Part shown: piece after piece, positions 1 to 64,000 of the stretch
How the letters are laid out: each line of letters opens with the position of its first letter
Position numbering within the stretch: the stretch's first letter is position 1
Origin: Thermoplasmatota archaeon
GTDB lineage: Archaea; Thermoplasmatota; Thermoplasmata; UBA10834
Direction: 5' to 3'
Assembly (NCBI GenBank): GCA_018818785.1
Contig: JAHIRF010000002.1
Span: forward strand, 135,874 to 199,873
Length of the DNA: 64,000 nt
Notes under the pieces: model-generated
What the model saw: only the letters and a program-made list of their open reading frames with translations
What the model was told of the DNA's origin: nothing
The model's database searches: none
Program-made: the position numbers and the translations under genes

Positions 1-3000
1 AAATGACCTTATCAGATCAGATCTCGTCGACAGGGGTGCCATGTTCCATGAAGGGCAGATCACGCACAGATACGGGCACTGCTGGCGATGTAAGAGGCCG
101 ATCATATACAGGATAACCGAGCAATGGTTCCTGAAGGTCACCGACATAAAGGCGCAGCTCGAAGCTGCCAACGACCAGATCAAGTGGTATCCCGACTGGG
201 CCGGCTCATCCAGGGAGAAGGACTGGATAGCCAATGCAAGGGACTGGTGCATCAGCAGGCAGAGGTACTGGGGGACACCCGTTCCCATCTGGAGATGCGC
301 ATGCGGCAACGTCAAGGTGATCTCATCGATTGAGGAGCTCAAGTCTGGCCGAGGATACGTGGACGGTATGGATGTGCATCGCCCATGGATCGATAATATC
401 ACATTCGATTGCGAGAAGTGCGGGCAGACGATGACCAGGACACCAGATGTTCTGGATGTCTGGTTCGACGCGGGAGTCTGTTCTTGGGCGTCCTTGGGAT
501 ACCCAGCGAGCAAGGATGACTTCGATAAATGGTGGCCAAGCGAGTGGGTCACCGAGGCTCACGATCAGACCCGAGGCTGGTTCTACTCTCAGCTAGTGAC
601 GGGAGTTGTTGCATTCGGCAGATCACCATACAATTCCGTTCTCATGCACGGATGGGCACTTACGCCCCAGGGAGAGGCCATGTCTAAGAGCGAAGGCACG
701 GCAATAGACCCAATAGGTGCGGTGAACACACTTGGCGCCGACGCGCTGAGACTATATCTCCTGAAGGCCAACGCCCCTTGGGAGGACATTCTCTTCCAGA
801 CTGAGGGCGTCAAGGCGGCTAACAGGATCATAAACATCTTCTGGAACGTCTACAAATTCGCAGTCCTGTACATGTCGATAGATAAATTCGACGAATCACA
901 ATGGCGGACCCAATCTCTCAGAGAGACCTTCAGGCCAGAGGATCGATGGATGCTCTCCCGCATCGAGACGATGAAGAGGGACTTCACGCAGGCAATGGAG
1001 ATATATGAGGTGCATCGAGCGGCGAGGATACTCGAGGACTTCATAGTGACGGATCTCTCGCGATGGTACGTCAAGGTAGTGAGGGATAGACTCTGGAAGG
1101 AGGGGGATGACAGGGACAAGACCGCTGCGTTCAAAGTGCTGCACGAGGCGCTGTCAACATCTGCGACCATGCTCGCTCCAATAGCACCTCATGTTTGCGA
1201 AGCAATCTACACCAACCTCAACTCAAGGCCTGAGAGCGTGCACATGGTTCAATGGCCGACTCATGATCCAAGTTGGATCGATGAGGGTCTGGAAGAGGGC
1301 ATGGACCTCGTAAGGGAGATATCCGAGGTGATCGCCCGCATGCGCCAGGAGGCGAATGTGAACCTCCGATGGCCCTTGAAGCGCATCATCATCAAACCGC
1401 AGAATGATGATGTCGCTGATGCGCTGATACAGCTCAAGAATGTCATCCTGTCCCAGAACAACATCAAGGATATGCATGTCGTGCCGGTAGGTGAGGAATG
1501 GGACGAGATGGTCCTGAGCGTGGTTCCGAACCCCAACGCCATAGGGAAGGTCTATCGCCAGTGGTCGAGCAAGATCGCGGTTCTTCTCAAGAACAGGCCT
1601 GCGAAGTCGATCAAGGCCGGTATCGACAAGGGCGAGTACTCACTCGGTATCGAGGGCCAACTCGTCAAGATCCTTCCGAACATGGTGTCCTTCACTTCGA
1701 CGCTCCCACCAGATGTGGTCAGTGACGAGTTCTCCAAGGGTCTGTTCTATGTCGACCTCGAGGAGACCCCCGCGCTCGAAGCGGAGGGATTCGCGAGAGA
1801 GACCATCAGACGGATACAGCAGATGAGAAAGGACATGGGCCTCAACGTAGAGGAATTCATAAAGATAGAGATAGAGTGTTCGCGCAAGATCGAGAACGCC
1901 ATAGAGACCTGGAAGGACCATATCTCAAGGGAGACCAGGGCCAAACGGCTCGAGGTCGCCAATTCTCCAAGAGGGGAATACATCGTCGAGTGGAATGTCT
2001 CGAATGAACAACTCCTGATAGGCATAACCTCACTTAAGATGAAGAAGGCATTGGACGAGCTCGGAGCGATTCCTGGCATGACCGCCGAAAAGGCGCTCAA
2101 GATATTCGACCATGGCTACACTACGGTTGACGCCCTCAAGAACGCATCGATCGAAGACATAGCCTCGATCGATGGCATCACGAACGTCGATGGTAAGAAG
2201 ATCCATGACCATCTAAATGGGGTCGTCCACACAGAACCAGCTCCTGCAGCACCGCCAGCCCCGAGTGTCGCGCAGGCTACTACGGACGTAGCAGCTGCCC
2301 CTCCCCCGAACGAATTCATCGAGCGATTGAAAGCCGTTCCCGGCATGACAGCATCGCTGGCGGACGGATTGTACAGGGCAGGTTTCGTGTCCGAGGAATC
2401 CATCAGGAACGCTTCTGTGGACGATATGATGAAGGTGGACGGAATAAGTCTCGATGTCGCAACCCAGTTATTGGACGCATCCATGAACCCTTCCGTTTCT
2501 GACGGAGCGGCTCAAGTAGCACCCAAGAAGATAGAGCCAGGCGTGAGCGATCTCGAAAGGTCGTTTTCATACCTTGTCGAAGAGGACAGGCCCGAGACAT
2601 CGTACAGTCTGTTCGTAAGCGCGCTCAATAAGGGCATGAAGGGATATTGTGTCACGAGGAATTATCCCGCGAAGATACGCACCAAATTCGACCTCAAGGA
2701 TACGCCATTGGTTTGGCTCTCTAATGTAGGTCGCGAGAACGCCATCAGACCGAAGGACCTCGAGAAGCTGAGCGTCTCCCTGGAACAATTCCTCTCGCAA
2801 CCGGGCGGGGGAATCGTGCTCCTGGATGGTCTGGAGTATCTGATCACCAATAACAATTTCATAACCGTGTTGAGGCTGATACAATCCCTGAGGGATCAGG
2901 TCGCGATCAATCAATCCATACTCCTCATGGCTGTGAACAAGTCGACACTTGAGAGCCATCAGCTCAATCTGCTGGAGCGAGAGGTGGACTACACCATAAC

Positions 3001-3007
3001 TGGATGA
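1..3007 (+). CDS. ileS: Isoleucyl-tRNA synthetase, C-terminal ~2/3 (5' end lies outside the window). An in-frame C-terminal extension of about 330 aa follows: 2-4 helix-hairpin-helix motifs, a Pro/Ala-rich linker, then a DUF835-like domain (~2550..3007).
   Basis: Class I aaRS motifs are present (HCWRCKRPII, PDVLDVWFDAG, KMSKS as 'AMSKSEG'), followed by an anticodon-binding region. After about aa 665 come HhH-like repeats ('GAIPGMTAEKALKIFDHGYTTVDALKNASIEDIASIDGI', 'VPGMTASLADGLYRAGF...VDGISLDVATQLL'). The final ~150 aa aligns with two other proteins in this window (the 14495..15208 and 51324..53171 products). No stop codon interrupts the frame. Confidence 0.8.
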   Translation, partial: NDLIRSDLVDRGAMFHEGQITHRYGHCWRCKRPIIYRITEQWFLKVTDIKAQLEAANDQIKWYPDWAGSSREKDWIANARDWCISRQRYWGTPVPIWRCACGNVKVISSIEELKSGRGYVDGMDVHRPWIDNITFDCEKCGQTMTRTPDVLDVWFDAGVCSWASLGYPASKDDFDKWWPSEWVTEAHDQTRGWFYSQLVTGVVAFGRSPYNSVLMHGWALTPQGEAMSKSEGTAIDPIGAVNTLGADALRLYLLKANAPWEDILFQTEGVKAANRIINIFWNVYKFAVLYMSIDKFDESQWRTQSLRETFRPEDRWMLSRIETMKRDFTQAMEIYEVHRAARILEDFIVTDLSRWYVKVVRDRLWKEGDDRDKTAAFKVLHEALSTSATMLAPIAPHVCEAIYTNLNSRPESVHMVQWPTHDPSWIDEGLEEGMDLVREISEVIARMRQEANVNLRWPLKRIIIKPQNDDVADALIQLKNVILSQNNIKDMHVVPVGEEWDEMVLSVVPNPNAIGKVYRQWSSKIAVLLKNRPAKSIKAGIDKGEYSLGIEGQLVKILPNMVSFTSTLPPDVVSDEFSKGLFYVDLEETPALEAEGFARETIRRIQQMRKDMGLNVEEFIKIEIECSRKIENAIETWKDHISRETRAKRLEVANSPRGEYIVEWNVSNEQLLIGITSLKMKKALDELGAIPGMTAEKALKIFDHGYTTVDALKNASIEDIASIDGITNVDGKKIHDHLNGVVHTEPAPAAPPAPSVAQATTDVAAAPPPNEFIERLKAVPGMTASLADGLYRAGFVSEESIRNASVDDMMKVDGISLDVATQLLDASMNPSVSDGAAQVAPKKIEPGVSDLERSFSYLVEEDRPETSYSLFVSALNKGMKGYCVTRNYPAKIRTKFDLKDTPLVWLSNVGRENAIRPKDLEKLSVSLEQFLSQPGGGIVLLDGLEYLITNNNFITVLRLIQSLRDQVAINQSILLMAVNKSTLESHQLNLLEREVDYTITG

Positions 3008-3013
3008 GCCTGC

Positions 3014-3805
3014 TCAGGACAGCAGTTTGCAGACGATCTTCTGCAATCCGGGGACTGTGGGGAATCTTCCGACATCCTCGGGAGATACCCATTCATATCC
3101 TTGGTGTTCCCAATCTATCGATACCTGTGGATCGCGCACATCGAACAGGAATGAGTGTACGGTCCACACGACGTCGCCGTCTCTGAAGCTCTGAGGGTCG
3201 ATCGAGCGTGCCATGCGGGCGTTCTTCAAACTGACTTCCTCTTCGAGTTCACGTTTTGCGGCAACCTTCGGAGCCTCTCCCGGCTCTATGAACCCAGAAA
3301 CTCCGGCCCATAGTCCGCGATAGGAACCGACCTCGAGGCTCCTCTGCAACAGGAGTATCTTCCCTTTGTGCCTGAGAATGTTGGTGACGACCTGTTTCTC
3401 CTCCACATTCCTCAATTCGAGAGTCCCTGACTCTGCATCGACTATGGCCTTGTCCGATGTCCTCAAGAGGGATACGTCGATGCCATCTATCATCGGTATG
3501 CCCGCGATTATCGCACCCGTCGCCACAATAGGCTCCGCGATTGTATTGACTATAGCAGCTGGAGACGCATTCAGGATCTTGAGCTGATACATAGAATAGG
3601 AGCCGACCGTGCTGCCTTTACCATATGGGAATGCCAGGACGGTCTTCGAGACGCTCTTGCCCCTGCACTCGCATTCTGGATCGAGGATCCGGCCAGTCTT
3701 GGGGTCCACTCCTCCCAGGAATGAGAGTGGGATGCTGCTGGCCAGTACGGCGCCCTTTGCCATGCCGGCTCTGATGCACCTTCCCTTTATTATCGTGATA
3801 TCGCC
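3014..3805 (-). CDS. Phosphomevalonate dehydratase small subunit (aconitase X swivel domain, DUF126) fused to a C-terminal Nudix hydrolase domain. The start is probably non-ATG near 3800, because the long ORF to 3943 overlaps the upstream gene by 154 nt.
   Basis: 'IKGRCIRAGMAKGAVLASSIPLSFLGGVDPKTGRIL...GKSVSKTVLAFPYGKGSTVGSYSMY...PAAIVN' matches the AcnX small-subunit pattern. The C-terminal 'GLWAGVSGFIEPGEAPKVAAKRELEEEVSL' is a Nudix box (G-x5-E-x7-REuxEExGu). Confidence 0.7.
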   Translation of the reverse strand, partial: GDITIIKGRCIRAGMAKGAVLASSIPLSFLGGVDPKTGRILDPECECRGKSVSKTVLAFPYGKGSTVGSYSMYQLKILNASPAAIVNTIAEPIVATGAIIAGIPMIDGIDVSLLRTSDKAIVDAESGTLELRNVEEKQVVTNILRHKGKILLLQRSLEVGSYRGLWAGVSGFIEPGEAPKVAAKRELEEEVSLKNARMARSIDPQSFRDGDVVWTVHSFLFDVRDPQVSIDWEHQGYEWVSPEDVGRFPTVPGLQKIVCKLLS

Positions 3806-4959
3806 TCCAGGAGTTGGTCCGTGGTTCTGAATGTCGCCCTCTGTTTCCCAAGGGTCGGCAGATATACCATGGCCTTGCCTGAGTCTGAGGCCGTCCTCTT
3901 GAACATCTTCTCGATCGGCGCGACCACCATGCATGTATCGCATAGCACTTTGCCGAACCGCTTCAAGGTCTTGACTGCGTCAGGTGCGTTGGCATATGCT
4001 TTGCGCGAAGTGCAGAACCAGACGTTGCAGTCCTTTCGAGGGCGCTTTCCGTCCAGAGTACGAGCCATCCTGCGCAACTCCTGAGTGGAACAGTGGGGGC
4101 ATCCTATCGCCACCAGGTCCCATGAATCATCGCCAGAGAGAGAATCCTGGCATTCCTTCAATTCGGATTCAGGAAGCGAAACACATTCCTCTATCCTGCT
4201 TGTATCAATCTTCGATCTGACACCTGGTCTTCCGTAGAGATACATCGATACTGCACTCGTAGCGGCCATTGCGGCACCGAAGGATTTGTGTTCATCATTC
4301 GTCAAAGTAAGGTTAGTGATGTAGGGTATCCTGTTGCCAGCTATCCTGCCGACGACATAACCCAGCAACGGCACAGAGCCTTGAGGTATCGATTCCACAT
4401 CTATCTGCACGCTGGGAAGTCTGTTCTCGATGAGATGCAGCCCGTACTCGGCTGTCTTGCCGATGACGGCAGCTGCCAATGCAGAAGGCCCACCCTCTCT
4501 GTTGGTCAACGCCCCTAATACGGAGTTCGCGAATACCGTAGCGGACGACTCTGCCCACGCGATATGTTGTCCGGCCCGGGGTCGATTGCCTGCCAAATAG
4601 GGCGTGCAACTGTATAATGGTTCAAGGCCCATCGAAGCATATGCTCTGACGATCCTCATCTGCTTCTCCTTGAATCTCTCGTCGATACCCATCGATCGCC
4701 ATCTCAACACATCCATGCCCAAAGGGTTGACGGAAGCCCTCACTGAAACATGTGCCTCTGACGAGAAATCCTCGATGAACTTTATTCCCGCATCCCCGAC
4801 CGTCTTGAATGACGCTCCCGAGACCTGGGCCGATGATATCGGGACGAGTCTCTTCGCGCCATAGATATCACCTAGAGCGACCAGAAGCTCTATCGCCTTC
4901 TGTCTCCCGAACCCTTCCTCGCCTTTCAGAATCCGCTCTTCCTTCGAAGTGAGATGCAT
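3790..4959 (-). CDS. Phosphomevalonate dehydratase large subunit (aconitase X catalytic domain, DUF521)
   Basis: 389 aa. 'SSAQVSGASFKTVGDAGIKFIED...SVNPLGMD...YSCTPYL...AWAESSATVFANSVLGALTNREGGPSALAAAVIGKT' is typical of the AcnX/DUF521 family. It lies immediately upstream of, and on the same strand as, the DUF126 small subunit. Confidence 0.72.
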   Translation of the reverse strand: MHLTSKEERILKGEEGFGRQKAIELLVALGDIYGAKRLVPISSAQVSGASFKTVGDAGIKFIEDFSSEAHVSVRASVNPLGMDVLRWRSMGIDERFKEKQMRIVRAYASMGLEPLYSCTPYLAGNRPRAGQHIAWAESSATVFANSVLGALTNREGGPSALAAAVIGKTAEYGLHLIENRLPSVQIDVESIPQGSVPLLGYVVGRIAGNRIPYITNLTLTNDEHKSFGAAMAATSAVSMYLYGRPGVRSKIDTSRIEECVSLPESELKECQDSLSGDDSWDLVAIGCPHCSTQELRRMARTLDGKRPRKDCNVWFCTSRKAYANAPDAVKTLKRFGKVLCDTCMVVAPIEKMFKRTASDSGKAMVYLPTLGKQRATFRTTDQLLEAISR

Positions 4960-5189
4960 CGTCTAGAAAAAGGGCGCCCAGTATAATATTGTGATGGGAG
5001 TGGAGGCGGGCCTGTCGGGAATTTCGGACGCATATTATTGACGTCTTTCGAACCCGAGTTCGAGGCTCCGGAAGCCCCTGTGATATCCAAGCTACACTAC
5101 AGGCCCAGTCTGTCGAAAAGCAGAGTGCGTATATCTACCTTGGCAATGCCGGCGCTCCATGGTCGTCTCGTCAAATATGATGATCATGG

Positions 5190-6062
5190 CTACATGGAAA
5201 TGCCGATCAATGTCAAGCCGAAGACGACAGTCATGACTGCTACGGCCTGGACCCAGTTAATCTTCTCCTTGAGAATGGAAAGGGCCAATATCACAGTCAC
5301 TATGGGATATGCACTTGATATCGGCACCACCAACGATGCGTTGCCTCCCTCGAGCGCGTACGTGTACGCGAATGCGCCGACAACATTCAATGACAGGGCC
5401 ACAGCACCGAATGTCCAAGCCATTCGTGTCGGGTCTTCAGACCTCATAGGTGCAGGCCGGATCCTCCGAGCCCATGCGTAGATCAAGGGCGCGGTCAGAG
5501 ATGAAAGGACGTAGAACCCGAATAGGTTCCCTGGGCCAACGCGATCGACAGCTACCTTTGAGGACAGACTCCATACACCCCATGCAAAGAATGCAATTAT
5601 CGCGAATATCATCGATCGTTTGCTCAATGCGTTGACTGCTTTCTTGTCAGGCTCATACGATAGGGCAATCACCCCTGCCACTATGGCTGCTACCCCCATC
5701 ACCTGTGTGAAACTGAGATCTTCGGATAGGAGAAGCACCGCTCCCAAGACCGTGAGCGCAGGATATGCGGCGGATATCGTCCCGGCTATCGCCACCTGCC
5801 CATCCAATATAGACTCGAAATAGCATAGGAAACCGGATATTCCTATTATGCAGGAGCCTGCCGCGAGGAGGGCATCGTCGAGGGATATGGGAATGTCCTC
5901 ACGCCAGAGCAGGAACGCAATGGTATACATCACACCTTCGACCAGTGTGATCAGGAGTGCGACCCTGGCTACGCCTAGACGACCTGTGCTGTACTTGGCG
6001 AATATACCGCTAAGACCCCAGAATAGGGCAACAACCGCCGCTAGCAGGAACCAGCTCTCCAT
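5190..6062 (-). CDS. DMT/EamA-family permease (10-TM)
   Basis: 290 aa, two repeated hydrophobic halves, 'FWGLSGIFAKY' and 'FAWGVWSLSSK' EamA-like repeats. Confidence 0.65.
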   Translation of the reverse strand: MESWFLLAAVVALFWGLSGIFAKYSTGRLGVARVALLITLVEGVMYTIAFLLWREDIPISLDDALLAAGSCIIGISGFLCYFESILDGQVAIAGTISAAYPALTVLGAVLLLSEDLSFTQVMGVAAIVAGVIALSYEPDKKAVNALSKRSMIFAIIAFFAWGVWSLSSKVAVDRVGPGNLFGFYVLSSLTAPLIYAWARRIRPAPMRSEDPTRMAWTFGAVALSLNVVGAFAYTYALEGGNASLVVPISSAYPIVTVILALSILKEKINWVQAVAVMTVVFGLTLIGISM

Positions 6063-6198
6063 CGAAACCCAACCTATGAATCAATGCGTAGCTGGCGGTG
6101 AATCAACCATCTGCTAATCAAGCTTTCTGAGCATTGACGCAAAAGAGACGGACGGGTGAGCAAACCTAATAGCCATATGGCCATCATGCGGGTAGATA

Positions 6199-6588
6199 AT
6201 GACTCGTAGACGACCTTTCGGGGTGACGATCCTCGCAATAGCACAATTGGTCTCAGCGATCCAGTTCCTGTTCGTGGCCTTTGTCATATTGGCGATCTCA
6301 GATTCATCGACTGAGCACACGGGGATCCTTTTCGCGACTGGCCTCGTCTACTTGGCAATGAGCGTATTGTACTTCTTCATCACTGCAGGGTATCTCAAAG
6401 GACGCGAATCATCGAGACGATGGGGGAGGAGGGCTGCGATCTTCGCAATGATAATCGCAGTCGCTGTAATATCTCTGAATGGAGTGATCACAGATCCTCG
6501 AACTCCAGTGCTGACTCTAATCCTCAATCTCTTCATATTCATCTATCTGGGCCGAAAGAAGGTCCGATCTTACTTCAGGTATCGCTAG
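6199..6588 (+). CDS. Small integral membrane protein (4 predicted TM), function unknown
   Basis: 129 aa, four hydrophobic helices, no recognizable motif. Confidence 0.4.
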   Translation: MTRRRPFGVTILAIAQLVSAIQFLFVAFVILAISDSSTEHTGILFATGLVYLAMSVLYFFITAGYLKGRESSRRWGRRAAIFAMIIAVAVISLNGVITDPRTPVLTLILNLFIFIYLGRKKVRSYFRYR

Positions 6589-6668
6589 AACCGATTAGAA
6601 TCTATGCAGAAATATGAAAGGGATTTATGTTGGGTTTGATCAAAGGCGAATCGTTCCATCGATGGAAC

Positions 6669-6866
6669 TTACTTCGCCTTCTTGAACTCGGTGTATCCGC
6701 ACTTGCCGCAGGCGACTCGGTTCGGGTGCTCGGCCATGAAGACGCCTGGTCCGCACTTGGGACAGTGATTCCGCGTCCTCTTGATCTTGCCATCCTCGAC
6801 CTTGAAGAAATCCTTCTTCGCCGTCCTGATCTGCTTCGGCTTCGGTTTCTTGTCCTTTTCCGCCAT
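6669..6866 (-). CDS. rps27ae: Ribosomal protein S27a (eS31)
   Basis: 65 aa, 'KRTRNHCPKCGPGVFMAEHPNRVACGKCGYTEF' zinc-ribbon typical of S27a. Confidence 0.85.
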   Translation of the reverse strand: MAEKDKKPKPKQIRTAKKDFFKVEDGKIKRTRNHCPKCGPGVFMAEHPNRVACGKCGYTEFKKAK

Positions 6867-6879
6867 AGTCGCTACCTCC

Positions 6880-7227
6880 TCACTTCGCCTTCGGTGGTGC
6901 GCGTGCAGCCTTCTGCTTCTTCACGACTGCAACCTTTTCCTTGAGCTTGTTCCTTACGAGTATGTGCTCACGCTCGTACTTCATGACTGCGTCCTTGGTC
7001 TTGTACACCTTGGCATAGCCGACCGTCTCCATCCTGCCGAACTCGGAGGTCATGGAATCAATGACGATTCTCTCCTTCGGGGCCTTCAGAAGCGATGACA
7101 GTTTGTCCTTTACAGCATCTCTCTGGGGAGTTCCCTCCTTTGAGTGGGATGCCTTGAATGTGACCTCGATCCTCTCGAGCAGCTCGTTTTCCTTCTTGTC
7201 GACAATCTCGATCTCCATGGTCTTCAC
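6880..7227 (-). CDS. rps24e: Ribosomal protein S24e (eS24)
   Basis: 115 aa, 'MEIEIVDKKENELLERIEVTFKASHSKEGTPQRDAVKDKL' matches the S24e N-terminus. Adjacent to S27a as in the conserved archaeal cluster. Confidence 0.85.
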   Translation of the reverse strand: MKTMEIEIVDKKENELLERIEVTFKASHSKEGTPQRDAVKDKLSSLLKAPKERIVIDSMTSEFGRMETVGYAKVYKTKDAVMKYEREHILVRNKLKEKVAVVKKQKAARAPPKAK

Positions 7228-7772
7228 CGTATCATGCGATTTATGGCCGCTGTCGCGAACGCCCGCGATTCGCCATTCACGTCTACTACTGCTAACCCCT
7301 TATTGGGTATTCCATATATGATTTGCGCTCCCTCAGGGGCGTATGCTATGGCCACAAGGGCTGCCAGATCCTCTTCGCCCTCCACCTTCACCTTGGTGCG
7401 TGCATCCGATCTCGCGGCGTCCCTCACAGCCCTCCACATTCCGGGAGTTATCTTCCCGGCAGGATTCACGACTGTCACCAATGTCCCGGACATTGTCTCT
7501 ATGCGATTCCTCGAACCGCAATCTATGGACCGTTGCGTTTTGTAATCGAACACCGCCAGATCGGGTTCGATGCCCAAGTCCAGAAGTGTCGTCGTTACGA
7601 CATCACCAACGGTTATGACGCGCCTTGCGCCCTTGATTCGCTCATTCAAGTCGGTGACTCCGACCAACTCACCGAAGGGTCTCGCGAGCTCTTCTCGCAT
7701 ATCATCTGGAAGGACAAGGTCATCTGCTGGGAACGATTCATCGAACCCGCAGGGCGAACTTGCCGTTGACAC
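7224..7772 (-). CDS. DUF359 protein (putative GTP-dependent dephospho-CoA kinase). The start may instead be the internal Met at ~7700.
   Basis: Has the 'LPDDMREELARPFGEL...ITVGDVVT...DYKTQR' pattern. Its position immediately downstream of rpS24e/rpS27a is the conserved archaeal context for DUF359. The overlapping start and stop codons indicate an operon. Confidence 0.55.
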   Translation of the reverse strand: MSTASSPCGFDESFPADDLVLPDDMREELARPFGELVGVTDLNERIKGARRVITVGDVVTTTLLDLGIEPDLAVFDYKTQRSIDCGSRNRIETMSGTLVTVVNPAGKITPGMWRAVRDAARSDARTKVKVEGEEDLAALVAIAYAPEGAQIIYGIPNKGLAVVDVNGESRAFATAAINRMIR

Positions 7773-7923
7773 TTAAGCCCATCCTCCTGGCGATCTCGGA
7801 CTTGCTGTGGTCAATGATTACCACGTAACCCTGCCACTCCTTGGAGGTATCGGCACCGCAGAGAGGGCATTTATCGGCTTCGGTGATCGCGCTGCACTTC
7901 TTGCAGGCCCTCTCAATCTTCAT
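7738..7923 (-). CDS. spt4: Transcription elongation factor Spt4 / RNA polymerase subunit E''
   Basis: 'ACKKCSAITEADKCPLCGADTSKEWQGYVVIIDHSKSEIARRMG' zinc-ribbon plus NGN-binding region, located downstream of rpoE'. The start is probably the internal Met at 7923, giving a 4-nt overlap with rpoE'. Confidence 0.75.
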   Translation of the reverse strand: MKIERACKKCSAITEADKCPLCGADTSKEWQGYVVIIDHSKSEIARRMGLSVNGKFALRVR

Positions 7924-8483
7924 TTCTTGTCCTCCTTCTTCATCCGTTCTTCCTGGATCCATTCGATCTTCCCAAGGCCAGGTTGACGCATCGTCAGTCC
8001 AATCTTGCTCTCCCTCGGGTTCCTCTCGTTGATGCTCAATGACACTATCCTTGCTCTTACGCTGTCGCCAATGCGCAGCTCACGCTTGGTATCCTTGCCG
8101 AGCAAGCGTCTGCCGTCCACATCGACATCGATCCGATCGTCCATGATCTGACTGATGTGGAGAAGTCCATCAAGCGGGCCGAATCTGACGAACGCGCCGA
8201 ACTTCATCACCTCACATACAGTACCTTCAACTATCTCATGCAAGGTGGGTCGGAACATCAGAGTCTCAAACTGGACCTTCTGATATATCGCTCCGTCTCC
8301 ATGGATTATCCTACCATCACCCTGAGGTTCGATGTTCCTGACGAGCACGGTGTAGCTGCCATCACCCTCGACCTTGTTCTGGAAGGATTCTTGGGTCAGG
8401 CGCTCGGCAAGCTTATGGAAATCCTCTCCCAGCAAGTTCGGAGGGACCCTGACGACGTCCTCTTTTGATGCTATTACGTACAT
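7920..8483 (-). CDS. rpoE: DNA-directed RNA polymerase subunit E' (Rpb7 homolog, S1 domain)
   Basis: 187 aa, 'LRIGDSVRARIVSLS' S1 domain, N-terminal Rpb7-like fold, with the RpoE'-Spt4 gene pair conserved. Confidence 0.8.
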   Translation of the reverse strand: MYVIASKEDVVRVPPNLLGEDFHKLAERLTQESFQNKVEGDGSYTVLVRNIEPQGDGRIIHGDGAIYQKVQFETLMFRPTLHEIVEGTVCEVMKFGAFVRFGPLDGLLHISQIMDDRIDVDVDGRRLLGKDTKRELRIGDSVRARIVSLSINERNPRESKIGLTMRQPGLGKIEWIQEERMKKEDKK

Positions 8484-8530
8484 TTAGACAGTCCTCTAAT
8501 GCAACGGATCGCAGGTTTCTCGATTACGCT

Positions 8531-8541
8531 TTATATATATA
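8531..8541 (-). promoter_or_regulatory. AT-rich TATA-like element upstream of rpoE'
   Basis: 'ctttatatatatatgg' lies ~45-55 nt upstream of the rpoE' start on the minus strand. Confidence 0.35.
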
Positions 8542-8548
8542 TGGTTTG

Positions 8549-8570
8549 CCGAGGGGATTGACCCCCTCGG
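8549..8570 (-). terminator. Perfect hairpin (8-bp stem) downstream of the H+-PPase gene
   Basis: 'ccgaggggattgaccccctcgg': CCGAGGGG / CCCCTCGG with a 6-nt loop, 9 nt past the hppA stop codon. Confidence 0.4.
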
Positions 8571-8578
8571 GTCTGAGT

Positions 8579-10783
8579 TTAAGATATCACGAACAGTCCG
8601 ACGAACACGAGCGTCACTGTCGAGAGCAGTTTGACGAGCACGTGTATCGAAGGTCCTGCAGTGTCCTTCAACGGGTCACCGACGGTGTCTCCTACGACCG
8701 CAGCTGCGTGCGTGGGTGATCCCTTTCCACCAAAGTTCCCAGACTCGACGTATTTCTTGCCGTTGTCCCATGCCCCGCCGCCGTTGTTGAACATGTTGGC
8801 GACCATGATTCCAGTGATCGTGCCGACCATGAGCAGACCGCCGACGGCCTGTGGCGCATCGTAGCCGGCCTGGTTCATCAGGACTCCGAAGAGCACTGGC
8901 ACGAGGACGGGCAACAATGCGGGAAGGATCATAGCTTTCAATGCGCCCTTTGTAGCGATATCGACACAGGCCGCATAGTCTGGCTTTGCGGTTCTCTCCA
9001 TTATTCCAGGTATCTCCTTGAACTGCCTGCGGACTTCAGTGATCATCTTCCCTGCGGTCTTTCCGACGGCCCTGATGGCCAATGAAGCGAACAGGAAGAC
9101 AAGCATGGCTCCGAGCAACGCACCCGCGAAGACATCCGGTTGAGCGAGATCCACCTTGAATGCATCTGCCAGGCTGCCTCCGGTCTTGTCGGCAACACGC
9201 TCGAAATAGGCGCCGAACAATAGGAATGCTGCAAGTGCTGCACTTGCCATCGCGTATCCCTTGGTCAAGGCCTTTGTGGTGTTCCCACAGGCATCGAGCC
9301 TGTCGGTCCTCCGTCTGATATCCTCTGGCTGCCTTGACATCTCGACTATTCCACCAGCGTTATCTGTGATGGGTCCGAAAGTGTCCGTTGCAAGTATGAA
9401 TGCACATGTGGCGAGCATACCCATGGTAGCCACTGCGGTGCCGTAGAACCCGTAGACCAGGTGTATAGTTGCGTCATCCACAGCCTCTGCAGGAGCTGCT
9501 GCCTGTCCGAGTGCGAATGCACCCAAGAGAGCAATGATTATTGCGATAACCGGGAGAGCCGTGCTCTCCATCGCGATGGACAAACCGGTTATGATGTTCG
9601 TCGCCGGTCCAGTCTTCGAAGCCTCTGCTATCTCCTTTACAGGTCTCCAGCTTCCAGATGTGTAGTATTGAGTTATGTATACGATTACTATGCTCAGGCC
9701 GATTCCGATGAGTCCTGCAGCGAAGAAGTACAGGTAATTGTCTCCCAACATGTACTTGGTAGATATGTAGAAGAACACCGCTGCGAGCAGGCACGTCACA
9801 TAAAGGCCCTTGTTAATCCCGCTCATCGGGTCCTTGTTTTCATCCTTTATCTTGACGAGCAATACACCAGCCATCGATGCGAATATTCCGAACGATCTGG
9901 CGACCAGAGGGAAGAATATCCACGCGAGGGCGGCCTCTGGAGTCCAGCCAAGAGTCGTTATAGAGAATCCGTATAGTGTCAGACCGAGAACCATCGCACC
10001 GATATTCTCTGCGGCCGTCGACTCGAACAGGTCGGCGCCTCTGCCTGCGCAGTCACCGACATTGTCACCGACGAGGTCAGCTATGACTGCAGGGTTCCTC
10101 GGGTCGTCCTCTGGAATTCCGGCCTCAATCTTTCCGACGAGGTCCGCGCCAACATCAGCAGCTTTTGTGTATATCCCGCCACCAAGCTGAGCGAACAGCG
10201 CAGCGAAACTGGCCCCGAACGCGAACCCAATGGCTGCGTTGAGGGAGTCTCTCACTTCGAGCCCGACGCCAGCAGAGAAAACATAATAGATGCCGGCTAC
10301 TCCAATCAAGCTGAGCGAAACGACCGCCATGCCAGAGACAGCTCCGCCGCGGAACGATGTGACAAGAGCCTCGTTCAGAGATCTCCTTGCAGCAGCTGCC
10401 GTCCTTATGTTGGACCGGACGCTGACATACATTCCAATGTAGCCAGATAGTGCAGACGCGCCCGCACCGACCATGAATGATGCGCCTACCCAATAATAGG
10501 GTTCGATGAAGATTCCAATGAGGACTGCCAGTATCACGCTGATTATGATGATGGTCGTGTACTGGCGCTTCATATAAGCCATCGCACCCTGCTTGATAGC
10601 GTCACTGATCTCCTGCATCTCGGGTGTCCCAAGATCCTTTCTGAAAACATACCAGGTCAGATAGCCTGCGAAGGCAAGACCGACCAATCCCGCAATCGGA
10701 ATCACAAGTGTGATGTCTACCATCCTAAACTCTCCGTTACCGATTGCCGCAGGATTAGGCTCCCAATATAAATTATTAACCAA
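8579..10783 (-). CDS. hppA: Membrane-bound proton/sodium-translocating pyrophosphatase (V-type H+-PPase)
   Basis: 734 aa, multi-TM, with conserved 'GGIYTKAADVGADLVGKIE', 'DNVGDNVGDCAGRGADLFES' and 'GDTVGDPLKDTAGPS' motifs. Confidence 0.9.
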   Translation of the reverse strand: MVNNLYWEPNPAAIGNGEFRMVDITLVIPIAGLVGLAFAGYLTWYVFRKDLGTPEMQEISDAIKQGAMAYMKRQYTTIIIISVILAVLIGIFIEPYYWVGASFMVGAGASALSGYIGMYVSVRSNIRTAAAARRSLNEALVTSFRGGAVSGMAVVSLSLIGVAGIYYVFSAGVGLEVRDSLNAAIGFAFGASFAALFAQLGGGIYTKAADVGADLVGKIEAGIPEDDPRNPAVIADLVGDNVGDCAGRGADLFESTAAENIGAMVLGLTLYGFSITTLGWTPEAALAWIFFPLVARSFGIFASMAGVLLVKIKDENKDPMSGINKGLYVTCLLAAVFFYISTKYMLGDNYLYFFAAGLIGIGLSIVIVYITQYYTSGSWRPVKEIAEASKTGPATNIITGLSIAMESTALPVIAIIIALLGAFALGQAAAPAEAVDDATIHLVYGFYGTAVATMGMLATCAFILATDTFGPITDNAGGIVEMSRQPEDIRRRTDRLDACGNTTKALTKGYAMASAALAAFLLFGAYFERVADKTGGSLADAFKVDLAQPDVFAGALLGAMLVFLFASLAIRAVGKTAGKMITEVRRQFKEIPGIMERTAKPDYAACVDIATKGALKAMILPALLPVLVPVLFGVLMNQAGYDAPQAVGGLLMVGTITGIMVANMFNNGGGAWDNGKKYVESGNFGGKGSPTHAAAVVGDTVGDPLKDTAGPSIHVLVKLLSTVTLVFVGLFVIS

Positions 10784-10959
10784 CTAAGTGCGCAGCTTGT
10801 GCTCTTGAATGTCCGTTATGCCAGCATTATAAACGGCGATACAAATCATGTGTGATAGCCGCTGACAATACGAATCACGACTCGTCGGGTCGAAACAGAC
10901 CGAAAACGATAGAGAAATGATTTGGGGAAAATGGTTTGCGGGCAAATATCGCCGAACGC

Positions 10960-11190
10960 CTATCTCTCGATGAGCGTCTCGACGTATCTCACGAAGCCAA
11001 GCTTCTGGATCTTATCTGCGATCTGGCCGACCTTCTCGAGACCCTGCACGTCCAAGAATGCGACGTAGTCATAGTGTCCGAACACTGTGAATCCGTCTTT
11101 GACTCCAGGGATCTTCGTTATCTTCCCCGCGTCCGTGTATGTCTTAGGCTCCAACATTACGAGTACAACTGCCTTAACCATTTGAATCAC
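10960..11190 (-). CDS. Stand-alone RAM (Lrp/AsnC C-terminal ligand-binding) domain protein
   Basis: 76 aa, 'MIQMVKAVVLVMLE...IPGVKDGFTVFGHYDYVAFLDV' beta-alpha-beta-beta-alpha-beta pattern of the AsnC_trans_reg domain. Confidence 0.55.
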   Translation of the reverse strand: MIQMVKAVVLVMLEPKTYTDAGKITKIPGVKDGFTVFGHYDYVAFLDVQGLEKVGQIADKIQKLGFVRYVETLIER

Positions 11191-11191
11191 C

Positions 11192-11422
11192 TCAGATCTC
11201 CGGGAATCCGATCAGGGTTTCGACTATCTCGACGCCCTCGGAGCCGTATATGGTCATCCCTATCTTCGCGATCTTTGCCAGATCCATGTCCTCGGTTTCG
11301 ATAGCTACATCCCATCTTCCATGCACTGGGAAAGCTTCGACTACGCCTGGCAGTTTCTTAGCAATATCCACGATCTTCTTGGTCTTCAGCAACTTGCAGC
11401 AGACTAATATGCATGCCTTTAC
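11192..11422 (-). CDS. Second stand-alone RAM-domain protein (paralog of the gene just downstream). The long ORF extends to 11521, but the start is probably the Met at 11422.
   Basis: 'MVKACILVCCKLLKTKKIVDIAKKLPGVVEAFPVHGRWDVAIETED' is collinear with the adjacent 76-aa protein. Confidence 0.5.
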   Translation of the reverse strand, partial: VKACILVCCKLLKTKKIVDIAKKLPGVVEAFPVHGRWDVAIETEDMDLAKIAKIGMTIYGSEGVEIVETLIGFPEI

Positions 11423-11615
11423 CATGGAATCCCTTCCGTTGAGGCAGCAAACGGAGTCTATATGTATATAATCTATCCGAAACCACGCATGGAATGGATT
11501 TATGGAGTCTTGGGGAACCACGTTACGCCATTATCATCATTCGTGACGATTCGAACAAAAAGCATTATGACGCAACACAATGATTTTACACATGAGACGC
11601 AATGGCGTCGTATAG

Positions 11616-12317
11616 GTGATTCATATGGGTCCTCCGGAGGAAAGCGTCCAGAAGAAGCGTGATTTTCAGAAAACCAAAGATGATGATCTAGATGCATTCC
11701 TTACGAAGAGGGAACCTTCCAAGAACGCTAAGCCAGTATCATCTGAACTATCGACTAAGAAGCCCCAATCATCGGAATCGGATGAGGATCAACCACCTAA
11801 GGAGACTTCCGATGAGGAGCACGATAATCAGATCAAAGCCGCTAGGACTGGCAGGGCTGCCGCCGAAGCATATCACGATGTCGCTGTCCTGAGGAAGAAA
11901 TCGCATGAACACAGTCACAAGGCGTCCAAGTTCTTCCACAAATACAAGAGCAACGAGGCCAGACGCCAGAAATGCTCCTCCAGGGCCGTCGCATACCGCG
12001 AGAAGGCGTCTGAGCGGAGGGAGAAGGCAAAGGAGCACAGAGCGGCTACCAAAGAATATGATCTGGAGCTGAGGGGCGCTGCGCAGGGCAAGGGGGATCT
12101 GAGCCCTGAGGCACTGAGGAACAAGATCGCTGTCCTTGAGCGCAAGACGGCGAAGCAGGAGTCAAAAGCGAGAAAATACGAATCACTGGCTGCTGATCAG
12201 ACTGAGAAGGCCGCCAAATACAGGACGAGAGCGGCCAAGTTCCTCGAGAAGAACAAGTCGCACGAGAGCGAGTCCCGGATGTATGGGAAGAGGGCAGACA
12301 ACCTCGAGAAGGTCTAG
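11616..12317 (+). CDS. Highly charged, low-complexity, coiled-coil-like protein, function unknown
   Basis: 233 aa rich in K/E/A/R. Repeated 'KAxKYRxRAAKF'-like heptads and an acidic S/D/E N-terminal region. Confidence 0.4.
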   Translation: MIHMGPPEESVQKKRDFQKTKDDDLDAFLTKREPSKNAKPVSSELSTKKPQSSESDEDQPPKETSDEEHDNQIKAARTGRAAAEAYHDVAVLRKKSHEHSHKASKFFHKYKSNEARRQKCSSRAVAYREKASERREKAKEHRAATKEYDLELRGAAQGKGDLSPEALRNKIAVLERKTAKQESKARKYESLAADQTEKAAKYRTRAAKFLEKNKSHESESRMYGKRADNLEKV

Positions 12318-12327
12318 AATCTCGATA

Positions 12328-12747
12328 TCATCGTGTCTTCCGACTCATCTCCTGGCCTTGGGCAGACCAGTGTAGGAAGGATGGTTCATCTTCCAGATCG
12401 ACCGTTTCTGAGCTAGATTCGCCGTTGGCTTTGACGAATACGCGCAGTCTCCCGTCCTGAAGGACCACCTCGGCGGATTCGACCGTCGAACGGTACATAG
12501 CCACGGACTTGCCACCGATGGACACTGCCTTGTCCTCTTCTCGGATCATGCCCGCCTGTTTGAGCAGACGTATCCGTCTGTAGCAGGCCGCGATGGGTAT
12601 CCCTAGCGCTTCGCTGATCTCCGTGGCGTTCATGGCCTGCACCTCCGTCATGGAGAGTATCTCCGATGAATGTTCGTCGAGCATGAGTTTGAAGGAATCC
12701 ATGGCATTCATCGAGTCACGACCTATATCCTCGACAGACCTGACCAT
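12328..12747 (-). CDS. Winged-helix (ArsR/TrmB-like) transcriptional regulator. The 18522..18893 product is a paralog.
   Basis: 'EISEALGIPIAACYRRIRLLKQAGMI' HTH. Shares the motif 'IPIAACYRRI' with the 18522..18893 product. Last gene of the KaiC-like operon. Confidence 0.55.
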   Translation of the reverse strand: MVRSVEDIGRDSMNAMDSFKLMLDEHSSEILSMTEVQAMNATEISEALGIPIAACYRRIRLLKQAGMIREEDKAVSIGGKSVAMYRSTVESAEVVLQDGRLRVFVKANGESSSETVDLEDEPSFLHWSAQGQEMSRKTR

Positions 12748-13670
12748 TCCTGGTCGAAGTTGCTGCCTCCAATACCTTGTAGATGGACAGATGAGTGTTC
12801 GAAACCCGGCTTGTTGGCGGCCCTTTGGAGATAATTCACATCACCAGTCTCTATATCGAGATGAAGGAACACGACATTGTCCACTTTGAGGACTGGCAGT
12901 ATCTTGCCCGCATCCATGCCTTCGGGGTTCTCCACCATCTGGCCACACGCGGAACACTTGCCTGAATCGAGAGGTCCATGCTGTCCACAGAACGGACAGT
13001 CTACCTCGTCGAGTGGGTTGTTGTCGAACTCCATGTCTGTGAATATTCCTACGATACCGGTGTCTCCCAGCTCCAACCGGGTGCCGCATATCGGACACCT
13101 GTCAGTGTTCAATTCAACGACAGTACCACAATGTGTGCACTCGAAAACGAAGTCGGGACCACCTTTGTCGTCCTGCAGATAATGCAGGATGCCCAACTCG
13201 GCATCGAAGTGTATCAGGGGATTGCCGTCCTTCGTGACGAAATCCTCGGGTTGGAATTCTTTGAGATTCTCAGCGCGCAGGAGTTCCTCCATCTCAGCCT
13301 CGTCTATTCCTTGTATGTACAATGCGCGGCACTTCGGACACCTCTCTGCGCCATCGGGCATCTGGGTGTTGCACTCGAAGCATTGGAATGTCTTCATGAC
13401 GGGTCTTGGAGGAGCGTTAGAAGATCTAGCGACAAACTGGTCTAGAACTTGAGCGGTGATCTGGATATCATCGCGTGTAATCTTGGGCGCCTTCAGGGCA
13501 TCAGCCATATGTTTCCTGCTCATAGGCTTCGCCTTGACAACCCGTCTTAGATGCCTCTTCTCTTCCTTGACAGTGATGAAGGTACCTTTCTTTCCTAATC
13601 TCCTGGCCTTCGCTGGGGCATTCGCATCCTCGTCGACCCCTTCATCAGTCTGTTGGCGTTTCGCTTTCAT
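12723..13670 (-). CDS. Four-zinc-ribbon protein, function unknown
   Basis: 315 aa with four CxxC...CxxC pairs (CFEC..CPKC; CTHC..CPIC; CPFC..CSAC). Basic N-terminus. Confidence 0.5.
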   Translation of the reverse strand: MKAKRQQTDEGVDEDANAPAKARRLGKKGTFITVKEEKRHLRRVVKAKPMSRKHMADALKAPKITRDDIQITAQVLDQFVARSSNAPPRPVMKTFQCFECNTQMPDGAERCPKCRALYIQGIDEAEMEELLRAENLKEFQPEDFVTKDGNPLIHFDAELGILHYLQDDKGGPDFVFECTHCGTVVELNTDRCPICGTRLELGDTGIVGIFTDMEFDNNPLDEVDCPFCGQHGPLDSGKCSACGQMVENPEGMDAGKILPVLKVDNVVFLHLDIETGDVNYLQRAANKPGFEHSSVHLQGIGGSNFDQEWSGLSRI

Positions 13671-13805
13671 ATCCCAGATCCTCTCGTCAGATGTTTCGAA
13701 TCGTTTCTCTCAGCTCAACGATTGGATAGGATTACTTATACCGGTGTCGACACGGTAATCAGCGCTGATAACACCAGACCCTGCCAGTCTTCAGGCGTCG
13801 GAGGC

Positions 13806-14498
13806 TCAGAATCGCGCCTTCAGCACTATCACGCCGTCTTTGCGTGTTATATCAACCGATTGCTTCCCAGTCAGATGGTTGGTGCCTCTCATCTTGAGCA
13901 CCTCTATGTATTTGCGCCTGGCATCTCCTTCGTCGGAGAGCATCAGAAGGATGACCCCATCTACCGCGTACGATATCTCCGCGGGGTACAGTTCACCCGG
14001 ATGTACTTCACCTGTCAGAATGGTGACGGCCTGCCAGTTCTTCAATCGGGTCGCGAGATCGAACGCGAATACCCTGTAGTCATCTTTCATCATCGTACCC
14101 ACCACCGTGATTGGATCGATGACGATCCTGTTGGGCATCACCTCGGCGATCTTCTTGTCTATGATGTCGAGTATCTCTTCACCACTCCTCTTTCGGAGTT
14201 CGAGGCCGAGGTCGAAGTAGACTATCTCCTTGCCGTAGAACTCACGCTTGGCGAACTCGAACTGAGTGGCATATCTCAGCATCCACTGCGCAGGCTCGCT
14301 GAGTGTGCTTATGTAGAGGCACTGCTCGCCATTCTCAGCACCTGAGAACATGAATTTCTGGGCGAACGTGGTCTTGCCAGATCCCGCACCGCCAGCTACG
14401 AGGACAACCGATGGATAGGGGAAGCCTCCTTCGATCATATCGTCCAGGCCAGGAATGCCACTGCTCAGTCTCGGGAAGCCATTCTCGATCATATTCAA
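13806..14498 (-). CDS. KaiC-like / RecA-superfamily ATPase (single KaiC domain)
   Basis: Walker A 'VLVAGGAGSGKTTFAQKF', KaiC-like 'CLYISTLSEP', Walker B 'RIVIDPITVV'. 230 aa. Confidence 0.8.
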   Translation of the reverse strand: MNMIENGFPRLSSGIPGLDDMIEGGFPYPSVVLVAGGAGSGKTTFAQKFMFSGAENGEQCLYISTLSEPAQWMLRYATQFEFAKREFYGKEIVYFDLGLELRKRSGEEILDIIDKKIAEVMPNRIVIDPITVVGTMMKDDYRVFAFDLATRLKNWQAVTILTGEVHPGELYPAEISYAVDGVILLMLSDEGDARRKYIEVLKMRGTNHLTGKQSVDITRKDGVIVLKARF

Positions 14499-15208
14499 AT
14501 CACTCCTTTCGAAATATCGCTCTTCGCCAGTCCTCCGGGACTGCCCTGGAAGACATGTCTTATCTGCATATCAGGTGACAGTTCGATCGTCTTCGTCGCG
14601 ATTTCAGACACAAACTCGAAGAGGACCGGATGAACCTCCTTGTCCATCGCCAAGACGGTGATCACTCTCTGGGAGGCTCTGTTCCTCAGCACCGCGAGAT
14701 ACTTCGTGAAGAATGTCTCCACGCTCGCCATCGTGTTATAGGTCAGCAGGGTGGATACATTGTCCATCACGACGAACTCGACCATTGAGAACTCTGATGA
14801 GATATCAGGGTTCGAGCCATTCGAACCTGCTATGAACTCCGGTAGAACCTCGATGTGAAACGGTCCTTTCTGGAATTCAGCAGCGACCGCACCGCCTTTC
14901 GTATCTGACGATTGGACCGATATGGCATCAACGAAAGACAGATTGGTCTGATCGATGCCATGGAGCTGGAGGAGATGTGAGACATATTGGTGGGGTCTAT
15001 CGATCGTTATCATGATGCCTTTCTTCTGTTTTCGCTCCAGGAGCGCTTTCAGAAGAACCAAGTTCAATCGGACCAGATTCGTATACTTCACCGATATGAG
15101 ATACAGCCCGCTCTCTCCTTCAGTCTGAATCTCTGAGCTGATGATCTTGACTAGCTGGAGATCCTTCTCATTCACTCGTCGCACACCCACTACACGACTA
15201 TCACTCAA
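14495..15208 (-). CDS. Stand-alone DUF835-like domain protein. The gene overlaps the KaiC-like ATPase start by 4 nt.
   Basis: 'GIMITIDRPHQYVSHLL...NLSFVDAIS' and 'VEFVVMDNVSTLLTYNTMASVETFFTKYLAVLRNRASQRVITVLAMDKEV' align collinearly with the C-terminal domains of the IleRS extension and of the 51324..53171 product. No Walker A motif. Confidence 0.5.
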   Translation of the reverse strand: MSDSRVVGVRRVNEKDLQLVKIISSEIQTEGESGLYLISVKYTNLVRLNLVLLKALLERKQKKGIMITIDRPHQYVSHLLQLHGIDQTNLSFVDAISVQSSDTKGGAVAAEFQKGPFHIEVLPEFIAGSNGSNPDISSEFSMVEFVVMDNVSTLLTYNTMASVETFFTKYLAVLRNRASQRVITVLAMDKEVHPVLFEFVSEIATKTIELSPDMQIRHVFQGSPGGLAKSDISKGVI

Positions 15209-15417
15209 TAATGCGTTATTTCATATAAGCAGATTCCCGAGATTATCCAGTGAGATATGCATTCGAACGACCATTGATCCTCAATCTAAACGGCCCGACT
15301 CATTCCCAGCAGACATTACCAAGCGTTTGCCATACATCGAAAAAGATATAAACGGGACCTATCATTGTCCTCACTGCGTCCACAGTCTAATGGGTGTTCT
15401 GACGGCGTTGGTACAGT

Positions 15418-16290
15418 ATGACGGAAGAGCTTGTTGCAGAACTCGAAGAAAAGCGGGCACGGCACAATGCCGATGCCGAACGGCACAAGAGGCTCAGAGA
15501 TGAGCTTAATGAGAAGACTAGGGAATGGGCCGACCGAAGAGATGAATTGAATGCACAGGTTCGAAAGCTCATAGAAGAGGCCAACGCCAGACGCGAGACG
15601 AGGGACAAGCTCAACGCCGAGGTCAGAGAGGTCAAAGCCAAGAGAGACGATTGGAACAGGAAGTTCAACGACCAGAGCGATAAGGTCATCACACTCAAGC
15701 GGGAGAACATGCCCAAGAGCGGCCAATCAATCCGAAAGTACAAGGCTGAGCTCAGGACGCTCGAGAAGAGACACATGACCTCGGTCCTCACCACCGAGAA
15801 GGAGAGAGCCCTGGTCGAAGAGATATCATCGCTCAGCAACAAGATACGCTCCCTCGAGAAAGAGATGGAGCAGTTCACCGAGGTCAAGACTGCCGAGCAC
15901 GACGCAAGAGAGGCGAAGGATCAGGCTGAGACATTCCACAGGCAGGTCTCCGAATACGCCGAGAAGGCGCAGATGGAGCACGATGCCATGCTGAAGCTCT
16001 ACGAGGAAGCGGACGCCATCAGAAAGGAGGCCGACGATGCCCAAGAGAAGTTCATCGATGCCAAACTAACCGCTGACGAGGAGCACCGTGAGCATATAGA
16101 GCACATCCGACAGGTTCACGATTTCGACAAGATCATAACTGGCATCCGTGACAAGAGTCGCAAGTCCCGCAGAGAGAATGACGAGAGTTCTGTCAAGAAA
16201 GAGGCCGAGGAGATCTACGATAAGTTCCGGAGCGGAGAGAAGCTCAGCACCGAGGACATCATGGTGCTTCAGAAATCCGGTTACATGTGA
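15418..16290 (+). CDS. Archaeal coiled-coil protein (COG1340-like)
   Basis: 290 aa, almost entirely heptad-repeat E/K/R-rich sequence, upstream of SRP54. Confidence 0.45.
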   Translation: MTEELVAELEEKRARHNADAERHKRLRDELNEKTREWADRRDELNAQVRKLIEEANARRETRDKLNAEVREVKAKRDDWNRKFNDQSDKVITLKRENMPKSGQSIRKYKAELRTLEKRHMTSVLTTEKERALVEEISSLSNKIRSLEKEMEQFTEVKTAEHDAREAKDQAETFHRQVSEYAEKAQMEHDAMLKLYEEADAIRKEADDAQEKFIDAKLTADEEHREHIEHIRQVHDFDKIITGIRDKSRKSRRENDESSVKKEAEEIYDKFRSGEKLSTEDIMVLQKSGYM

Positions 16291-16591
16291 GGTGCACCGG
16301 CTCCACATGAAGCGGGGGTTCTGCCAGTTGAAAAAGCGACGTTATTCCCGCGATATGCTGGCTATGTACTTCGTTTAAGACCTCTGCCCCGGCAAAGTAT
16401 TTAAGGGCTGATTCGATAATTATAAATAGGGCACCGCCAATATATCACCCGGGAAATTTTGGGCTAGTTGTTAGAGTGCATCCCATCCCTTCTGACAAGG
16501 CTAGCCCTTCCCTTCCCTTTTTTTGTAAATGGAAGAACGGTTGCACAACATATTTATCCGAAGCGTAGCTTAGCGGCGGAAGTAGATTCAG

Positions 16592-17932
16592 ATGGTGCTG
16601 GAAAACCTCGGTGGCGCTCTGAAAGACGCAATCAAAAAGATCGCCAACGCATCACATGTTGACCAGAAGCTTGTCAAGGAAGTCGTGAAGGATATTCAGC
16701 GCGCGCTCCTTCAGGCAGATATCAATGTCAAACTAGTCATCTCGATGACTAAGGAGCTCGAGCAACGGGCGCTCACGGAGAAGCCCCCTGCAGGCATGAG
16801 CTCGCGGGAACATGTCATAAAGATAGTGTATGAGGAGCTAGTGAAGCTCATCGGAAAGGGAGGGGAGATACCTGCCAAACCCCAGCGGATACTTATGGTG
16901 GGGCTCTATGGTCAGGGAAAGACTACCACATCGGGCAAATTGGCTAAGGACCTCCACAAGAGAGGCATGAAGGTCGGCCTTGTCGCTGCCGATGTCCACC
17001 GACCTGCTGCCTTTGATCAGCTCACCCAGATTGGCGCCAAGATAAACGTGCCAGTGTTCGGCGACCCCAAGGAGAAGAGCGCAGTCAAGATAGCCAAGCG
17101 GGCAATGAAAGAGTTCGAGGGCTACGATGTCATCATATTCGACACATCAGGCAGACACGCCCTGGAGGCCGACCTCATCGATGAGATAGAATCGGTCGCC
17201 AAGATAGTCGACGCGGAGCAGAAGATACTCGTCCTTGACGCGCAGACTGGGCAGCAGGCAGGGCCTCAAGCCAAGGCGTTCCATGATGCAGTCCATGTCA
17301 CTGGCGTCATAATAACCAAGTTGGATGGCACTGCCAAGGGCGGAGGGGCGCTCAGCGCAGTCGCGGAGACCGGCGCCCCGATCTGTTATGTGGGAGTGGG
17401 CGAGCATCTTGAGGATATCGAGCGGTTCGACCCCGATCGTTTCATAAGCAGGCTTCTGGGGATGGGGGATATCAAGTCCCTCATAGAGGTCGCGAGCGAG
17501 GTCATGGATGAGGAGAAGGCCGAAGAGGCTGCGCGTAAGATGATGTCCGGCAAGTTCTCCTTGAAAGAGATGTACGATCAGATGGAGATGCTCCAGGGTA
17601 TGGGGCCTCTGAAGAAGATCGCGTCCATGCTTCCGGGTATGTCTGACAAGCTACAAGAGCAGGACATGGAGGCGACCCAGGAGCGCTTGGTAAGGTTCAG
17701 GGTCATAATGGATTCGATGACCGAGGAGGAGCTTGAGAACCCCAAGCTCATCAAGTCGTCCAGGATCATAAGGGTCGCGCGCGGGAGCGGCACGACCACA
17801 AAAGAAGTCAAGGAGCTGCTGAAGCAGTATGACATGTCCAAGAAAGCCATGAAGGGTTTCATGGGCAACCGGAAGATGCGGAGGCAGCTCATGAAGCAGT
17901 TCAAGGGCGCTGACTTCTCCAAGGAGGCATGA
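16592..17932 (+). CDS. srp54: Signal recognition particle protein SRP54
   Basis: N domain, G domain ('GLYGQGKTTTSGKLA', 'DTSGR', 'TKLDG') and a Met-rich C-terminal M domain. Confidence 0.9.
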   Translation: MVLENLGGALKDAIKKIANASHVDQKLVKEVVKDIQRALLQADINVKLVISMTKELEQRALTEKPPAGMSSREHVIKIVYEELVKLIGKGGEIPAKPQRILMVGLYGQGKTTTSGKLAKDLHKRGMKVGLVAADVHRPAAFDQLTQIGAKINVPVFGDPKEKSAVKIAKRAMKEFEGYDVIIFDTSGRHALEADLIDEIESVAKIVDAEQKILVLDAQTGQQAGPQAKAFHDAVHVTGVIITKLDGTAKGGGALSAVAETGAPICYVGVGEHLEDIERFDPDRFISRLLGMGDIKSLIEVASEVMDEEKAEEAARKMMSGKFSLKEMYDQMEMLQGMGPLKKIASMLPGMSDKLQEQDMEATQERLVRFRVIMDSMTEEELENPKLIKSSRIIRVARGSGTTTKEVKELLKQYDMSKKAMKGFMGNRKMRRQLMKQFKGADFSKEA

Positions 17933-18525
17933 CAATGAGACGATTCGTCGTATTGGGCCATAGGGCCATCACGTCTGCTGATTTCAAACTCGATGACCTC
18001 TGCGGGTCAACCGGTCGGTTGGATATCCTCCTCAGATGCGTCAATTCGGCGTTCTTCCTATCACATTCGATCCGAAGGGATGTGGAGATCACGCTCATGC
18101 TCCTCGGAGAGCCCAACCCACCAAAGACCATACGGATCGACGGCTCGGAGGTCAAATACCTCAATCCTGACGAGAGGAGCACCGCCGCCCTGATAAGGAA
18201 CGCACTCATGCAGAAGGGCGAGGGCGAGAGAAGGTGCTCTCCGGGCATATATGTCTCTGAGCGGAGCTACCAGGATGTCCTGTCGAACATATCGAAGGAG
18301 TCCCAGATGTACTATCTCAAAGAGGATGGGGCGGACATCAGGTCTTGCGACTTCGTCCAGGACAACACATTCGTCATGGGGGACGATCAGGACCTCACTC
18401 CTGAGGAGGAGGAGATACTGATGAACTACGAGCCGAAGAAGATATCATTGGGACCTGTCAGCTACCACGCGGACCATTGCGTGACACTAGTCAATAACGA
18501 GCTCGACCGAAAGAACATCGCCTAA
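17929..18525 (+). CDS. trmY: tRNA (pseudouridine54-N1)-methyltransferase TrmY (DUF358, SPOUT)
   Basis: 'MRRFVVLGHRA...GRLDILLRCVNSAFFLSHSIRRDVEITLMLLGEPNPPKTIRIDGSEVKYLNPDERSTAALI' matches the TrmY pattern. Confidence 0.72.
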   Translation: MTMRRFVVLGHRAITSADFKLDDLCGSTGRLDILLRCVNSAFFLSHSIRRDVEITLMLLGEPNPPKTIRIDGSEVKYLNPDERSTAALIRNALMQKGEGERRCSPGIYVSERSYQDVLSNISKESQMYYLKEDGADIRSCDFVQDNTFVMGDDQDLTPEEEEILMNYEPKKISLGPVSYHADHCVTLVNNELDRKNIA

Positions 18526-18893
18526 GAATATTTGGTCCCGAGACGCGTGACCCTATTCCCTGCGTCTGGCTCATCCGAATCGCCGTTCTCAGGGTGAACA
18601 TCGAACTTCAGCGAGAACCTGCCTTTTGAGAATTTGATCGCAGCCGACTTGAGACGGCACTTGTACATCCTCACTCTACGACCTTTATAGACCTCCTTGT
18701 CCTGGTCTATGGTAATGAGCCCTGCATCTTCCAGCTCATGTATACGCCTATAGCAGGCCGCGATGGGTATACGGCATAGCTTGCTCAGCTTCTGGGCGGA
18801 CATGGGGGATGTATAGGTGTACGCAAGGATCTTCTGGGAATAATTATCCGCCAGAAGCTTGGACACCTCCTTGGACTTCTCTTCGGGGGTCAT
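18522..18893 (-). CDS. Winged-helix transcriptional regulator, paralog of the 12328..12747 product
   Basis: 'LSKLCRIPIAACYRRIHELEDAGLI' shares the IPIAACYRRI motif with the KaiC-operon regulator. Confidence 0.5.
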   Translation of the reverse strand: MTPEEKSKEVSKLLADNYSQKILAYTYTSPMSAQKLSKLCRIPIAACYRRIHELEDAGLITIDQDKEVYKGRRVRMYKCRLKSAAIKFSKGRFSLKFDVHPENGDSDEPDAGNRVTRLGTKYS

Positions 18894-19048
18894 CTAGCTC
18901 CATTGAATGAGTAATTGCAGCATTTAAGCTGGTTTTCGTCAGGTTATCAGTGGTGATAAGGAACCTGGCAATATCCGGAATGTCCGATTCATACGCGCGA
19001 AACAATTATCTCTCCCGGGTATATGTCCTATCATCGGGAGAAAGTCCC

Positions 19049-20386
19049 ATGCCAGTCTGTCCATTGGATTTCAGGTACGGCAGAGCCGAGATGAAGGAGA
19101 CATTTGACGAGGAGAACCGTCTTCAGCGACTGCTAGATGTGGAGGCGGCGTTGTCGCTGGCTCATGCGAAGGTCGGGAACATCAAACAGGACCATGCAGA
19201 CATCATAAAGAAGACTGCATCCACAAGGTACGTCAAACTCTCTCGGGTGCAGGAGATCGACGCCAAGATAAACCATGAGATAACGGCGTTGATACGCGCG
19301 TTGAGCGAGCAATGTGGCGAGAGCGGGAAATACGTACACGTGGGCGCTACCTCCAATGACATCCTCGATACGGCTGCCGCACTACAGATCAAGGACGCTA
19401 TCGAGATCATCCAGAAGGATCTTGCCGAGTTCAAGAAGGTGCTTGCAGAGAGAGCCAGGGAGCACCGAGACACGATCATGGTCGGAAGGACACATGGCCA
19501 ATATGCCTTGCCGATCACATTCGGACTGAAGGTCGCCAACTACGCTCTCGAGATGCACAGGCAGGAGCAGCGGCTGAGGGAATGCTCCGCACGGATACTC
19601 GTAGGCAAGATGAGTGGGGCGGTAGGTACCGGCGCAGGCTTCGGGCCCAAGGCAACGGAGATCCAGAAGGCAGTGATGGAGGAACTTGGCCTAGGAGTTG
19701 AGGAAGGACCGACCCAGATAGTAGGTCGTGACAGGTATGTCGAGCTCATGTCCGTGCTTACGAACATCGCGTGCTCCATCGAGAAGTTCGCGACGGAGGT
19801 CAGGAACCTCCAGAGAGGGGAGCTTGGAGAGGTATCCGAGCCGTTCGATGAGAACAACCAGGTCGGCAGCTCTACGATGGCGCATAAGAAGAATCCTGTC
19901 ACGGCAGAGAATGTATGCGGCCTAGCGAGGATCGTCCGCGGCTTCATGACACCTGCTTTCGAGAGCGCGATCCTATGGCACGAGAGGGACCTTACAAACT
20001 CATCAGCGGAGCGATTCTTCATCCCGCATTCGTTCATACTCTTGGATGACATGCTCGCAAAGATGACCAAGATGTACGCGGGCCTCGTCGTCAACAAGGA
20101 GCAGATGCAACGCAACCTTGCCAGAGCTGGTAGCGTCATAATGGCAGAATCAGTCATCCTCGCCCTTGTCGGGAAAGGCATGGGCAGACAGGATGCTCAC
20201 GAACTGATACGGAAATGCAGCATGGAATCCCAGCGTGCATGCGAGGATTTCAAATCATATCTGATGGCGAACAAGGACGTAACTGGCCTGCTGTCGGAGG
20301 CGGATATAGATGCCGCATTGGATCCCAGGGCGTATCTTGGTACGACGGGACAGACTGTGGACAACATTCTAAAAATTGTAGGCTGA
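19049..20386 (+). CDS. purB: Adenylosuccinate lyase
   Basis: Fumarate-lyase signature 'GSSTMAHKKNP'. The N-terminus 'MPVCPLDFRYGR' is typical of PurB. The ORF extends upstream to 18950, but 19049 is the likely start. Confidence 0.88.
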   Translation: MPVCPLDFRYGRAEMKETFDEENRLQRLLDVEAALSLAHAKVGNIKQDHADIIKKTASTRYVKLSRVQEIDAKINHEITALIRALSEQCGESGKYVHVGATSNDILDTAAALQIKDAIEIIQKDLAEFKKVLAERAREHRDTIMVGRTHGQYALPITFGLKVANYALEMHRQEQRLRECSARILVGKMSGAVGTGAGFGPKATEIQKAVMEELGLGVEEGPTQIVGRDRYVELMSVLTNIACSIEKFATEVRNLQRGELGEVSEPFDENNQVGSSTMAHKKNPVTAENVCGLARIVRGFMTPAFESAILWHERDLTNSSAERFFIPHSFILLDDMLAKMTKMYAGLVVNKEQMQRNLARAGSVIMAESVILALVGKGMGRQDAHELIRKCSMESQRACEDFKSYLMANKDVTGLLSEADIDAALDPRAYLGTTGQTVDNILKIVG

Positions 20387-20430
20387 CGAAAGTTAGAAAT
20401 ATCTCTCGTCAGCTCCCCAGCTAGCATACG

Positions 20431-20502
20431 GGCCCTTAGATCAGTGGAAGATCGCTTCCTTCGCAAGGAAGAGGTCGTGGGTTCAAATCCCACAGGGTCC
20501 AT
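20431..20502 (+). tRNA. tRNA-Ala (anticodon CGC)
   Basis: 72-nt cloverleaf. Acceptor GGGCCCT/AGGGTCC with G3:U70, anticodon loop TTCGCAA, T-arm GTGGG-TTCAAAT-CCCAC. No encoded CCA. Confidence 0.85.
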
Positions 20503-20538
20503 TCTAAGCCTGACTGGCCAATTTTCAATCAGCCGGAA

Positions 20539-21696
20539 TTGATTTCTCCCCTGTCCCAACAAACTCCTTCATCTTCTTTCTCTTCCGAAGCCTCCCGGGA
20601 CCATGAAGATTATCGAATCTTTCAGTATGTCAACGACTTCGAGGAGGTCAGGCTCAAGCTAGTAAAGGGCAAATTAGACCTGAACCTGCCTGAGGACCGG
20701 GATCTATGCATAAAACTCTATCAGAAATGGGTCACAGACGACAATTACATGGTTCTGAGAAAAATCGACCCTCGTGGACCAATCGAGTATCAGGTATGCA
20801 AGGCTCGCAAGCGTGGAAACGATGTAGACGCATACAGGATCCATCGACAGCTTCGCATCATAAAGGACTCAATCGTCGAATATGCTCAAAGCAATCAACG
20901 CCTGAGGGCTACTAGGGCCGTCCATGTGACGGGCACGATTGACCCTAGATTGGTCGATAATGATCTCGAATACGCTTGGCAGTACCTTGGATACTGGTTC
21001 AATATGTTCCTGGCAAGCCTGAGAAAGCGATGTGTCAGAAACATCACGCTCAAGGAAGAGAAGGAAAAAGCCAAGGAACTCAAGATTCGAGTATATCGGT
21101 CCTGGGAGTCCCATGGATCGGGATGGCCCCATTTCCATGCTATTCTATGTTTTGAGGGATACTCCTGGACAATCTTCCAAGATTCAAAGTCGAGGTGGCG
21201 ACTCAATGACAAGGACACATTCCAAGATGCTTGGAGCTTCGGATGGATAGATGTAGTAGCCCTCACCCCTGGCACGACTAACAAGAATGTCGAGAAGGTC
21301 GTATCGTATGTCAGCAAGTATGTGGGCAAAGGGGCCACTGAGATGGATTATCGTCATGTGGAATCCTGGCCTCGAAAGAGACTCCTGACCGAATCGCTTT
21401 TATGGTACTTTGGCAAAAGGTCATATTCGATCAGTCGTGGGCTATTGGAGGGACATGACCACCCTAACGACTTGAAAAAACGTATAAGCACAATTCAAAC
21501 GAACATAGAAGGAGAATGCGTCCCAGAGCTTGAAATTGTGTGGGAATTCATTGGAATGGTGCGCGGAAAAGACACCGAATTGGATGGCTACACCTGGGTC
21601 AAGACGTATACGGATCCACCTGATTGGCTAGACCTATGCTGGAAACCTTGTCGTAGCTACGTGGGAACATGTTGGATGAATACTTGGGGGAGTTGA
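20539..21696 (+). CDS. rep: Rolling-circle replication initiator (HUH superfamily Rep)
   Basis: Motif 1-like 'AVHVTGTI', HUH motif 'WPHFHAILCF', Tyr motif 'VSYVSKYVGK'. First gene after the tRNA att site. Confidence 0.6.
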   Translation: MISPLSQQTPSSSFSSEASRDHEDYRIFQYVNDFEEVRLKLVKGKLDLNLPEDRDLCIKLYQKWVTDDNYMVLRKIDPRGPIEYQVCKARKRGNDVDAYRIHRQLRIIKDSIVEYAQSNQRLRATRAVHVTGTIDPRLVDNDLEYAWQYLGYWFNMFLASLRKRCVRNITLKEEKEKAKELKIRVYRSWESHGSGWPHFHAILCFEGYSWTIFQDSKSRWRLNDKDTFQDAWSFGWIDVVALTPGTTNKNVEKVVSYVSKYVGKGATEMDYRHVESWPRKRLLTESLLWYFGKRSYSISRGLLEGHDHPNDLKKRISTIQTNIEGECVPELEIVWEFIGMVRGKDTELDGYTWVKTYTDPPDWLDLCWKPCRSYVGTCWMNTWGS

Positions 21697-21697
21697 G

Positions 21698-21907
21698 ATG
21701 TTCGTTTGCGACGGATGTCAACATGAATTCGATTTTCTAATGATTATCTGTGGCCTAGCGTTGTGCAATGAATGTCTTAAACCGTACGATGACGCATTAT
21801 CGGAATGTCAATCGCATAAAGAATTGGACATTGTGGGTCGACGGATACGTTCGGATATTCTGTCTTTTCGAAAAGGGGAGAGAGTCAATAAGTGTTTTAG
21901 AGAGTAG
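21698..21907 (+). CDS. Small zinc-finger protein (element cargo)
   Basis: 69 aa, 'CDGCQHEF...CGLALCNEC' Cys4-type pattern. Confidence 0.35.
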   Translation: MFVCDGCQHEFDFLMIICGLALCNECLKPYDDALSECQSHKELDIVGRRIRSDILSFRKGERVNKCFRE

Positions 21908-21926
21908 TGGTCGGAGGTCGTCAGTC

Positions 21927-22787
21927 TCATGATTCGTTATGCTTTTCGCAAGTGATAGTTCTTGTATTGATTTCCTTGAGCAGTTCTTTGACTCCAGGCA
22001 ATTTCGTCAGAGAGCGTTGCCATCGGTCGAATGATTCAGTATAGAATTCAATGACAAAACCTTCGGAGAAGACAAGCAAAGTACGGTCTGGACGATTGAG
22101 GAATGCGAGTTCTAGATTCTTAGGCTTGATCTCGTCTTCGAATTTCCACTCGTACTTTTGATTCTTGCTTACCCTTTTGTCCTTGCGGTTGATGAATTCG
22201 TCGATTTCGAAGGTGAGATTATCTGGATCTTCTTGATTCAGTAGCGGCATTATTGCGTCTCTCAATGGTCCGCTTTTCAGAACCATGGCTTTTCTATGCT
22301 TCGGAGGGTGGATGAATCGAGATAAGGATTTCTTGAAGTAGAGATTCATTCTTTCCATGTCTTTCTTGTTATTGACTGATGTGATCTTTGGCGGAGGAGA
22401 ACCCGGCCTCGAAAGGAGAATCATGAAAGAGTTCAGAAACTCTTCAATCGTGATGAGTCTGTAATATTTATGAGCTTTTTCTCGGTCTGGTTCTCTTTCG
22501 TCAGTGAGGTGGGGTTCGAATCCAAGCGACTTCTGAACCAGACCCAGATGGACAGATGGGTCAATACTTGCGTGTGCCTTCACAATTGTTTCGTATTCGT
22601 TGATTTGTTTTGATACAATTTTGAGAATTGCGATTCCTTCAGCTGAAATCGTCATCTTCTTCTTGATGTGCTTCTTGCTCATCCTTTCGGAATAATATTG
22701 CTTTGATATAAAGCGTGAGAGGTATGGATCGAATGCTGTTGCTTGTGAGGATAGAATAATGCCTTTAGGCTGCCGAAACCGAATCAA
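21927..22787 (-). CDS. Hypothetical protein (element cargo), AT-rich codon usage
   Basis: 286-aa ORF, K/E-rich, no motif recognized. Confidence 0.35.
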   Translation of the reverse strand: MIRFRQPKGIILSSQATAFDPYLSRFISKQYYSERMSKKHIKKKMTISAEGIAILKIVSKQINEYETIVKAHASIDPSVHLGLVQKSLGFEPHLTDEREPDREKAHKYYRLITIEEFLNSFMILLSRPGSPPPKITSVNNKKDMERMNLYFKKSLSRFIHPPKHRKAMVLKSGPLRDAIMPLLNQEDPDNLTFEIDEFINRKDKRVSKNQKYEWKFEDEIKPKNLELAFLNRPDRTLLVFSEGFVIEFYTESFDRWQRSLTKLPGVKELLKEINTRTITCEKHNES

Positions 22788-22977
22788 GAGGGGGTATGAG
22801 CGCAGTTGCGTTAGAGGCGTTCTAGAGGGGGCTTGGAAGAGGTCAGATGAAGAGGGAGGGAACAGAAGAAGACTGGTAATGAGAGTTGGCTCTTAGCCTG
22901 GTGGCAGGACTGAATGGGGATTCCCCGGAAGCCTTTATGTAGCGAGTTGACGGTCAGAGAAGACAAGGGGTGGAATT

Positions 22978-23268
22978 GTGAATAGCAGTGAACCCGATTC
23001 AGATCAGGGAGAACCAACCTGGTTCAAGACATGGTGGGAGAGGGAGGAGAAACGTCGCTCGAGACGCGAGCTGACTGAAGGCGGTTTTGGCATATTCACC
23101 ATCGGTCTCGGAGGCATCGCAGTCGGTCTGGGATTGGCCGCACTTGAGGACGCCAATACTGTGGCGGTTGCCCAAGTCCTCTTGGTCAGCATGTTCGCCA
23201 TGATTGTGGGGATGGTGATAGCTATGGCCAGTCTGTTCGGTTACAGGCGGAAAAGGGGTCCCAAATGA
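22978..23268 (+). CDS. Small membrane protein (element cargo)
   Basis: 96 aa, 2 TM after a charged N-terminus. Confidence 0.35.
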   Translation: MNSSEPDSDQGEPTWFKTWWEREEKRRSRRELTEGGFGIFTIGLGGIAVGLGLAALEDANTVAVAQVLLVSMFAMIVGMVIAMASLFGYRRKRGPK

Positions 23269-23435
23269 CGAATTTTCTGGAGGGACTTGTTGGCTTATCT
23301 GTTGGTTTGGTGCTTTCCGCGATTATAGCAAATGCTCTATGGACGATACAGCCAATTGGTACAGTGCTGATTGGTGTCATAGATGTCGTGGCCGTCGTCG
23401 CATACGTCAAGGGATTGGCGGGTGGCAGAGGATAG
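23265..23435 (+). CDS. 56-aa two-TM peptide. Its ATG overlaps the stop of the 22978..23268 gene (ATGA).
   Basis: Direct translation gives 'MTNFLEGLVGLSVGLVLSAIIANALWTIQPIGTVLIGVIDVVAVVAYVKGLAGGRG'. Below the ORF-track length threshold. Confidence 0.3.
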   Translation: MTNFLEGLVGLSVGLVLSAIIANALWTIQPIGTVLIGVIDVVAVVAYVKGLAGGRG

Positions 23436-23493
23436 AGTCCGGTTCTAATCTGACTGGGAGAAGACCATAGAGTGGAAATGTGCCACTCGAGCA

Positions 23494-24045
23494 TTAGTAG
23501 AGTTTGCCTCGCTCATATCTGAACGAAGCGTGCTCATGCTTCTTGTCTCGTAACACTGATCTGAACAGGCTAGGGTACTCGATTTCCTCAAGAGGTAGGC
23601 AATAGACTTCGTCTGGCATTGACGGCTCTCCCCCTAGGCCCAGAACCATAAACACAGTCTCTGGACATACTCCCTTCTGAAAGCTGCGATACGCTTCCAG
23701 GCGGTCCTGTTCACATATCTTGAACTTGTCATCATAGAGTCTGGCTCTCCATTTCGCTTCGACCCAGAACTTGTCCCTGCTCCTTCGGTCCTTTATGTAG
23801 AGGTCCGGCTTTCTGCTGCCTTCGGGATCATCCCTCTGCTTGATTTCGAAATCGCGATTCGGAAACATGTTTTCCACGAACGCTTCGAAATCCTTGCCTT
23901 TCGCATACTGGACAGGATCATAGTTTCGCTTCAATTGAACCAATCCCGGACATTGATGACAAGGAGACCAGATAGTTGTTTCGGAAGGTCCCGCCTGGGT
24001 CTCCAGGCTTTTTTGCTCAGAAAAGCCCAGAGAGAGGAGACACAA
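23494..24045 (-). CDS. PD-(D/E)xK nuclease-fold protein (restriction-endonuclease-like / NERD-like)
   Basis: 'RKPDLYIKD...KFWVEAKWR' gives D...(D)-x(n)-E-x-K spacing. 183 aa. Confidence 0.45.
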   Translation of the reverse strand: MCLLSLGFSEQKSLETQAGPSETTIWSPCHQCPGLVQLKRNYDPVQYAKGKDFEAFVENMFPNRDFEIKQRDDPEGSRKPDLYIKDRRSRDKFWVEAKWRARLYDDKFKICEQDRLEAYRSFQKGVCPETVFMVLGLGGEPSMPDEVYCLPLEEIEYPSLFRSVLRDKKHEHASFRYERGKLY

Positions 24046-24133
24046 TCAGGATTACGTTGTCTGCGTACCTCAATCCAAAAAGCATAATTCTCATTGATTA
24101 CCAGCCAAGCACCCGTATTCTGAGGGGAGATGC

Positions 24134-25159
24134 TTGGCTTATGGTGGCAAAGGAACTAATCGGAGTATGACAATTAGGTGCCTATATGTTGGTTTGCCAA
24201 CAGGGAGGTTGACAGATACGGAGAGCGAATCGGAGACTAGAAGTCACAACAAGAAGGTTGATAGCATCAACAAATCAGGCTATGGTTTCCAGAGAAAGAT
24301 TGCACTTGAGATCTCTAGCACCGAGAAATGGGATGTTGAGATTGAGAAGCCCCTCGTAAGATTCGAAGAAAGGTCGGTGGAAGAGGTCAAGGTTGACATC
24401 TTAGCTCGCTCCAGACGGAAGTTCAGCGATATGCCTAGAGCAGTTTCTGTGATTGAATGCAAGAGACATGATCCCAAGTATTCAGAATGGCTCTTCTTCT
24501 CTCGAGGCAGCAATCTTGGAGAGATTGAAGGTCGAGAGAAATTCCCATCAGTTTGGTGTCACCTCACCGGTGGCAGTTATTCCTTCGATAACAAACATCA
24601 CAAGACGGGTAGAATGGGGATGTACGAGGGTTATTTCCCAAGTCTGGCTGAATGGGCTGATATCAAATACAGTGATTCTTTTGGGGTTCCGACGAGGCGC
24701 GATGGTACGATTGGTGCCGCAGACTCAGGAGTGATTCAGCATGCTGCTAACCAGGTGGCTCGGGGAGTGCTCGGCGCTGTTCATAGCCTCCACGAATACC
24801 GAAACTCGCGGAGGAAAGAGCGATTTCTTCCTCTTACGGGGAATCATCTAGTCCTTCCAGTCCTTGTCACAACTGCTCCAATTTACGTGTGCCATGTTGA
24901 TGATGCAGCCACGGACTTACTGCAGGGCAGTATTCCTCCCGACGGTCTAGAGACTGAATCGAAGAAGTGTCTGCTATTCAGATATTCGCTCCCTATAGGT
25001 CTTTGGTTCCCACCTGATACGCTCGCAGGAGACGGATTGCCGGACCTGACGTCACTCTCCGTATGGGTAGTCAGTTCATCATTCTGCAAAGAGTTCTTTT
25101 CGCTCGTTGACAAAGACGCTGCTCATTGGCAAGAAATGGCTCCGATTCAGGGACAGTGA
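24134..25159 (+). CDS. Putative PD-(D/E)xK-like nuclease / hypothetical protein (element cargo)
   Basis: 'VKVDILARSRRKFSDMPRAVSVIECKRHD' is a candidate D...E-x-K motif. 341 aa. Transcribed divergently from the 23494..24045 gene. Confidence 0.35.
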   Translation: MAYGGKGTNRSMTIRCLYVGLPTGRLTDTESESETRSHNKKVDSINKSGYGFQRKIALEISSTEKWDVEIEKPLVRFEERSVEEVKVDILARSRRKFSDMPRAVSVIECKRHDPKYSEWLFFSRGSNLGEIEGREKFPSVWCHLTGGSYSFDNKHHKTGRMGMYEGYFPSLAEWADIKYSDSFGVPTRRDGTIGAADSGVIQHAANQVARGVLGAVHSLHEYRNSRRKERFLPLTGNHLVLPVLVTTAPIYVCHVDDAATDLLQGSIPPDGLETESKKCLLFRYSLPIGLWFPPDTLAGDGLPDLTSLSVWVVSSSFCKEFFSLVDKDAAHWQEMAPIQGQ

Positions 25160-25171
25160 TACAGGAAGAAT

Positions 25172-26500
25172 TCATTCTTCTGAAATGATGTCTCTGAAGT
25201 CCTCGAATGTCTCTGGATAGAAGACCTCGATGTCACACGGGATTTCAGAGAATTCCTTTAATGACAGAATATTGTCGACGACGGATGCTCCAACGCACTG
25301 GGGGATATTCGTTACAAGGTATGCGCTGCTAACGTGAATATCGGCCTTGTCATAGGTCCTCCAATGATTGGAAAGCTGGTTGAGATCTTCACGGATTTGC
25401 GATTCCAGGGTTCGTCCAGGTGAGTCGAGATGGTGAACCTTAGATTCGACGATTCCAATTTCGTTCTCATCCTCCATTTGAAATACCGCGTCCTTCTCGG
25501 TGTCATCGGCCAGTCCTTCCACATATACACCAGGTGCCCAGCTGCGGCCGCTTTCTCGGAGGCTCCAGTGTACCGTGGTGCCCAGCAAACCGTCGCGGGC
25601 ATCCAGCAATTTGGCAAGTGGCGATTTTGGGTAGTAGAATGTACCCACAGCCATTTCGGACTTGCAGACTGGGCAGGTCGAGACCGGAGGGTCCTGGCTA
25701 GCTACCGCAAAGTACGATTGAGGATGTTTCCTGCATTGAGTGCACCAAACTAGCGATGTCGCCGGGGACAAGAGACAGAAGCGGTCGGCAAGCTGTTTTA
25801 GTGTGCGGTGATATTCTTCATAGCTCTGTCTGGAGGACACAAGGAGATTTTCTAGGTGCTTCCGGCCGAATTGCAGCGCACCATATTTCCATATTGAAAA
25901 AATGCTAGCTAGGGCAGGAACCACCAAATCTCCGGCTCTGCTCGTGATTGTGTTTACGACTTTTCTTAGCCCATCTTCACTGTACATCTGAATGATTCTG
26001 TTTGTTACCTCTCTGGTGACGATCTCCGTCCTGATCTCTTCCTCTCGTTCAGTTTCAAGTGATGGAAGCTTCGCGGTCGTTTCCTGAAACTGCTCTTCAA
26101 AACCCGCGAGAATATCAGGTAGGATTGGAAGAAACCTATTCAAGGCGTCGTATACATGGACTCGGAGCTCGGCGTCAGACTTGCTTGCTTCGTAGGCCAA
26201 TGGATCGTGGTCACGGAAGGGCATGCTTTCATCATAAAAGATGGGGAGAACAACTCCCTTGAATGGCATGTAGTCATGCCTGTGGCGCCAGAGAAACTTG
26301 CGAATGTCCTCCTCCGTCGCGACCGCGTCAAAAAGCTGTGTAAGTTCTGGGACCGATTGAATGGTCTTCAACGAATTCAGCTGGTCTGAATCACACTTCA
26401 GCTTCCTTTTGGAGCCGTCCCTGAGGGTGACCGTTTCAAGAATGTTCATTAGGTCATGGTCATCGATTTTCACAGCCCTCGGATGGGGTCTACATGCCAT
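25172..26500 (-). CDS. Large hypothetical protein with an internal zinc ribbon (element cargo)
   Basis: 442 aa, 'CTQCRKHPQ...CPVCKSE' zinc ribbon, no other recognizable domain. Confidence 0.35.
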   Translation of the reverse strand: MACRPHPRAVKIDDHDLMNILETVTLRDGSKRKLKCDSDQLNSLKTIQSVPELTQLFDAVATEEDIRKFLWRHRHDYMPFKGVVLPIFYDESMPFRDHDPLAYEASKSDAELRVHVYDALNRFLPILPDILAGFEEQFQETTAKLPSLETEREEEIRTEIVTREVTNRIIQMYSEDGLRKVVNTITSRAGDLVVPALASIFSIWKYGALQFGRKHLENLLVSSRQSYEEYHRTLKQLADRFCLLSPATSLVWCTQCRKHPQSYFAVASQDPPVSTCPVCKSEMAVGTFYYPKSPLAKLLDARDGLLGTTVHWSLRESGRSWAPGVYVEGLADDTEKDAVFQMEDENEIGIVESKVHHLDSPGRTLESQIREDLNQLSNHWRTYDKADIHVSSAYLVTNIPQCVGASVVDNILSLKEFSEIPCDIEVFYPETFEDFRDIISEE

Positions 26501-26682
26501 AAACCTTCAGGTCCGGTATTAGGTCTACTACAGACTATAGACTGTAGAAAGTAGTCAGTTATCTTACTGGCCTTGGGGCGAACCGCAAGATACAAATGCA
26601 CGAAGTCTGTTAAGATTTATGGATCGTGTAACCTGGAATTTTGGCTTTGGTCTGATTCCTTTCGCGGCCTAGTGGCCCTCTG

Positions 26683-27987
26683 TTGTATTTAATTTTGATA
26701 TTGTTGATCCAGCCAGCACGACTAGGTTGCGAAAGATTGATCAACAAAGGAGACGAAGAATCGTCGTGGGCGGGCAGTTGGCGCTTGAGAGAAAACGTTA
26801 ACTCCCTAGATAGTGATGTAACGAGCGGTCCTGAGGATGGGACAACTCAGGACCGCAAGGGATACAATGAACCCGGTCGTGAACCCAGATCGGGGCAGGG
26901 GAGACGGAAGAGCTCGACGCATAGAAGAAGGAAGCCAGGAAGGGAGCGTGGTCCGAGGTCAAATGGCCCTTATCCGTTCCTGACTGAGCTTAAGGTCTAT
27001 CTGAAGGACGTGGAGCATGCACATGCGGAATCCACACTGACAGACATGGCAAGGAAGCTGCGGCATATCCATGATGTTCTCAAGGAGCTGAAATCGAAGG
27101 GACTTGTACAGACTACAAGTCCCCGAAAGATGGGAGAACAAGAGATCTTTGCATTTGTTGCATGGATGAACGCCAAGGATGGCCTGCGTTCAAGGCCTTT
27201 GGGCGAAGCCACTCAGAAGAAGACGCTTCACCAGTTGAAGAGCTTCCTGGCGCATCTCGACAATGGCGTAATCGACAGAATGCTGAAGAAGAAGCAGCTG
27301 AGGATGCCGCGAGAACGGAATGTTCCTCGTGAATCGTTTGAGGCGGATGAGCTTGCCCAGATTATGACGAGTCTCAAAGAGGCGGCTGCCAAGGGGTCAA
27401 TGAATGCCTTCGGCGTGTTTGGCCATGCTCTGTTCTGCGGATATGCGGGCACGAGACTCAAGGAGGTCAGGCTAGCTCAGAGAGGCGACTACTTGGCCAA
27501 GTTCTATGAATTGACCGTGCTTCATCCAAAGGGCGAGAAGTCCTGGGGAGATCCACGAATAGCACAAATCTGCCCTCCTGGGAGGCCGTTCGCCGACGAT
27601 TTCATGGCTATGCGCGACCGAGAGCTAAGGAAGTCCGACATCCTTGACAGCAAGGCGATCCCATTGGTGCCTAGAGTCATAGGAGGCAGAGTCGAACGCT
27701 GGCCAGATTCGGTCCTTCATAACGTGAAGTGCGAGGTCGAGCGTGACCGTATGCTGCAGTTCGACTTTCGCAAGCTGAGAAGAACTTACGGCCAGAACGC
27801 TTTAGATGCCGGTACGCCAATGGACTTCGTGAGTGGAGCTCTAGGTCACGCACACGTGGCGACGACTCAAAGGTCCTACGTCCGTCTGAAAAGCAGTAGA
27901 GTCTTTGCGGAGATAGACCGTGCCTATGCGAATGCGTCTGTAAATTCAATCCCCGTTGATTGCGATAAGGCCAGGTGTTCGAAATGA
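26683..27987 (+). CDS. int: Tyrosine recombinase / phage-type integrase. The true start is probably internal, near 27046; the first ~120 codons of the ORF are low-complexity.
   Basis: Catalytic region 'FRKLRRTYGQNALDAGTPMDFVSGALGHAHVATTQRSYVRL' shows the R...HxxR...Y pattern. Confidence 0.72.
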   Translation: MYLILILLIQPARLGCERLINKGDEESSWAGSWRLRENVNSLDSDVTSGPEDGTTQDRKGYNEPGREPRSGQGRRKSSTHRRRKPGRERGPRSNGPYPFLTELKVYLKDVEHAHAESTLTDMARKLRHIHDVLKELKSKGLVQTTSPRKMGEQEIFAFVAWMNAKDGLRSRPLGEATQKKTLHQLKSFLAHLDNGVIDRMLKKKQLRMPRERNVPRESFEADELAQIMTSLKEAAAKGSMNAFGVFGHALFCGYAGTRLKEVRLAQRGDYLAKFYELTVLHPKGEKSWGDPRIAQICPPGRPFADDFMAMRDRELRKSDILDSKAIPLVPRVIGGRVERWPDSVLHNVKCEVERDRMLQFDFRKLRRTYGQNALDAGTPMDFVSGALGHAHVATTQRSYVRLKSSRVFAEIDRAYANASVNSIPVDCDKARCSK

Positions 27988-28367
27988 GGAGCCACAGGGT
28001 CCACCATCCATGAGAAAAGGACATAAGGGCGGACTACCAGGGAAAGATTCTTGTGCTGAAGAGAACGATTGCAGCAAGGGAGTCGACTTGAATTCTGATT
28101 CAGAGAGACCCGTCAAGGCCAATGCTCCTGTCCGAATTCCCCGGATACTGCTCATGATTGGCAGTATTGGGGTGATCCGAGGGGTTCTAGCATGCATCAG
28201 GCGTGTAGGAAGAAGAAAAGGAGTTTAGCTCCGGGCCAATTCCCCGCTGATTGAATCCGAGTCCTGACATACTGGCTCCTCAGGGATTCAAATCCCCTTC
28301 AGTTTGAATCCTGATGTAAGGGGCCGTAGACACGGAATAGGAATCTTCAAGCCATGAACAGCGATTT

Positions 28368-28868
28368 ATGGTTGAGGAAATGGCGCTTAGATTGAGCAGA
28401 TCGATTAGACAATTCGGCCTGATAGCTGCAGTGGTGGGCGTAGTGGCCATTCTTGCATTTGCAGCCTATGTTCTTGTCTTCTCGACCATTACGGTGTCCG
28501 GCGTGGTGGACCACAAGACGATTGTTGGAATAAGGGACGACTGTCAGTACACCCTTGTGGTCATCGTTCCCTGGGGCATACAGGTCCAGGATTCAGCCCT
28601 TCAGAGTCTCTTCTCTGATAAGGATGTCAATTTGACGATTGACGAGTCATTGGAGTGGGATATCAGGTCTTGCGGATATGCAGAGATACGCTACCTAGCT
28701 AGCGTGAGATTGTCAACGGGAGACTCGGTCAATGATATTGAACCAGGAGGAACTCTCGCCTACTTCGTTAAGAGAGATGACTTCAACAAACTAGGATTCA
28801 TTGATAACCACACAATCAGTGTAGAGAAGTTCGAATTCGCCACCATCAGAGATGTGGACAAGGGTTGA
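28368..28868 (+). CDS. N-terminally membrane-anchored protein (element cargo)
   Basis: 166 aa, with one TM ('FGLIAAVVGVVAILAFAAYVLVF') followed by a soluble domain. Confidence 0.35.
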   Translation: MVEEMALRLSRSIRQFGLIAAVVGVVAILAFAAYVLVFSTITVSGVVDHKTIVGIRDDCQYTLVVIVPWGIQVQDSALQSLFSDKDVNLTIDESLEWDIRSCGYAEIRYLASVRLSTGDSVNDIEPGGTLAYFVKRDDFNKLGFIDNHTISVEKFEFATIRDVDKG

Positions 28869-28925
28869 ACGCCTTCTGATGTGCAGTTACGATGAATCCT
28901 GTGTAGAATGATGGAAGGGGTTTGG

Positions 28926-29055
28926 TGAGGGGCAACGATCCCCTCCTAAAATGACCAAAGCGTTTGCTATCTCTCAACGCGTCTCCTCGGCGAAGGTGCC
29001 CTAACAAGGGCATTTTGGACTATGAGCCAGTCATCTTCGTGGTCCATCATCCCAA
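28926..29055 (+). repeat. Copy 1 of a ~130-nt imperfect direct repeat. It contains two hairpins and ends in a degenerate copy of the tRNA 3' end.
   Basis: 'gaggggcaacgatcccctc' and 'gccctaacaagggc' palindromes. About 85% identical to 29692..29830. Confidence 0.6.
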
Positions 29056-29141
29056 TGAGTCGATGAGAAGAAGCCATAAGAGCGGAATGCCTGAGTAAAC
29101 TAGATAACAATCCATGTCCATCAACATATAGAGGACTGGCG

Positions 29142-29534
29142 ATGAGGTGTCCGCATTGTGCATTTGAGAGTCCACCAGATAACAATTACTGCGGCCGCTG
29201 TGGAGGAAAACTGGGAGCGATGAGTCCTAACTCAAACGTGCCTGAATGGTTGCGTGACGAAGGGAGAGGTGTTGGAGGAAGCCTATATCCTGAGGCGTCC
29301 TTCATCGACCCTGCTTCGTGGAGCATTGCCCAGAAGAAGAGATGGACAGCATTGGGTGGCATTGCGATGGCATTCATGGTTACATTCATTCTGGCGATAG
29401 CGTTCACGACCACTGACGCATTCACACGAGACCTCTTCTTAATCATGGCCCTTGTCCTTGCGTTCGTATTTGGGTCGATGATTGCTGCCCGCTGCTACAG
29501 AATGTCTATCCGCAAGAAGGAACTCGAGCAATGA
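29142..29534 (+). CDS. Zinc-ribbon + 2-TM small protein
   Basis: 'CPHCAFESPPDNNYCGRCGG' N-terminal ribbon, C-terminal hydrophobic helices, 130 aa. Confidence 0.45.
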   Translation: MRCPHCAFESPPDNNYCGRCGGKLGAMSPNSNVPEWLRDEGRGVGGSLYPEASFIDPASWSIAQKKRWTALGGIAMAFMVTFILAIAFTTTDAFTRDLFLIMALVLAFVFGSMIAARCYRMSIRKKELEQ

Positions 29535-29691
29535 ACCGTCACTGGTGCAAAATGTATGCATGAACCGATTCGGAGAACTCGGATGCGAACATCAATTTTA
29601 TGAGATTCATTGATTGCTATGATGATTCATTGCGATTAGATCGTGGGTGTACCTGTTGAAGGGTCATGAGCTGAGGATGTTGAAGAGGTTT

Positions 29692-29830
29692 AGTGAAGGG
29701 TAATTAACCCCTCTAAAAAGAACAACGGGTTTGCTACCTCTCAATCCGCTTCCTCGGCGAAGATGCCCTAACAAGGGCATTTCGGGGTGTGAGCCAGTCA
29801 TCTTGATGGTCCCTAATCCCACAGGGTCCA
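29692..29830 (+). repeat. Copy 2 of the ~130-nt repeat. It ends with the exact 16-nt tRNA-Ala 3' end (attR, 29815..29830).
   Basis: 'AATCCCACAGGGTCCA' is identical to 20487..20502. Confidence 0.7.
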
Positions 29831-29880
29831 CCAATTCTGAGAAAAGGCCAAAGGGGGGCAAATAGAGGCTTCCCCAGCAA

Positions 29881-30123
29881 ATGATATATGTTCACGATTC
29901 AGTGGCAATCATCATGCAATGCATGCAATGCGGTGCCTCCAATCCGGAAAATGCCAAATCCTGTCAACTTTGCATGAACTCTTTGGAGATAGAAGATTAC
30001 AAAGATCCAGCATTCTACGCAGAGTCACCTTCTTGGAACTCATATGGCAACATCATACTCATACTGGGGCTGCTGTTCACGGCATTCTTCTTGGTGTCGA
30101 TGCTCCTTGTATTCTTCTTTTGA
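29881..30123 (+). CDS. Zinc-ribbon + TM small protein
   Basis: 'CMQCGASNPENAKSCQLC' followed by one TM. 80 aa. Confidence 0.4.
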   Translation: MIYVHDSVAIIMQCMQCGASNPENAKSCQLCMNSLEIEDYKDPAFYAESPSWNSYGNIILILGLLFTAFFLVSMLLVFFF

Positions 30124-30223
30124 CGGAAGAAGAGAATGAGTTCGAGCTGAGTTTTCGCATGTCTTCCAAAGATGCTGGGGTAAGAAAATGTGATAGAGGC
30201 GGAAGAGCTGACTGTGGAAATGG

Positions 30224-31270
30224 CTACTCAGAATTACTCTTCAGGCGCCATATCTTACGATCTCCTGGCGCGCCATACTGAAAGTAGTGAAAGAGAATCA
30301 CTGAGGTAAGCATGATCAGCTGACCTATCACGCACAGATACCATCCAAGCTGAAGCTTTGCAGCGAATACAGCGCCAACAGTCATAGTTCTGTACTCCCC
30401 GAACACCAGTCCCCAAAACAGAGTCAATGCAAGAGTGACGATCAGTAGGTCCTGAGCGAACTGCAAGATAACCAGACCACTCATCTTGCGGACGAACAAG
30501 CACAGAATGACCAGCGCAGTGGACAGGACTGCTATAACAAGCACAAGGTATACCAGTGGTGAGACTTCGGACCCGTTGTTGGAATAAGGACTCTGACCGT
30601 ACAAGCTTGATGCGGACCCGGAGTTCCAGGCCAGGAAGAATCCCGCCACTGTAATGGCACATCCAAAGACGATGATGGGAATGGATACCCAGAAGAGAGA
30701 TGCTGTGTGGGATTTCGCGGGTGACAGTCTAATCGAATTGCGATTTCCGTCATTTGACTTACAGGCTTCATGATACATGCCCAGTGTTAGCAGGCACGCG
30801 GCCGAACCAGAAAACAACGCAATGAACCACCCAATCACCATTTCGTCAAGTGCAGACCAGAGAACAGATAGATCTGCCGACCCAATTGGCCAAGGCAATT
30901 CCCAGTGGACATAGAGCAATGGTCCCGCCAGGGCCAAGCTGTTCAACATCGACGAGGCACGAAGGGCTACGGTATGCTCCCTCTTCTTGGCGATGGCGAA
31001 CATAGAGAGGAGAAGGGAGATGATTGCGGCCGTAAAGCATATAAAGAGTGCGATCGCCGTGTAGAAAGTAAGACCACTTGAAGGACCGTCCATAAGACTC
31101 GGATACAGCAATTCAAGCGGTCCAGCATAAGAGATACTCGCATAGATCCGCTCCCAGGGAAGGAAATATGCGACTATTACGAGAACCTGAGCGAGCGCTA
31201 GACAATAGCGAAGCCAGAATGCCTTTGCCTTAACCGTACCCTTCAACGATGCTCGCTTCCACCCAGACAT
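30224..31270 (-). CDS. Polytopic membrane protein (about 9 TM), function unknown
   Basis: 348 aa, hydrophobic throughout. Confidence 0.45.
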   Translation of the reverse strand: MSGWKRASLKGTVKAKAFWLRYCLALAQVLVIVAYFLPWERIYASISYAGPLELLYPSLMDGPSSGLTFYTAIALFICFTAAIISLLLSMFAIAKKREHTVALRASSMLNSLALAGPLLYVHWELPWPIGSADLSVLWSALDEMVIGWFIALFSGSAACLLTLGMYHEACKSNDGNRNSIRLSPAKSHTASLFWVSIPIIVFGCAITVAGFFLAWNSGSASSLYGQSPYSNNGSEVSPLVYLVLVIAVLSTALVILCLFVRKMSGLVILQFAQDLLIVTLALTLFWGLVFGEYRTMTVGAVFAAKLQLGWYLCVIGQLIMLTSVILFHYFQYGAPGDRKIWRLKSNSE

Positions 31271-31371
31271 CCATTTAAATCATGCTTTTGCGCTATATTA
31301 ATATCACTCGGATAGACAAGGATTGTAGCTGGAATGCAGATTCGCATATACCGTGGGAAAGGCCATAGGAC

Positions 31372-31836
31372 CTATTTCTTCTGAGGCGCGCCACAAAACG
31401 GGCACTTGCTTGACGTGACCTCTATCAAGGCGTTGCAGTATGGGCATGGATACTTGACAATCTCCCTGACCACTTCCTTCACGATCGTTGGCTGTGAAGA
31501 GTGAGTAGTCTCTGCACTCTGGCTTGCCATTCCGCTCTGAATAGCAGTTATCCACGGTTCAGGCGTATCGACTTGGAATTCATGGCGGGGAATCCCTGAC
31601 ATCTCTGTAGTGTCAACTACTACCACAAGAATCGGCTTCTGAACCATCCCAAGGATCTTGTTCGCCCTCTGGACATTCATTGACTTAATTGCCTTGAGCG
31701 GAATGGATTGGGTAACATAGTCCTTCCGATTTACCAGACCGCTTCGAGTGACGAACTTGAGCTGCCCGTTCTCCAGCTCAAGAACGCCTGGATTGCCCCT
31801 ATACCAAGCTGGCGATGAATAGGACAGCACACTCAC
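31372..31836 (-). CDS. PH/GRAM-like domain protein with a C-terminal zinc ribbon
   Basis: 'VLELENGQLKFVTRSG' bacterial-PH-like N-terminus, 'CPYCNALIEVTSSKCPFCGA' ribbon. Confidence 0.4.
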   Translation of the reverse strand: MSVLSYSSPAWYRGNPGVLELENGQLKFVTRSGLVNRKDYVTQSIPLKAIKSMNVQRANKILGMVQKPILVVVVDTTEMSGIPRHEFQVDTPEPWITAIQSGMASQSAETTHSSQPTIVKEVVREIVKYPCPYCNALIEVTSSKCPFCGAPQKK

Positions 31837-32156
31837 CTATCTGTTCATCGTTCTGCCGCACTGCGGACAAACCGCCTTGGGAGCTGACAGCAATGCCTTG
31901 TGCTTTGGAACGCATCCGAAACAGTAGACCTTCCCAGCGTTCTGTCATCCCTGAGTCTTGCAGATCAATCCCGGTGGCTGCATTAATCCTCCAACCGATT
32001 TCCCACAGTTCACACATATGCCTCGCACCATAACCACTCCGACCTGGCATTTTCCTTTCGGCTCATAAGCCTTCCTGTATTCTCTCTTTAGAAAAGGCCA
32101 TAGAGGCGGATAGGTATTTAGCCAACTGAGGGCTTTCAGCTATCGGGGGATCCAGA

Positions 32157-32720
32157 ATGGCGAAAGCGGCACTTATGATGGGGATTGCAGTCGCTGTTGT
32201 TGCTCTGATTATCGTTTCATTGTCGTGGGCATACTACAGTCCAGAGTATTCGTGGGATGCCTCTATACGGGACAGCGACGGCGATGGTTATCCCGATAAC
32301 ATCGATCCATATCCTGATGACCCTGCGAAGTGGACATCCCCTTCGGTGACTCCTACAACATCAATTGCGCATGTCACCGTATTCAACGGCATCAAGTTCA
32401 TAATTGGCGCAGGCGCTGAGGTGCCTTGGTCAGATGTCACAATCATACTTTCGGATGGGAGCCAACATGAGGCATGGGACAACATCTCGTCATCAGATCT
32501 GGATGACACAATCTATGATTCCCAAAGCTACGGAGATGAATATGTCGGCGAGTTATGCGTCTCTCTCGTCGTCACAGACCTAGACGGTAATGGTCGAATG
32601 GACGAAATGGACTACTTCACCCTGATAGCAGACGAGTTCTCATATGGGCAGACCTACAGCATTTTCTTGGTCTATGATCCCACTGCAGAGGAAATCACTC
32701 GATGCATCTTCACTGGGTAG
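32157..32720 (+). CDS. Membrane-anchored extracellular protein with a thrombospondin-type-3-like Asp-rich calcium-binding repeat
   Basis: N-terminal TM, 'DSDGDGYPDNIDPYPDD'. Confidence 0.4.
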   Translation: MAKAALMMGIAVAVVALIIVSLSWAYYSPEYSWDASIRDSDGDGYPDNIDPYPDDPAKWTSPSVTPTTSIAHVTVFNGIKFIIGAGAEVPWSDVTIILSDGSQHEAWDNISSSDLDDTIYDSQSYGDEYVGELCVSLVVTDLDGNGRMDEMDYFTLIADEFSYGQTYSIFLVYDPTAEEITRCIFTG

Positions 32721-32783
32721 AGGGTCCTTGTACCGAGAAAACGCCATAGAGGCGGAAGGACATGCAGCGAACGGTCGATAGAA

Positions 32784-33158
32784 ATGGCAAAGAAGATGAT
32801 TGTATGCAAGAAATGTGGAGTCAAGAATCCAGACTATGCCTTCCGTTGTGGCTCTTGTGCCTCCACGCTCCGCAGTCCTACTGCCAAGGATTCGCGTGCA
32901 ACTCGAGGAGAACAGACATCAGAGGGCCTAGTCGATTCCGTCGACGGACATATGACCAATGACCGAAAACCGATCTGGCAAACAAGATATCGTAACCGCG
33001 TTGCGTTGAACTTGTTCTTGATCGCCCTTTTCGCATTCATTCTTATCATGGACATATTGTCTGGTGCAAGCGCTCTCAACATTGCTGTTGTGCTGGTGTT
33101 TCTGGCTCTTTCCACCACGCGGTTCCTCCTTACTTGGCGGAGGATCCAACAAGCGTAG
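32784..33158 (+). CDS. Zinc-ribbon + 2-TM small protein
   Basis: 'CKKCGVKNPDYAFRCGSC' ribbon, C-terminal TM helices, 124 aa. Confidence 0.45.
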   Translation: MAKKMIVCKKCGVKNPDYAFRCGSCASTLRSPTAKDSRATRGEQTSEGLVDSVDGHMTNDRKPIWQTRYRNRVALNLFLIALFAFILIMDILSGASALNIAVVLVFLALSTTRFLLTWRRIQQA

Positions 33159-33278
33159 CATCGTTCCTCTGATCCAATCCTATTCAGACGATCATCGACT
33201 AGTTGCTACTCCCGTTGCATAGACCCTGGCGAATGTGTCTGTCCAGAAGGATCTCAGGCATTGGACTCTAGTCTCAGC

Positions 33279-33827
33279 CTATGCAAGCAGGCCAGCGGAC
33301 TTCAGCTCTTCTGTGATCTTGTCGACGGCAGTCTCGGCATCCTCAGGCTTTCGGGCGCCAGTGCAAACAAGTTTCCCGCTGCCGAACAGAAGCATAACTA
33401 CCTTCGGCACGTCGAGACGGTACACGAGTCCGGGGAATTGCTCAGGTTCGTACTCGACCTTCTCAAGACCAAGTGTGATAGCCGTCGCATTGAGGTTGAT
33501 CTTCGCCCCGAGGTTGCTTGTGGCAACGATGTTCTGCACCACGATATCTGGCTCTTTCGTGATCACAACACCAGCAGCTTCTATCTCCTTGACCACCTTG
33601 CCAACAGCAGTCTTGACCTGCTCGAGGCTCTTGGCTCCCGTGCAAACGACCTTTCCGCTCCTGAAAAGCAGCGTCGCCGTCTTAGGTTCTTTGAGCCTGT
33701 ATATCAGACCTGGGAACTGCTCAGGTTCGTATTCCGCACCGTCAAGCGTAATCGCAATCGCCTGAAGATCTAGCTCCACCCCTAGAGATGCTGAGGCGAC
33801 AACGTTCTCTATCTTAATCACTGCCAT
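33279..33827 (-). CDS. tbp: TATA-box binding protein
   Basis: Two direct repeats containing 'NVVASASLGVELDL...YEPEQFPGLIYRL' and 'NIVATSNLGAKINL...YEPEQFPGLVYRL'. Confidence 0.92.
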   Translation of the reverse strand: MAVIKIENVVASASLGVELDLQAIAITLDGAEYEPEQFPGLIYRLKEPKTATLLFRSGKVVCTGAKSLEQVKTAVGKVVKEIEAAGVVITKEPDIVVQNIVATSNLGAKINLNATAITLGLEKVEYEPEQFPGLVYRLDVPKVVMLLFGSGKLVCTGARKPEDAETAVDKITEELKSAGLLA

Positions 33828-34018
33828 AGGATATGCACCGACCTAACAGTAATGCAATGGATGGCTTATATAGTTTATAAATGAGCGCTTAGTCGGCAAT
33901 GAAGCTCCTCAAAATCGAAAATGTCGATTGTGGCTCATCTTTTATATCCATTTTGGTTTAATTCGAATTGTAGCACGCTGCCCTTATAGCGTCTTCGTCA
34001 CTATCCTATACGATACCA

Positions 34019-34408
34019 TCATTTCCGGCGAATATCACGCAGCTTCACCTCAAGGGCGATAGTATCGAGCAACATACGGAGGCGTCGTCCCTTGCTTTCC
34101 ACCTCTTCGCGGCTAACCGAAGAAGACTCAGGACACAGTTCGTCCACCATCACCTCACCGTCGACAGACATGTTCACAGGGTAGATGACGCAGCCTAAGG
34201 GCCTACGCGAGTACTCCCTGCATCGCTTCATCCCATGATCGTAGAAGAAACAGTATCCTCCAATGTTGCGCAGCCTAGGTATACTATCAACGCCGCGATT
34301 CACGAAATCCTCTCGATTATGACCATTTCTCTCGAGTCGCGCAATATCTGCATCGCATAGCTCCATCTCAGTATCGCTACAGCACTTCTCGCAATGAGAA
34401 CATCGCAT
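34019..34408 (-). CDS. YkgJ-family putative Zn/Fe-chelating CxxCxxCC protein
   Basis: 'CSHCEKCCS' at the N-terminus. 129 aa. Confidence 0.5.
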   Translation of the reverse strand: MRCSHCEKCCSDTEMELCDADIARLERNGHNREDFVNRGVDSIPRLRNIGGYCFFYDHGMKRCREYSRRPLGCVIYPVNMSVDGEVMVDELCPESSSVSREEVESKGRRLRMLLDTIALEVKLRDIRRK

Positions 34409-34539
34409 CGAACCTACGAGGTCTGCGGGATAGTTAAAGCTTGGGGCCGTCCGAGCAGATATGTGTTGTGAAAAGAGGCTGGCGCCATTGGTGCGATCGG
34501 TCTCCTTGAAATGCCATTTGCATCAGCCTGCAACAGATG

Positions 34540-35103
34540 TCATTGCAGCTGTTTTCGGCGGTAACAATCCCTCGAATGGTCGTTTACCATACCCACTGCC
34601 TCCATGAAGGCGTAGCATATTGTGGGTCCCACGAATCTGAATCCCCTTCTCTTGAGATCCTTGCTCATCTCGATGGCCTCATCGGACGTAGTCAAGAGTC
34701 TGCACGATTCTCTCTTGGGAGTCATTGTTGGCTTTCCCCTGACGAATTGCCATATGTATGAGTCGAAGGTCCCGAATTCATGCTGAACCCTCACGAATGC
34801 CTTTGCATTGGTTATCGCCGATTCAATCTTCAAACGGTTCCGAATGATGCCCCCATTAGATAATAGCCTGCGGATGTCTTTAGGTCCATAGGCTGCGACC
34901 TTCACGGGATTGAAGTCATCAAACGCCTTCCGATAATTCTCCCGCCTGCGCAATATCGTCATCCACGTGAGGCCTGCCTGCGCCCCCTCAAGCACGAGGA
35001 ATTCGAATAATCTACATTCGTCATGTACCGGCACGCCCCATTCCTTGTCATGGTATTCTATCGAAAGTGGGTCGTCACTAACCCATTCACAGCGCTTCTT
35101 CAT
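34540..35103 (-). CDS. tag: DNA-3-methyladenine glycosylase I
   Basis: 'RCEWVSDDPLSIEYHDKEWGVPVHDECRLFEFLVLEGAQAGLTW' is typical of Tag. Confidence 0.8.
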   Translation of the reverse strand: MKKRCEWVSDDPLSIEYHDKEWGVPVHDECRLFEFLVLEGAQAGLTWMTILRRRENYRKAFDDFNPVKVAAYGPKDIRRLLSNGGIIRNRLKIESAITNAKAFVRVQHEFGTFDSYIWQFVRGKPTMTPKRESCRLLTTSDEAIEMSKDLKRRGFRFVGPTICYAFMEAVGMVNDHSRDCYRRKQLQ

Positions 35104-35295
35104 CCTATCCCACATAAATATCATCAAATGGCGGATAATAGCTTCGCAAATAGAGAGCCGTAATACTATGGATTACCCAACGATGTTGAATTCGACTTGA
35201 CCAAAATATAGAAAATATGCGACACTCATGATGGTCTGAGGGATTTCATCACCTCATTGGGCCTCAATGAATGATCAATCTATGACGGGAATCGT

Positions 35296-35973
35296 GTGCC
35301 GATGATGACCATGAACAAGAAACAGACTGTGAGCACAGAGGAGGTCGGAAGGAAGCTGCACCTCGATTACATGTACTCCTCCAAGGACGAATATCAGAAG
35401 ATCCTTGACAATACCAACACCCTTCTGAAACATATACGCAAGCAAAGCCTGGATATCGACAAATTCTTCGACGAGATCATCACGGTCATCAGAAGACGTC
35501 TTTGGATAAGAGAAGTCACTGTCGCTCTGTTCAATCCCGAGAAGAGCTGCTACATGTACAGGTACATGGGCGGTCTCAGGAACGATACCTGGGAAGCACA
35601 TAAAAGCCTATCATACACAAAAGAGGAGCTTGTCAACCCTAATGTGTACAAATCGAGGGAGATCAGCAAAGAGACCATCCTCTTCCTGGCAGAGGACAAC
35701 CCCTACGGGGAGGGTGAGGCTAAGACATACAATCGTCCTGCGATGCTGGAATCCATGAGGCGCTCGGCTGAGGACAGCATAGAGGGCGACTACTTCGATA
35801 TCTGGATACGTGGGAAAAACGACGATATACTGGGCTGGATAGAGATATCTGGAACCATTGATTACAAATTTCCCACCATAGAATCGCTGAAATGGATAGA
35901 GATACTGGCTTCACTGGCAGGCTTGGCAATAGGACTCTCAAATGTCAAGAATGAAAAGGGAAGAAGATTTTGA
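35296..35973 (+). CDS. Hypothetical protein (possible GAF-like fold)
   Basis: 225-aa ORF, no clear motif. Confidence 0.3.
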   Translation: MPMMTMNKKQTVSTEEVGRKLHLDYMYSSKDEYQKILDNTNTLLKHIRKQSLDIDKFFDEIITVIRRRLWIREVTVALFNPEKSCYMYRYMGGLRNDTWEAHKSLSYTKEELVNPNVYKSREISKETILFLAEDNPYGEGEAKTYNRPAMLESMRRSAEDSIEGDYFDIWIRGKNDDILGWIEISGTIDYKFPTIESLKWIEILASLAGLAIGLSNVKNEKGRRF

Positions 35974-36026
35974 CCAGACCCGTTCGTTCAAGCCTGGTCG
36001 TCGGGTTTTCCTCTGAACTTGTTCCA

Positions 36027-37034
36027 CTAGCGCTTTCTCAGTTTTGGATTGAATATCTCGTCCATTGCATATCCAATGAGGGTGAACCCAAGAACGACAG
36101 CCACAATGCACAACCCAGGCACCACAATCCATAAATAGAGGCCTTGGCGAATGGCGAATGCTGCGTCGGCATCAGCAATCATGTTCCCCCAGGTCACCAC
36201 CTTTGATGAATCGGGTCCGAGTGAGATGTAGCTCAAGGTGCTCTCCGAGAGGATCGAAAGCGCTATCGTCAATATCGCGTTGGCAAACATCAACGGGAAG
36301 ACATTCGGGAAGATATGCTTCCTGACGATGTAATAGTCGCCCGCGCCTACGGCCTTGGCACGTTCCACGAAGGATCGTTCCTTGAGAGAGAACACCTGCG
36401 CCCTGACTATCCTCGCTGTGCTTGACCATCCAGTTATCCCGATGACGAACACGACCTTGGTGACGCTAGCACCTCCTGGCAAGACCGCTGCAAAGACTAT
36501 CATCAATGCCAGCCAAGGTATGACGAGGAACACGTCAGTGATTCTCATCAGGACGTCGTCCTTTATGCCACCCCAATATCCGCTGAGCAATCCAACACCA
36601 GCGCCCATACCCATGGATACCGCTGTAGCCACCAATCCAACTAATAGCGAGACTCTCGTGCCATATACAACTCTTGCTAGAACATCCTGATAGTATGAAT
36701 CCGTGCCCAGCCAGTGTTTGAGTGAAGGCGGCGACTCCTTTGGTGTGCTGTAATCCTGGTCAAAGGGTCCGTATGCCTGGTCCCAACCGCCGATGATAGA
36801 GAGTAATGACATCACCAGTGGAGAGAACACGGCCATCACCACGAATATCATCAGTATTATCAAGCCGGCCATTCCTAGCCGGTTCTTGCGGTATATGCGC
36901 CACATTTTCAACGCATTCTTCTTCATCAGGCGCATTTTCTCTATCGTAGGTTCGGATAGACCAATACGAAATCGAGGTTTGGTCGGAGCCTTGCTGTCCT
37001 TGGGAATATGTATTGAATCATCCATAGCAATCAC
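36027..37034 (-). CDS. Peptide/nickel ABC transporter permease (DppC/OppC type)
   Basis: 6 TM, 'GTDSYYQDVLARVVYG' N-terminal motif and the EAA-like region of binding-protein-dependent permeases. Confidence 0.78.
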   Translation of the reverse strand: MIAMDDSIHIPKDSKAPTKPRFRIGLSEPTIEKMRLMKKNALKMWRIYRKNRLGMAGLIILMIFVVMAVFSPLVMSLLSIIGGWDQAYGPFDQDYSTPKESPPSLKHWLGTDSYYQDVLARVVYGTRVSLLVGLVATAVSMGMGAGVGLLSGYWGGIKDDVLMRITDVFLVIPWLALMIVFAAVLPGGASVTKVVFVIGITGWSSTARIVRAQVFSLKERSFVERAKAVGAGDYYIVRKHIFPNVFPLMFANAILTIALSILSESTLSYISLGPDSSKVVTWGNMIADADAAFAIRQGLYLWIVVPGLCIVAVVLGFTLIGYAMDEIFNPKLRKR

Positions 37035-38011
37035 TCCATCTTCACCCTCGGGTCCATATAGACCAGCAGCACGTCAGCAATCAAATTAGCGATGATCACT
37101 ACTACGGCAATCAAGAAAAATGCCGCCTCTAATAATGGAAAATCCTTATCGATGGTGGCCTTCACGGTCAACCACCCTATCCCGGGATAATCGAAGACGA
37201 CTTCGGCTTGGAAGGCGCCACCTACGACGAATGCGATATCGATCGCAATCAGCGCGACCATAGGAAGCATGGCATTGGGTAGTGCGTGATCCTTCAGGAC
37301 CTTTCGTTCGGTCATACCCTTGGCCCTGGCAGTGGTTATGTACTCCTCGGTCATCACATCGATCAAAGAACCCCGCATGATGAGGGAAAAAGCGGCAATA
37401 CTCCCTATGGTCAGGGCCGTAGCTGGTAATACCAAATGCGATAACATGTCTTTGATCGAGATCCATGTGAACTCGAACCTCGTGCCGTACTCCAATGCAC
37501 CACCAGAGGGGGTCCACTTGAGTTCGGTAGCGAATATGACGATGAGCATCATCGCAAACCAGAAGGTTGGCATTGCATAGAAGAACAATGAAAATGCCAT
37601 TGATCCAGTGTCGAAGGCGCCTCCACGCTTCCATGCAGCCAGAATTCCAATCGACATCCCGATGACTATCATAAGTATCGACGAAGTTCCCGTGAGAATC
37701 AGGGTCCACACCATGTTGTCAAGTATGATGTCCATGGCGGGCCTAAGCGGTTCCGAGATAGCATTCCCGAAGTTGAGTGTGAACACGTTCTCAATGTACT
37801 TGAGAAATTGCACATAAATCGGTTGATCGAGCCCGAAATCATGAATGAACTGTTCCTTATATTCATCGGATACCCTAGTATTGTTCCTGAGATTCATCAA
37901 AGGGTCACCGGGTATGACTCGGAAAAGGAAGAAGTTCATCACGACTACCATGAGGAGGGTTATGAAGGAGTTAAAGGCCTTTCTTGCAATCAATATCTTG
38001 CCGTTTCTCAT
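37031..38011 (-). CDS. Peptide/nickel ABC transporter permease (DppB/OppB type)
   Basis: 'FLFRVIPGDPL' is typical of the DppB N-terminus. 6 TM. 4-nt overlap with the downstream permease. Confidence 0.78.
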   Translation of the reverse strand: MRNGKILIARKAFNSFITLLMVVVMNFFLFRVIPGDPLMNLRNNTRVSDEYKEQFIHDFGLDQPIYVQFLKYIENVFTLNFGNAISEPLRPAMDIILDNMVWTLILTGTSSILMIVIGMSIGILAAWKRGGAFDTGSMAFSLFFYAMPTFWFAMMLIVIFATELKWTPSGGALEYGTRFEFTWISIKDMLSHLVLPATALTIGSIAAFSLIMRGSLIDVMTEEYITTARAKGMTERKVLKDHALPNAMLPMVALIAIDIAFVVGGAFQAEVVFDYPGIGWLTVKATIDKDFPLLEAAFFLIAVVVIIANLIADVLLVYMDPRVKME

Positions 38012-38152
38012 CGTAGCACCTAATGCATTGTTACCTTGAGAGGACTGAGCACGGATTCCACCTATTCACTATCCACACTTCTCTCCAGCTTATGCACTGC
38101 ATCCTGGAATGAAATGGAAAACGGTTTGAAGAAGGGGTTTATCACGACACTA

Positions 38153-40816
38153 TCAGGATGTCAGTGGCGGTTCTTCAGGCGGGGATGGTGGCTCGGCGCT
38201 CTTCCTGCGCTTCATCATCATGATAGCAGCCAATGCTCCGACTATCGCGATCACCGCGATTATCCCCGCGATGGCCACTGCGCTTATTCCGCCAGAATCA
38301 TCCTTCACTGGTGTCAGATTCACATTGCATACGGTCGTATTGCCAGCTGTGACCTCCGCGGTGGTGACATTCTTCTCGTATCCAATCTTTGTCACGTTGA
38401 CGATCACAGTCCCTGCTTCGACAGCGATGAACGAATAGAATCCTGTAGCGTTCGTCGTGAATTTCTTCGTCTTATCGCCATACGTTATCTCCACGGTAGC
38501 ACTTGCGATCGATGCACCTGTCTCGTTGTCGTATACGTAGCCAGACAGAGTTCCAGATGTCAGTGCCAGCGTAAGGTTCACCCATGTTGTCTCACCGGCA
38601 ACGATAATGGCATCACCGGAAGCTATTCCATATCCGGTCTTCGATGCATTGACCATATACGAACCTTCAGGCAATGACACCATGTATGCTCCATCGACGT
38701 CAGTTGATCTCGACTGGTCACTAACGAGGATTGTCGCTCCTACGATACCAACAGAGTCCTCATCGGACACGACGCCTCTTAGCCATCCACTACCCTCCGC
38801 CAAATCGGTTACATTGACGACAAGATCATCCACACCGGAAAGTCCGCCTGGATCTGTGACCCTCAACATCACGCTGACAATGCCAGTCTGGTCGAATTTA
38901 TATGATACCGTACGACCATCAAGCACTGTGCTGGACAAATCCGGTTCTGTGAACTCCCACTCCCAGGTGAGCGTTTCTGTTGCATCGTTCTCGTCATCCG
39001 CTTCACCTGTGAACGACAATGTCTCTCCAACAGTACACGATTGATCCTGGCCCGCGTTCACGTTCTCCGGAGGCATCGGATCGACCCAATCTGCCACAGG
39101 CGTGACTTCGAAGAAGAACCACATCGATCCAGGAGTCATACCCGCATTGGCCGTCATGTCTGGATAGTTGGTGAATCTCTCTGTGGTGTATGCATATAGA
39201 CCCATTGGATAGTACAACACAACATACGGGCACTGATCATAGAGGAGCGCCTGCATTTCGAGGATGATAGATTGTCTTTCCTCTTTATCCACCGTGGTTT
39301 GCTGTTCTAGGTACATACGATCATAGGTCGCATTGGACCAGAAGGAGTCAGACCACCGTGTCCAGTCCTGTGGACTCTGCGGAATCTGGTCAGTTGTCTG
39401 CGTCGAAAGCATGAAGTTCGGATCAACATCGGTGTCCCATGCCCATATGAACAGATCCATCTGACAGCCGAGCCATAGGTTGTACATCTGCCCCTCGGAT
39501 ATACCCGCAGGAGTAGCCTTTATGCCAATCTCAGCTAGCGAGTCCTCAATGTCAATCGCAGCTGAACGGTCGTCGGTCTTGTCACTCCTGTAGTAGAACG
39601 AGAATTCCAGATCGACTCCAGATGTGCCGTTGTCTCTGATATCGTTGCCGTCAGTGTCAACGTATCCAGCTGCGTCCAGAAGTGCATTCGCCTTGGCGAT
39701 CTGATAATCCCACCTGGTCTCCTCATCGACATAGTAATGCCAATATGAAGTCGCGGTCGGAATAATCGAATCACCGACTTCTGCGAGTCCTTCCATGACG
39801 TCGTTGACAATGTAGTCCTTGTCCGTCGCCATAGCGATCGCCTGACGAACAGAAAGGTTGGTAGTCTCGAGATTGTCACTGGCCTTGGGGAAGTTCTCTC
39901 GCAGTTCAGGAGAGGCACAGTTGATACCTAGTTCGAATATCGACAGAGCCTTTACAGCCTGTCCCGCGATTCCATCCGTCTCAAGCGTCTCAGTCCAGAG
40001 TCTTGCGGGAACACCCATTGCGACATCGATATCATCCGCCCAGAGTGCCTCCATCATCGTGGTATCTGACAAGAATATCTTGAAGAGAACCTGATCGACC
40101 ACGACCTGGTCGATATAATACTCGTCCCAGGCAAGCATTCGAATCCACCCAAGCGTGGCATCATACTCATCGAGGATCAGCGGCCCAGAGCCGATGGGGC
40201 CGTCAGGAAATGCGGTCTGGTCCCATGGATCAATCTTGTCAAGTTTGTCCACATCGACTTCGCTCCATAGATGCTCGGGCAATATCGGCACCATGATGGT
40301 CAACATCGTGGCCTTCTTGACATCAGTGGTGATCTGTACGGTGTAATCATCGATAGCAACAACAGGATGCACAATGTTTGACAGATAGTCGATCCAGAGC
40401 GCGCATGTGTCTGGATTCTCAAGTATCGTATTGTATGTGAATACTACATCATCTGCGGTCACATCCTGGCCGTCGTGCCATTTGGCGTTCTCAACGAGGT
40501 TGAATGTCCAGACGAGACCAGATGCGTCAGTCGTCCAGGATTCCGCCAACTGATCTCCTGGAGATAGGTCCGGTTCAACGGATGTGAGCGTGTCATACAC
40601 GAGGAAATTTATCGTGTACGATATGCTCAAGGCCATCTTGAATGGATTCAGAGTATCCGGTTTCTGAAGGACTCCAACGATCAACTCGGAGTCCTCTTCA
40701 GCTGCCCCAGATTGTTTCGAAACCATTGGGAAGGCAAATAGCCCCACCAACAGAACAAGCGCACATATAGCCGCGGCAAGGTGCCGTCTTCCTGCACCGT
40801 AGTTCAGATGATTCAC
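38153..40816 (-). CDS. Family-5 (Dpp/Opp-type) extracellular solute-binding protein. A long C-terminal extension of PKD/Ig-like and carboxypeptidase-regulatory-like beta domains ends in a TM anchor.
   Basis: Signal peptide plus an SBP_bac_5-like region (~550 aa). The C-terminus has 'VSVMLRVTDPGG', 'GVVSDEDSVGIVGATILV' and 'SGYVYDNETGASIASATVEI' Ig/CarboxypepD_reg-like repeats, then a TM helix and a PPSPPEEPP tail. Confidence 0.65.
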   Translation of the reverse strand: MNHLNYGAGRRHLAAAICALVLLVGLFAFPMVSKQSGAAEEDSELIVGVLQKPDTLNPFKMALSISYTINFLVYDTLTSVEPDLSPGDQLAESWTTDASGLVWTFNLVENAKWHDGQDVTADDVVFTYNTILENPDTCALWIDYLSNIVHPVVAIDDYTVQITTDVKKATMLTIMVPILPEHLWSEVDVDKLDKIDPWDQTAFPDGPIGSGPLILDEYDATLGWIRMLAWDEYYIDQVVVDQVLFKIFLSDTTMMEALWADDIDVAMGVPARLWTETLETDGIAGQAVKALSIFELGINCASPELRENFPKASDNLETTNLSVRQAIAMATDKDYIVNDVMEGLAEVGDSIIPTATSYWHYYVDEETRWDYQIAKANALLDAAGYVDTDGNDIRDNGTSGVDLEFSFYYRSDKTDDRSAAIDIEDSLAEIGIKATPAGISEGQMYNLWLGCQMDLFIWAWDTDVDPNFMLSTQTTDQIPQSPQDWTRWSDSFWSNATYDRMYLEQQTTVDKEERQSIILEMQALLYDQCPYVVLYYPMGLYAYTTERFTNYPDMTANAGMTPGSMWFFFEVTPVADWVDPMPPENVNAGQDQSCTVGETLSFTGEADDENDATETLTWEWEFTEPDLSSTVLDGRTVSYKFDQTGIVSVMLRVTDPGGLSGVDDLVVNVTDLAEGSGWLRGVVSDEDSVGIVGATILVSDQSRSTDVDGAYMVSLPEGSYMVNASKTGYGIASGDAIIVAGETTWVNLTLALTSGTLSGYVYDNETGASIASATVEITYGDKTKKFTTNATGFYSFIAVEAGTVIVNVTKIGYEKNVTTAEVTAGNTTVCNVNLTPVKDDSGGISAVAIAGIIAVIAIVGALAAIMMMKRRKSAEPPSPPEEPPLTS

Positions 40817-41020
40817 TTATACTAGTCCCCCTACTATCCGCCTGAACCTGGAGAATTAGATCCCCCGGCCCTAAGCAATGCAAGCCGGATTATACAAGAT
40901 GCTATAAAAACGATGGCATTTACAGACACGAATGCGGAGCATAATCGAATAATGATGTCGATTACCGACGCATCTGAAAGGCCAGAATCAAAATCTATGC
41001 ACGTAAATAACCATTCGAAC

Positions 41021-41030
41021 TCCTTTTATA
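41021..41030 (+). promoter_or_regulatory. TATA box of the SRP RNA gene
   Basis: 'ttttatatta' about 20-25 nt upstream of the predicted RNA 5' end. Confidence 0.4.
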
Positions 41031-41047
41031 TTAGGTGCATGCATTTG

Positions 41048-41368
41048 CGAGTCGCTAGGCTTGACCGGGACGTTCGGCGTGTCCTTATACACCAAAATCG
41101 TCGACAGTGGGGGTGACAGCTGGGGACGTCGTAACCGAACCGGCGCCAGTCCAGAAGCCGACAGTGAGGCCCTGTCCGATGGGGTTGAAGGGGGCTATAT
41201 GCTCCTGCCGGAGGGCGGGGGTGTGTGCCTTTGTCGCGGAGATCGGGTCAGGCCCTGACGGGAGCAGCCTTACCGCGAACTATCAACGCTCACCGGGAAG
41301 CGGGACCGAGGAGGTTTCTGGGTCGCTGGCGCATGGAGAGGCCGGCAACCCCAGTGGCCTAGCACTCC
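41048..41368 (+). ncRNA. Signal recognition particle RNA (7S RNA)
   Basis: Helix-8 core 'GGTCAGGCCCTGACGGGAGCAGCC' matches the universally conserved SRP RNA motif (CAGG-stem-loop-stem-AGCAG). The 5' 'gagtcgctaggc' pairs with the 3' 'gcctagcactcc' (helix 1). Internal long-range complementarity runs 'ctgggg'/'ccccag' and 'ggcgccag'/'ctggcgc'. GC-rich, with a T-rich stretch after the 3' end. No convincing ORF. Confidence 0.55.
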
Positions 41369-41531
41369 TCCTTTTCTCTCAAGAGAGTCGAGCACGGCGG
41401 ACGCCGCAGCGTGACAGCATCCTTTTACTAGCTCAACCTACCCGAGCGTTTAGGCGCCCTCTCGGATTGGTTGCTAACCGCTGTGTTACCGTGTTTCTCG
41501 CTCTTCCTATCAACATGAAGCGCCAGCGTGC

Positions 41532-42512
41532 TCATAGCTTTTGCGGAGTCGAGCATCCAAAGGTATCAGTCCCGAAATCGAACAGGGTGCGACTCTCACC
41601 TTGGTGGATCAAATCGAGTCTTTGTGAGCTGGTGACCACGCCGCAGCGCGCGCCCTGTACGCCTGCGCGCTTGAACCCGTTCAAGACGGATCTGGCCTTG
41701 CTTGGCTCACATGTCACGACGAAACCGAATCCCTGATACGCGAGGAGCCATTGCAGGAGGTCGACATTGCGGGGTCTGGGTATCAACGATACATCTACCT
41801 CCGCTCCGCACGAGCTTGATTCCAAGAGCATGCCAAGCGTGCCCAACGATCCTGGATTGCTGATATCCTTCCCAGAGCTGAGCATTGGCGCCATCCTGTG
41901 CATCAACCTCACAAGTTTCTGGACCTCAAGGGAGGTTTTCATGCTCGTCGTATCCCAGGAATATCTGAGTCCCCGAGTGAATCTTCCTACCAAATCCATC
42001 GCGAATATGATCGAATCGCCGGCCTTTGCCCCGGAGCTCAGTAGGAGATGCTCCCTGTCAGTCCTTCCCAGTATCGCCACATCGATCGCGTCATAAATCG
42101 TGTCAGGGTGCAGGTGCCCACCCACCATGGGGACACCGAACTTATCACAAGCGGACCTCATGCCATCGACGATCTTCCTGCGTTTCGCCGCATCAGAGCA
42201 CGATAAGACATTGACTGCTGCCATGGGCAAGCCACCCATCGCGGAGATGTCGTTGACGTTGACAAGCACTGCGCAATAGCCCGCCCATCGCGGATTCTTC
42301 TGTATTAGGTCAGGTCGTATGCCATCAGCAGCCATCAGCAACACTTCCGACCCGAACTCCATGGCGGCCGCATCCTCCCCGTGGGTCGCGATCACGCCCT
42401 TGGCATAAAGGGGGAGCAGCCTCGAAGCGACTGAGGATATAGCGGATTTCCTGACCACCCCTCGATAGGCTCTGATCGCCTCAACCAGCTTGTCAGCATC
42501 TATCATGTCCAC
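41532..42512 (-). CDS. AIR-synthase-related (PurM-superfamily) protein
   Basis: 'GEDAAAMEFGSEVLLMAADGI', 'NVNDISAMGG' and 'VGGHLHPD' are typical PurM-like N- and C-domains. Confidence 0.55.
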   Translation of the reverse strand: MDMIDADKLVEAIRAYRGVVRKSAISSVASRLLPLYAKGVIATHGEDAAAMEFGSEVLLMAADGIRPDLIQKNPRWAGYCAVLVNVNDISAMGGLPMAAVNVLSCSDAAKRRKIVDGMRSACDKFGVPMVGGHLHPDTIYDAIDVAILGRTDREHLLLSSGAKAGDSIIFAMDLVGRFTRGLRYSWDTTSMKTSLEVQKLVRLMHRMAPMLSSGKDISNPGSLGTLGMLLESSSCGAEVDVSLIPRPRNVDLLQWLLAYQGFGFVVTCEPSKARSVLNGFKRAGVQGARCGVVTSSQRLDLIHQGESRTLFDFGTDTFGCSTPQKL

Positions 42513-42540
42513 GACACCGCCATCTATCGGATACTTCGAT

Positions 42541-43161
42541 TCAGAGTTTGGTCTGGACGGTCTCCTTCATGTGCGATCGTAGGTTGAACCGTTCGGCCAC
42601 GATCTCCGCCAGAACCTTCATGAACTCCTCTTCGAGATCTGCTTCCACTATCGTCGGTATGTCGCTGTTCGGGACCTTGTATCCCATGCGAGTCAACACA
42701 ACCTTCGCGTCGGTCCGTTCCTCTGGGGTGGCCTTCCTCCCCTCGATGACACCATCCAGATTGCATCTGCGGACCTCCATATCGAACACAGCCCTCTTGA
42801 AGAGTCTTTGGAGACAGTAGGCAGCCAGTGAGGCTCTCTCGGTAGCCGTCCCTGCATTCATAGAGGCGGCCTCGCCTATGAGTTCGTATATGTTCTTCTC
42901 CCTGGTGGATGATATTGAGAATACTTTTGCGGGCTTGATATCTCTAGCTCTGAGTATGTTCATGTCTGCGAGGGCCTTCAGATACCCTGTCAACTCAAGC
43001 CTATGGAGCTTGATGCCCTTGGTGCCGAGCTCCCGACATATGCCGCTTATCGATGCGGGGTCCTTCTTCAGTATCTCGAGGACGAGTTCCTTCATGTCCT
43101 TCTCTGGCGAGAACATAGTACCGGACTTGGTAACAGATTCGGTAATAAAACCCTTTCTCAA
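42541..43161 (-). CDS. Hypothetical protein with a probable N-terminal wHTH
   Basis: 'ISGICRELGTKGIKLHRLELTGYLKALADMNIL'. Confidence 0.3.
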   Translation of the reverse strand: MRKGFITESVTKSGTMFSPEKDMKELVLEILKKDPASISGICRELGTKGIKLHRLELTGYLKALADMNILRARDIKPAKVFSISSTREKNIYELIGEAASMNAGTATERASLAAYCLQRLFKRAVFDMEVRRCNLDGVIEGRKATPEERTDAKVVLTRMGYKVPNSDIPTIVEADLEEEFMKVLAEIVAERFNLRSHMKETVQTKL

Positions 43162-44765
43162 TTCAGCAGGGCGGGCCCGATCAATTGCCAGAGGATTAGG
43201 AATAGCACGGACAACGCGAACATGAGCGTGAGGGTGCCGACGGCTTTCTCCCTCTGCTCGGTCGAAAGGCCTTTCCTGATCTTGCTGAGCAGATAATCCG
43301 CCGAATCACGGAACAGATATCCTCCATCTAGAGGTACCGCAGGCAGGACGTTGGTCAGGCCGAGCATCAAGTTCAGCCAGAATATCCAATACAATGAATT
43401 GGTGAGGATCCAGAAGGCTCCCGCAGGCATCCACGCGAACGCACCGCTCGGTTCGTAGAGGTCAGTGACCGGTGACCGCAACGGAGCCAAATCAAGGAAC
43501 GGCAGCGCTATCAGTCTAAGCCAGGACCTGGAGAAATCGTCTAGATTCCTGTCGCCATCGAATGGATCGGAAAGAATAGCCGCATAGTAATCGGCATCTT
43601 CGACGTCGAGCCCCATGTTGAGGAAGCCCGCCCCGAGATATCCCTGACCATAGAATGAATCCTCGTTGTCCGAGGGGTAGAATTCATCATAGAAATCGTA
43701 CTTATCTGAAAGCGTGAGCGAAGTTATCGTCTCATTGAACTGGAAGGATTCGCTCGCATCATCGTAGCTCATGATGGAGACATTGACGACCTGGTCCGAG
43801 TGGGTCGCCACCATCGCCTGCCTCAGGTCGTCCAGGTTCCTGAGCTCAGTATCGTTCAACGAGAGGATTACCATCCCTGCATGCAGGCCGCCGATGTTCG
43901 CAGCATAATCCTTCACAGTGTACGAAACGACTAATCCGTACACGACACCCGAGGCAGTCAGATGTTCTCCAGAGAAGGTGTATTCGACATCCACCAAGGA
44001 GCCAGGGGCTATGGAAGATAGCTCATCGAGATCTTCAGCAGAGGTCAACCCGACACCGCCGACGGAGGTAACCACGCTCGAGGTCGTGACACCTGCGAAA
44101 TTGACAGGCGAACCCTCCACCACACCCATGGTTAGAGCCCCATCCTCGGCAGGTTCCACGGAGGCCATCATGACGCCTGAGAACAAGGATAGTACCACAA
44201 TGGCGACGATTATGTTCGTCGCCGGACCCGCCGCGAAGACTCTCGCCCTGATCTTCCGCGTGGTCGACCGCAGCTCCATCTCATCAGGTTCCACAAATGC
44301 TCCCACGGGGAACACGAAGAAGAGCACTCCCAGGGATACGAGCTTCAAGTTGCCCAGGCGGGTCATGATGCCATGTGCCAGTTCATGCACGACGATGGCG
44401 ACCACGAGCCCCAGTATGCCGTATCCCAGAGGTATGATAGGGTTTATTCCCGGGATCCCAAGTATCAGCTCAGGGGAAGGGGCTTGCGCGACCTGGTCGA
44501 CTATGGTCGCCTCCCACAAGAGGAGCACCATGATAATCACCATGGACCCTGCACATATCCATAGTGACAGCTTCCCATAGATGGTCCAGAGCAGCTTTCG
44601 TTGTGATACTCGGTCGATGAAGTCCCTGCCCTTCTGGGTCTTCATCATTATCATCGGACCCATTAGACTCAAGTTGTGACGTTCGAGCCATTTGGTCCTG
44701 TTCAGAACGTATATCAGAAGAATCCAAGCGATGAACACTATGAGCGCGATAAGGTATCCGTTCAT
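43158..44765 (-). CDS. Site-2 protease (M50 family intramembrane metalloprotease) with PDZ domains
   Basis: 'HELAHG' zinc motif, 'NVLPAVPLDGG' LDG motif, and a central PDZ-like region. Confidence 0.8.
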   Translation of the reverse strand: MNGYLIALIVFIAWILLIYVLNRTKWLERHNLSLMGPMIMMKTQKGRDFIDRVSQRKLLWTIYGKLSLWICAGSMVIIMVLLLWEATIVDQVAQAPSPELILGIPGINPIIPLGYGILGLVVAIVVHELAHGIMTRLGNLKLVSLGVLFFVFPVGAFVEPDEMELRSTTRKIRARVFAAGPATNIIVAIVVLSLFSGVMMASVEPAEDGALTMGVVEGSPVNFAGVTTSSVVTSVGGVGLTSAEDLDELSSIAPGSLVDVEYTFSGEHLTASGVVYGLVVSYTVKDYAANIGGLHAGMVILSLNDTELRNLDDLRQAMVATHSDQVVNVSIMSYDDASESFQFNETITSLTLSDKYDFYDEFYPSDNEDSFYGQGYLGAGFLNMGLDVEDADYYAAILSDPFDGDRNLDDFSRSWLRLIALPFLDLAPLRSPVTDLYEPSGAFAWMPAGAFWILTNSLYWIFWLNLMLGLTNVLPAVPLDGGYLFRDSADYLLSKIRKGLSTEQREKAVGTLTLMFALSVLFLILWQLIGPALLN

Positions 44766-44813
44766 TTCAGGTGACCAACTGTCTGCGCATCAGGATACTG
44801 ATATTAATTGGTT

Positions 44814-45236
44814 TCATTCTTTTTCGTTGTGATCATCTGGGGAACCAGGCACTTCGGGGCGATGTCGGGCCCATTCCTCATCCGACAATTCATCGTATAC
44901 ATCCGTCGAATGATCCACATCCACCTTGACTGCCTCATCCATCTGCGCCAGTCTGATGATCTGATCCTTCTTCAGTATCCAGAAATGAATCCGCCAGAGC
45001 TTGCCCTTCTTGATCAGGACCTCTTCCTGTGTCGTTGTGAGCATTCCGGCCTCCTCGAGCATGTAGAAGACATCTCGATCCTCTGGAGTCAGTCTATTAT
45101 CGATGACTTCGTCTGTGTATCCGAAGAAACTCATCAGGTATTCTGCTAGCTTCGCGATCTCCTCAGAGGACATCCCTTTCTTGCCGATGGTCCTCTTGAG
45201 AGCTAGTTCCACCTGCTGCATGGTGACAATAGTCAT
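44814..45236 (-). CDS. Conserved hypothetical protein
   Basis: 140-aa ORF, acidic C-terminus. Confidence 0.3.
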   Translation of the reverse strand: MTIVTMQQVELALKRTIGKKGMSSEEIAKLAEYLMSFFGYTDEVIDNRLTPEDRDVFYMLEEAGMLTTTQEEVLIKKGKLWRIHFWILKKDQIIRLAQMDEAVKVDVDHSTDVYDELSDEEWARHRPEVPGSPDDHNEKE

Positions 45237-45301
45237 CCCAATCCCGAAGATGAAACTCAGTACACTCCTATAAGACTGTCGAATAAGAATAATGCAGAGG
45301 T

Positions 45302-45988
45302 CTATGTCCGGGACCTGTGATCCACGACTTTGAAATCAGGCCCAGAGATGCCGGCAATGATACGCTCGGCCCAGTGCAACTTCCTTCGCTTGACTGCCAA
45401 TGTCTTCCCCGGCTTGGACGAGGGGTTGTCGAAGTCGAATCCGATCAGATGCGCCTTCTTTGCCCCCAGCTCCGAGGATATGCACACTGCTCTGTCCCCG
45501 TCAGTGAATCCACCGAAATTGTAGAGGCCTGTCACCGGTTCGCACTGACATGTCCCCACGATCGGCCCAGTGAATAGTGGGACATAGGCCTTGAGCGACG
45601 GGACGTTGTCGCCGTGGGCATGTACGAACACCACGGTCCCCTCCGCGTTCGCGTCCACCTGGTCTCCGACCACACCATCCAAGTCGGTCACGATCAGCTT
45701 AGGCTTGATTCCAGAATCCAATAGGTGCGTGGTTGCGCCATCTGCCGCGATCACGAAAGCCTGCGAGGGGATGGATGACAATTCATTCGAGAGGCACTCC
45801 CCTCCACCGCAGACATACACCTCATCCGGAAACCCTCTCAGGAGGTAATCCATGACTCCAACGCAATCAGTCGCTCGGGGCATCAGCAGTTCGGCGAGGG
45901 TATGCGCAGATACGATATCCTCATCTTCGGAGAATCCGAACTCGGAAGAGATATGCCGGTAGATCGGCATCCAATCCGCGAGTCTCAA
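45302..45988 (-). CDS. DUF115 / MptE-like protein (putative archaeal 6-hydroxymethyl-7,8-dihydropterin pyrophosphokinase)
   Basis: 'VITDLDGVVGDQVDANAEGTVVFVHAHGDN' pattern. Confidence 0.45.
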   Translation of the reverse strand: MRLADWMPIYRHISSEFGFSEDEDIVSAHTLAELLMPRATDCVGVMDYLLRGFPDEVYVCGGGECLSNELSSIPSQAFVIAADGATTHLLDSGIKPKLIVTDLDGVVGDQVDANAEGTVVFVHAHGDNVPSLKAYVPLFTGPIVGTCQCEPVTGLYNFGGFTDGDRAVCISSELGAKKAHLIGFDFDNPSSKPGKTLAVKRRKLHWAERIIAGISGPDFKVVDHRSRT

Positions 45989-45992
45989 GAGG

Positions 45993-47150
45993 TCACGCTC
46001 CGGACGCCTGACGCGTTTTGCCCGCCTCGCTTCTGAGAGATGCGTTCAATACTGAGCTGAATATGGCGATTAGGATACCGGTTATCATCTCTGCGATTAC
46101 CACGGTGAGGTCGTAGTCTCCATATCCGATGAAATAGGATAGGGCGTCTGCGGAACCCTGGACGATGAAACCCGTTGCGAGCACGGAGACCATCATGACG
46201 ATGAACGACCAACGGATCTTTCCCGTCTGCATGAATGTCGTGACAGACTTGCCCGATTCGAAGGCGAACACGCCGAATACGATGAACCACACAGCACCGG
46301 ATACGAAAATCAGTATCGAGATGGCCAGGCTCCGCTCATGCGACAGGAGTGATTCACGATATACCGTGGCCATATCGAACCCTATCAGCAGGCCTACAAC
46401 CCCGAGGACCAGCCCTATTATTGCGAACGGGATCGCAAGGCTTCCCTGTCTAATGGATCTCTTGGTCCGGACGATGCGCTCGCGCAGGGCATCCGCCCAC
46501 CTGTAGGACCACCCCAGCAGGTACAGCCCAAGGACGATGCCTATGACCCCGACGGCCATCTGAGAAAGCAGACCGATATCTTCGTAATTCTGTTCTACGA
46601 ATTCCACGATCTTGACTATCAGCGATAGCATGCCCCAGATGATGAGCACGAGTGAGAGAGGGACTACCCATTTCCGTCTCATCTTCTCGTCCTGGAGGGT
46701 CTTGACGATGAGGTAATATGTGCCCTCGATGCTCTTGCTCTGCTTCACGTAGACGCGCCGTACAGAATCGATCTTGATCCTCGAGGAAATCACGGGGTAT
46801 ATCGCCTCGTCCTCGACCCCGTCACTGACGAGGATGGCACGGTCGGGTTTCACGACCTCAAGGACGTTCTCCAGCTGAGTAGCGAGTATGAGGTCGGATT
46901 GGAAGCCCACATGCGAATCACCCGAGATGGTAGCTATCTCCGCGTCCATACCCCGTTTCACAAGGTCGTCGTAGAGCTGCAAGCCAGACAGGATGGTGTT
47001 CGTGTCGACCTCCTCGGGGTCCGCAAGTCCGAGCGCCAGTGCAGATTCGATGTTCTCTTCTCTACCGATGACAGGACCGTTTATACCCGCCTTTGAGCCT
47101 AGGTCGTCATCCCTGTCTACGCATAGAACGAGAATCCTCATCAGACCCAC
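45993..47150 (-). CDS. DUF373-family membrane protein
   Basis: N-terminal soluble domain 'RILVLCVDRDDDLG...AILVSDGVEDE', followed by 6-7 TM. Confidence 0.5.
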   Translation of the reverse strand: MGLMRILVLCVDRDDDLGSKAGINGPVIGREENIESALALGLADPEEVDTNTILSGLQLYDDLVKRGMDAEIATISGDSHVGFQSDLILATQLENVLEVVKPDRAILVSDGVEDEAIYPVISSRIKIDSVRRVYVKQSKSIEGTYYLIVKTLQDEKMRRKWVVPLSLVLIIWGMLSLIVKIVEFVEQNYEDIGLLSQMAVGVIGIVLGLYLLGWSYRWADALRERIVRTKRSIRQGSLAIPFAIIGLVLGVVGLLIGFDMATVYRESLLSHERSLAISILIFVSGAVWFIVFGVFAFESGKSVTTFMQTGKIRWSFIVMMVSVLATGFIVQGSADALSYFIGYGDYDLTVVIAEMITGILIAIFSSVLNASLRSEAGKTRQASGA

Positions 47151-47254
47151 CTAATGGCCCGCAGGGTTATTTTACTCTGCGCCTGGGAGATACTGGCTCA
47201 GACAATCATGGGTTTGGTTAAAAATGCTTATATAATAACCACCGATTTATCTGT

Positions 47255-47899
47255 ATGATGGCCAAAAAATTCGACCGCGCCGAACCCAAGAAAGAATGCC
47301 CTAGTTGTGGTCTCGGCGTTTCACTCGAGGCCAACATATGTGAATTCTGTGGCTGGGACTTCGAAGAGGAGGATGAGTGGATACTCCAGATCGAGAAGCT
47401 CGAGAGGGAGCTCATGCTCGAGAAGCAGAAGTTCGAGCCCGGTTCAGTCAACCACATGATAGAATCAACGCTCAGTAATCCTGTCCTTGATAGAACCGAG
47501 ACGCGTTGCGATGATGATAAGCCCGCGACTGCTAGCGACCTCCTTGCAGGTGGAAGAGCAGCGAACAACCCGCCTGTGAGAAGGGTACAAGAGCCAGCAT
47601 CCGTACACATGGCACATCCTAAGGCGGCGATGCCGAAGAACGAACCCAAGGTCGCCGCGGAACCCACTCCAAAGACAAGGACTGTCAGGAGCGTCAAGAA
47701 ACCATCTCCTGCGCCGGTCGTCGAGCCCGAACCCCTGGTCGAGGAGCAGTCGCTCCCCGAATTCGTGCCGGAGACCCGAGCACCCGCTCAGAGGACTATC
47801 AGGAAGGTGCGGCAGGTGGCTGCACCAAAGCCCGCGCCGATGCCCGTGCCAACGGAACCTCCGAAGAAGACCCGCGCGATCAGGCGCGTGAAGGATTGA
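47255..47899 (+). CDS. N-terminal zinc-ribbon protein with a long Pro/Lys/Ala-rich disordered tail
   Basis: 'CPSCGLGVSLEANICEFCGW'. The tail carries the repeats 'PKTRTVRSVKK' and 'KKTRAIRRVKD'. Confidence 0.4.
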   Translation: MMAKKFDRAEPKKECPSCGLGVSLEANICEFCGWDFEEEDEWILQIEKLERELMLEKQKFEPGSVNHMIESTLSNPVLDRTETRCDDDKPATASDLLAGGRAANNPPVRRVQEPASVHMAHPKAAMPKNEPKVAAEPTPKTRTVRSVKKPSPAPVVEPEPLVEEQSLPEFVPETRAPAQRTIRKVRQVAAPKPAPMPVPTEPPKKTRAIRRVKD

Positions 47900-47982
47900 G
47901 ATGACGGAATATCGGTCCGGCACCACCGCTCTTGTTAAGTACGGATTGGATTATTATCTCAATTCCCGGGGAGAGTAGATAA

Positions 47983-48624
47983 TTGCGCATTCGTTGGCAT
48001 GGCCATGCGTGTTTTGAGGTCGGAGGGAGCGTCGATGTCGTCACGGACCCTCACGATGGTAAATCGATCGGCATACATGCACCTGACGCCAAGGCAGATC
48101 TAGTGTTGATATCTCACGGTCATTTCGACCACAACTGCCCTAAGGCCGTCGAGAAGGAAGATACAACGGTCATATCGGATCCGATCATGACCGTCGAGCA
48201 AGGGGTCAGAGTGGAAGGCATAGAAGCCGACCACGATGATGCTGGAGGGAAGAAGAGAGGAAAGGTGACCATCTTCAAGTTCGAGCTTGACGGCATGTCC
48301 TTCTGTCATTTGGGTGACCTCGGCCACGAACTCGACGATTCGACGGTTGAGCAGCTTGCACCGATCGATTTCCTGTTCGTCCCTGTCGGGGATGTGTTCA
48401 CGATAGGACCTGAATCCGCTGTGAGAACGATAAAGAAGCTCGGACCCAAAGTGGCAGTGCCCATGCATTACCGCACTTCGGGCCTTTCCCTATCAATCAA
48501 GCCTATACAGAATTTCCTCGACCTCTGCGACAAGGGACAAGTCGTCAGAGTCGGCAACGAAGTCGACTTCTCGTCGGAAGATCTACCAGAGGAAGGCACG
48601 GAGATCTGGCTGTTCTCGCTTTAG
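47983..48624 (+). CDS. MBL-fold metallo-hydrolase
   Basis: 'ISHGHFDH' metal-binding motif. Confidence 0.7.
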   Translation: MRIRWHGHACFEVGGSVDVVTDPHDGKSIGIHAPDAKADLVLISHGHFDHNCPKAVEKEDTTVISDPIMTVEQGVRVEGIEADHDDAGGKKRGKVTIFKFELDGMSFCHLGDLGHELDDSTVEQLAPIDFLFVPVGDVFTIGPESAVRTIKKLGPKVAVPMHYRTSGLSLSIKPIQNFLDLCDKGQVVRVGNEVDFSSEDLPEEGTEIWLFSL

Positions 48625-48633
48625 CCAACCACA

Positions 48634-49293
48634 TCAGTATAGCCCTAGACCGTCCTCTAGTTTACCCAGCTCTATGGGGGTGCTCTTGCCACCGATGTAC
48701 GCACCCTTGCTGTTCGCAACGGCGCATGCACCGAGGTACGGCGTCCCGTAGTTCAATGTTGCAAGCGCGGCAGGCACTTTGAAGAACGCGGATATCTCCT
48801 TCAGCTCGTCCTGCGATGTCCGCGGGTGACATACGATGCCCTTTGATGTCACAATAGCTACTGAGCCCACAGTATCTATGCAAGCGATGGTCCTGCGCAG
48901 AACCTCAACTCCAAGGGTATCTTCTATGATCTTAACAGATGATCGGGACGCATTGAGATTTACAAACGCCCCATGATCGTTGGCCAATATGTTATTCCCG
49001 GCGGCGTTCAACTTCTCCTCCATTATGCCTACCCTGAGGTCCTTCGGCAATCTCTTCAATTCGGACTTATCGGCGAAGTTCGTCACGACTATCCCGTTGG
49101 AATTCATCGAAGCGAGCGAACCGATCAAGACGGAGCCAGCGAGATACGTGCACAGGACATCGACGCCTAGAGCCTCCTGCAAATCGTCCTTGACCCAGGG
49201 ATCGGTCGCCTCGGGCAATATCGCCAGTTTCTCACTGGCTGCGCAAAAGACACCCACATAGGGACTACCCATCATCATGCCGATCTTGAGCAT
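48634..49293 (-). CDS. eif6: Translation initiation factor 6 (aIF6)
   Basis: 'GSPYVGVF', repeated 'GS..IG' pentein repeats, and position in the L39e-L31e-aIF6 cluster. Confidence 0.85.
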   Translation of the reverse strand: MLKIGMMMGSPYVGVFCAASEKLAILPEATDPWVKDDLQEALGVDVLCTYLAGSVLIGSLASMNSNGIVVTNFADKSELKRLPKDLRVGIMEEKLNAAGNNILANDHGAFVNLNASRSSVKIIEDTLGVEVLRRTIACIDTVGSVAIVTSKGIVCHPRTSQDELKEISAFFKVPAALATLNYGTPYLGACAVANSKGAYIGGKSTPIELGKLEDGLGLY

Positions 49294-49313
49294 CGATTCT
49301 ACTCCGAAAATCC

Positions 49314-49607
49314 TCACTCATCAGGAAGGGACACTTCGATCAGACCATCCTCGAACCGGATAGCCTTTACGCGCACCTTGCTGGGAGGATTCTCAATACC
49401 CTTCGACCACAGAAACTCATTCAGACGGTAATCGATCCATACATCCTTCTTAGGGGCATCCGCCTCATCCGAGGGGGCCCTGTCGGCCAGATGTCGGAGG
49501 ACATATTCCTTGATCTCCTTGATAGCTCTGGGCGCGCGCTTCGTCTTTGGCACATTCCTCGTCATGGGTAACGGAATTGTGAAAACTCTCTCTACTTCTT
49601 CGACCAT
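49314..49607 (-). CDS. rpl31e: Ribosomal protein L31e
   Basis: 'VFTIPLPMTRNVPKTKRAPRAIKEIKEYVLRH'. Confidence 0.85.
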   Translation of the reverse strand: MVEEVERVFTIPLPMTRNVPKTKRAPRAIKEIKEYVLRHLADRAPSDEADAPKKDVWIDYRLNEFLWSKGIENPPSKVRVKAIRFEDGLIEVSLPDE

Positions 49608-49616
49608 GGTAAGCCC

Positions 49617-49772
49617 TCACACCTTCAACTTGGTCCTTCTCCAGTGCCTTCGCTTCGGATGCCTGAGGAAGGTTCTGTTCGTCCTCATCATGACCCAGGC
49701 AGGGACTCTCCTGTTACTCTTGATGGCCTTCATTAGCCTGAGTTTTCTAGCAGTCGGTTTGTGCTTGGACAT
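49617..49772 (-). CDS. rpl39e: Ribosomal protein L39e (51 aa, absent from the >=60-aa ORF track)
   Basis: Direct translation of the minus strand gives '[51 protein letters not shown]'. Confidence 0.8.
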
Positions 49773-49776
49773 CGGG

Positions 49777-50118
49777 TCATCTCCTCTCAATCTTGATCTC
49801 TCTTTTCGTCGGCATGATCTTCCGCAGCAATTGCCTCAGGGTGTAATCGTCTATCTTCTGGTTCACCCGTCCCGATTGGACTAGCGTTATCAGCTGGTTC
49901 TCGACAGACTCGACCAGGTCGGGTCGGGTCATGCGCAAGTTGGCGAGCCTTTCTCTCGCCTCAGGGGTCAGTATCTGCCGCATGACCATGGCCTTCTGGG
50001 CGTCTACCTGCTTCGTCTGCTCATGCGCCATGGCCTCCTGCTGTGCTCTCAACTGGAGTTCCTGGATCTTGCGTTGCCTCAGAGCCGCTAGCTCATCTTC
50101 GTCTGGCATATCGCTCAC
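49777..50118 (-). CDS. PDCD5/TFAR19-like DNA-binding protein
   Basis: '[13 protein letters not shown]...[41 protein letters not shown]'. Confidence 0.75.
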
Positions 50119-50574
50119 TTAAAGATATTTTGTGAGTTCGGGGTTCTTGGCCGCAAGTTCCTTCAGGACCACGGTGGACACGCTGTCCACTAGTTTCTGG
50201 CCCATGGGGGAGATCTTCCTGCCTCCGTCCCGCTCTTTCTGTATCAGTTGGCTTTTCTCTAGCAATTGAATCGTCGAACGTGCTATCGAGCGCGAGCCCC
50301 TGACCGCCTTGTCGGGTTTGGCGCCGCGGTCCGCGTAACCACCATAGCAGGCGGCGAGCCTCGTCGAACCCATCGGACCGTCGATGTATATCTTCCTGAG
50401 GACGGCAGCGGACCTGATATACCACCAGTCTTCCTGCACAGGACTCTTTTCCTTGTGTCGTCCGGTCTTGACATATGCAGCCCATTCTGGCGGTTTTATC
50501 GTCTCGATCTTCTTCAGCTCTTCCGCAAGCCTTGGAATGAGCTTGTCTGCGGGCACATCAAACGCCGTAGCCAT
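50119..50574 (-). CDS. rps19e: Ribosomal protein S19e
   Basis: 'WWYIRSAAVLRKIYIDGPMG...RGSRSIARSTIQLLE'. Confidence 0.85.
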   Translation of the reverse strand: MATAFDVPADKLIPRLAEELKKIETIKPPEWAAYVKTGRHKEKSPVQEDWWYIRSAAVLRKIYIDGPMGSTRLAACYGGYADRGAKPDKAVRGSRSIARSTIQLLEKSQLIQKERDGGRKISPMGQKLVDSVSTVVLKELAAKNPELTKYL

Positions 50575-50754
50575 TGGATTACCTCAAACGAGTGTGACTT
50601 ACATACTGAAAGCATGTGCCACATGGGTGGCAAAACGCGGATAAGTTGGTGCTCATATTTAAATGCTTGTTGCCTATCGATATCGCCAGCATATGGACCG
50701 TATCTCTTTGGTAGCATATACACGACCAGGGGAAAAGGCTTTTGAGAGAAGTCG

Positions 50755-51318
50755 ATGCTTGTGGCAGCCGTGAGAACTGTAATCGGCATCACGGGAGCAT
50801 CGGGAACGACCTACGGCATAAGGCTTCTGAAAGCGCTCCCCGGCCATAAGACCGTCATCTTGTCCGAGGACGGGATGCATGTGGCCAGGATCGAGATGAA
50901 CCTCGATAGGATGGACATAGAAGCTCTGGCAGATTGCCATAATGACAACTCAGATCTGGCAGCTCCAGTTGCATCGGGATCGAGCAGATTCGATAATGTC
51001 ATCATAGCCCCTTGCAGCGTATCAACCATGTCTAAGATCGCCTGCGGGATATCGGACACGTTGATAACGAGAGTGGCATCGATCGCATTGAAGGAGAGGC
51101 GGAAGCTCGTCCTGCTCGTGCGCGAAACCCCTCTGTCGACGATACATCTGGAGAATATGCATAGGCTCTCAGCAGCCGGTGCCGTCATCATGCCCGCAAG
51201 TCCAGCGTTCTATCCGAACCCAGATACGGTCGATGACATGGTCGACTTCCTCGTCGGGAGAATCCTCGACGTACTCGACATAGAGAACTCATTATACAAG
51301 CGCTGGGAAGGAGAGTAG
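50755..51318 (+). CDS. ubiX: UbiX-family flavin prenyltransferase (prFMN synthase)
   Basis: 'VIGITGASGTTYGIRLL', 'IIAPCSVSTMSKIACG'. In archaea this partners the UbiD-type anhydromevalonate-phosphate decarboxylase of the mevalonate pathway. Confidence 0.78.
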   Translation: MLVAAVRTVIGITGASGTTYGIRLLKALPGHKTVILSEDGMHVARIEMNLDRMDIEALADCHNDNSDLAAPVASGSSRFDNVIIAPCSVSTMSKIACGISDTLITRVASIALKERRKLVLLVRETPLSTIHLENMHRLSAAGAVIMPASPAFYPNPDTVDDMVDFLVGRILDVLDIENSLYKRWEGE

Positions 51319-51323
51319 GTCCG

Positions 51324-53171
51324 TCACAGGTAATCGTGTACCTCGTCGAACTCGTCGCTGATGATCTTGTACTCATCCTCGGGAATGCGTTCCTTGTTCA
51401 CTGGGACGATGACCGATGCGCCGTGAATCGCGGATAGGTCGTTCACCCGCTTCACGAATGCCAGCGCCGCTTCGAACCCGTTTTCAGATAGTATGACCTC
51501 AAGGCCCTCTATCAGCAGTCCTGAGCGCTTCGTCGTCATCAGGAAAGTGGAGACGGTCTCCATCGCGTCCCCGTCCAGGTCGTGGATGTTCACGCTGTCT
51601 ATGTCGGTGGTGCTGTCGCACATGCATTTCACGTCGAAATCATCGCCGAGGTCGTGTTGCTCGCGCACCTTACCTGGGAATTCGTTCGTCATGATGAGCG
51701 CGGGTCGTCCAGAAAGTCCCATGGCGCGTATCATGCTGTATCCTCTTCGTGAATCGATGTCCACGATGATGTAGCTTCTACCGCCCTTCACCTCCTCCTG
51801 GAATGCACCACATCTAGTGCACTGAAGAGTATAGGGGTCTTCTTCGCCGGTTGACAGGAAGGTCTCATCACATGCCTTGCACTGGATCGACCGCGTGTGC
51901 TCTGGGAACAACACCTCGCCGCATTGCGGGCACGCCTGCGCCTTCTCCGCACAATCCATGTGCATCTGATGTCCGCAGATGCATTCGTAGAGTTCCTTCT
52001 CCGCATCAATCGGACGCATGCACATCTGACATCTCAGCATGTGGGAATCGTCATCCTGCTTCACGACCGCCTGCTTCACGGGGATGACGAGATCATCCGG
52101 TATCTCTAACGTCGCACGGTCATAGAGCGTCTTGGAGAACACGTAGCTTGCGAAGATGAACCCGGGCACCAGGAAATACATGTAGGAACCGTAAATCATC
52201 GTGCCCCTGCTGGCGAATGAGAACATGAATGGGAGCACATAGAACAGGGAAAGGATTCCGACCAGCGCCCATGTGAACCATCTCACAATCGGGAGCTGCT
52301 TGGCTGAACCTCTGAAACGCTTCGGATGCTGCATCAGATACTTGCTGAACCTCTTCGCCGATATCCTCAATATCAGTATGCATCCGAACAGGAGCACTAT
52401 GAAGGATATCTGGCTGTTCTCATAGATGCTGAAAGGCTCATAGGTCATGGTCTCTTGGACGGCCGACTCGCCCGGAAGAACCTCGCCCTCAAAGGTATAC
52501 CAGATGATCGTACCGATGGGGGTCCTTAGCTCGCTGATCTTTCCTGCAACCAGATCAGGGGATGTGAAGCTGCTCATGCCGAACATCATCACCCGGTCCT
52601 TCACTATCAATGTGCCATCGAATGTGAAGCCGGTGACAGTGTTGAGTGCACCAGCGAAGGTCTCCAACGGAACCTCCGATGGCCTCATGAGCTTCGTGAC
52701 GCTCTCGCCTATGCAATTGAACCTTATGCTGATGGACATCACATCGGTAGAGGAATATCTCGTGTCGACTATGCCCGATGTGGCATGTCTTAATTCGTAA
52801 TCGGTCATGTTCTCGAAGTCGGTGGGACTATTGATCGTCATGCCCCAATGCTGCCTGCCGGCCAGGGCATCCGTGAACGCGACAAGAAACGCTCTGGCCT
52901 CGGACACTTCGAGATACTGGTTATCGTTCGTGTCGAAATTTGTATAATATCCCCTGCTTTCGAATATGGATTGACGCAATTCGATGGCAGGGACGCCTTC
53001 GAATGTCAGCTGCACCTTGCCATCGCCTTCCATCGTGTCCAGGACGGTGAACGACATCTTCGATTCGATAATCATCACGTTCCCATCGTGGGCGGATGTT
53101 CCCATGGGAACTGAGACGATGAGTGCCATGCACAAGAAGAGGACCAACATTGCTGTCCTGAAACGCATCAT
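51324..53171 (-). CDS. Multidomain membrane protein: signal peptide, extracellular domain, ~4 TM, RING-H2-like zinc finger and further zinc ribbons, then a C-terminal DUF835-like domain
   Basis: 'CQMCMRPIDAEKELYECICGHQMHMDCAEKAQACPQCGE' (C3H2C3-like). The C-terminal 'RSGLLIEGLEVILSENGFEAALAFVKRVNDLSAIHGASVIVPVNKE' aligns with the IleRS extension and the 14495..15208 product. Confidence 0.55.
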   Translation of the reverse strand: MMRFRTAMLVLFLCMALIVSVPMGTSAHDGNVMIIESKMSFTVLDTMEGDGKVQLTFEGVPAIELRQSIFESRGYYTNFDTNDNQYLEVSEARAFLVAFTDALAGRQHWGMTINSPTDFENMTDYELRHATSGIVDTRYSSTDVMSISIRFNCIGESVTKLMRPSEVPLETFAGALNTVTGFTFDGTLIVKDRVMMFGMSSFTSPDLVAGKISELRTPIGTIIWYTFEGEVLPGESAVQETMTYEPFSIYENSQISFIVLLFGCILILRISAKRFSKYLMQHPKRFRGSAKQLPIVRWFTWALVGILSLFYVLPFMFSFASRGTMIYGSYMYFLVPGFIFASYVFSKTLYDRATLEIPDDLVIPVKQAVVKQDDDSHMLRCQMCMRPIDAEKELYECICGHQMHMDCAEKAQACPQCGEVLFPEHTRSIQCKACDETFLSTGEEDPYTLQCTRCGAFQEEVKGGRSYIIVDIDSRRGYSMIRAMGLSGRPALIMTNEFPGKVREQHDLGDDFDVKCMCDSTTDIDSVNIHDLDGDAMETVSTFLMTTKRSGLLIEGLEVILSENGFEAALAFVKRVNDLSAIHGASVIVPVNKERIPEDEYKIISDEFDEVHDYL

Positions 53172-53330
53172 GAGGACCAGTATGGCAGTATCTGGTCAGA
53201 TTGCTCTTAATGCTTTCGCATCTCATTATCACGCATCACAAGCAGAAGCCCTTGTACGGTAGACCTTCGGAATCGACATGGATTCCCTGGATCTGCGGCA
53301 ATAACGGAACCGGGACGATGCATCATGCAG

Positions 53331-56213
53331 CTATTCGGCATATACTGCGGGCCGACCAGGCTTCGCAAACCTGCTACGTCCTTTCGGGTCAACCAACTCG
53401 GGGTCGTCGACCGAACGAACTTCGACCGCACATCCGAACTGCTCGCCCAGGAAACCGCTGGCGGCTTTGAGTACCTCGAGCTCGTCGAATTTTGCAGACA
53501 GCATGACTCGGTCATGTTCGGCAGCCCTCGAAACCTCCTGTGCGACATCCTTTGCGAAAGCAGGTATTGCCTTCTTCATCTCAGGAGTCTTCGCATCGGG
53601 CATGGCAGCCTTTATCAATGCGGACACATCCACCTTTCCTTTCGGTTGACCGAGTGCAGCTGATAGCATCTCGATCTTCCACGATGGAGCCACCATGATG
53701 GAGATCTTCGTAGGGCTCATGCTCGTGACCTTCAGGATCTCAGATACATCCTGCATGAGATTCTGGATGAGCTTCTCCTTGGCCTCCTCCGATATCACTT
53801 CATCGTTCCTGCTTCCATCGGAGAGTCGGTGCAGAGATACGAACGGCTTCTGGCCTATGTGTTCCCATAGTTCCTCGGACAGATGAGGTGTGATCGGAGC
53901 CATGAGCGGTATCCAGGTTCTCAGCGCATCCATCAGGACGCTCCTGCTCTTTCCGCCTCGTCTGAGGTACCATTTGATATCCTGAGATATCTCGAAATAC
54001 ACTTCGTTGGAGTACGAGCGGATATCGTAGTCTGCCATATGCTCGTGGAGCTTGGCCAGGCGCATGTTCAACCTCGCCAAGAGCCACGCGTCCATTCCGG
54101 TGCTCTCCTCGGTCCCTATCCTCAGCAGATCATCCACAAGGATCCAGGTCTTCTCCAACCGGTCGCTGTAGCTCTCGACCTTCTCGTCATCCCAAGCAAC
54201 ATCGACGAAGAGAGAGGATATGTGCGCATAGAAGAGCCGCATCGCATCGACCCCGAACTTCTCTGCAGCATCGGGGATCGGCTGCGCGCCACCTTTCGAT
54301 TTGGATATCTTGCTACCTGTAGATGTGATGTACCAGTTGACCATGATCCCGTTCGGGCGGTGCTCCGGCCTCAAGATCGCCACATGGTTCATCAGGAAGA
54401 CCGGGAAGTGAACGGTCATGTGCTCCTTGCCCCCGAGGTTGATGTCGAGAGGATACCAGTACTCGAACTCGGCCCTCATCATGCCGAGGGTCTCCACGGA
54501 TACGCCCGATTCTGCCTCGACGACCGTCACATCCCCTTCACCAAGGATCACATAATCGAAGAACTTCTCAGTCATGCCATCGGGTTTTATGATGCCTTCG
54601 TTGGCGTATCTGGACAGGACATAATAGACAGGATACAACGTGCTATCGGCGATCGCCTCGATTATCCATCTCTGGTCGAACGGGAATCTCGTACCGAGCC
54701 AATTGCCAAGGCGGACACATGCTCTCTCCCTGTACCATTCTATGACGTTCTGTATGTTGTCGAAGTACTCCTTGGGCAGGATCTTCATCGTCCTTGCGTG
54801 CTCTTTCGACCGCTCCTTCAGGCCAGGGTTTGCATAATCGATGAACCATTGGTCGGGTATCTTCCGTACGAGGACCTTCTCACCGCATCGGCAGATGACC
54901 TCCTCAGACAGGTCGCGCATGATCGCCGCTTGGCTGCCAGAGAGCATCTGCGCCCTTATCGCATCCTTAGCGGCCTCGACAGGCTTTCCTGAGAACTCTC
55001 CACATGAAGAGTTCATGACACCCCTGTGGAAGCCGGCCTTGTAGACCTCCTTGGTCGCCTCATCCAATTTGGGATCGGCCATAGTCGAAATGCCCATCCT
55101 CTCGCATATCTCGACCGCGGGCATCGGCCCCCAGCCTGGTGTGTCTATGATCGCGATCGGCTTCGCACCCTCTATCATCTCATCCGTCAGATTGTACCGG
55201 GCCCTCATATCGGAGTTGCGCTTGAGCTCGACCAGACCGATCCAATCGACCGGTGCATCCGATGGGACACTCATGACGAGCCCGGTGCCAATGTTCGGAT
55301 CGCACAGATTCGACGGGAACACAGGGATCATCTTGCCCGTGAATGGCGCCTTGCACCTCTTCCCCATCAACGCGCTGCCGTCCGTCGAACCCAGCACCTT
55401 GACCGAATCCATCTGCAGCGCGAGCTTCTCGGCGGCGGGTCTGCTGACCACCCATGTCTCGCCATCAACCTCTGCATCGACGTATTCCACATCAGGGTTC
55501 ACCCAGAAGTTCGTGAGGCCGAACACGGTCTCAGGCCTCAGGGTCGCTGCAACCAGATTCCTGCCGTCATCGAGATCGAACTTCAGCAAGGTGTATTCCA
55601 GCACCTCGGCGGTCCCGCCCTTCTGAATGTCGGTCTCGGAGGCATCGATCGCAACCGGCCCATGCTCAAGACAGGCCGGTGCGAAATATGGTTTCTGAAT
55701 GAGCAGTCCATGTGCCTTCAGCTTGCGCATCTGCCATTCTATGAACCTGGAATAATCCGGATATGTCGTGCATGTGAACCTGCGCCAATCAGACATGAAG
55801 CCGAACCGCTTCCAATAATCATTCACATAGACCTCGTTGAAGAACCTGACGACACCATCTGCGTTCGCCAGAGATTCGATCGTCTCGGATGTGCACCCAT
55901 TGGCTTCCAGTATTCCGATAGTTGCTGGATCCCCTCGCTCCACCTTACGAGCGAAACTGATAGCGCCGTTGCCAGTAGAATGCGTCCCCACAGGGAACAG
56001 GACATTGTGTCCAGTCATCATCTTGTACCTGACGATCGCGTCGGTGATGGTGTATCCCCTCATATGCCCGACATGGAGATACCCTGTGACACCAGGGTAT
56101 GCGAATATCATGAAGAATTTCTTCTTTCCAGGCACGGGATTCGATTCGTTTATCCTGGCCTTGTACCAGGCGGTCCTCCATTTGGCTTCCATCGCCGAGA
56201 AATCCAGTGTCAT
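53331..56213 (-). CDS. leuS: Leucyl-tRNA synthetase (archaeal type)
   Basis: 'HVGHMRGY' HIGH motif, 'KISKSKG' KMSKS motif, CP1 editing domain. The long ORF extends to 56438, but the start is likely the Met at 'MTLDFSAMEAKW'. Confidence 0.9.
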   Translation of the reverse strand: MTLDFSAMEAKWRTAWYKARINESNPVPGKKKFFMIFAYPGVTGYLHVGHMRGYTITDAIVRYKMMTGHNVLFPVGTHSTGNGAISFARKVERGDPATIGILEANGCTSETIESLANADGVVRFFNEVYVNDYWKRFGFMSDWRRFTCTTYPDYSRFIEWQMRKLKAHGLLIQKPYFAPACLEHGPVAIDASETDIQKGGTAEVLEYTLLKFDLDDGRNLVAATLRPETVFGLTNFWVNPDVEYVDAEVDGETWVVSRPAAEKLALQMDSVKVLGSTDGSALMGKRCKAPFTGKMIPVFPSNLCDPNIGTGLVMSVPSDAPVDWIGLVELKRNSDMRARYNLTDEMIEGAKPIAIIDTPGWGPMPAVEICERMGISTMADPKLDEATKEVYKAGFHRGVMNSSCGEFSGKPVEAAKDAIRAQMLSGSQAAIMRDLSEEVICRCGEKVLVRKIPDQWFIDYANPGLKERSKEHARTMKILPKEYFDNIQNVIEWYRERACVRLGNWLGTRFPFDQRWIIEAIADSTLYPVYYVLSRYANEGIIKPDGMTEKFFDYVILGEGDVTVVEAESGVSVETLGMMRAEFEYWYPLDINLGGKEHMTVHFPVFLMNHVAILRPEHRPNGIMVNWYITSTGSKISKSKGGAQPIPDAAEKFGVDAMRLFYAHISSLFVDVAWDDEKVESYSDRLEKTWILVDDLLRIGTEESTGMDAWLLARLNMRLAKLHEHMADYDIRSYSNEVYFEISQDIKWYLRRGGKSRSVLMDALRTWIPLMAPITPHLSEELWEHIGQKPFVSLHRLSDGSRNDEVISEEAKEKLIQNLMQDVSEILKVTSMSPTKISIMVAPSWKIEMLSAALGQPKGKVDVSALIKAAMPDAKTPEMKKAIPAFAKDVAQEVSRAAEHDRVMLSAKFDELEVLKAASGFLGEQFGCAVEVRSVDDPELVDPKGRSRFAKPGRPAVYAE

Positions 56214-56280
56214 CTTGGTCAGCCAGCAATATGACGGAAGGGTTGATACCAATAAAAGGTTTCTTGAGAAGCCGATATCC

Positions 56281-56577
56281 TCAGGCTCCGCGCCTCTTGC
56301 TGTGCAAGAAGAACGCAGCTGGACCCGCAGTCGCCGACACCACTCCCACGAGGCTGAGCACAAGCCCGATGAACAATGGCAGGGAGGATGAGCTGAAGAC
56401 CTCATGGGATTCGGATGTCGATCCATCGCTACCCGCACTGACCGTTTCGAGTGAGGATAGAGAGTATACTGTTATGACGAAACCCATGACGAACAATGCT
56501 ATGCCGACCCCCACAACGATAGGTGTTCCCTTCAGCTTGAAGGGGCGCTTGCGGTCGCTATCATCATTTGATGCCAT
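56281..56577 (-). CDS. Small 2-TM membrane protein
   Basis: 98-aa ORF. Confidence 0.3.
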   Translation of the reverse strand: MASNDDSDRKRPFKLKGTPIVVGVGIALFVMGFVITVYSLSSLETVSAGSDGSTSESHEVFSSSSLPLFIGLVLSLVGVVSATAGPAAFFLHSKRRGA

Positions 56578-56825
56578 CTAGTAGATTCCCCTCTAGTCTA
56601 AAAGATGCATACAAGATGCTGTTGATAAAACTTGCCGGTGTCCATGGACATATTGGTGCAATCATGGACCCGTATGACTGGCAGACCAATTTGAGGGCCA
56701 CGTTTCGACCGGCCAGGTGATTGGGTATGACATTATCAGACGAAATGTGACATTTTGGATACCTATATATATGATTGTATGACATATGTTCCTTCTGCGT
56801 CAGCAAATTGGGATGGGATGCACAC

Positions 56826-57206
56826 ATGAACGACCCGTTGGAAAATGAACGAATAACTCTTCGCCTTGATTCGGAGGATCTCCGGCTCATCGACGAGTTC
56901 ATAACGAACAGCAACGAGTTCTCCAACAGGTCGCAACTAGCACGCGCGGCAATACGCGCATACGTGGATGCAAAGCTAGGGTGTGCAGAGGGAGCGAGCA
57001 ACAAACCGAACGAGGTGGTCGTGGAGCTACCACCTCTAGTGATGGATACCGTAACACACCTCGTGACTGAGGGCGTCTACAATTCGGTGTCCGAGGCGCT
57101 AAGCGACTGCGCCCGACACCACTTCCTCCACGCGGAGCACGTGGAGACCATAAAGAAGGACGTTACGCAGCTGAGGAGCACGGTTAAGGTCGTTCCCCGA
57201 GCTTAG
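56826..57206 (+). CDS. Ribbon-helix-helix (CopG-like) DNA-binding protein, apparently with a tandem RHH. The start is likely the internal Met of the 56775 ORF.
   Basis: 'ITLRLDSEDLRLIDEFI...SNRSQLARAAIRAYV', then 'VVVELPPLVMDTVTHLVTEGVYNSVSEALSDCARHHF'. Confidence 0.5.
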   Translation: MNDPLENERITLRLDSEDLRLIDEFITNSNEFSNRSQLARAAIRAYVDAKLGCAEGASNKPNEVVVELPPLVMDTVTHLVTEGVYNSVSEALSDCARHHFLHAEHVETIKKDVTQLRSTVKVVPRA

Positions 57207-57298
57207 GCACTGTTTGTGGGCGCCTTGGCATGGTTGGGGGATTCTCTCAGTTGAGAGGACCCTCTCTCGAATGTCAACGGTGAACGGAGGCCAGAAGG

Positions 57299-58087
57299 AT
57301 GACGGCGGAAGAAGGGAACAGCACGGAAGAGATAATCAATTCATTGGGAGCGAGTCTGGGCGAACCGACGATAGCAGTTGTTGGCTGTGGAGGAGCGGGC
57401 TCGAACATCGTACATCGCATGTACTGGAAGCACAACAGGGTCGAGACCGTTGCCATCAACACGGATGAGGAGCACTTGAGAAAGACGGATGCCCACAGGA
57501 AAGTGTTGATAGGCAAGAACGTGTCCTTCGGCAAGGACGCCGGCGGTTACCCCGAGATCGGTGAGCACTGCGCAGAGAAGGCTCGCGAGGTCATACGAGA
57601 GGCGATAAAGGGCTACGACATCGTGTTCGTCGTCGCAGGAATGGGAGGCGGCACCGGTACGGGCGTAGCACCCATAGTGGCCAATGTCGCCAAGGAGATG
57701 AACGCGATCTCATTCGCTGTGCCGATACTTCCATTCGAGGTCGAGGGCGCCAATCGCATGAAGACTGCGGTGGATGGGCTCGCCAAGCTCAAGGATAATG
57801 CGAGCTTCACAATCGTGCTCGACAACAATAAGTTGATCGGCCTGGGAGACTCTCTGTCAGTCTCAGACGCTATGGGAGTCATCGACCGGAGCGTCATGAA
57901 GATCGTGGATTCCGTTTCGCAGCAGACCAGCTCGTATGTGAGCTCGCTCATGGAAGAGATATCAGGATTCACGGATACGGATGCATCGGAAGAAATGCCG
58001 CAGACCATGCCTTCAACGATGGAAGGACCGATGATACATGCGGATCTGAACCCGATGCTCAACAATTTCGGGCCTGGCTTCTTCTGA
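57299..58087 (+). CDS. FtsZ/tubulin-superfamily GTPase-domain protein. It is C-terminally truncated, with no T7-loop domain, and has an acidic tail.
   Basis: 'GCGGAGSN' (T1), 'GMGGGTGTG' tubulin signature (T4), and 'FTIVLDNNKL' match the FtsZ N-domain. The protein ends about 60 aa later, with no 'N-x-D-F-A-D' T7 motif. Confidence 0.65.
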   Translation: MTAEEGNSTEEIINSLGASLGEPTIAVVGCGGAGSNIVHRMYWKHNRVETVAINTDEEHLRKTDAHRKVLIGKNVSFGKDAGGYPEIGEHCAEKAREVIREAIKGYDIVFVVAGMGGGTGTGVAPIVANVAKEMNAISFAVPILPFEVEGANRMKTAVDGLAKLKDNASFTIVLDNNKLIGLGDSLSVSDAMGVIDRSVMKIVDSVSQQTSSYVSSLMEEISGFTDTDASEEMPQTMPSTMEGPMIHADLNPMLNNFGPGFF

Positions 58088-58121
58088 GAAGCCCATGGAC
58101 GAACGATCGGAGGGATAGCCC

Positions 58122-58529
58122 ATGAGACGCATCCTCAATGATTCCGGAAATTGGCTTAAGACGATTGACGAGTCAGAATGGAACGAAATCAGGAAGGACT
58201 ATCTCGAAGATGAGATCAGAAGCATATGTGAGCCTTTCGTCTTCGACCCGGATTCCGTCCCGGAGAATGAGGAGAAGTCGATCGGTTCGGTGTTCGTGCC
58301 TGCACGGTGTGGCACCGGAAAGCGTCTGAATGGAACCATCGGCAACGTGATGATGAAGAGGGTGTCTCATGATGATACGCACAGCTTTGAGGTTCACGTG
58401 AAGGTCTGGACCGCGTCCGGTCGCGAACCTCCGAGATTGGCAGATGTGCACGCGTGGAGATTCGATTCCGTACACGAAGCGGAGCGATTCATCTCGCCGC
58501 CGTCGAAGAATAACTTCGCTTGGGTATGA
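58122..58529 (+). CDS. Hypothetical protein downstream of the FtsZ-like gene
   Basis: 135-aa ORF. Confidence 0.3.
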   Translation: MRRILNDSGNWLKTIDESEWNEIRKDYLEDEIRSICEPFVFDPDSVPENEEKSIGSVFVPARCGTGKRLNGTIGNVMMKRVSHDDTHSFEVHVKVWTASGREPPRLADVHAWRFDSVHEAERFISPPSKNNFAWV

Positions 58530-58616
58530 TGATCGAACGAGAAACCCCTTCCGCGGGTGTTTTCAGATAGATTAAGACGACAAATGGTTTCTAGTCGCAA
58601 AGCGCTAACCATCTCG

Positions 58617-59717
58617 ATGAAGGCTGGCTTCGTCATCAATCCGATCGCCGGCATGGGAGGACCTGTCGGTCTGAAGGGTACCGACGGAATCGATGCGGTT
58701 GAAGAGGCCATAGATCGAGGCGCAGCCAGGACGGCTGAACGGAGGGCCATCGACTCATTGCAGGGAATCAAATCAGCAGAGCTCCCCATAGAGTTCGTCA
58801 CCTGTTCTGGAATCATGGGGGAGACCGCCCTTACCGCAGCCGGATTGGAGGCTCGCGTTGTCTGCAAATCCAAGCCTGAGACGGATTCCGCGGATACCAG
58901 GAACTGTGTGGCAAGGTTCATCGACGAAGGAGCTGAGATAATCATATTCGTCGGAGGAGACGGGACCGCGAGGGATGTTTTGTCCGTAGTTGGCTCAAGG
59001 CTCCCGATTCTAGGCGTTCCGGCAGGAGTCAAGATGCATTCCGCAGTCTTCCTTAACACACCCCAGGCCTTGTCACAGGTGATGGAGTCGTTCCTCAGAT
59101 CCAGATTATCTGAAGAAGCCGATGTGATGGACATAGATGAGGAGGCTTTCAGGGAGGGCAGGGCGATAAGTCGCCTATTCGGGGTGGCGCGGGTACCTGA
59201 CGACCGCGTCCACATGCAGACTGGAAAACAGTCCTTTGTTTCAGGCACGGCGGACGACGAAGCGTTGGAATTGGGGCGGTACATCGTCGACACGATGGAG
59301 CCTGACATCACGTACATAATTGGTCCAGGAGGCACAACTGCGCACGTCGCCAAAGCGATGCAGTCAGACAAGACATTGCTGGGCGTCGATGTATACAGGG
59401 ACGGATACATCGTCTGTCACGATGCTTCCGAGAGGGACCTGGAGGCAATCATGGCTTCAGGCAGACCGGCCAGGATAATCGTCTCGCCCATCGGCTCTCA
59501 AGGGTTCCTGTTCGGGCGAGGCAACCAGCAGATATCACCTGAGGTCATAAGACGCGTCGGATTGGAGAATGTGATCATCATATGCACGCCAACAAAGCTC
59601 CTGTCGACGCCTGTGATGAGAGTTGACACCGGAGATGCTTCATTGGATGCCCAGCTCAGAGGCAGCGCCAAGGTCGTGGTCGGCTACAAGAGAAGAAGGC
59701 TTGTGCGAATACTCTGA
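58617..59717 (+). CDS. ATP-NAD kinase-like protein (COG3199-type)
   Basis: 'IIFVGGDGTARDV' GGDG motif. The ORF extends upstream to 58557. Confidence 0.55.
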   Translation: MKAGFVINPIAGMGGPVGLKGTDGIDAVEEAIDRGAARTAERRAIDSLQGIKSAELPIEFVTCSGIMGETALTAAGLEARVVCKSKPETDSADTRNCVARFIDEGAEIIIFVGGDGTARDVLSVVGSRLPILGVPAGVKMHSAVFLNTPQALSQVMESFLRSRLSEEADVMDIDEEAFREGRAISRLFGVARVPDDRVHMQTGKQSFVSGTADDEALELGRYIVDTMEPDITYIIGPGGTTAHVAKAMQSDKTLLGVDVYRDGYIVCHDASERDLEAIMASGRPARIIVSPIGSQGFLFGRGNQQISPEVIRRVGLENVIIICTPTKLLSTPVMRVDTGDASLDAQLRGSAKVVVGYKRRRLVRIL

Positions 59718-59733
59718 TCTGATTCGGACTTGT

Positions 59734-60624
59734 TCATGTCCCCGAATCATCCTTCTCCAGAAGAATGGCCCAATTAGCCTCCACCGCGCTCTGTATCGAG
59801 GACACCTCAGCCGGAGTCAGATGAGCGAAACGCCCCTGTAGCTTCAGGTAGTCGCTCACTGGCAGACCCTTTCCTTTCCTCGTCACATGCACCTTCCCGT
59901 TCTCGATCTCGTAAAGGGGGAACACATGAGTATCGACCGCGAGTCTTGCGATCTCGATCGTATACATCGGATTGGCCTTCCAGCCAGGTGGGCACGGCGA
60001 GAGCGCGTGTATGAACTTCATTCCCTTGATGGCCTTTGCTTTCGCGACTTTCTTTATGAAATCCTCGGGGTGCGCCACAGACACCGTCGCCGTATATGGC
60101 ACTCTGTGAGCCTGCATTATGGCCATGATATCCTTCTTCTGCTCCTGCTTGAAGTCATGGTTCTTCCCGACCGGGGTCGTGGTGGTCCATGCCCCCCATG
60201 GAGTGGAACCGCTTCTCTGGATGCCAGTGTTCATGTATGCTTCGTTATCGTACATCACATAGATGGCGTCGGTCTGTCTCTCCGCCGCTCCGGACAACGA
60301 TTGTAGACCGATATCGACTGTCCCTCCGTCGCCAGCGAACCCGACTACGGTGACATCCTCCACCCCCTTCATATCCAGGGCGGCGCGCAATCCGGATATC
60401 GATGCGCCTGTGGCTTCGAAGGCCGAATACACGAGCGGAACCTTCAGACAGTTGCTAGGCCAGTATCCAGGCATCACCGCCCAGCAGCATGCAGGGATCG
60501 ATATGATGGTCCTCTCCCCGAGGCCTTTCAACAGGTATCTCATCACTAGGTTGGCACCGCATCCGGGACAACCCGTGCTTCCAGGATATGTGTGCTCTTC
60601 CTCTGGGATGGTCATCTTTGGCAT
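59734..60624 (-). CDS. porB: 2-oxoacid:ferredoxin oxidoreductase beta subunit (TPP-binding)
   Basis: 'CPGCG' and 'GDGG' TPP motifs. Confidence 0.8.
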   Translation of the reverse strand: MPKMTIPEEEHTYPGSTGCPGCGANLVMRYLLKGLGERTIISIPACCWAVMPGYWPSNCLKVPLVYSAFEATGASISGLRAALDMKGVEDVTVVGFAGDGGTVDIGLQSLSGAAERQTDAIYVMYDNEAYMNTGIQRSGSTPWGAWTTTTPVGKNHDFKQEQKKDIMAIMQAHRVPYTATVSVAHPEDFIKKVAKAKAIKGMKFIHALSPCPPGWKANPMYTIEIARLAVDTHVFPLYEIENGKVHVTRKGKGLPVSDYLKLQGRFAHLTPAEVSSIQSAVEANWAILLEKDDSGT

Positions 60625-61811
60625 CAATGCCACCTCCTCGGAAGACCCGCGACATCGACCCATTCGACATCGGTCTCCTCCCTGCGCTTGACGAAGAGTT
60701 GGATGTCGTCGAATATCTTCTCCAATATCTTCGGAGTTATGTCACGGCCACCCAGACCTGCTATGTAATTCTTCATCGCCGGCCTCTTCGGGCAGTCGTA
60801 AATCGATCCTTTGATCTCGGTGAAGAATGCACCTGAGACGCCGAAAGTATAGCTGCGATCGAGTACCGCGATGCCGGCCACCTTGCTTGCGAGTGCTCTG
60901 AACTCCTCGTGCGGGAACGGTCTGAACACCCTCAGTCTGGCAAGTCCTACCTTCTGTCCTTTCTCCCTCAGGCTGTCAACCACGTCCTTAGCGGTGGCAG
61001 CCGTGGATCCCGCGGCTACCAGTACCACCTCGGCGTCGTCGCAGCGGTAGTTCTCCAGCAGGCCCCCGTATTCCCTCCCGAACACTTGCTTGAACTCCTT
61101 CTCCACACGGAGTATCCTTTCCCGAGCCGCTTTCATCGCGAGCATCGCCTTGTATCTGAACTCCATGTACTGATCGGGTTTCACGAGCGATCCGAAGCCC
61201 ATGGGCTTGCCGATCTCCACCTTCAGCTCTGGCGAGAATGATGGTAGGAACGAATCGACGGCCTCCTGTTCAGGCATGTCGACCGGTTCGGATGTATGTG
61301 AGAGTATGAATGCGTCCTCTATCACCATCGCTGGAAGCATCACGTTTCTGCTTTCGCAGATCTTGTATGCCATGATCGTCGTGTCCAGGACCTCCTGATT
61401 GCTCGAACAGAAGAACTGCAGCCATCCCGTGTCCCTCTGGGCTATGGAGTCCATGTGATCGGCCCAAACGCTCCATGGTGGAGCCATGGCCCGGCTCACA
61501 TTTGTTATCACGATCGGCAGTCTTGCACCCGACGCCCACATGAGGACTTCGTGCATGAGGGTGAGGCCGTGTGAGCTAGTAGCCGTGTAAGTCCTCGCTC
61601 CCACGATGGACGCGGATATGCATGCCGCCATAGCGCTGTGCTCGCTCTCTACCGAGATGAACTTGGCCTTCAGCTCTCCGGTTGATACAAGCTCCGCGAG
61701 CTTCTCGACGATGGAAGTCTGAGGGGTGATCGGATAAGCCGCGATGACTTCCGCCCGAGATAGCTTCGCGCCATAGGCAGAGGCGTAGTTCCCGGTCATC
61801 ACCTGTCTCAT
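60624..61811 (-). CDS. porA: 2-oxoacid:ferredoxin oxidoreductase alpha subunit
   Basis: 'MTGNYASAYGAKLSRAEVIAAYPITPQT...SEHSAMAA' is typical of PorA. Confidence 0.8.
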   Translation of the reverse strand: MRQVMTGNYASAYGAKLSRAEVIAAYPITPQTSIVEKLAELVSTGELKAKFISVESEHSAMAACISASIVGARTYTATSSHGLTLMHEVLMWASGARLPIVITNVSRAMAPPWSVWADHMDSIAQRDTGWLQFFCSSNQEVLDTTIMAYKICESRNVMLPAMVIEDAFILSHTSEPVDMPEQEAVDSFLPSFSPELKVEIGKPMGFGSLVKPDQYMEFRYKAMLAMKAARERILRVEKEFKQVFGREYGGLLENYRCDDAEVVLVAAGSTAATAKDVVDSLREKGQKVGLARLRVFRPFPHEEFRALASKVAGIAVLDRSYTFGVSGAFFTEIKGSIYDCPKRPAMKNYIAGLGGRDITPKILEKIFDDIQLFVKRREETDVEWVDVAGLPRRWH

Positions 61812-62080
61812 TCGATACCCTCCTTGATCATCTCGATGCATTTCGCGGGACATTCAGCAGAACAGATGCCGCAGCCTTTGCAGTATTTCAAGTCGATGAC
61901 TGGCACGAAGTCCACGAGCTTTATCGCCGCATCAGGACAGAACTTCCAGCAGATAGTGCATCTCTTGCACTTCGATATATCGACGATTGGCCTGAATGCC
62001 CTCCAAAGGCCGGTCATGTTCATGGTACTTGGCGTGTTCGAGATCGGCGTCAGCGGTATCTCTTCGTAGCTCTTTGTCAT
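61808..62080 (-). CDS. porD: 2-oxoacid:ferredoxin oxidoreductase delta subunit (2x[4Fe-4S] ferredoxin)
   Basis: Two CxxCxxCxxxCP motifs. Confidence 0.8.
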   Translation of the reverse strand: MTKSYEEIPLTPISNTPSTMNMTGLWRAFRPIVDISKCKRCTICWKFCPDAAIKLVDFVPVIDLKYCKGCGICSAECPAKCIEMIKEGIE

Positions 62081-62634
62081 ACGGCAACCTCTCTAGTCCG
62101 CTCGTATGCTTCCCTGGCCGCCTCGACATTCTCGTCCTTCTTGACAGGGGCGACCTCCCGGATAATCTCCAACATCGCCTCTATTGACACCCAATCGCTC
62201 ATCTTGGCGAACCCACCCATGATCGCAGTGTTCACTATGGGAGTCATCTTGGATCCGATGCCATGTGTCGCGGCGATGGCCGTGGCGTCCAATGTATAGT
62301 ACTGGAATCGGTCCGATATTTCTGGGAGAGTCTTATCATCGGGGTAGTTTATCAGAACCTTGCCTCCAGGTTTGAGGCCTTCAAGGAGGTCCACGCCCTT
62401 AAGGAGAGTGCTGTCGAGCACGACGATGTAATCCGGTTCGTAGATGCTTGATTTGATCCGGATGGGATTCTTGTCAATACGAGCATATGCGGTGACTGGC
62501 GCGCCACGCCGCTCAACTCCGAAGAAAGGAAAGGATGATACTTCGAATCCCATTTTGAATGCTGCCTTCGCCAGGACTTCTGAAGCTATGACGACCCCCT
62601 GGCCGCCCCTACCATGAAACCTGACCTCAATCAC
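62077..62634 (-). CDS. porG: 2-oxoacid:ferredoxin oxidoreductase gamma subunit
   Basis: 'GRGGQGVVIASEVLAKAAF'. Confidence 0.8.
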   Translation of the reverse strand: MIEVRFHGRGGQGVVIASEVLAKAAFKMGFEVSSFPFFGVERRGAPVTAYARIDKNPIRIKSSIYEPDYIVVLDSTLLKGVDLLEGLKPGGKVLINYPDDKTLPEISDRFQYYTLDATAIAATHGIGSKMTPIVNTAIMGGFAKMSDWVSIEAMLEIIREVAPVKKDENVEAAREAYERTREVAV

Positions 62635-62756
62635 TCGGATGCACCAATTCGTGCGTTAGCGACTTCAGCATATTAAGTATTCTCTCACCTACTAGTACGG
62701 GACCTTGCATTGACATATCCTGGCACGCAAAGACGCGATTCGGAACGGATTTAGAT

Positions 62757-63227
62757 ATGAGATATGCACTTACACGAAATGTGAACAGGAGTTTCTCGTC
62801 TCTGAACGCCCGAGCGATCTGTCACTCGACCGAAGACGTCGAGAAGGTCAGGCAATCGATGCTCAATGCATTGGGGGAGATAGAGCTGCATGTTTCTGTG
62901 GCGAAGGGGCATCATGGAAATCCGATGGAGATAATCGAAGCGCGCACAGAAAAGATGCGTGAAATCGATGGTTTCTTCAAGAAGATGCAGGCAGAGGATC
63001 TTGAAGTGATCGACAGGACAATCGAATCGAGGATAGACGATGCATGCAACCTATTCCTCAGGTTGAGCAAACAAGATGCGTTTCATGAGATCATACGATT
63101 GGCCACCGATGATGATGCCATCGCCATCAGGATAAAAATAAGGGCATATCCAGCGAAGCGCGAGAGCGCCATTGTGCAGGCACGCGAGTATCTCGCAACC
63201 GCGCAAGACAAACTATCGAGTGCGTAG
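62757..63227 (+). CDS. UPF0201/COG1931-like putative RNA-binding protein
   Basis: 'ARAICHSTEDVEKV' N-terminal pattern. 156-aa ORF; the true start may be internal. Confidence 0.4.
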   Translation: MRYALTRNVNRSFSSLNARAICHSTEDVEKVRQSMLNALGEIELHVSVAKGHHGNPMEIIEARTEKMREIDGFFKKMQAEDLEVIDRTIESRIDDACNLFLRLSKQDAFHEIIRLATDDDAIAIRIKIRAYPAKRESAIVQAREYLATAQDKLSSA

Positions 63228-63297
63228 ATAGATGGCAAACGGCAACTCTTTCGATTGATTCTTATATGGAGCCTGGCATCCGGCATATGCGACACAA

Positions 63298-63382
63298 GCA
63301 GGGGTAGCCAAGTCCGGTCAACGGCGCAAGGCTTAGGACCTTGTCCAGCAGTGGTTCCGCGGTTCGAATCCGCGCCCCTGCA
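63298..63382 (+). tRNA. tRNA-Leu (anticodon TAG), long variable arm
   Basis: Acceptor GCAGGGG/CCCCTGC, anticodon stem CAAGG/CCTTG with loop CTTAGGA, variable arm TCCAGCAGTGGTTCC, T-arm CGCGG-TTCGAAT-CCGCG. Confidence 0.8.
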
Positions 63383-63452
63383 CCTCTTTTTCCACTGAAG
63401 GGCGTTCGACGCGAAAGAAACCGCAACTGCCTAGCTGTTTCCAATAGGGAGT

Positions 63453-63788
63453 CTATTTCGGGGTTTTGATTGACCGAATGACCAGAAATACTACTAAGGC
63501 GACAGGGGCAATTATGAGAATCGCACCAAGTATCTCTTCATTCTCGTAGATTAGAGTCACTCCAGAGACGACACCGAGAAGTAGTGCCACGAACACAAGT
63601 ACTCCGGTGACGGGTGGCACGGACCTGACTCTCCACCTCACACTCATTTCGTAAGGTTCACTTGCATGTACCAACCTTCTTGAAGATGGTCCGAAGCCAG
63701 CCATGAATGTCACAGAGATACGATTGAACCGAGAGGACATATAGGTTATCAGGGAAGCCCATGCAGCCAGAAACGTTATCAGCAGCAA
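63453..63788 (-). CDS. Small 3-TM membrane protein between tRNA-Leu and its partial duplicate
   Basis: 111-aa ORF. Confidence 0.3.
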   Translation of the reverse strand: MLLITFLAAWASLITYMSSRFNRISVTFMAGFGPSSRRLVHASEPYEMSVRWRVRSVPPVTGVLVFVALLLGVVSGVTLIYENEEILGAILIIAPVALVVFLVIRSIKTPK

Positions 63789-63808
63789 CCGCCCTACTAA
63801 AGGACGGG

Positions 63809-63860
63809 CTTAGGACTATGTCCAGCAGTGGTTCAGAGGTTCGAATCTGCGATCCGAAAC
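63809..63860 (+). repeat. Partial duplicate of the tRNA-Leu 3' half (anticodon loop to T-arm). Putative remnant att site.
   Basis: 'gcttaggactatgtccagcagtggttcagaggttcgaatctgcg' vs tRNA 'gcttaggaccttgtccagcagtggttccgcggttcgaatccgcg'. No 5' half or D-arm. Confidence 0.5.
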
Positions 63861-63940
63861 ATCAAGGGGCTCATAGGGTTACCTCACAAAGAATATTAAC
63901 ATCGCGACTCAATAATCAAGAAAGGTGTTCGAATGGAGTG

Positions 63941-64000
63941 CCCAAACTGCGGAAAGGAGCTGATGGCGAACGCAACGACGTGTCGTGCGTGTGGAAGCAC
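63941..64000 (+). CDS. Start of another zinc-ribbon protein (truncated by the window end)
   Basis: 'MECPNCGKELMANATTCRACGS'. Confidence 0.3.

What the first reader, a model, noticed from the sequence alone, without database searches (positions are those of the whole stretch)
56826..58529. C-terminally truncated FtsZ/tubulin GTPase-domain protein preceded by an RHH regulator
The 262-aa product has intact FtsZ nucleotide-binding motifs (GCGGAGSN, GMGGGTGTG). It stops shortly after helix H7 and lacks the whole C-terminal domain, including the T7 synergy loop that completes the GTPase site in protofilaments. It ends in an acidic Met/Pro-rich tail. Such a protein could bind GTP and the plus end of a filament without supporting further polymerisation or hydrolysis. 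That makes it a built-in capper or regulator of FtsZ/CetZ-type filaments, or a distinct mini-family. A CopG-like RHH gene sits immediately upstream and a small hypothetical gene immediately downstream, all on the same strand.
Basis: seen in the sequence. Interest (0 to 1): 0.65.

Follow-up and report, generated by a model that had tools for sequence, protein, structure and literature searches.

The report
Conserved half-FtsZ in a CdrS-like operon
This archaeal gene encodes a conserved "half" version of the cell-division protein FtsZ. It keeps the GTP-binding half and a conserved tail but has lost the half that lets FtsZ subunits chain together and hydrolyse GTP, so it is probably a built-in regulator of division filaments, or an unusual replacement for them.

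Summary
ORF 57299-58087 (+) encodes 262 aa with an intact FtsZ GTP-binding domain and helix H7, and no C-terminal/T7 subdomain.

It is not a frameshift or pseudogene:
- The 120 closest database clusters (59-100% identity) nearly all have the same length.
- All 120 share the same C-terminal peptide (...HADLxPMxxxFGPxxF).
- The gene is under purifying selection along its whole length.
- No FtsZ C-domain is encoded anywhere in the window.

Architecture: GTPase domain, an H7 elongated by about 15 conserved residues, an acidic disordered linker, and a conserved terminal peptide. This looks like an internal loss of the C-subdomain, not a simple truncation.

The upstream RHH gene is CdrS-like. The RHH / short FtsZ / NAD-kinase locus is syntenic across Thermoplasmata, including the gut methanogen Ca. 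Methanomassiliicoccus intestinalis. One Methanomassiliicoccales MAG has a full-length FtsZ at the same RHH-linked position. N-domain HMM scores place the short forms with FtsZ2. The downstream 135-aa ORF is lineage-specific and unrelated to FtsZ.

Most likely mechanism (inferred): it docks by its GTP face onto the T7 face of canonical FtsZ and cannot recruit a further subunit. Presence of canonical FtsZ in the same genome is likely but not proven. I found no description of this family in the searchable literature.

The parts
56281..56577 (-). Small protein of 98 aa with two predicted membrane-spanning stretches. It is transcribed divergently from the RHH gene and is a possible partner.
   Evidence: ORF listed. 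Homologues sit at the same position in every locus of this clade: L001-L006, L088-L094 and L168 (phmmer E from 3e-55 to 9e-9). Only sub-threshold Pfam hits. Its role is untested.
56762..56773 (+). TATA-like A/T stretch (CCTATATATATG) about 55 nt upstream of the RHH start codon. Candidate archaeal promoter of the RHH / half-FtsZ unit.
   Evidence: Read directly from the sequence. No comparable A/T box lies in the 92-nt RHH-ftsZ spacer. Inference only.
56826..57206 (+). CdrS-like ribbon-helix-helix regulator of 126 aa. It has an N-terminal RHH and a second RHH-like C-terminal half.
   Evidence: Pfam RHH_8 (26.5 bits) and RHH_1 (23.9 bits), both above cutoff. NCBIfam CdrS E = 8.4e-7, but 28.9 bits against a cutoff of 100. 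Homologous RHH genes lie directly upstream of all short FtsZs, of a full-length FtsZ (L008), and of haloarchaeal and MG-IV FtsZ2 genes.
57299..58087 (+). Half-FtsZ gene: 262 aa plus the stop codon. A GGAGG sequence lies at 57286-57290.
57383..57406 (+). T1 loop motif GCGGAGSN (aa 29-36).
   Evidence: Sequence. G29-G34 and N36 are invariant in 22 representative family members; in the 91-member alignment N36 is nearly invariant, at 90% or more.
57638..57664 (+). T4 tubulin signature GMGGGTGTG (aa 114-122).
   Evidence: Sequence. Invariant or nearly invariant in 91 family members.
57860..57973 (+). Helix H7 plus a conserved extension of about 15 residues (aa 188-225, ...QTSSYVSSLMEEISGF...). It takes the place of the T7 loop and C-subdomain.
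   Evidence: The AF2 model shows one continuous helix over 188-225. T210, S211, S212, Y213 and V214 are conserved. dN/dS is 0.07-0.33.
57974..58027 (+). Variable acidic, Pro-rich linker (aa 226-243), predicted disordered.
   Evidence: pLDDT below 50. Variable in the alignment. dN/dS is 0.08-0.39 where measurable.
58028..58084 (+). Conserved C-terminal peptide (aa 244-262, PMIHADLNPMLNNFGPGFF). Probably a docking motif for an unknown partner.
   Evidence: The same peptide type ends all 120 closest homologues. H247 and A248 are invariant; F257 and G258 are invariant in 22 representatives and nearly invariant across 91, as is P259. dN/dS is about 0.07-0.15 in most pairs.
58122..58529 (+). Lineage-specific gene of 135 aa, function unknown. 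It is not an FtsZ C-domain.
   Evidence: Conserved at 81-83% and 33% identity in L093, L094 and L005. Absent from L001, L003 and L088. No Pfam or NCBIfam hit. hhalign against FtsZ gives probability 0.06%. Foldseek against the PDB finds nothing below E = 0.36.
58584..59717 (+). NAD-kinase-like gene, the conserved downstream neighbour of the locus.
   Evidence: Pfam NAD_kinase and NAD_kinase_C. Syntenic in L001, L005, L007, L088, L093, L094, L172 and L175.

Best explanation
What is shown: 57299-58087 is a functional gene for a half-FtsZ.
- It belongs to the FtsZ2 lineage, the lineage that sits behind a CdrS-type RHH regulator.
- It has lost the entire C-terminal subdomain: the T7 loop, H8 and the GTPase-activating half.
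- It keeps a complete nucleotide-binding domain, helix H7 lengthened by a conserved amphipathic segment, a disordered acidic linker and a conserved C-terminal peptide.
- It stands behind the RHH gene, probably as one transcription unit.

How it probably works (inferred, not shown):
- It binds GTP.
- It offers its nucleotide (top) face to the T7 (bottom) face of a canonical FtsZ subunit or filament end. The partner's T7 loop can complete the active site on the half-FtsZ's GTP.
- Having no T7 face of its own, it cannot recruit the next subunit. It therefore terminates or limits filament growth, acting as a GTP-dependent, reversible end-cap.
- Alternatively, or in addition, it marks or tethers that filament end through its conserved tail, which would bind a still unidentified partner. 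Candidates are a SepF-like protein or the co-conserved 2-TM protein.
For: Identity and intactness:
- The family matches FtsZ only over the N-domain and H7.
- The T1-T6 motifs and the guanine-binding D/E in H7 are conserved across the family.
- The 120 closest clusters nearly all have the same length, and all 120 end in the same peptide type.
- dN/dS is 0.05-0.39 in all four segments.
- The AF2 model has a confident GTPase domain, a single long H7 (aa 188-225) and a disordered tail.

FtsZ2 and CdrS context:
- The upstream RHH shares the CdrS signature ER(I/V)TLR...NRS(Q/E)..R.A(I/V)R. The same kind of gene precedes haloarchaeal FtsZ2 and a full-length FtsZ in Methanomassiliicoccales UBA280.
- Every short FtsZ tested scores higher on an FtsZ2-type than on an FtsZ1-type N-domain HMM. 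The window protein scores +12 bits; held-out RHH-linked controls score +21 and +27; a bacterial control scores -31.
- The NJ tree places the short forms next to the RHH-linked full-length FtsZs.
- The literature describes cdrS-ftsZ2 co-transcription and an RHH (parD-like) neighbour of ftsZ2 (PMC7439475; PMC8178401; PMC9871819).

Mechanism:
- In bacterial FtsZ, incoming subunits add by their GTP-bound top face to the T7-exposing bottom end. Bottom-face mutants are toxic cappers (PMC8936486). A protein with only a top face is the natural equivalent.

A canonical partner is probably present:
- The assembly that holds two mini-FtsZ contigs at 90% identity to the window protein also holds a Thermoplasmata contig with two canonical FtsZ1-type genes.
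- Tetranucleotide profiles of the loci carrying that FtsZ1 pair match the mini-FtsZ loci group by group, with r = 0.87-0.92.
Against: - No binding, GTPase or polymerisation data exist, and no complex prediction could be run.
- Co-occurrence with a canonical FtsZ in one genome was not demonstrated. The evidence is the same assembly, the same metagenome series and matching composition only.
- The terminal peptide lacks the archaeal FtsZ 'GID' motif that binds SepF (one search compared), so the tail's partner is unknown.
- Pende et al. list no FtsZ, SepF or ESCRT-III for Ca. Methanomethylophilus alvus or for a Methanomethylophilaceae MAG. Yet a Methanomethylophilaceae MAG carries the orthologous RHH plus a 233-aa short FtsZ. 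If that listing is right, the short form can act without a canonical FtsZ in that lineage.
- Deep nodes of the NJ tree have weak bootstrap support.
Confidence: 0.45

Rival explanations
1. Autonomous half-FtsZ. The short protein replaced FtsZ2 and works on its own, for example as a dimer or polymer held together by the elongated amphipathic H7 or another new interface. It would use GTP binding as a switch and not depend on a canonical FtsZ filament.
For: - The H7 extension carries a conserved hydrophobic seam and is modelled as one long exposed helix.
- The family is ancient and widespread. All 120 best hits of the Methanomassiliicoccales profile are 223-310 aa with PF00091 only.
- Pende et al.'s table lists no FtsZ, SepF or ESCRT-III in Methanomethylophilaceae, although L055 has the RHH / short FtsZ pair.
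Against: - Every characterised FtsZ/tubulin longitudinal contact needs the T7/H8 face, which is missing here.
- The nucleotide-face loops (T3, T5, T6) stay conserved as if they still receive a partner.
- Canonical FtsZ1-type genes occur in the same assemblies with matching composition.
- The 'no FtsZ' entries come from another group's HMM screen and were not re-tested here.
Confidence: 0.25
2. Sequestering or competing regulator, not a filament-end cap. The half-FtsZ forms dead-end heterodimers with free FtsZ monomers, as SulA does, or its tail competes with FtsZ tails for a common anchor. Either way it lowers the pool able to assemble.
For: The same structural logic applies as for the cap: an intact top face and no bottom face. 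The terminal peptide is conserved. The gene sits under a cell-cycle-type RHH regulator.
Against: Sequence alone cannot separate this from end-capping. The tail motif differs from the canonical archaeal FtsZ C-terminal motif, which argues against simple competition for SepF.
Confidence: 0.17
3. Split FtsZ. The missing C-subdomain is supplied in trans by a separate gene, either the downstream 135-aa ORF or a gene elsewhere, so that a two-chain FtsZ is rebuilt.
For: The N- and C-subdomains of FtsZ fold independently (my own knowledge: Oliva, Cordell and Lowe 2004). The downstream ORF is about the size of an FtsZ C-domain and is probably co-transcribed.
Against: - No FtsZ C-domain similarity exists in any frame of the 64-kb window. 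The best tblastn hit is E = 0.13 at an unrelated site, and the best hmmsearch hit is E = 2.9.
- The 135-aa ORF has no profile similarity to FtsZ (probability 0.06%) and no fold match (the model is low-confidence).
- That ORF is absent from most family loci.
- The rest of the genome could not be searched.
Confidence: 0.05
4. Pseudogene, frameshift or assembly artefact of a normal ftsZ.
For: Only the missing C-domain.
Against: - The same short form appears in more than 120 independent clusters from many assemblies and sequencing technologies, on contigs up to 1.97 Mb.
- Start, stop and terminal peptide are conserved.
- Selection is purifying.
- No C-domain remnant lies downstream.
Confidence: 0.01

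Closest known systems
Archaeal FtsZ2 and the cdrS-ftsZ2 operon (Halobacterium / Haloferax; Darnell et al. 2020, PMC7439475)
   Same: - An RHH regulator gene with the CdrS signature lies directly upstream on the same strand.
- The N-domain scores as FtsZ2-type.
- A full-length FtsZ occupies the same RHH-linked position in Methanomassiliicoccales UBA280.
   Different: - The C-terminal subdomain, the T7 loop and the 'GID' C-terminal motif are all absent.
- The RHH protein is 126 aa with a second RHH-like half, where CdrS has about 60 aa.
- The score is below the NCBIfam cutoffs for both ftsZ and CdrS.
Engineered FtsZ bottom-face mutants and isolated N-terminal domains. These include the toxic capping mutants discussed in PMC8936486, which cites Du et al. 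2018 and Redick et al. 2005. The N-domain work is from my own knowledge of Oliva et al. 2004.
   Same: A functional nucleotide (top) face is combined with a defective or absent bottom face. The predicted result is addition to the growing end followed by a block.
   Different: Those are laboratory constructs in bacteria. This is a natural, conserved archaeal gene with an added H7 extension and its own conserved tail. No activity has been measured.
Truncated FtsZ paralogues of Hyphomicrobiales, such as Agrobacterium FtsZ1 (bioRxiv 10.1101/2025.09.29.679267)
   Same: A conserved, shortened FtsZ paralogue is kept beside the essential FtsZ and is proposed to tune division. Over-expression of FtsZ1 inhibits division.
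   Different: To my knowledge (not tested here) the bacterial FtsZ1 keeps both globular subdomains and lacks the linker and C-terminal peptide. The archaeal protein is the opposite case: no C-subdomain, but a linker and a terminal peptide are kept. The two arose independently.
Protein inhibitors that occupy the FtsZ T7 face or cap filaments: SulA, MciZ, MipZ (PMC9897490; PMC8936486)
   Same: The proposed site of action is the T7-exposing end or face, and the proposed outcome is shorter filaments.
   Different: Those inhibitors are unrelated folds. Here the proposed inhibitor is itself half of an FtsZ and would be a GTP-dependent pseudo-subunit.
FtsZl1 / FtsZl2 families (Makarova and Koonin 2010, PMC2875224)
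   Same: Non-canonical members of the FtsZ/tubulin superfamily that depart from the standard C-terminal architecture.
   Different: FtsZl1 and FtsZl2 are highly divergent. In FtsZl1 the T6-H7 region cannot be aligned and there is a coiled coil, and the genes usually sit in predicted operons with vWA-domain genes. FtsZl2 has a roughly 300-aa alpha/beta C-terminal region. The window protein is 40-47% identical to true FtsZ through H7 and has none of these features.

Membership tests
Canonical FtsZ (TIGR00065 / PF00091 + PF12327) | N-terminal tubulin/FtsZ GTPase domain with the T1 (GGGxxGxN-type) and T4 (GGGTG[ST]G) motifs | tested here: met
   PF00091 E = 2e-42. GCGGAGSN and GMGGGTGTG are present and conserved. 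Foldseek against the PDB: best matches are FtsZ chains at E about 1e-20.
Canonical FtsZ (TIGR00065 / PF00091 + PF12327) | C-terminal subdomain (FtsZ_C) with the T7 synergy loop NxDxxD | tested here: not met
   No PF12327 hit. Alignments to FtsZ end at H7. The model shows no domain after H7. No C-domain lies in any frame of the window.
Canonical FtsZ (TIGR00065 / PF00091 + PF12327) | Score at or above the NCBIfam equivalog cutoff | tested here: not met
   210.4 bits against a cutoff of 295.2. NCBI annotates members of this clade as 'hypothetical protein'.
Canonical FtsZ (TIGR00065 / PF00091 + PF12327) | Archaeal C-terminal 'GID' peptide that binds SepF | tested here: not met
   Canonical archaeal FtsZs fetched here end in GIDxV-, GLDVIR- or DIDFV-type peptides (motif defined in PMC8178401). 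The window family ends in HAD(L/I)xPMxxxFGPxxF.
Archaeal FtsZ2 lineage | RHH (cdrS / parD-like) gene immediately upstream on the same strand | tested here: met
.
Archaeal FtsZ2 lineage | N-domain closer to FtsZ2 than to FtsZ1 | tested here: met
   The HMM score difference is +12.3 bits for the window protein and positive for all 22 short forms tested, with controls behaving as expected. The NJ topology agrees, but deep support is weak.
Archaeal FtsZ2 lineage | Polymer-forming, constriction-associated function (shown for FtsZ2 in Haloferax) | not testable with these tools
   Needs biochemistry or cell biology.
CdrS (NF058555) for the upstream RHH | Single RHH domain of about 60 aa scoring above the equivalog cutoff | tested here: not met
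   28.9 bits against a cutoff of 100. The protein has 126 aa with a second RHH-like half. It is homologous to CdrS, not a CdrS equivalog.
CetZ | Closer to CetZ than to FtsZ in sequence | tested here: not met
   Chains 4b45, 3zid and 4b46, which I know to be CetZ structures, score E = 1e-9 to 5e-7. FtsZ chains score 1e-42.
FtsZl1 / FtsZl2 | Highly divergent GTPase domain with, for FtsZl1, a T6-H7 region that cannot be aligned, a coiled coil and a frequent vWA-gene neighbourhood, or, for FtsZl2, a roughly 300-aa alpha/beta C-terminal region | tested here: not met
   The alignment runs through H7 at 40-47% identity to FtsZ. The neighbours are RHH, NAD kinase, LeuRS and POR. Family definition is from PMC2875224.

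The most novel reading that the evidence does not exclude
In part of the Thermoplasmata, for example the gut-associated Methanomethylophilaceae, the half-FtsZ would be the only tubulin-superfamily protein, with no SepF or ESCRT-III. It would then organise or drive cell division without a T7 loop or C-subdomain. That would be a new mode of assembly or GTPase control in the FtsZ/tubulin superfamily. The window's protein would be a member of the same orthologous family.
Probability: 0.15. Interest if true: 0.85.

Novelty: new variant of a known kind. Interest (0 to 1): 0.62.

Why it matters
FtsZ/tubulin proteins are understood as two-subdomain units. One subdomain binds GTP, and the other supplies the T7 loop that both joins subunits and triggers hydrolysis.

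A naturally conserved protein with only the first half, inherited across an archaeal class that includes human-gut methanogens, is a ready-made experiment on that principle. It sits in the operon position of the constriction paralogue FtsZ2.

If it caps or tethers FtsZ1 filaments, it would be the first FtsZ-derived filament-end regulator described in archaea, where almost no FtsZ regulators are known. If it works alone, it would challenge the accepted assembly mechanism.

It also bears on genome surveys. Annotation pipelines call these proteins 'hypothetical', and at least one published census lists no FtsZ for Methanomethylophilaceae, where a MAG carries the short form.

Tried and rejected
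1. Frameshift or pseudogene. Rejected on homologue lengths and tails, dN/dS, and searches for a C-domain in all six frames of the window by tblastn and in all six-frame ORFs of at least 30 aa by hmmsearch.
2. Downstream 135-aa ORF as the missing C-domain. Rejected by Pfam and NCBIfam, hhalign, a single-sequence AF2 model (pLDDT 64.6) with Foldseek against the PDB, and patchy synteny.
3. Taxonomic census with the genome-contig scan. The scan only supplied useful reference loci: L007, L008, L016, L055 and the haloarchaeal loci.
4. Proving co-occurrence with canonical FtsZ by matching contig lengths between protein searches. There was no exact match. The near match of 390,653 and 390,655 bp turned out to be different assemblies.
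5. A clade-specific DNA pattern for the FtsZ1 pair against JGI metagenomes. It returned 73 contigs, none identical to a known mini-FtsZ contig, and none with a mini-FtsZ inside the stored stretch.
6. Accession-number linkage through cluster listings. No canonical FtsZ from the same MAG was recovered. AGN26151.1 of Ca. M. intestinalis could not be equated with the 246-aa short form.
7. The FtsZ1 of type P0407 in the same assembly series was rejected as the cognate partner, because its tetranucleotide correlation with mini-FtsZ loci is only 0.54-0.68.
8. The Foldseek afdb50 library was not available.
9. Membership of CetZ, FtsZl1 or FtsZl2 was considered and rejected.
10. Literature searches found no description of an archaeal FtsZ lacking the C-subdomain.
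Full report
**1. Observation**

The region holds three ORFs on the + strand:
- an RHH gene at 56826-57206 (126 aa);
- an FtsZ-like gene at 57299-58087 (262 aa, with a GGAGG 8 nt upstream);
- a 135-aa ORF at 58122-58529.

The 262-aa product carries GCGGAGSN (aa 29-36) and GMGGGTGTG (aa 114-122). It matches FtsZ over its N-terminal half only:
- Pfam Tubulin/FtsZ GTPase domain, E = 2e-42 over aa 25-181, and no FtsZ_C.
- NCBIfam ftsZ over profile positions 17-203 of 353 only. The score is 210 bits, below the 295-bit cutoff.
- M. jannaschii FtsZ structures, E = 1.8e-42, aligning aa 23-203 to residues 38-219.

There is no other FtsZ-family gene in the 64-kb window.

**2. The short form is a real, conserved family**

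A search of about 5.8 billion proteins returned 1,855 hits at E <= 1e-10.
- The best 120 clusters are 59-100% identical and carry PF00091 only. Nearly all cover 98-100% of the query.
- Their lengths peak at 258-264 aa. The longer ones are upstream start calls.
- All 120 end in the same peptide type, PM(F/L)xxFGP(S/G/N)(M)F(G).
- In alignments of 22 and 91 members, the T1-T6 loops, the start of the protein and the tail positions H247 and A248 are invariant. F257, G258 and P259 are invariant or nearly invariant (90% or more).
- Codon comparisons between seven loci give dN/dS of 0.05-0.13 for the GTPase domain, 0.07-0.33 for H7 plus its extension, 0.08-0.39 for the linker, and about 0.07-0.15 for the terminal peptide. 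One comparison of very few sites was noisy.
- Canonical FtsZ C-domains searched against all six frames of the window (tblastn), and against all six-frame ORFs of at least 30 aa (hmmsearch), find nothing. The best tblastn hit is E = 0.13 at an unrelated site, and the best hmmsearch hit is E = 2.9.

A frameshift, pseudogene or assembly artefact is therefore excluded. The window protein itself is MBU1157908.1, a 'hypothetical protein' of a Candidatus Thermoplasmatota MAG.

**3. Anatomy**

The AlphaFold2 model built on the family alignment has mean pLDDT 77.5. It shows:
- a short N-terminal helix;
- a confident GTPase domain (aa 25-182);
- one continuous helix from 188 to 225;
- a disordered remainder.

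Normal H7 is about two-thirds of that helix. The extra part is the conserved segment QTSSYVSSLMEDIxGY, which has a hydrophobic seam. Foldseek against the PDB aligns only about 187-207 columns to FtsZ structures, that is the N-domain plus H7.

So the protein is GTPase domain + long H7 + acidic linker + conserved terminal peptide. The tail is conserved. In addition, a short and a full-length Methanomassiliicoccales FtsZ end similarly (...GPIMQ and ...IPLVQ). I therefore infer an internal loss of the C-subdomain and not a premature stop. That last step is inference.

**4. Context and ancestry**

*Conserved neighbourhood.* The following order recurs in every locus of the clade fetched:
- LeuRS (-);
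- a 2-TM protein of about 80-98 aa (-);
- RHH (+);
- half-FtsZ (+);
- NAD-kinase-like gene (+), missing in a few loci;
- the 2-oxoacid:ferredoxin oxidoreductase operon (-).

These loci include a 1.97-Mb complete MAG, CP070732.1.

*Wider synteny.* The core RHH / short FtsZ / NAD kinase also holds in:
- Methanomassiliicoccales MAGs (L007);
- a 2.45-Mb contig;
- Ca. Methanomassiliicoccus intestinalis, whose short form is WP_400207237.1, 246 aa.

*Extent of the short-form family.*
- A profile of Methanomassiliicoccales short forms returns 120 best hits, all 223-310 aa with PF00091 only.
- An exhaustive search of 50%-identity representatives shows many further short forms of 246-289 aa with the same architecture. 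The closest two-domain FtsZs are at most about 47% identical.

*The RHH gene.*
- The RHH protein shares the CdrS signature. It hits NCBIfam CdrS at E = 8e-7, though below the cutoff.
- Homologous RHH genes lie directly upstream of haloarchaeal and MG-IV FtsZ2 genes.
- One also lies upstream of a full-length 349-aa FtsZ with an NLDFAD T7 loop in Methanomassiliicoccales UBA280.

*FtsZ2 affinity.*
- All 22 short forms tested score better on an FtsZ2-type than on an FtsZ1-type N-domain HMM. The window protein scores +12.3 bits. Held-out RHH-linked controls score +21 and +27, and a bacterial control scores -31.
- An NJ tree groups the short forms beside the RHH-linked full-length proteins and apart from FtsZ1, but deep support is weak.

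*Agreement with the literature.* These results fit the published cdrS-ftsZ2 operon and the RHH/parD neighbour of ftsZ2 (PMC7439475; PMC8178401; PMC9871819). Together they make the half-FtsZ a derivative of FtsZ2.

**5. The downstream gene**

The 135-aa ORF is a real gene in the window's subclade: 81-83% identity in L093 and L094, and 33% in L005. It is absent from L001, L003 and L088. It has:
- no family hit;
- no profile similarity to FtsZ (hhalign probability 0.06%);
- no fold match, although the single-sequence model is weak.

It is not the missing C-domain and not a conserved partner. The divergently transcribed 2-TM protein is conserved throughout the clade and is a better candidate partner, though untested.

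**6. Is a canonical FtsZ present in the same cells?**

This could not be proven. What I found:
- Assembly ERZ25039527 holds two large contigs (906 kb and 600 kb) whose mini-FtsZ is 90% identical to the window's. The same assembly holds a 390-kb Thermoplasmata contig with a divergent pair of two-domain FtsZ1-type genes next to Rpp14, proteasome alpha, SBDS and exosome genes.
- A DNA pattern specific to that FtsZ1 type found 73 JGI contigs, nearly all long enough to tell showing the same gene pair. Many come from the metagenome series that also yields mini-FtsZ contigs.
- Tetranucleotide profiles of these FtsZ1-pair loci match the mini-FtsZ loci group by group (r = 0.87-0.92). A different FtsZ1 type from the same assembly series does not (r = 0.54-0.68).
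- Pende et al. list three FtsZ homologues, two with adjacent accession numbers, plus SepF for Ca. M. intestinalis. They list none for Ca. Methanomethylophilus alvus or for a Methanomethylophilaceae MAG. Yet a Methanomethylophilaceae MAG has the orthologous RHH plus a 233-aa short FtsZ.

So co-occurrence is likely in the window's clade, but the short form may stand alone in one family.

**7. Mechanism**

*Shown:*
- an intact, conserved nucleotide pocket;
- no T7 loop or C-subdomain;
- a conserved tail;
- a CdrS-like operon position.

*Inferred:*
- The protein binds GTP and can present only the nucleotide (top) face.
- In bacterial FtsZ, subunits add by that face to the T7-exposing bottom end, which is the growing end. 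Bottom-face mutants cap filaments and are toxic (PMC8936486).
- The half-FtsZ would therefore add once to a canonical filament or monomer and have its GTP hydrolysed through the partner's T7 loop.
- It would block further growth, or mark or tether that end through its tail.
- The tail lacks the archaeal 'GID' SepF-binding motif, so its partner is unknown.

*Rivals:*
- autonomous assembly through the long H7;
- monomer sequestration or tail competition;
- a C-domain supplied in trans (unsupported);
- pseudogene (refuted).

**8. Comparison and novelty**

- The protein fails the membership tests for canonical FtsZ: no FtsZ_C or T7, below the equivalog cutoff, and no GID tail.
- It is not a CetZ and not an FtsZl1 or FtsZl2.
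- It is best described as a new architectural variant within the FtsZ2 lineage.
- The nearest natural analogy is the truncated FtsZ paralogues of Hyphomicrobiales. To my knowledge those are truncated the other way round.
- Seven literature searches found no description of this archaeal family. The library is incomplete, so prior description cannot be excluded.

**9. Verdict**

Interest is 0.62. The finding is a widespread natural half-FtsZ that makes a basic question directly testable: what an FtsZ can do without its T7 half. The function, and the presence of a canonical partner in the same genome, remain to be shown.

Noticed in passing
window 20430-29830: tRNA-Ala(CGC) lies at 20430-20501. 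Its last 16 nt are repeated exactly at 29815-29830, and 15 nt recur at 27992-28006. The stretch between them has lower G+C (0.48 against 0.53-0.55) and mostly ORFs with no family hit. It also has a Rep ORF2/G2P-like ORF (20749-21696) and an integrase-like ORF (27046-27987). This looks like one or two tandem integrated elements at the tRNA gene.
   Followed up: partly
window 56281-56577 (-): A 98-aa protein with two hydrophobic segments is transcribed divergently from the RHH gene. It is conserved at that position in every locus of the mini-FtsZ clade (E from 3e-55 to 9e-9) but was not seen in the Methanomassiliicoccales loci. It is a possible membrane partner of the half-FtsZ.
   Followed up: partly
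L055 (Methanomethylophilaceae MAG) 5457-6681, and Pende et al. 2021 Suppl. Data 1: A published census lists no FtsZ, SepF or ESCRT-III for Ca. Methanomethylophilus alvus or for a Methanomethylophilaceae MAG. Yet this family carries an RHH gene plus a 232-233-aa short FtsZ. Either the census missed the short form, or it is the only FtsZ-family protein there.
   Followed up: partly
L087 3443-6110, and 73 JGI loci L095-L167: A divergently oriented pair of two-domain FtsZ1-type genes (401 aa and 369 aa) lies next to Rpp14, proteasome alpha, SBDS and exosome genes. The pair appears in nearly all of those metagenome contigs that are long enough to show it. This lineage therefore has an FtsZ1 duplication.
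   Followed up: partly
proteins P0121 (826 aa), P0124 (840 aa), P0126 (744 aa): Among the best-scoring representatives are single polypeptides with two complete FtsZ units in tandem, joined by a Q/P-rich linker. They could be natural FtsZ-FtsZ fusions or merged gene calls.
   Followed up: no
window 41-3007 (+) and 51324-53171 (-): Two large proteins end in a DUF835 domain. One combines a class-I aminoacyl-tRNA-synthetase C-terminal part with helix-hairpin-helix repeats; it starts near the window edge and may be incomplete. The other has a C1_2 zinc-finger-like domain and sits beside LeuRS. DUF835 proteins lie beside LeuRS in related loci too.
   Followed up: no
L173 5843-6912: In one Ca. M. 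intestinalis metagenome contig the NAD-kinase-like gene downstream of the short FtsZ is split into two ORFs (263 and 90 aa). It is intact (364 aa) in two others. This is probably a frameshift or a sequencing error.
   Followed up: no
window 41053-41364 (+) and 16592-17932 (+): Archaeal SRP RNA (Rfam RF01857, 166.8 bits) and SRP54 are both in the window, about 23 kb apart. These are ordinary housekeeping genes.
   Followed up: no
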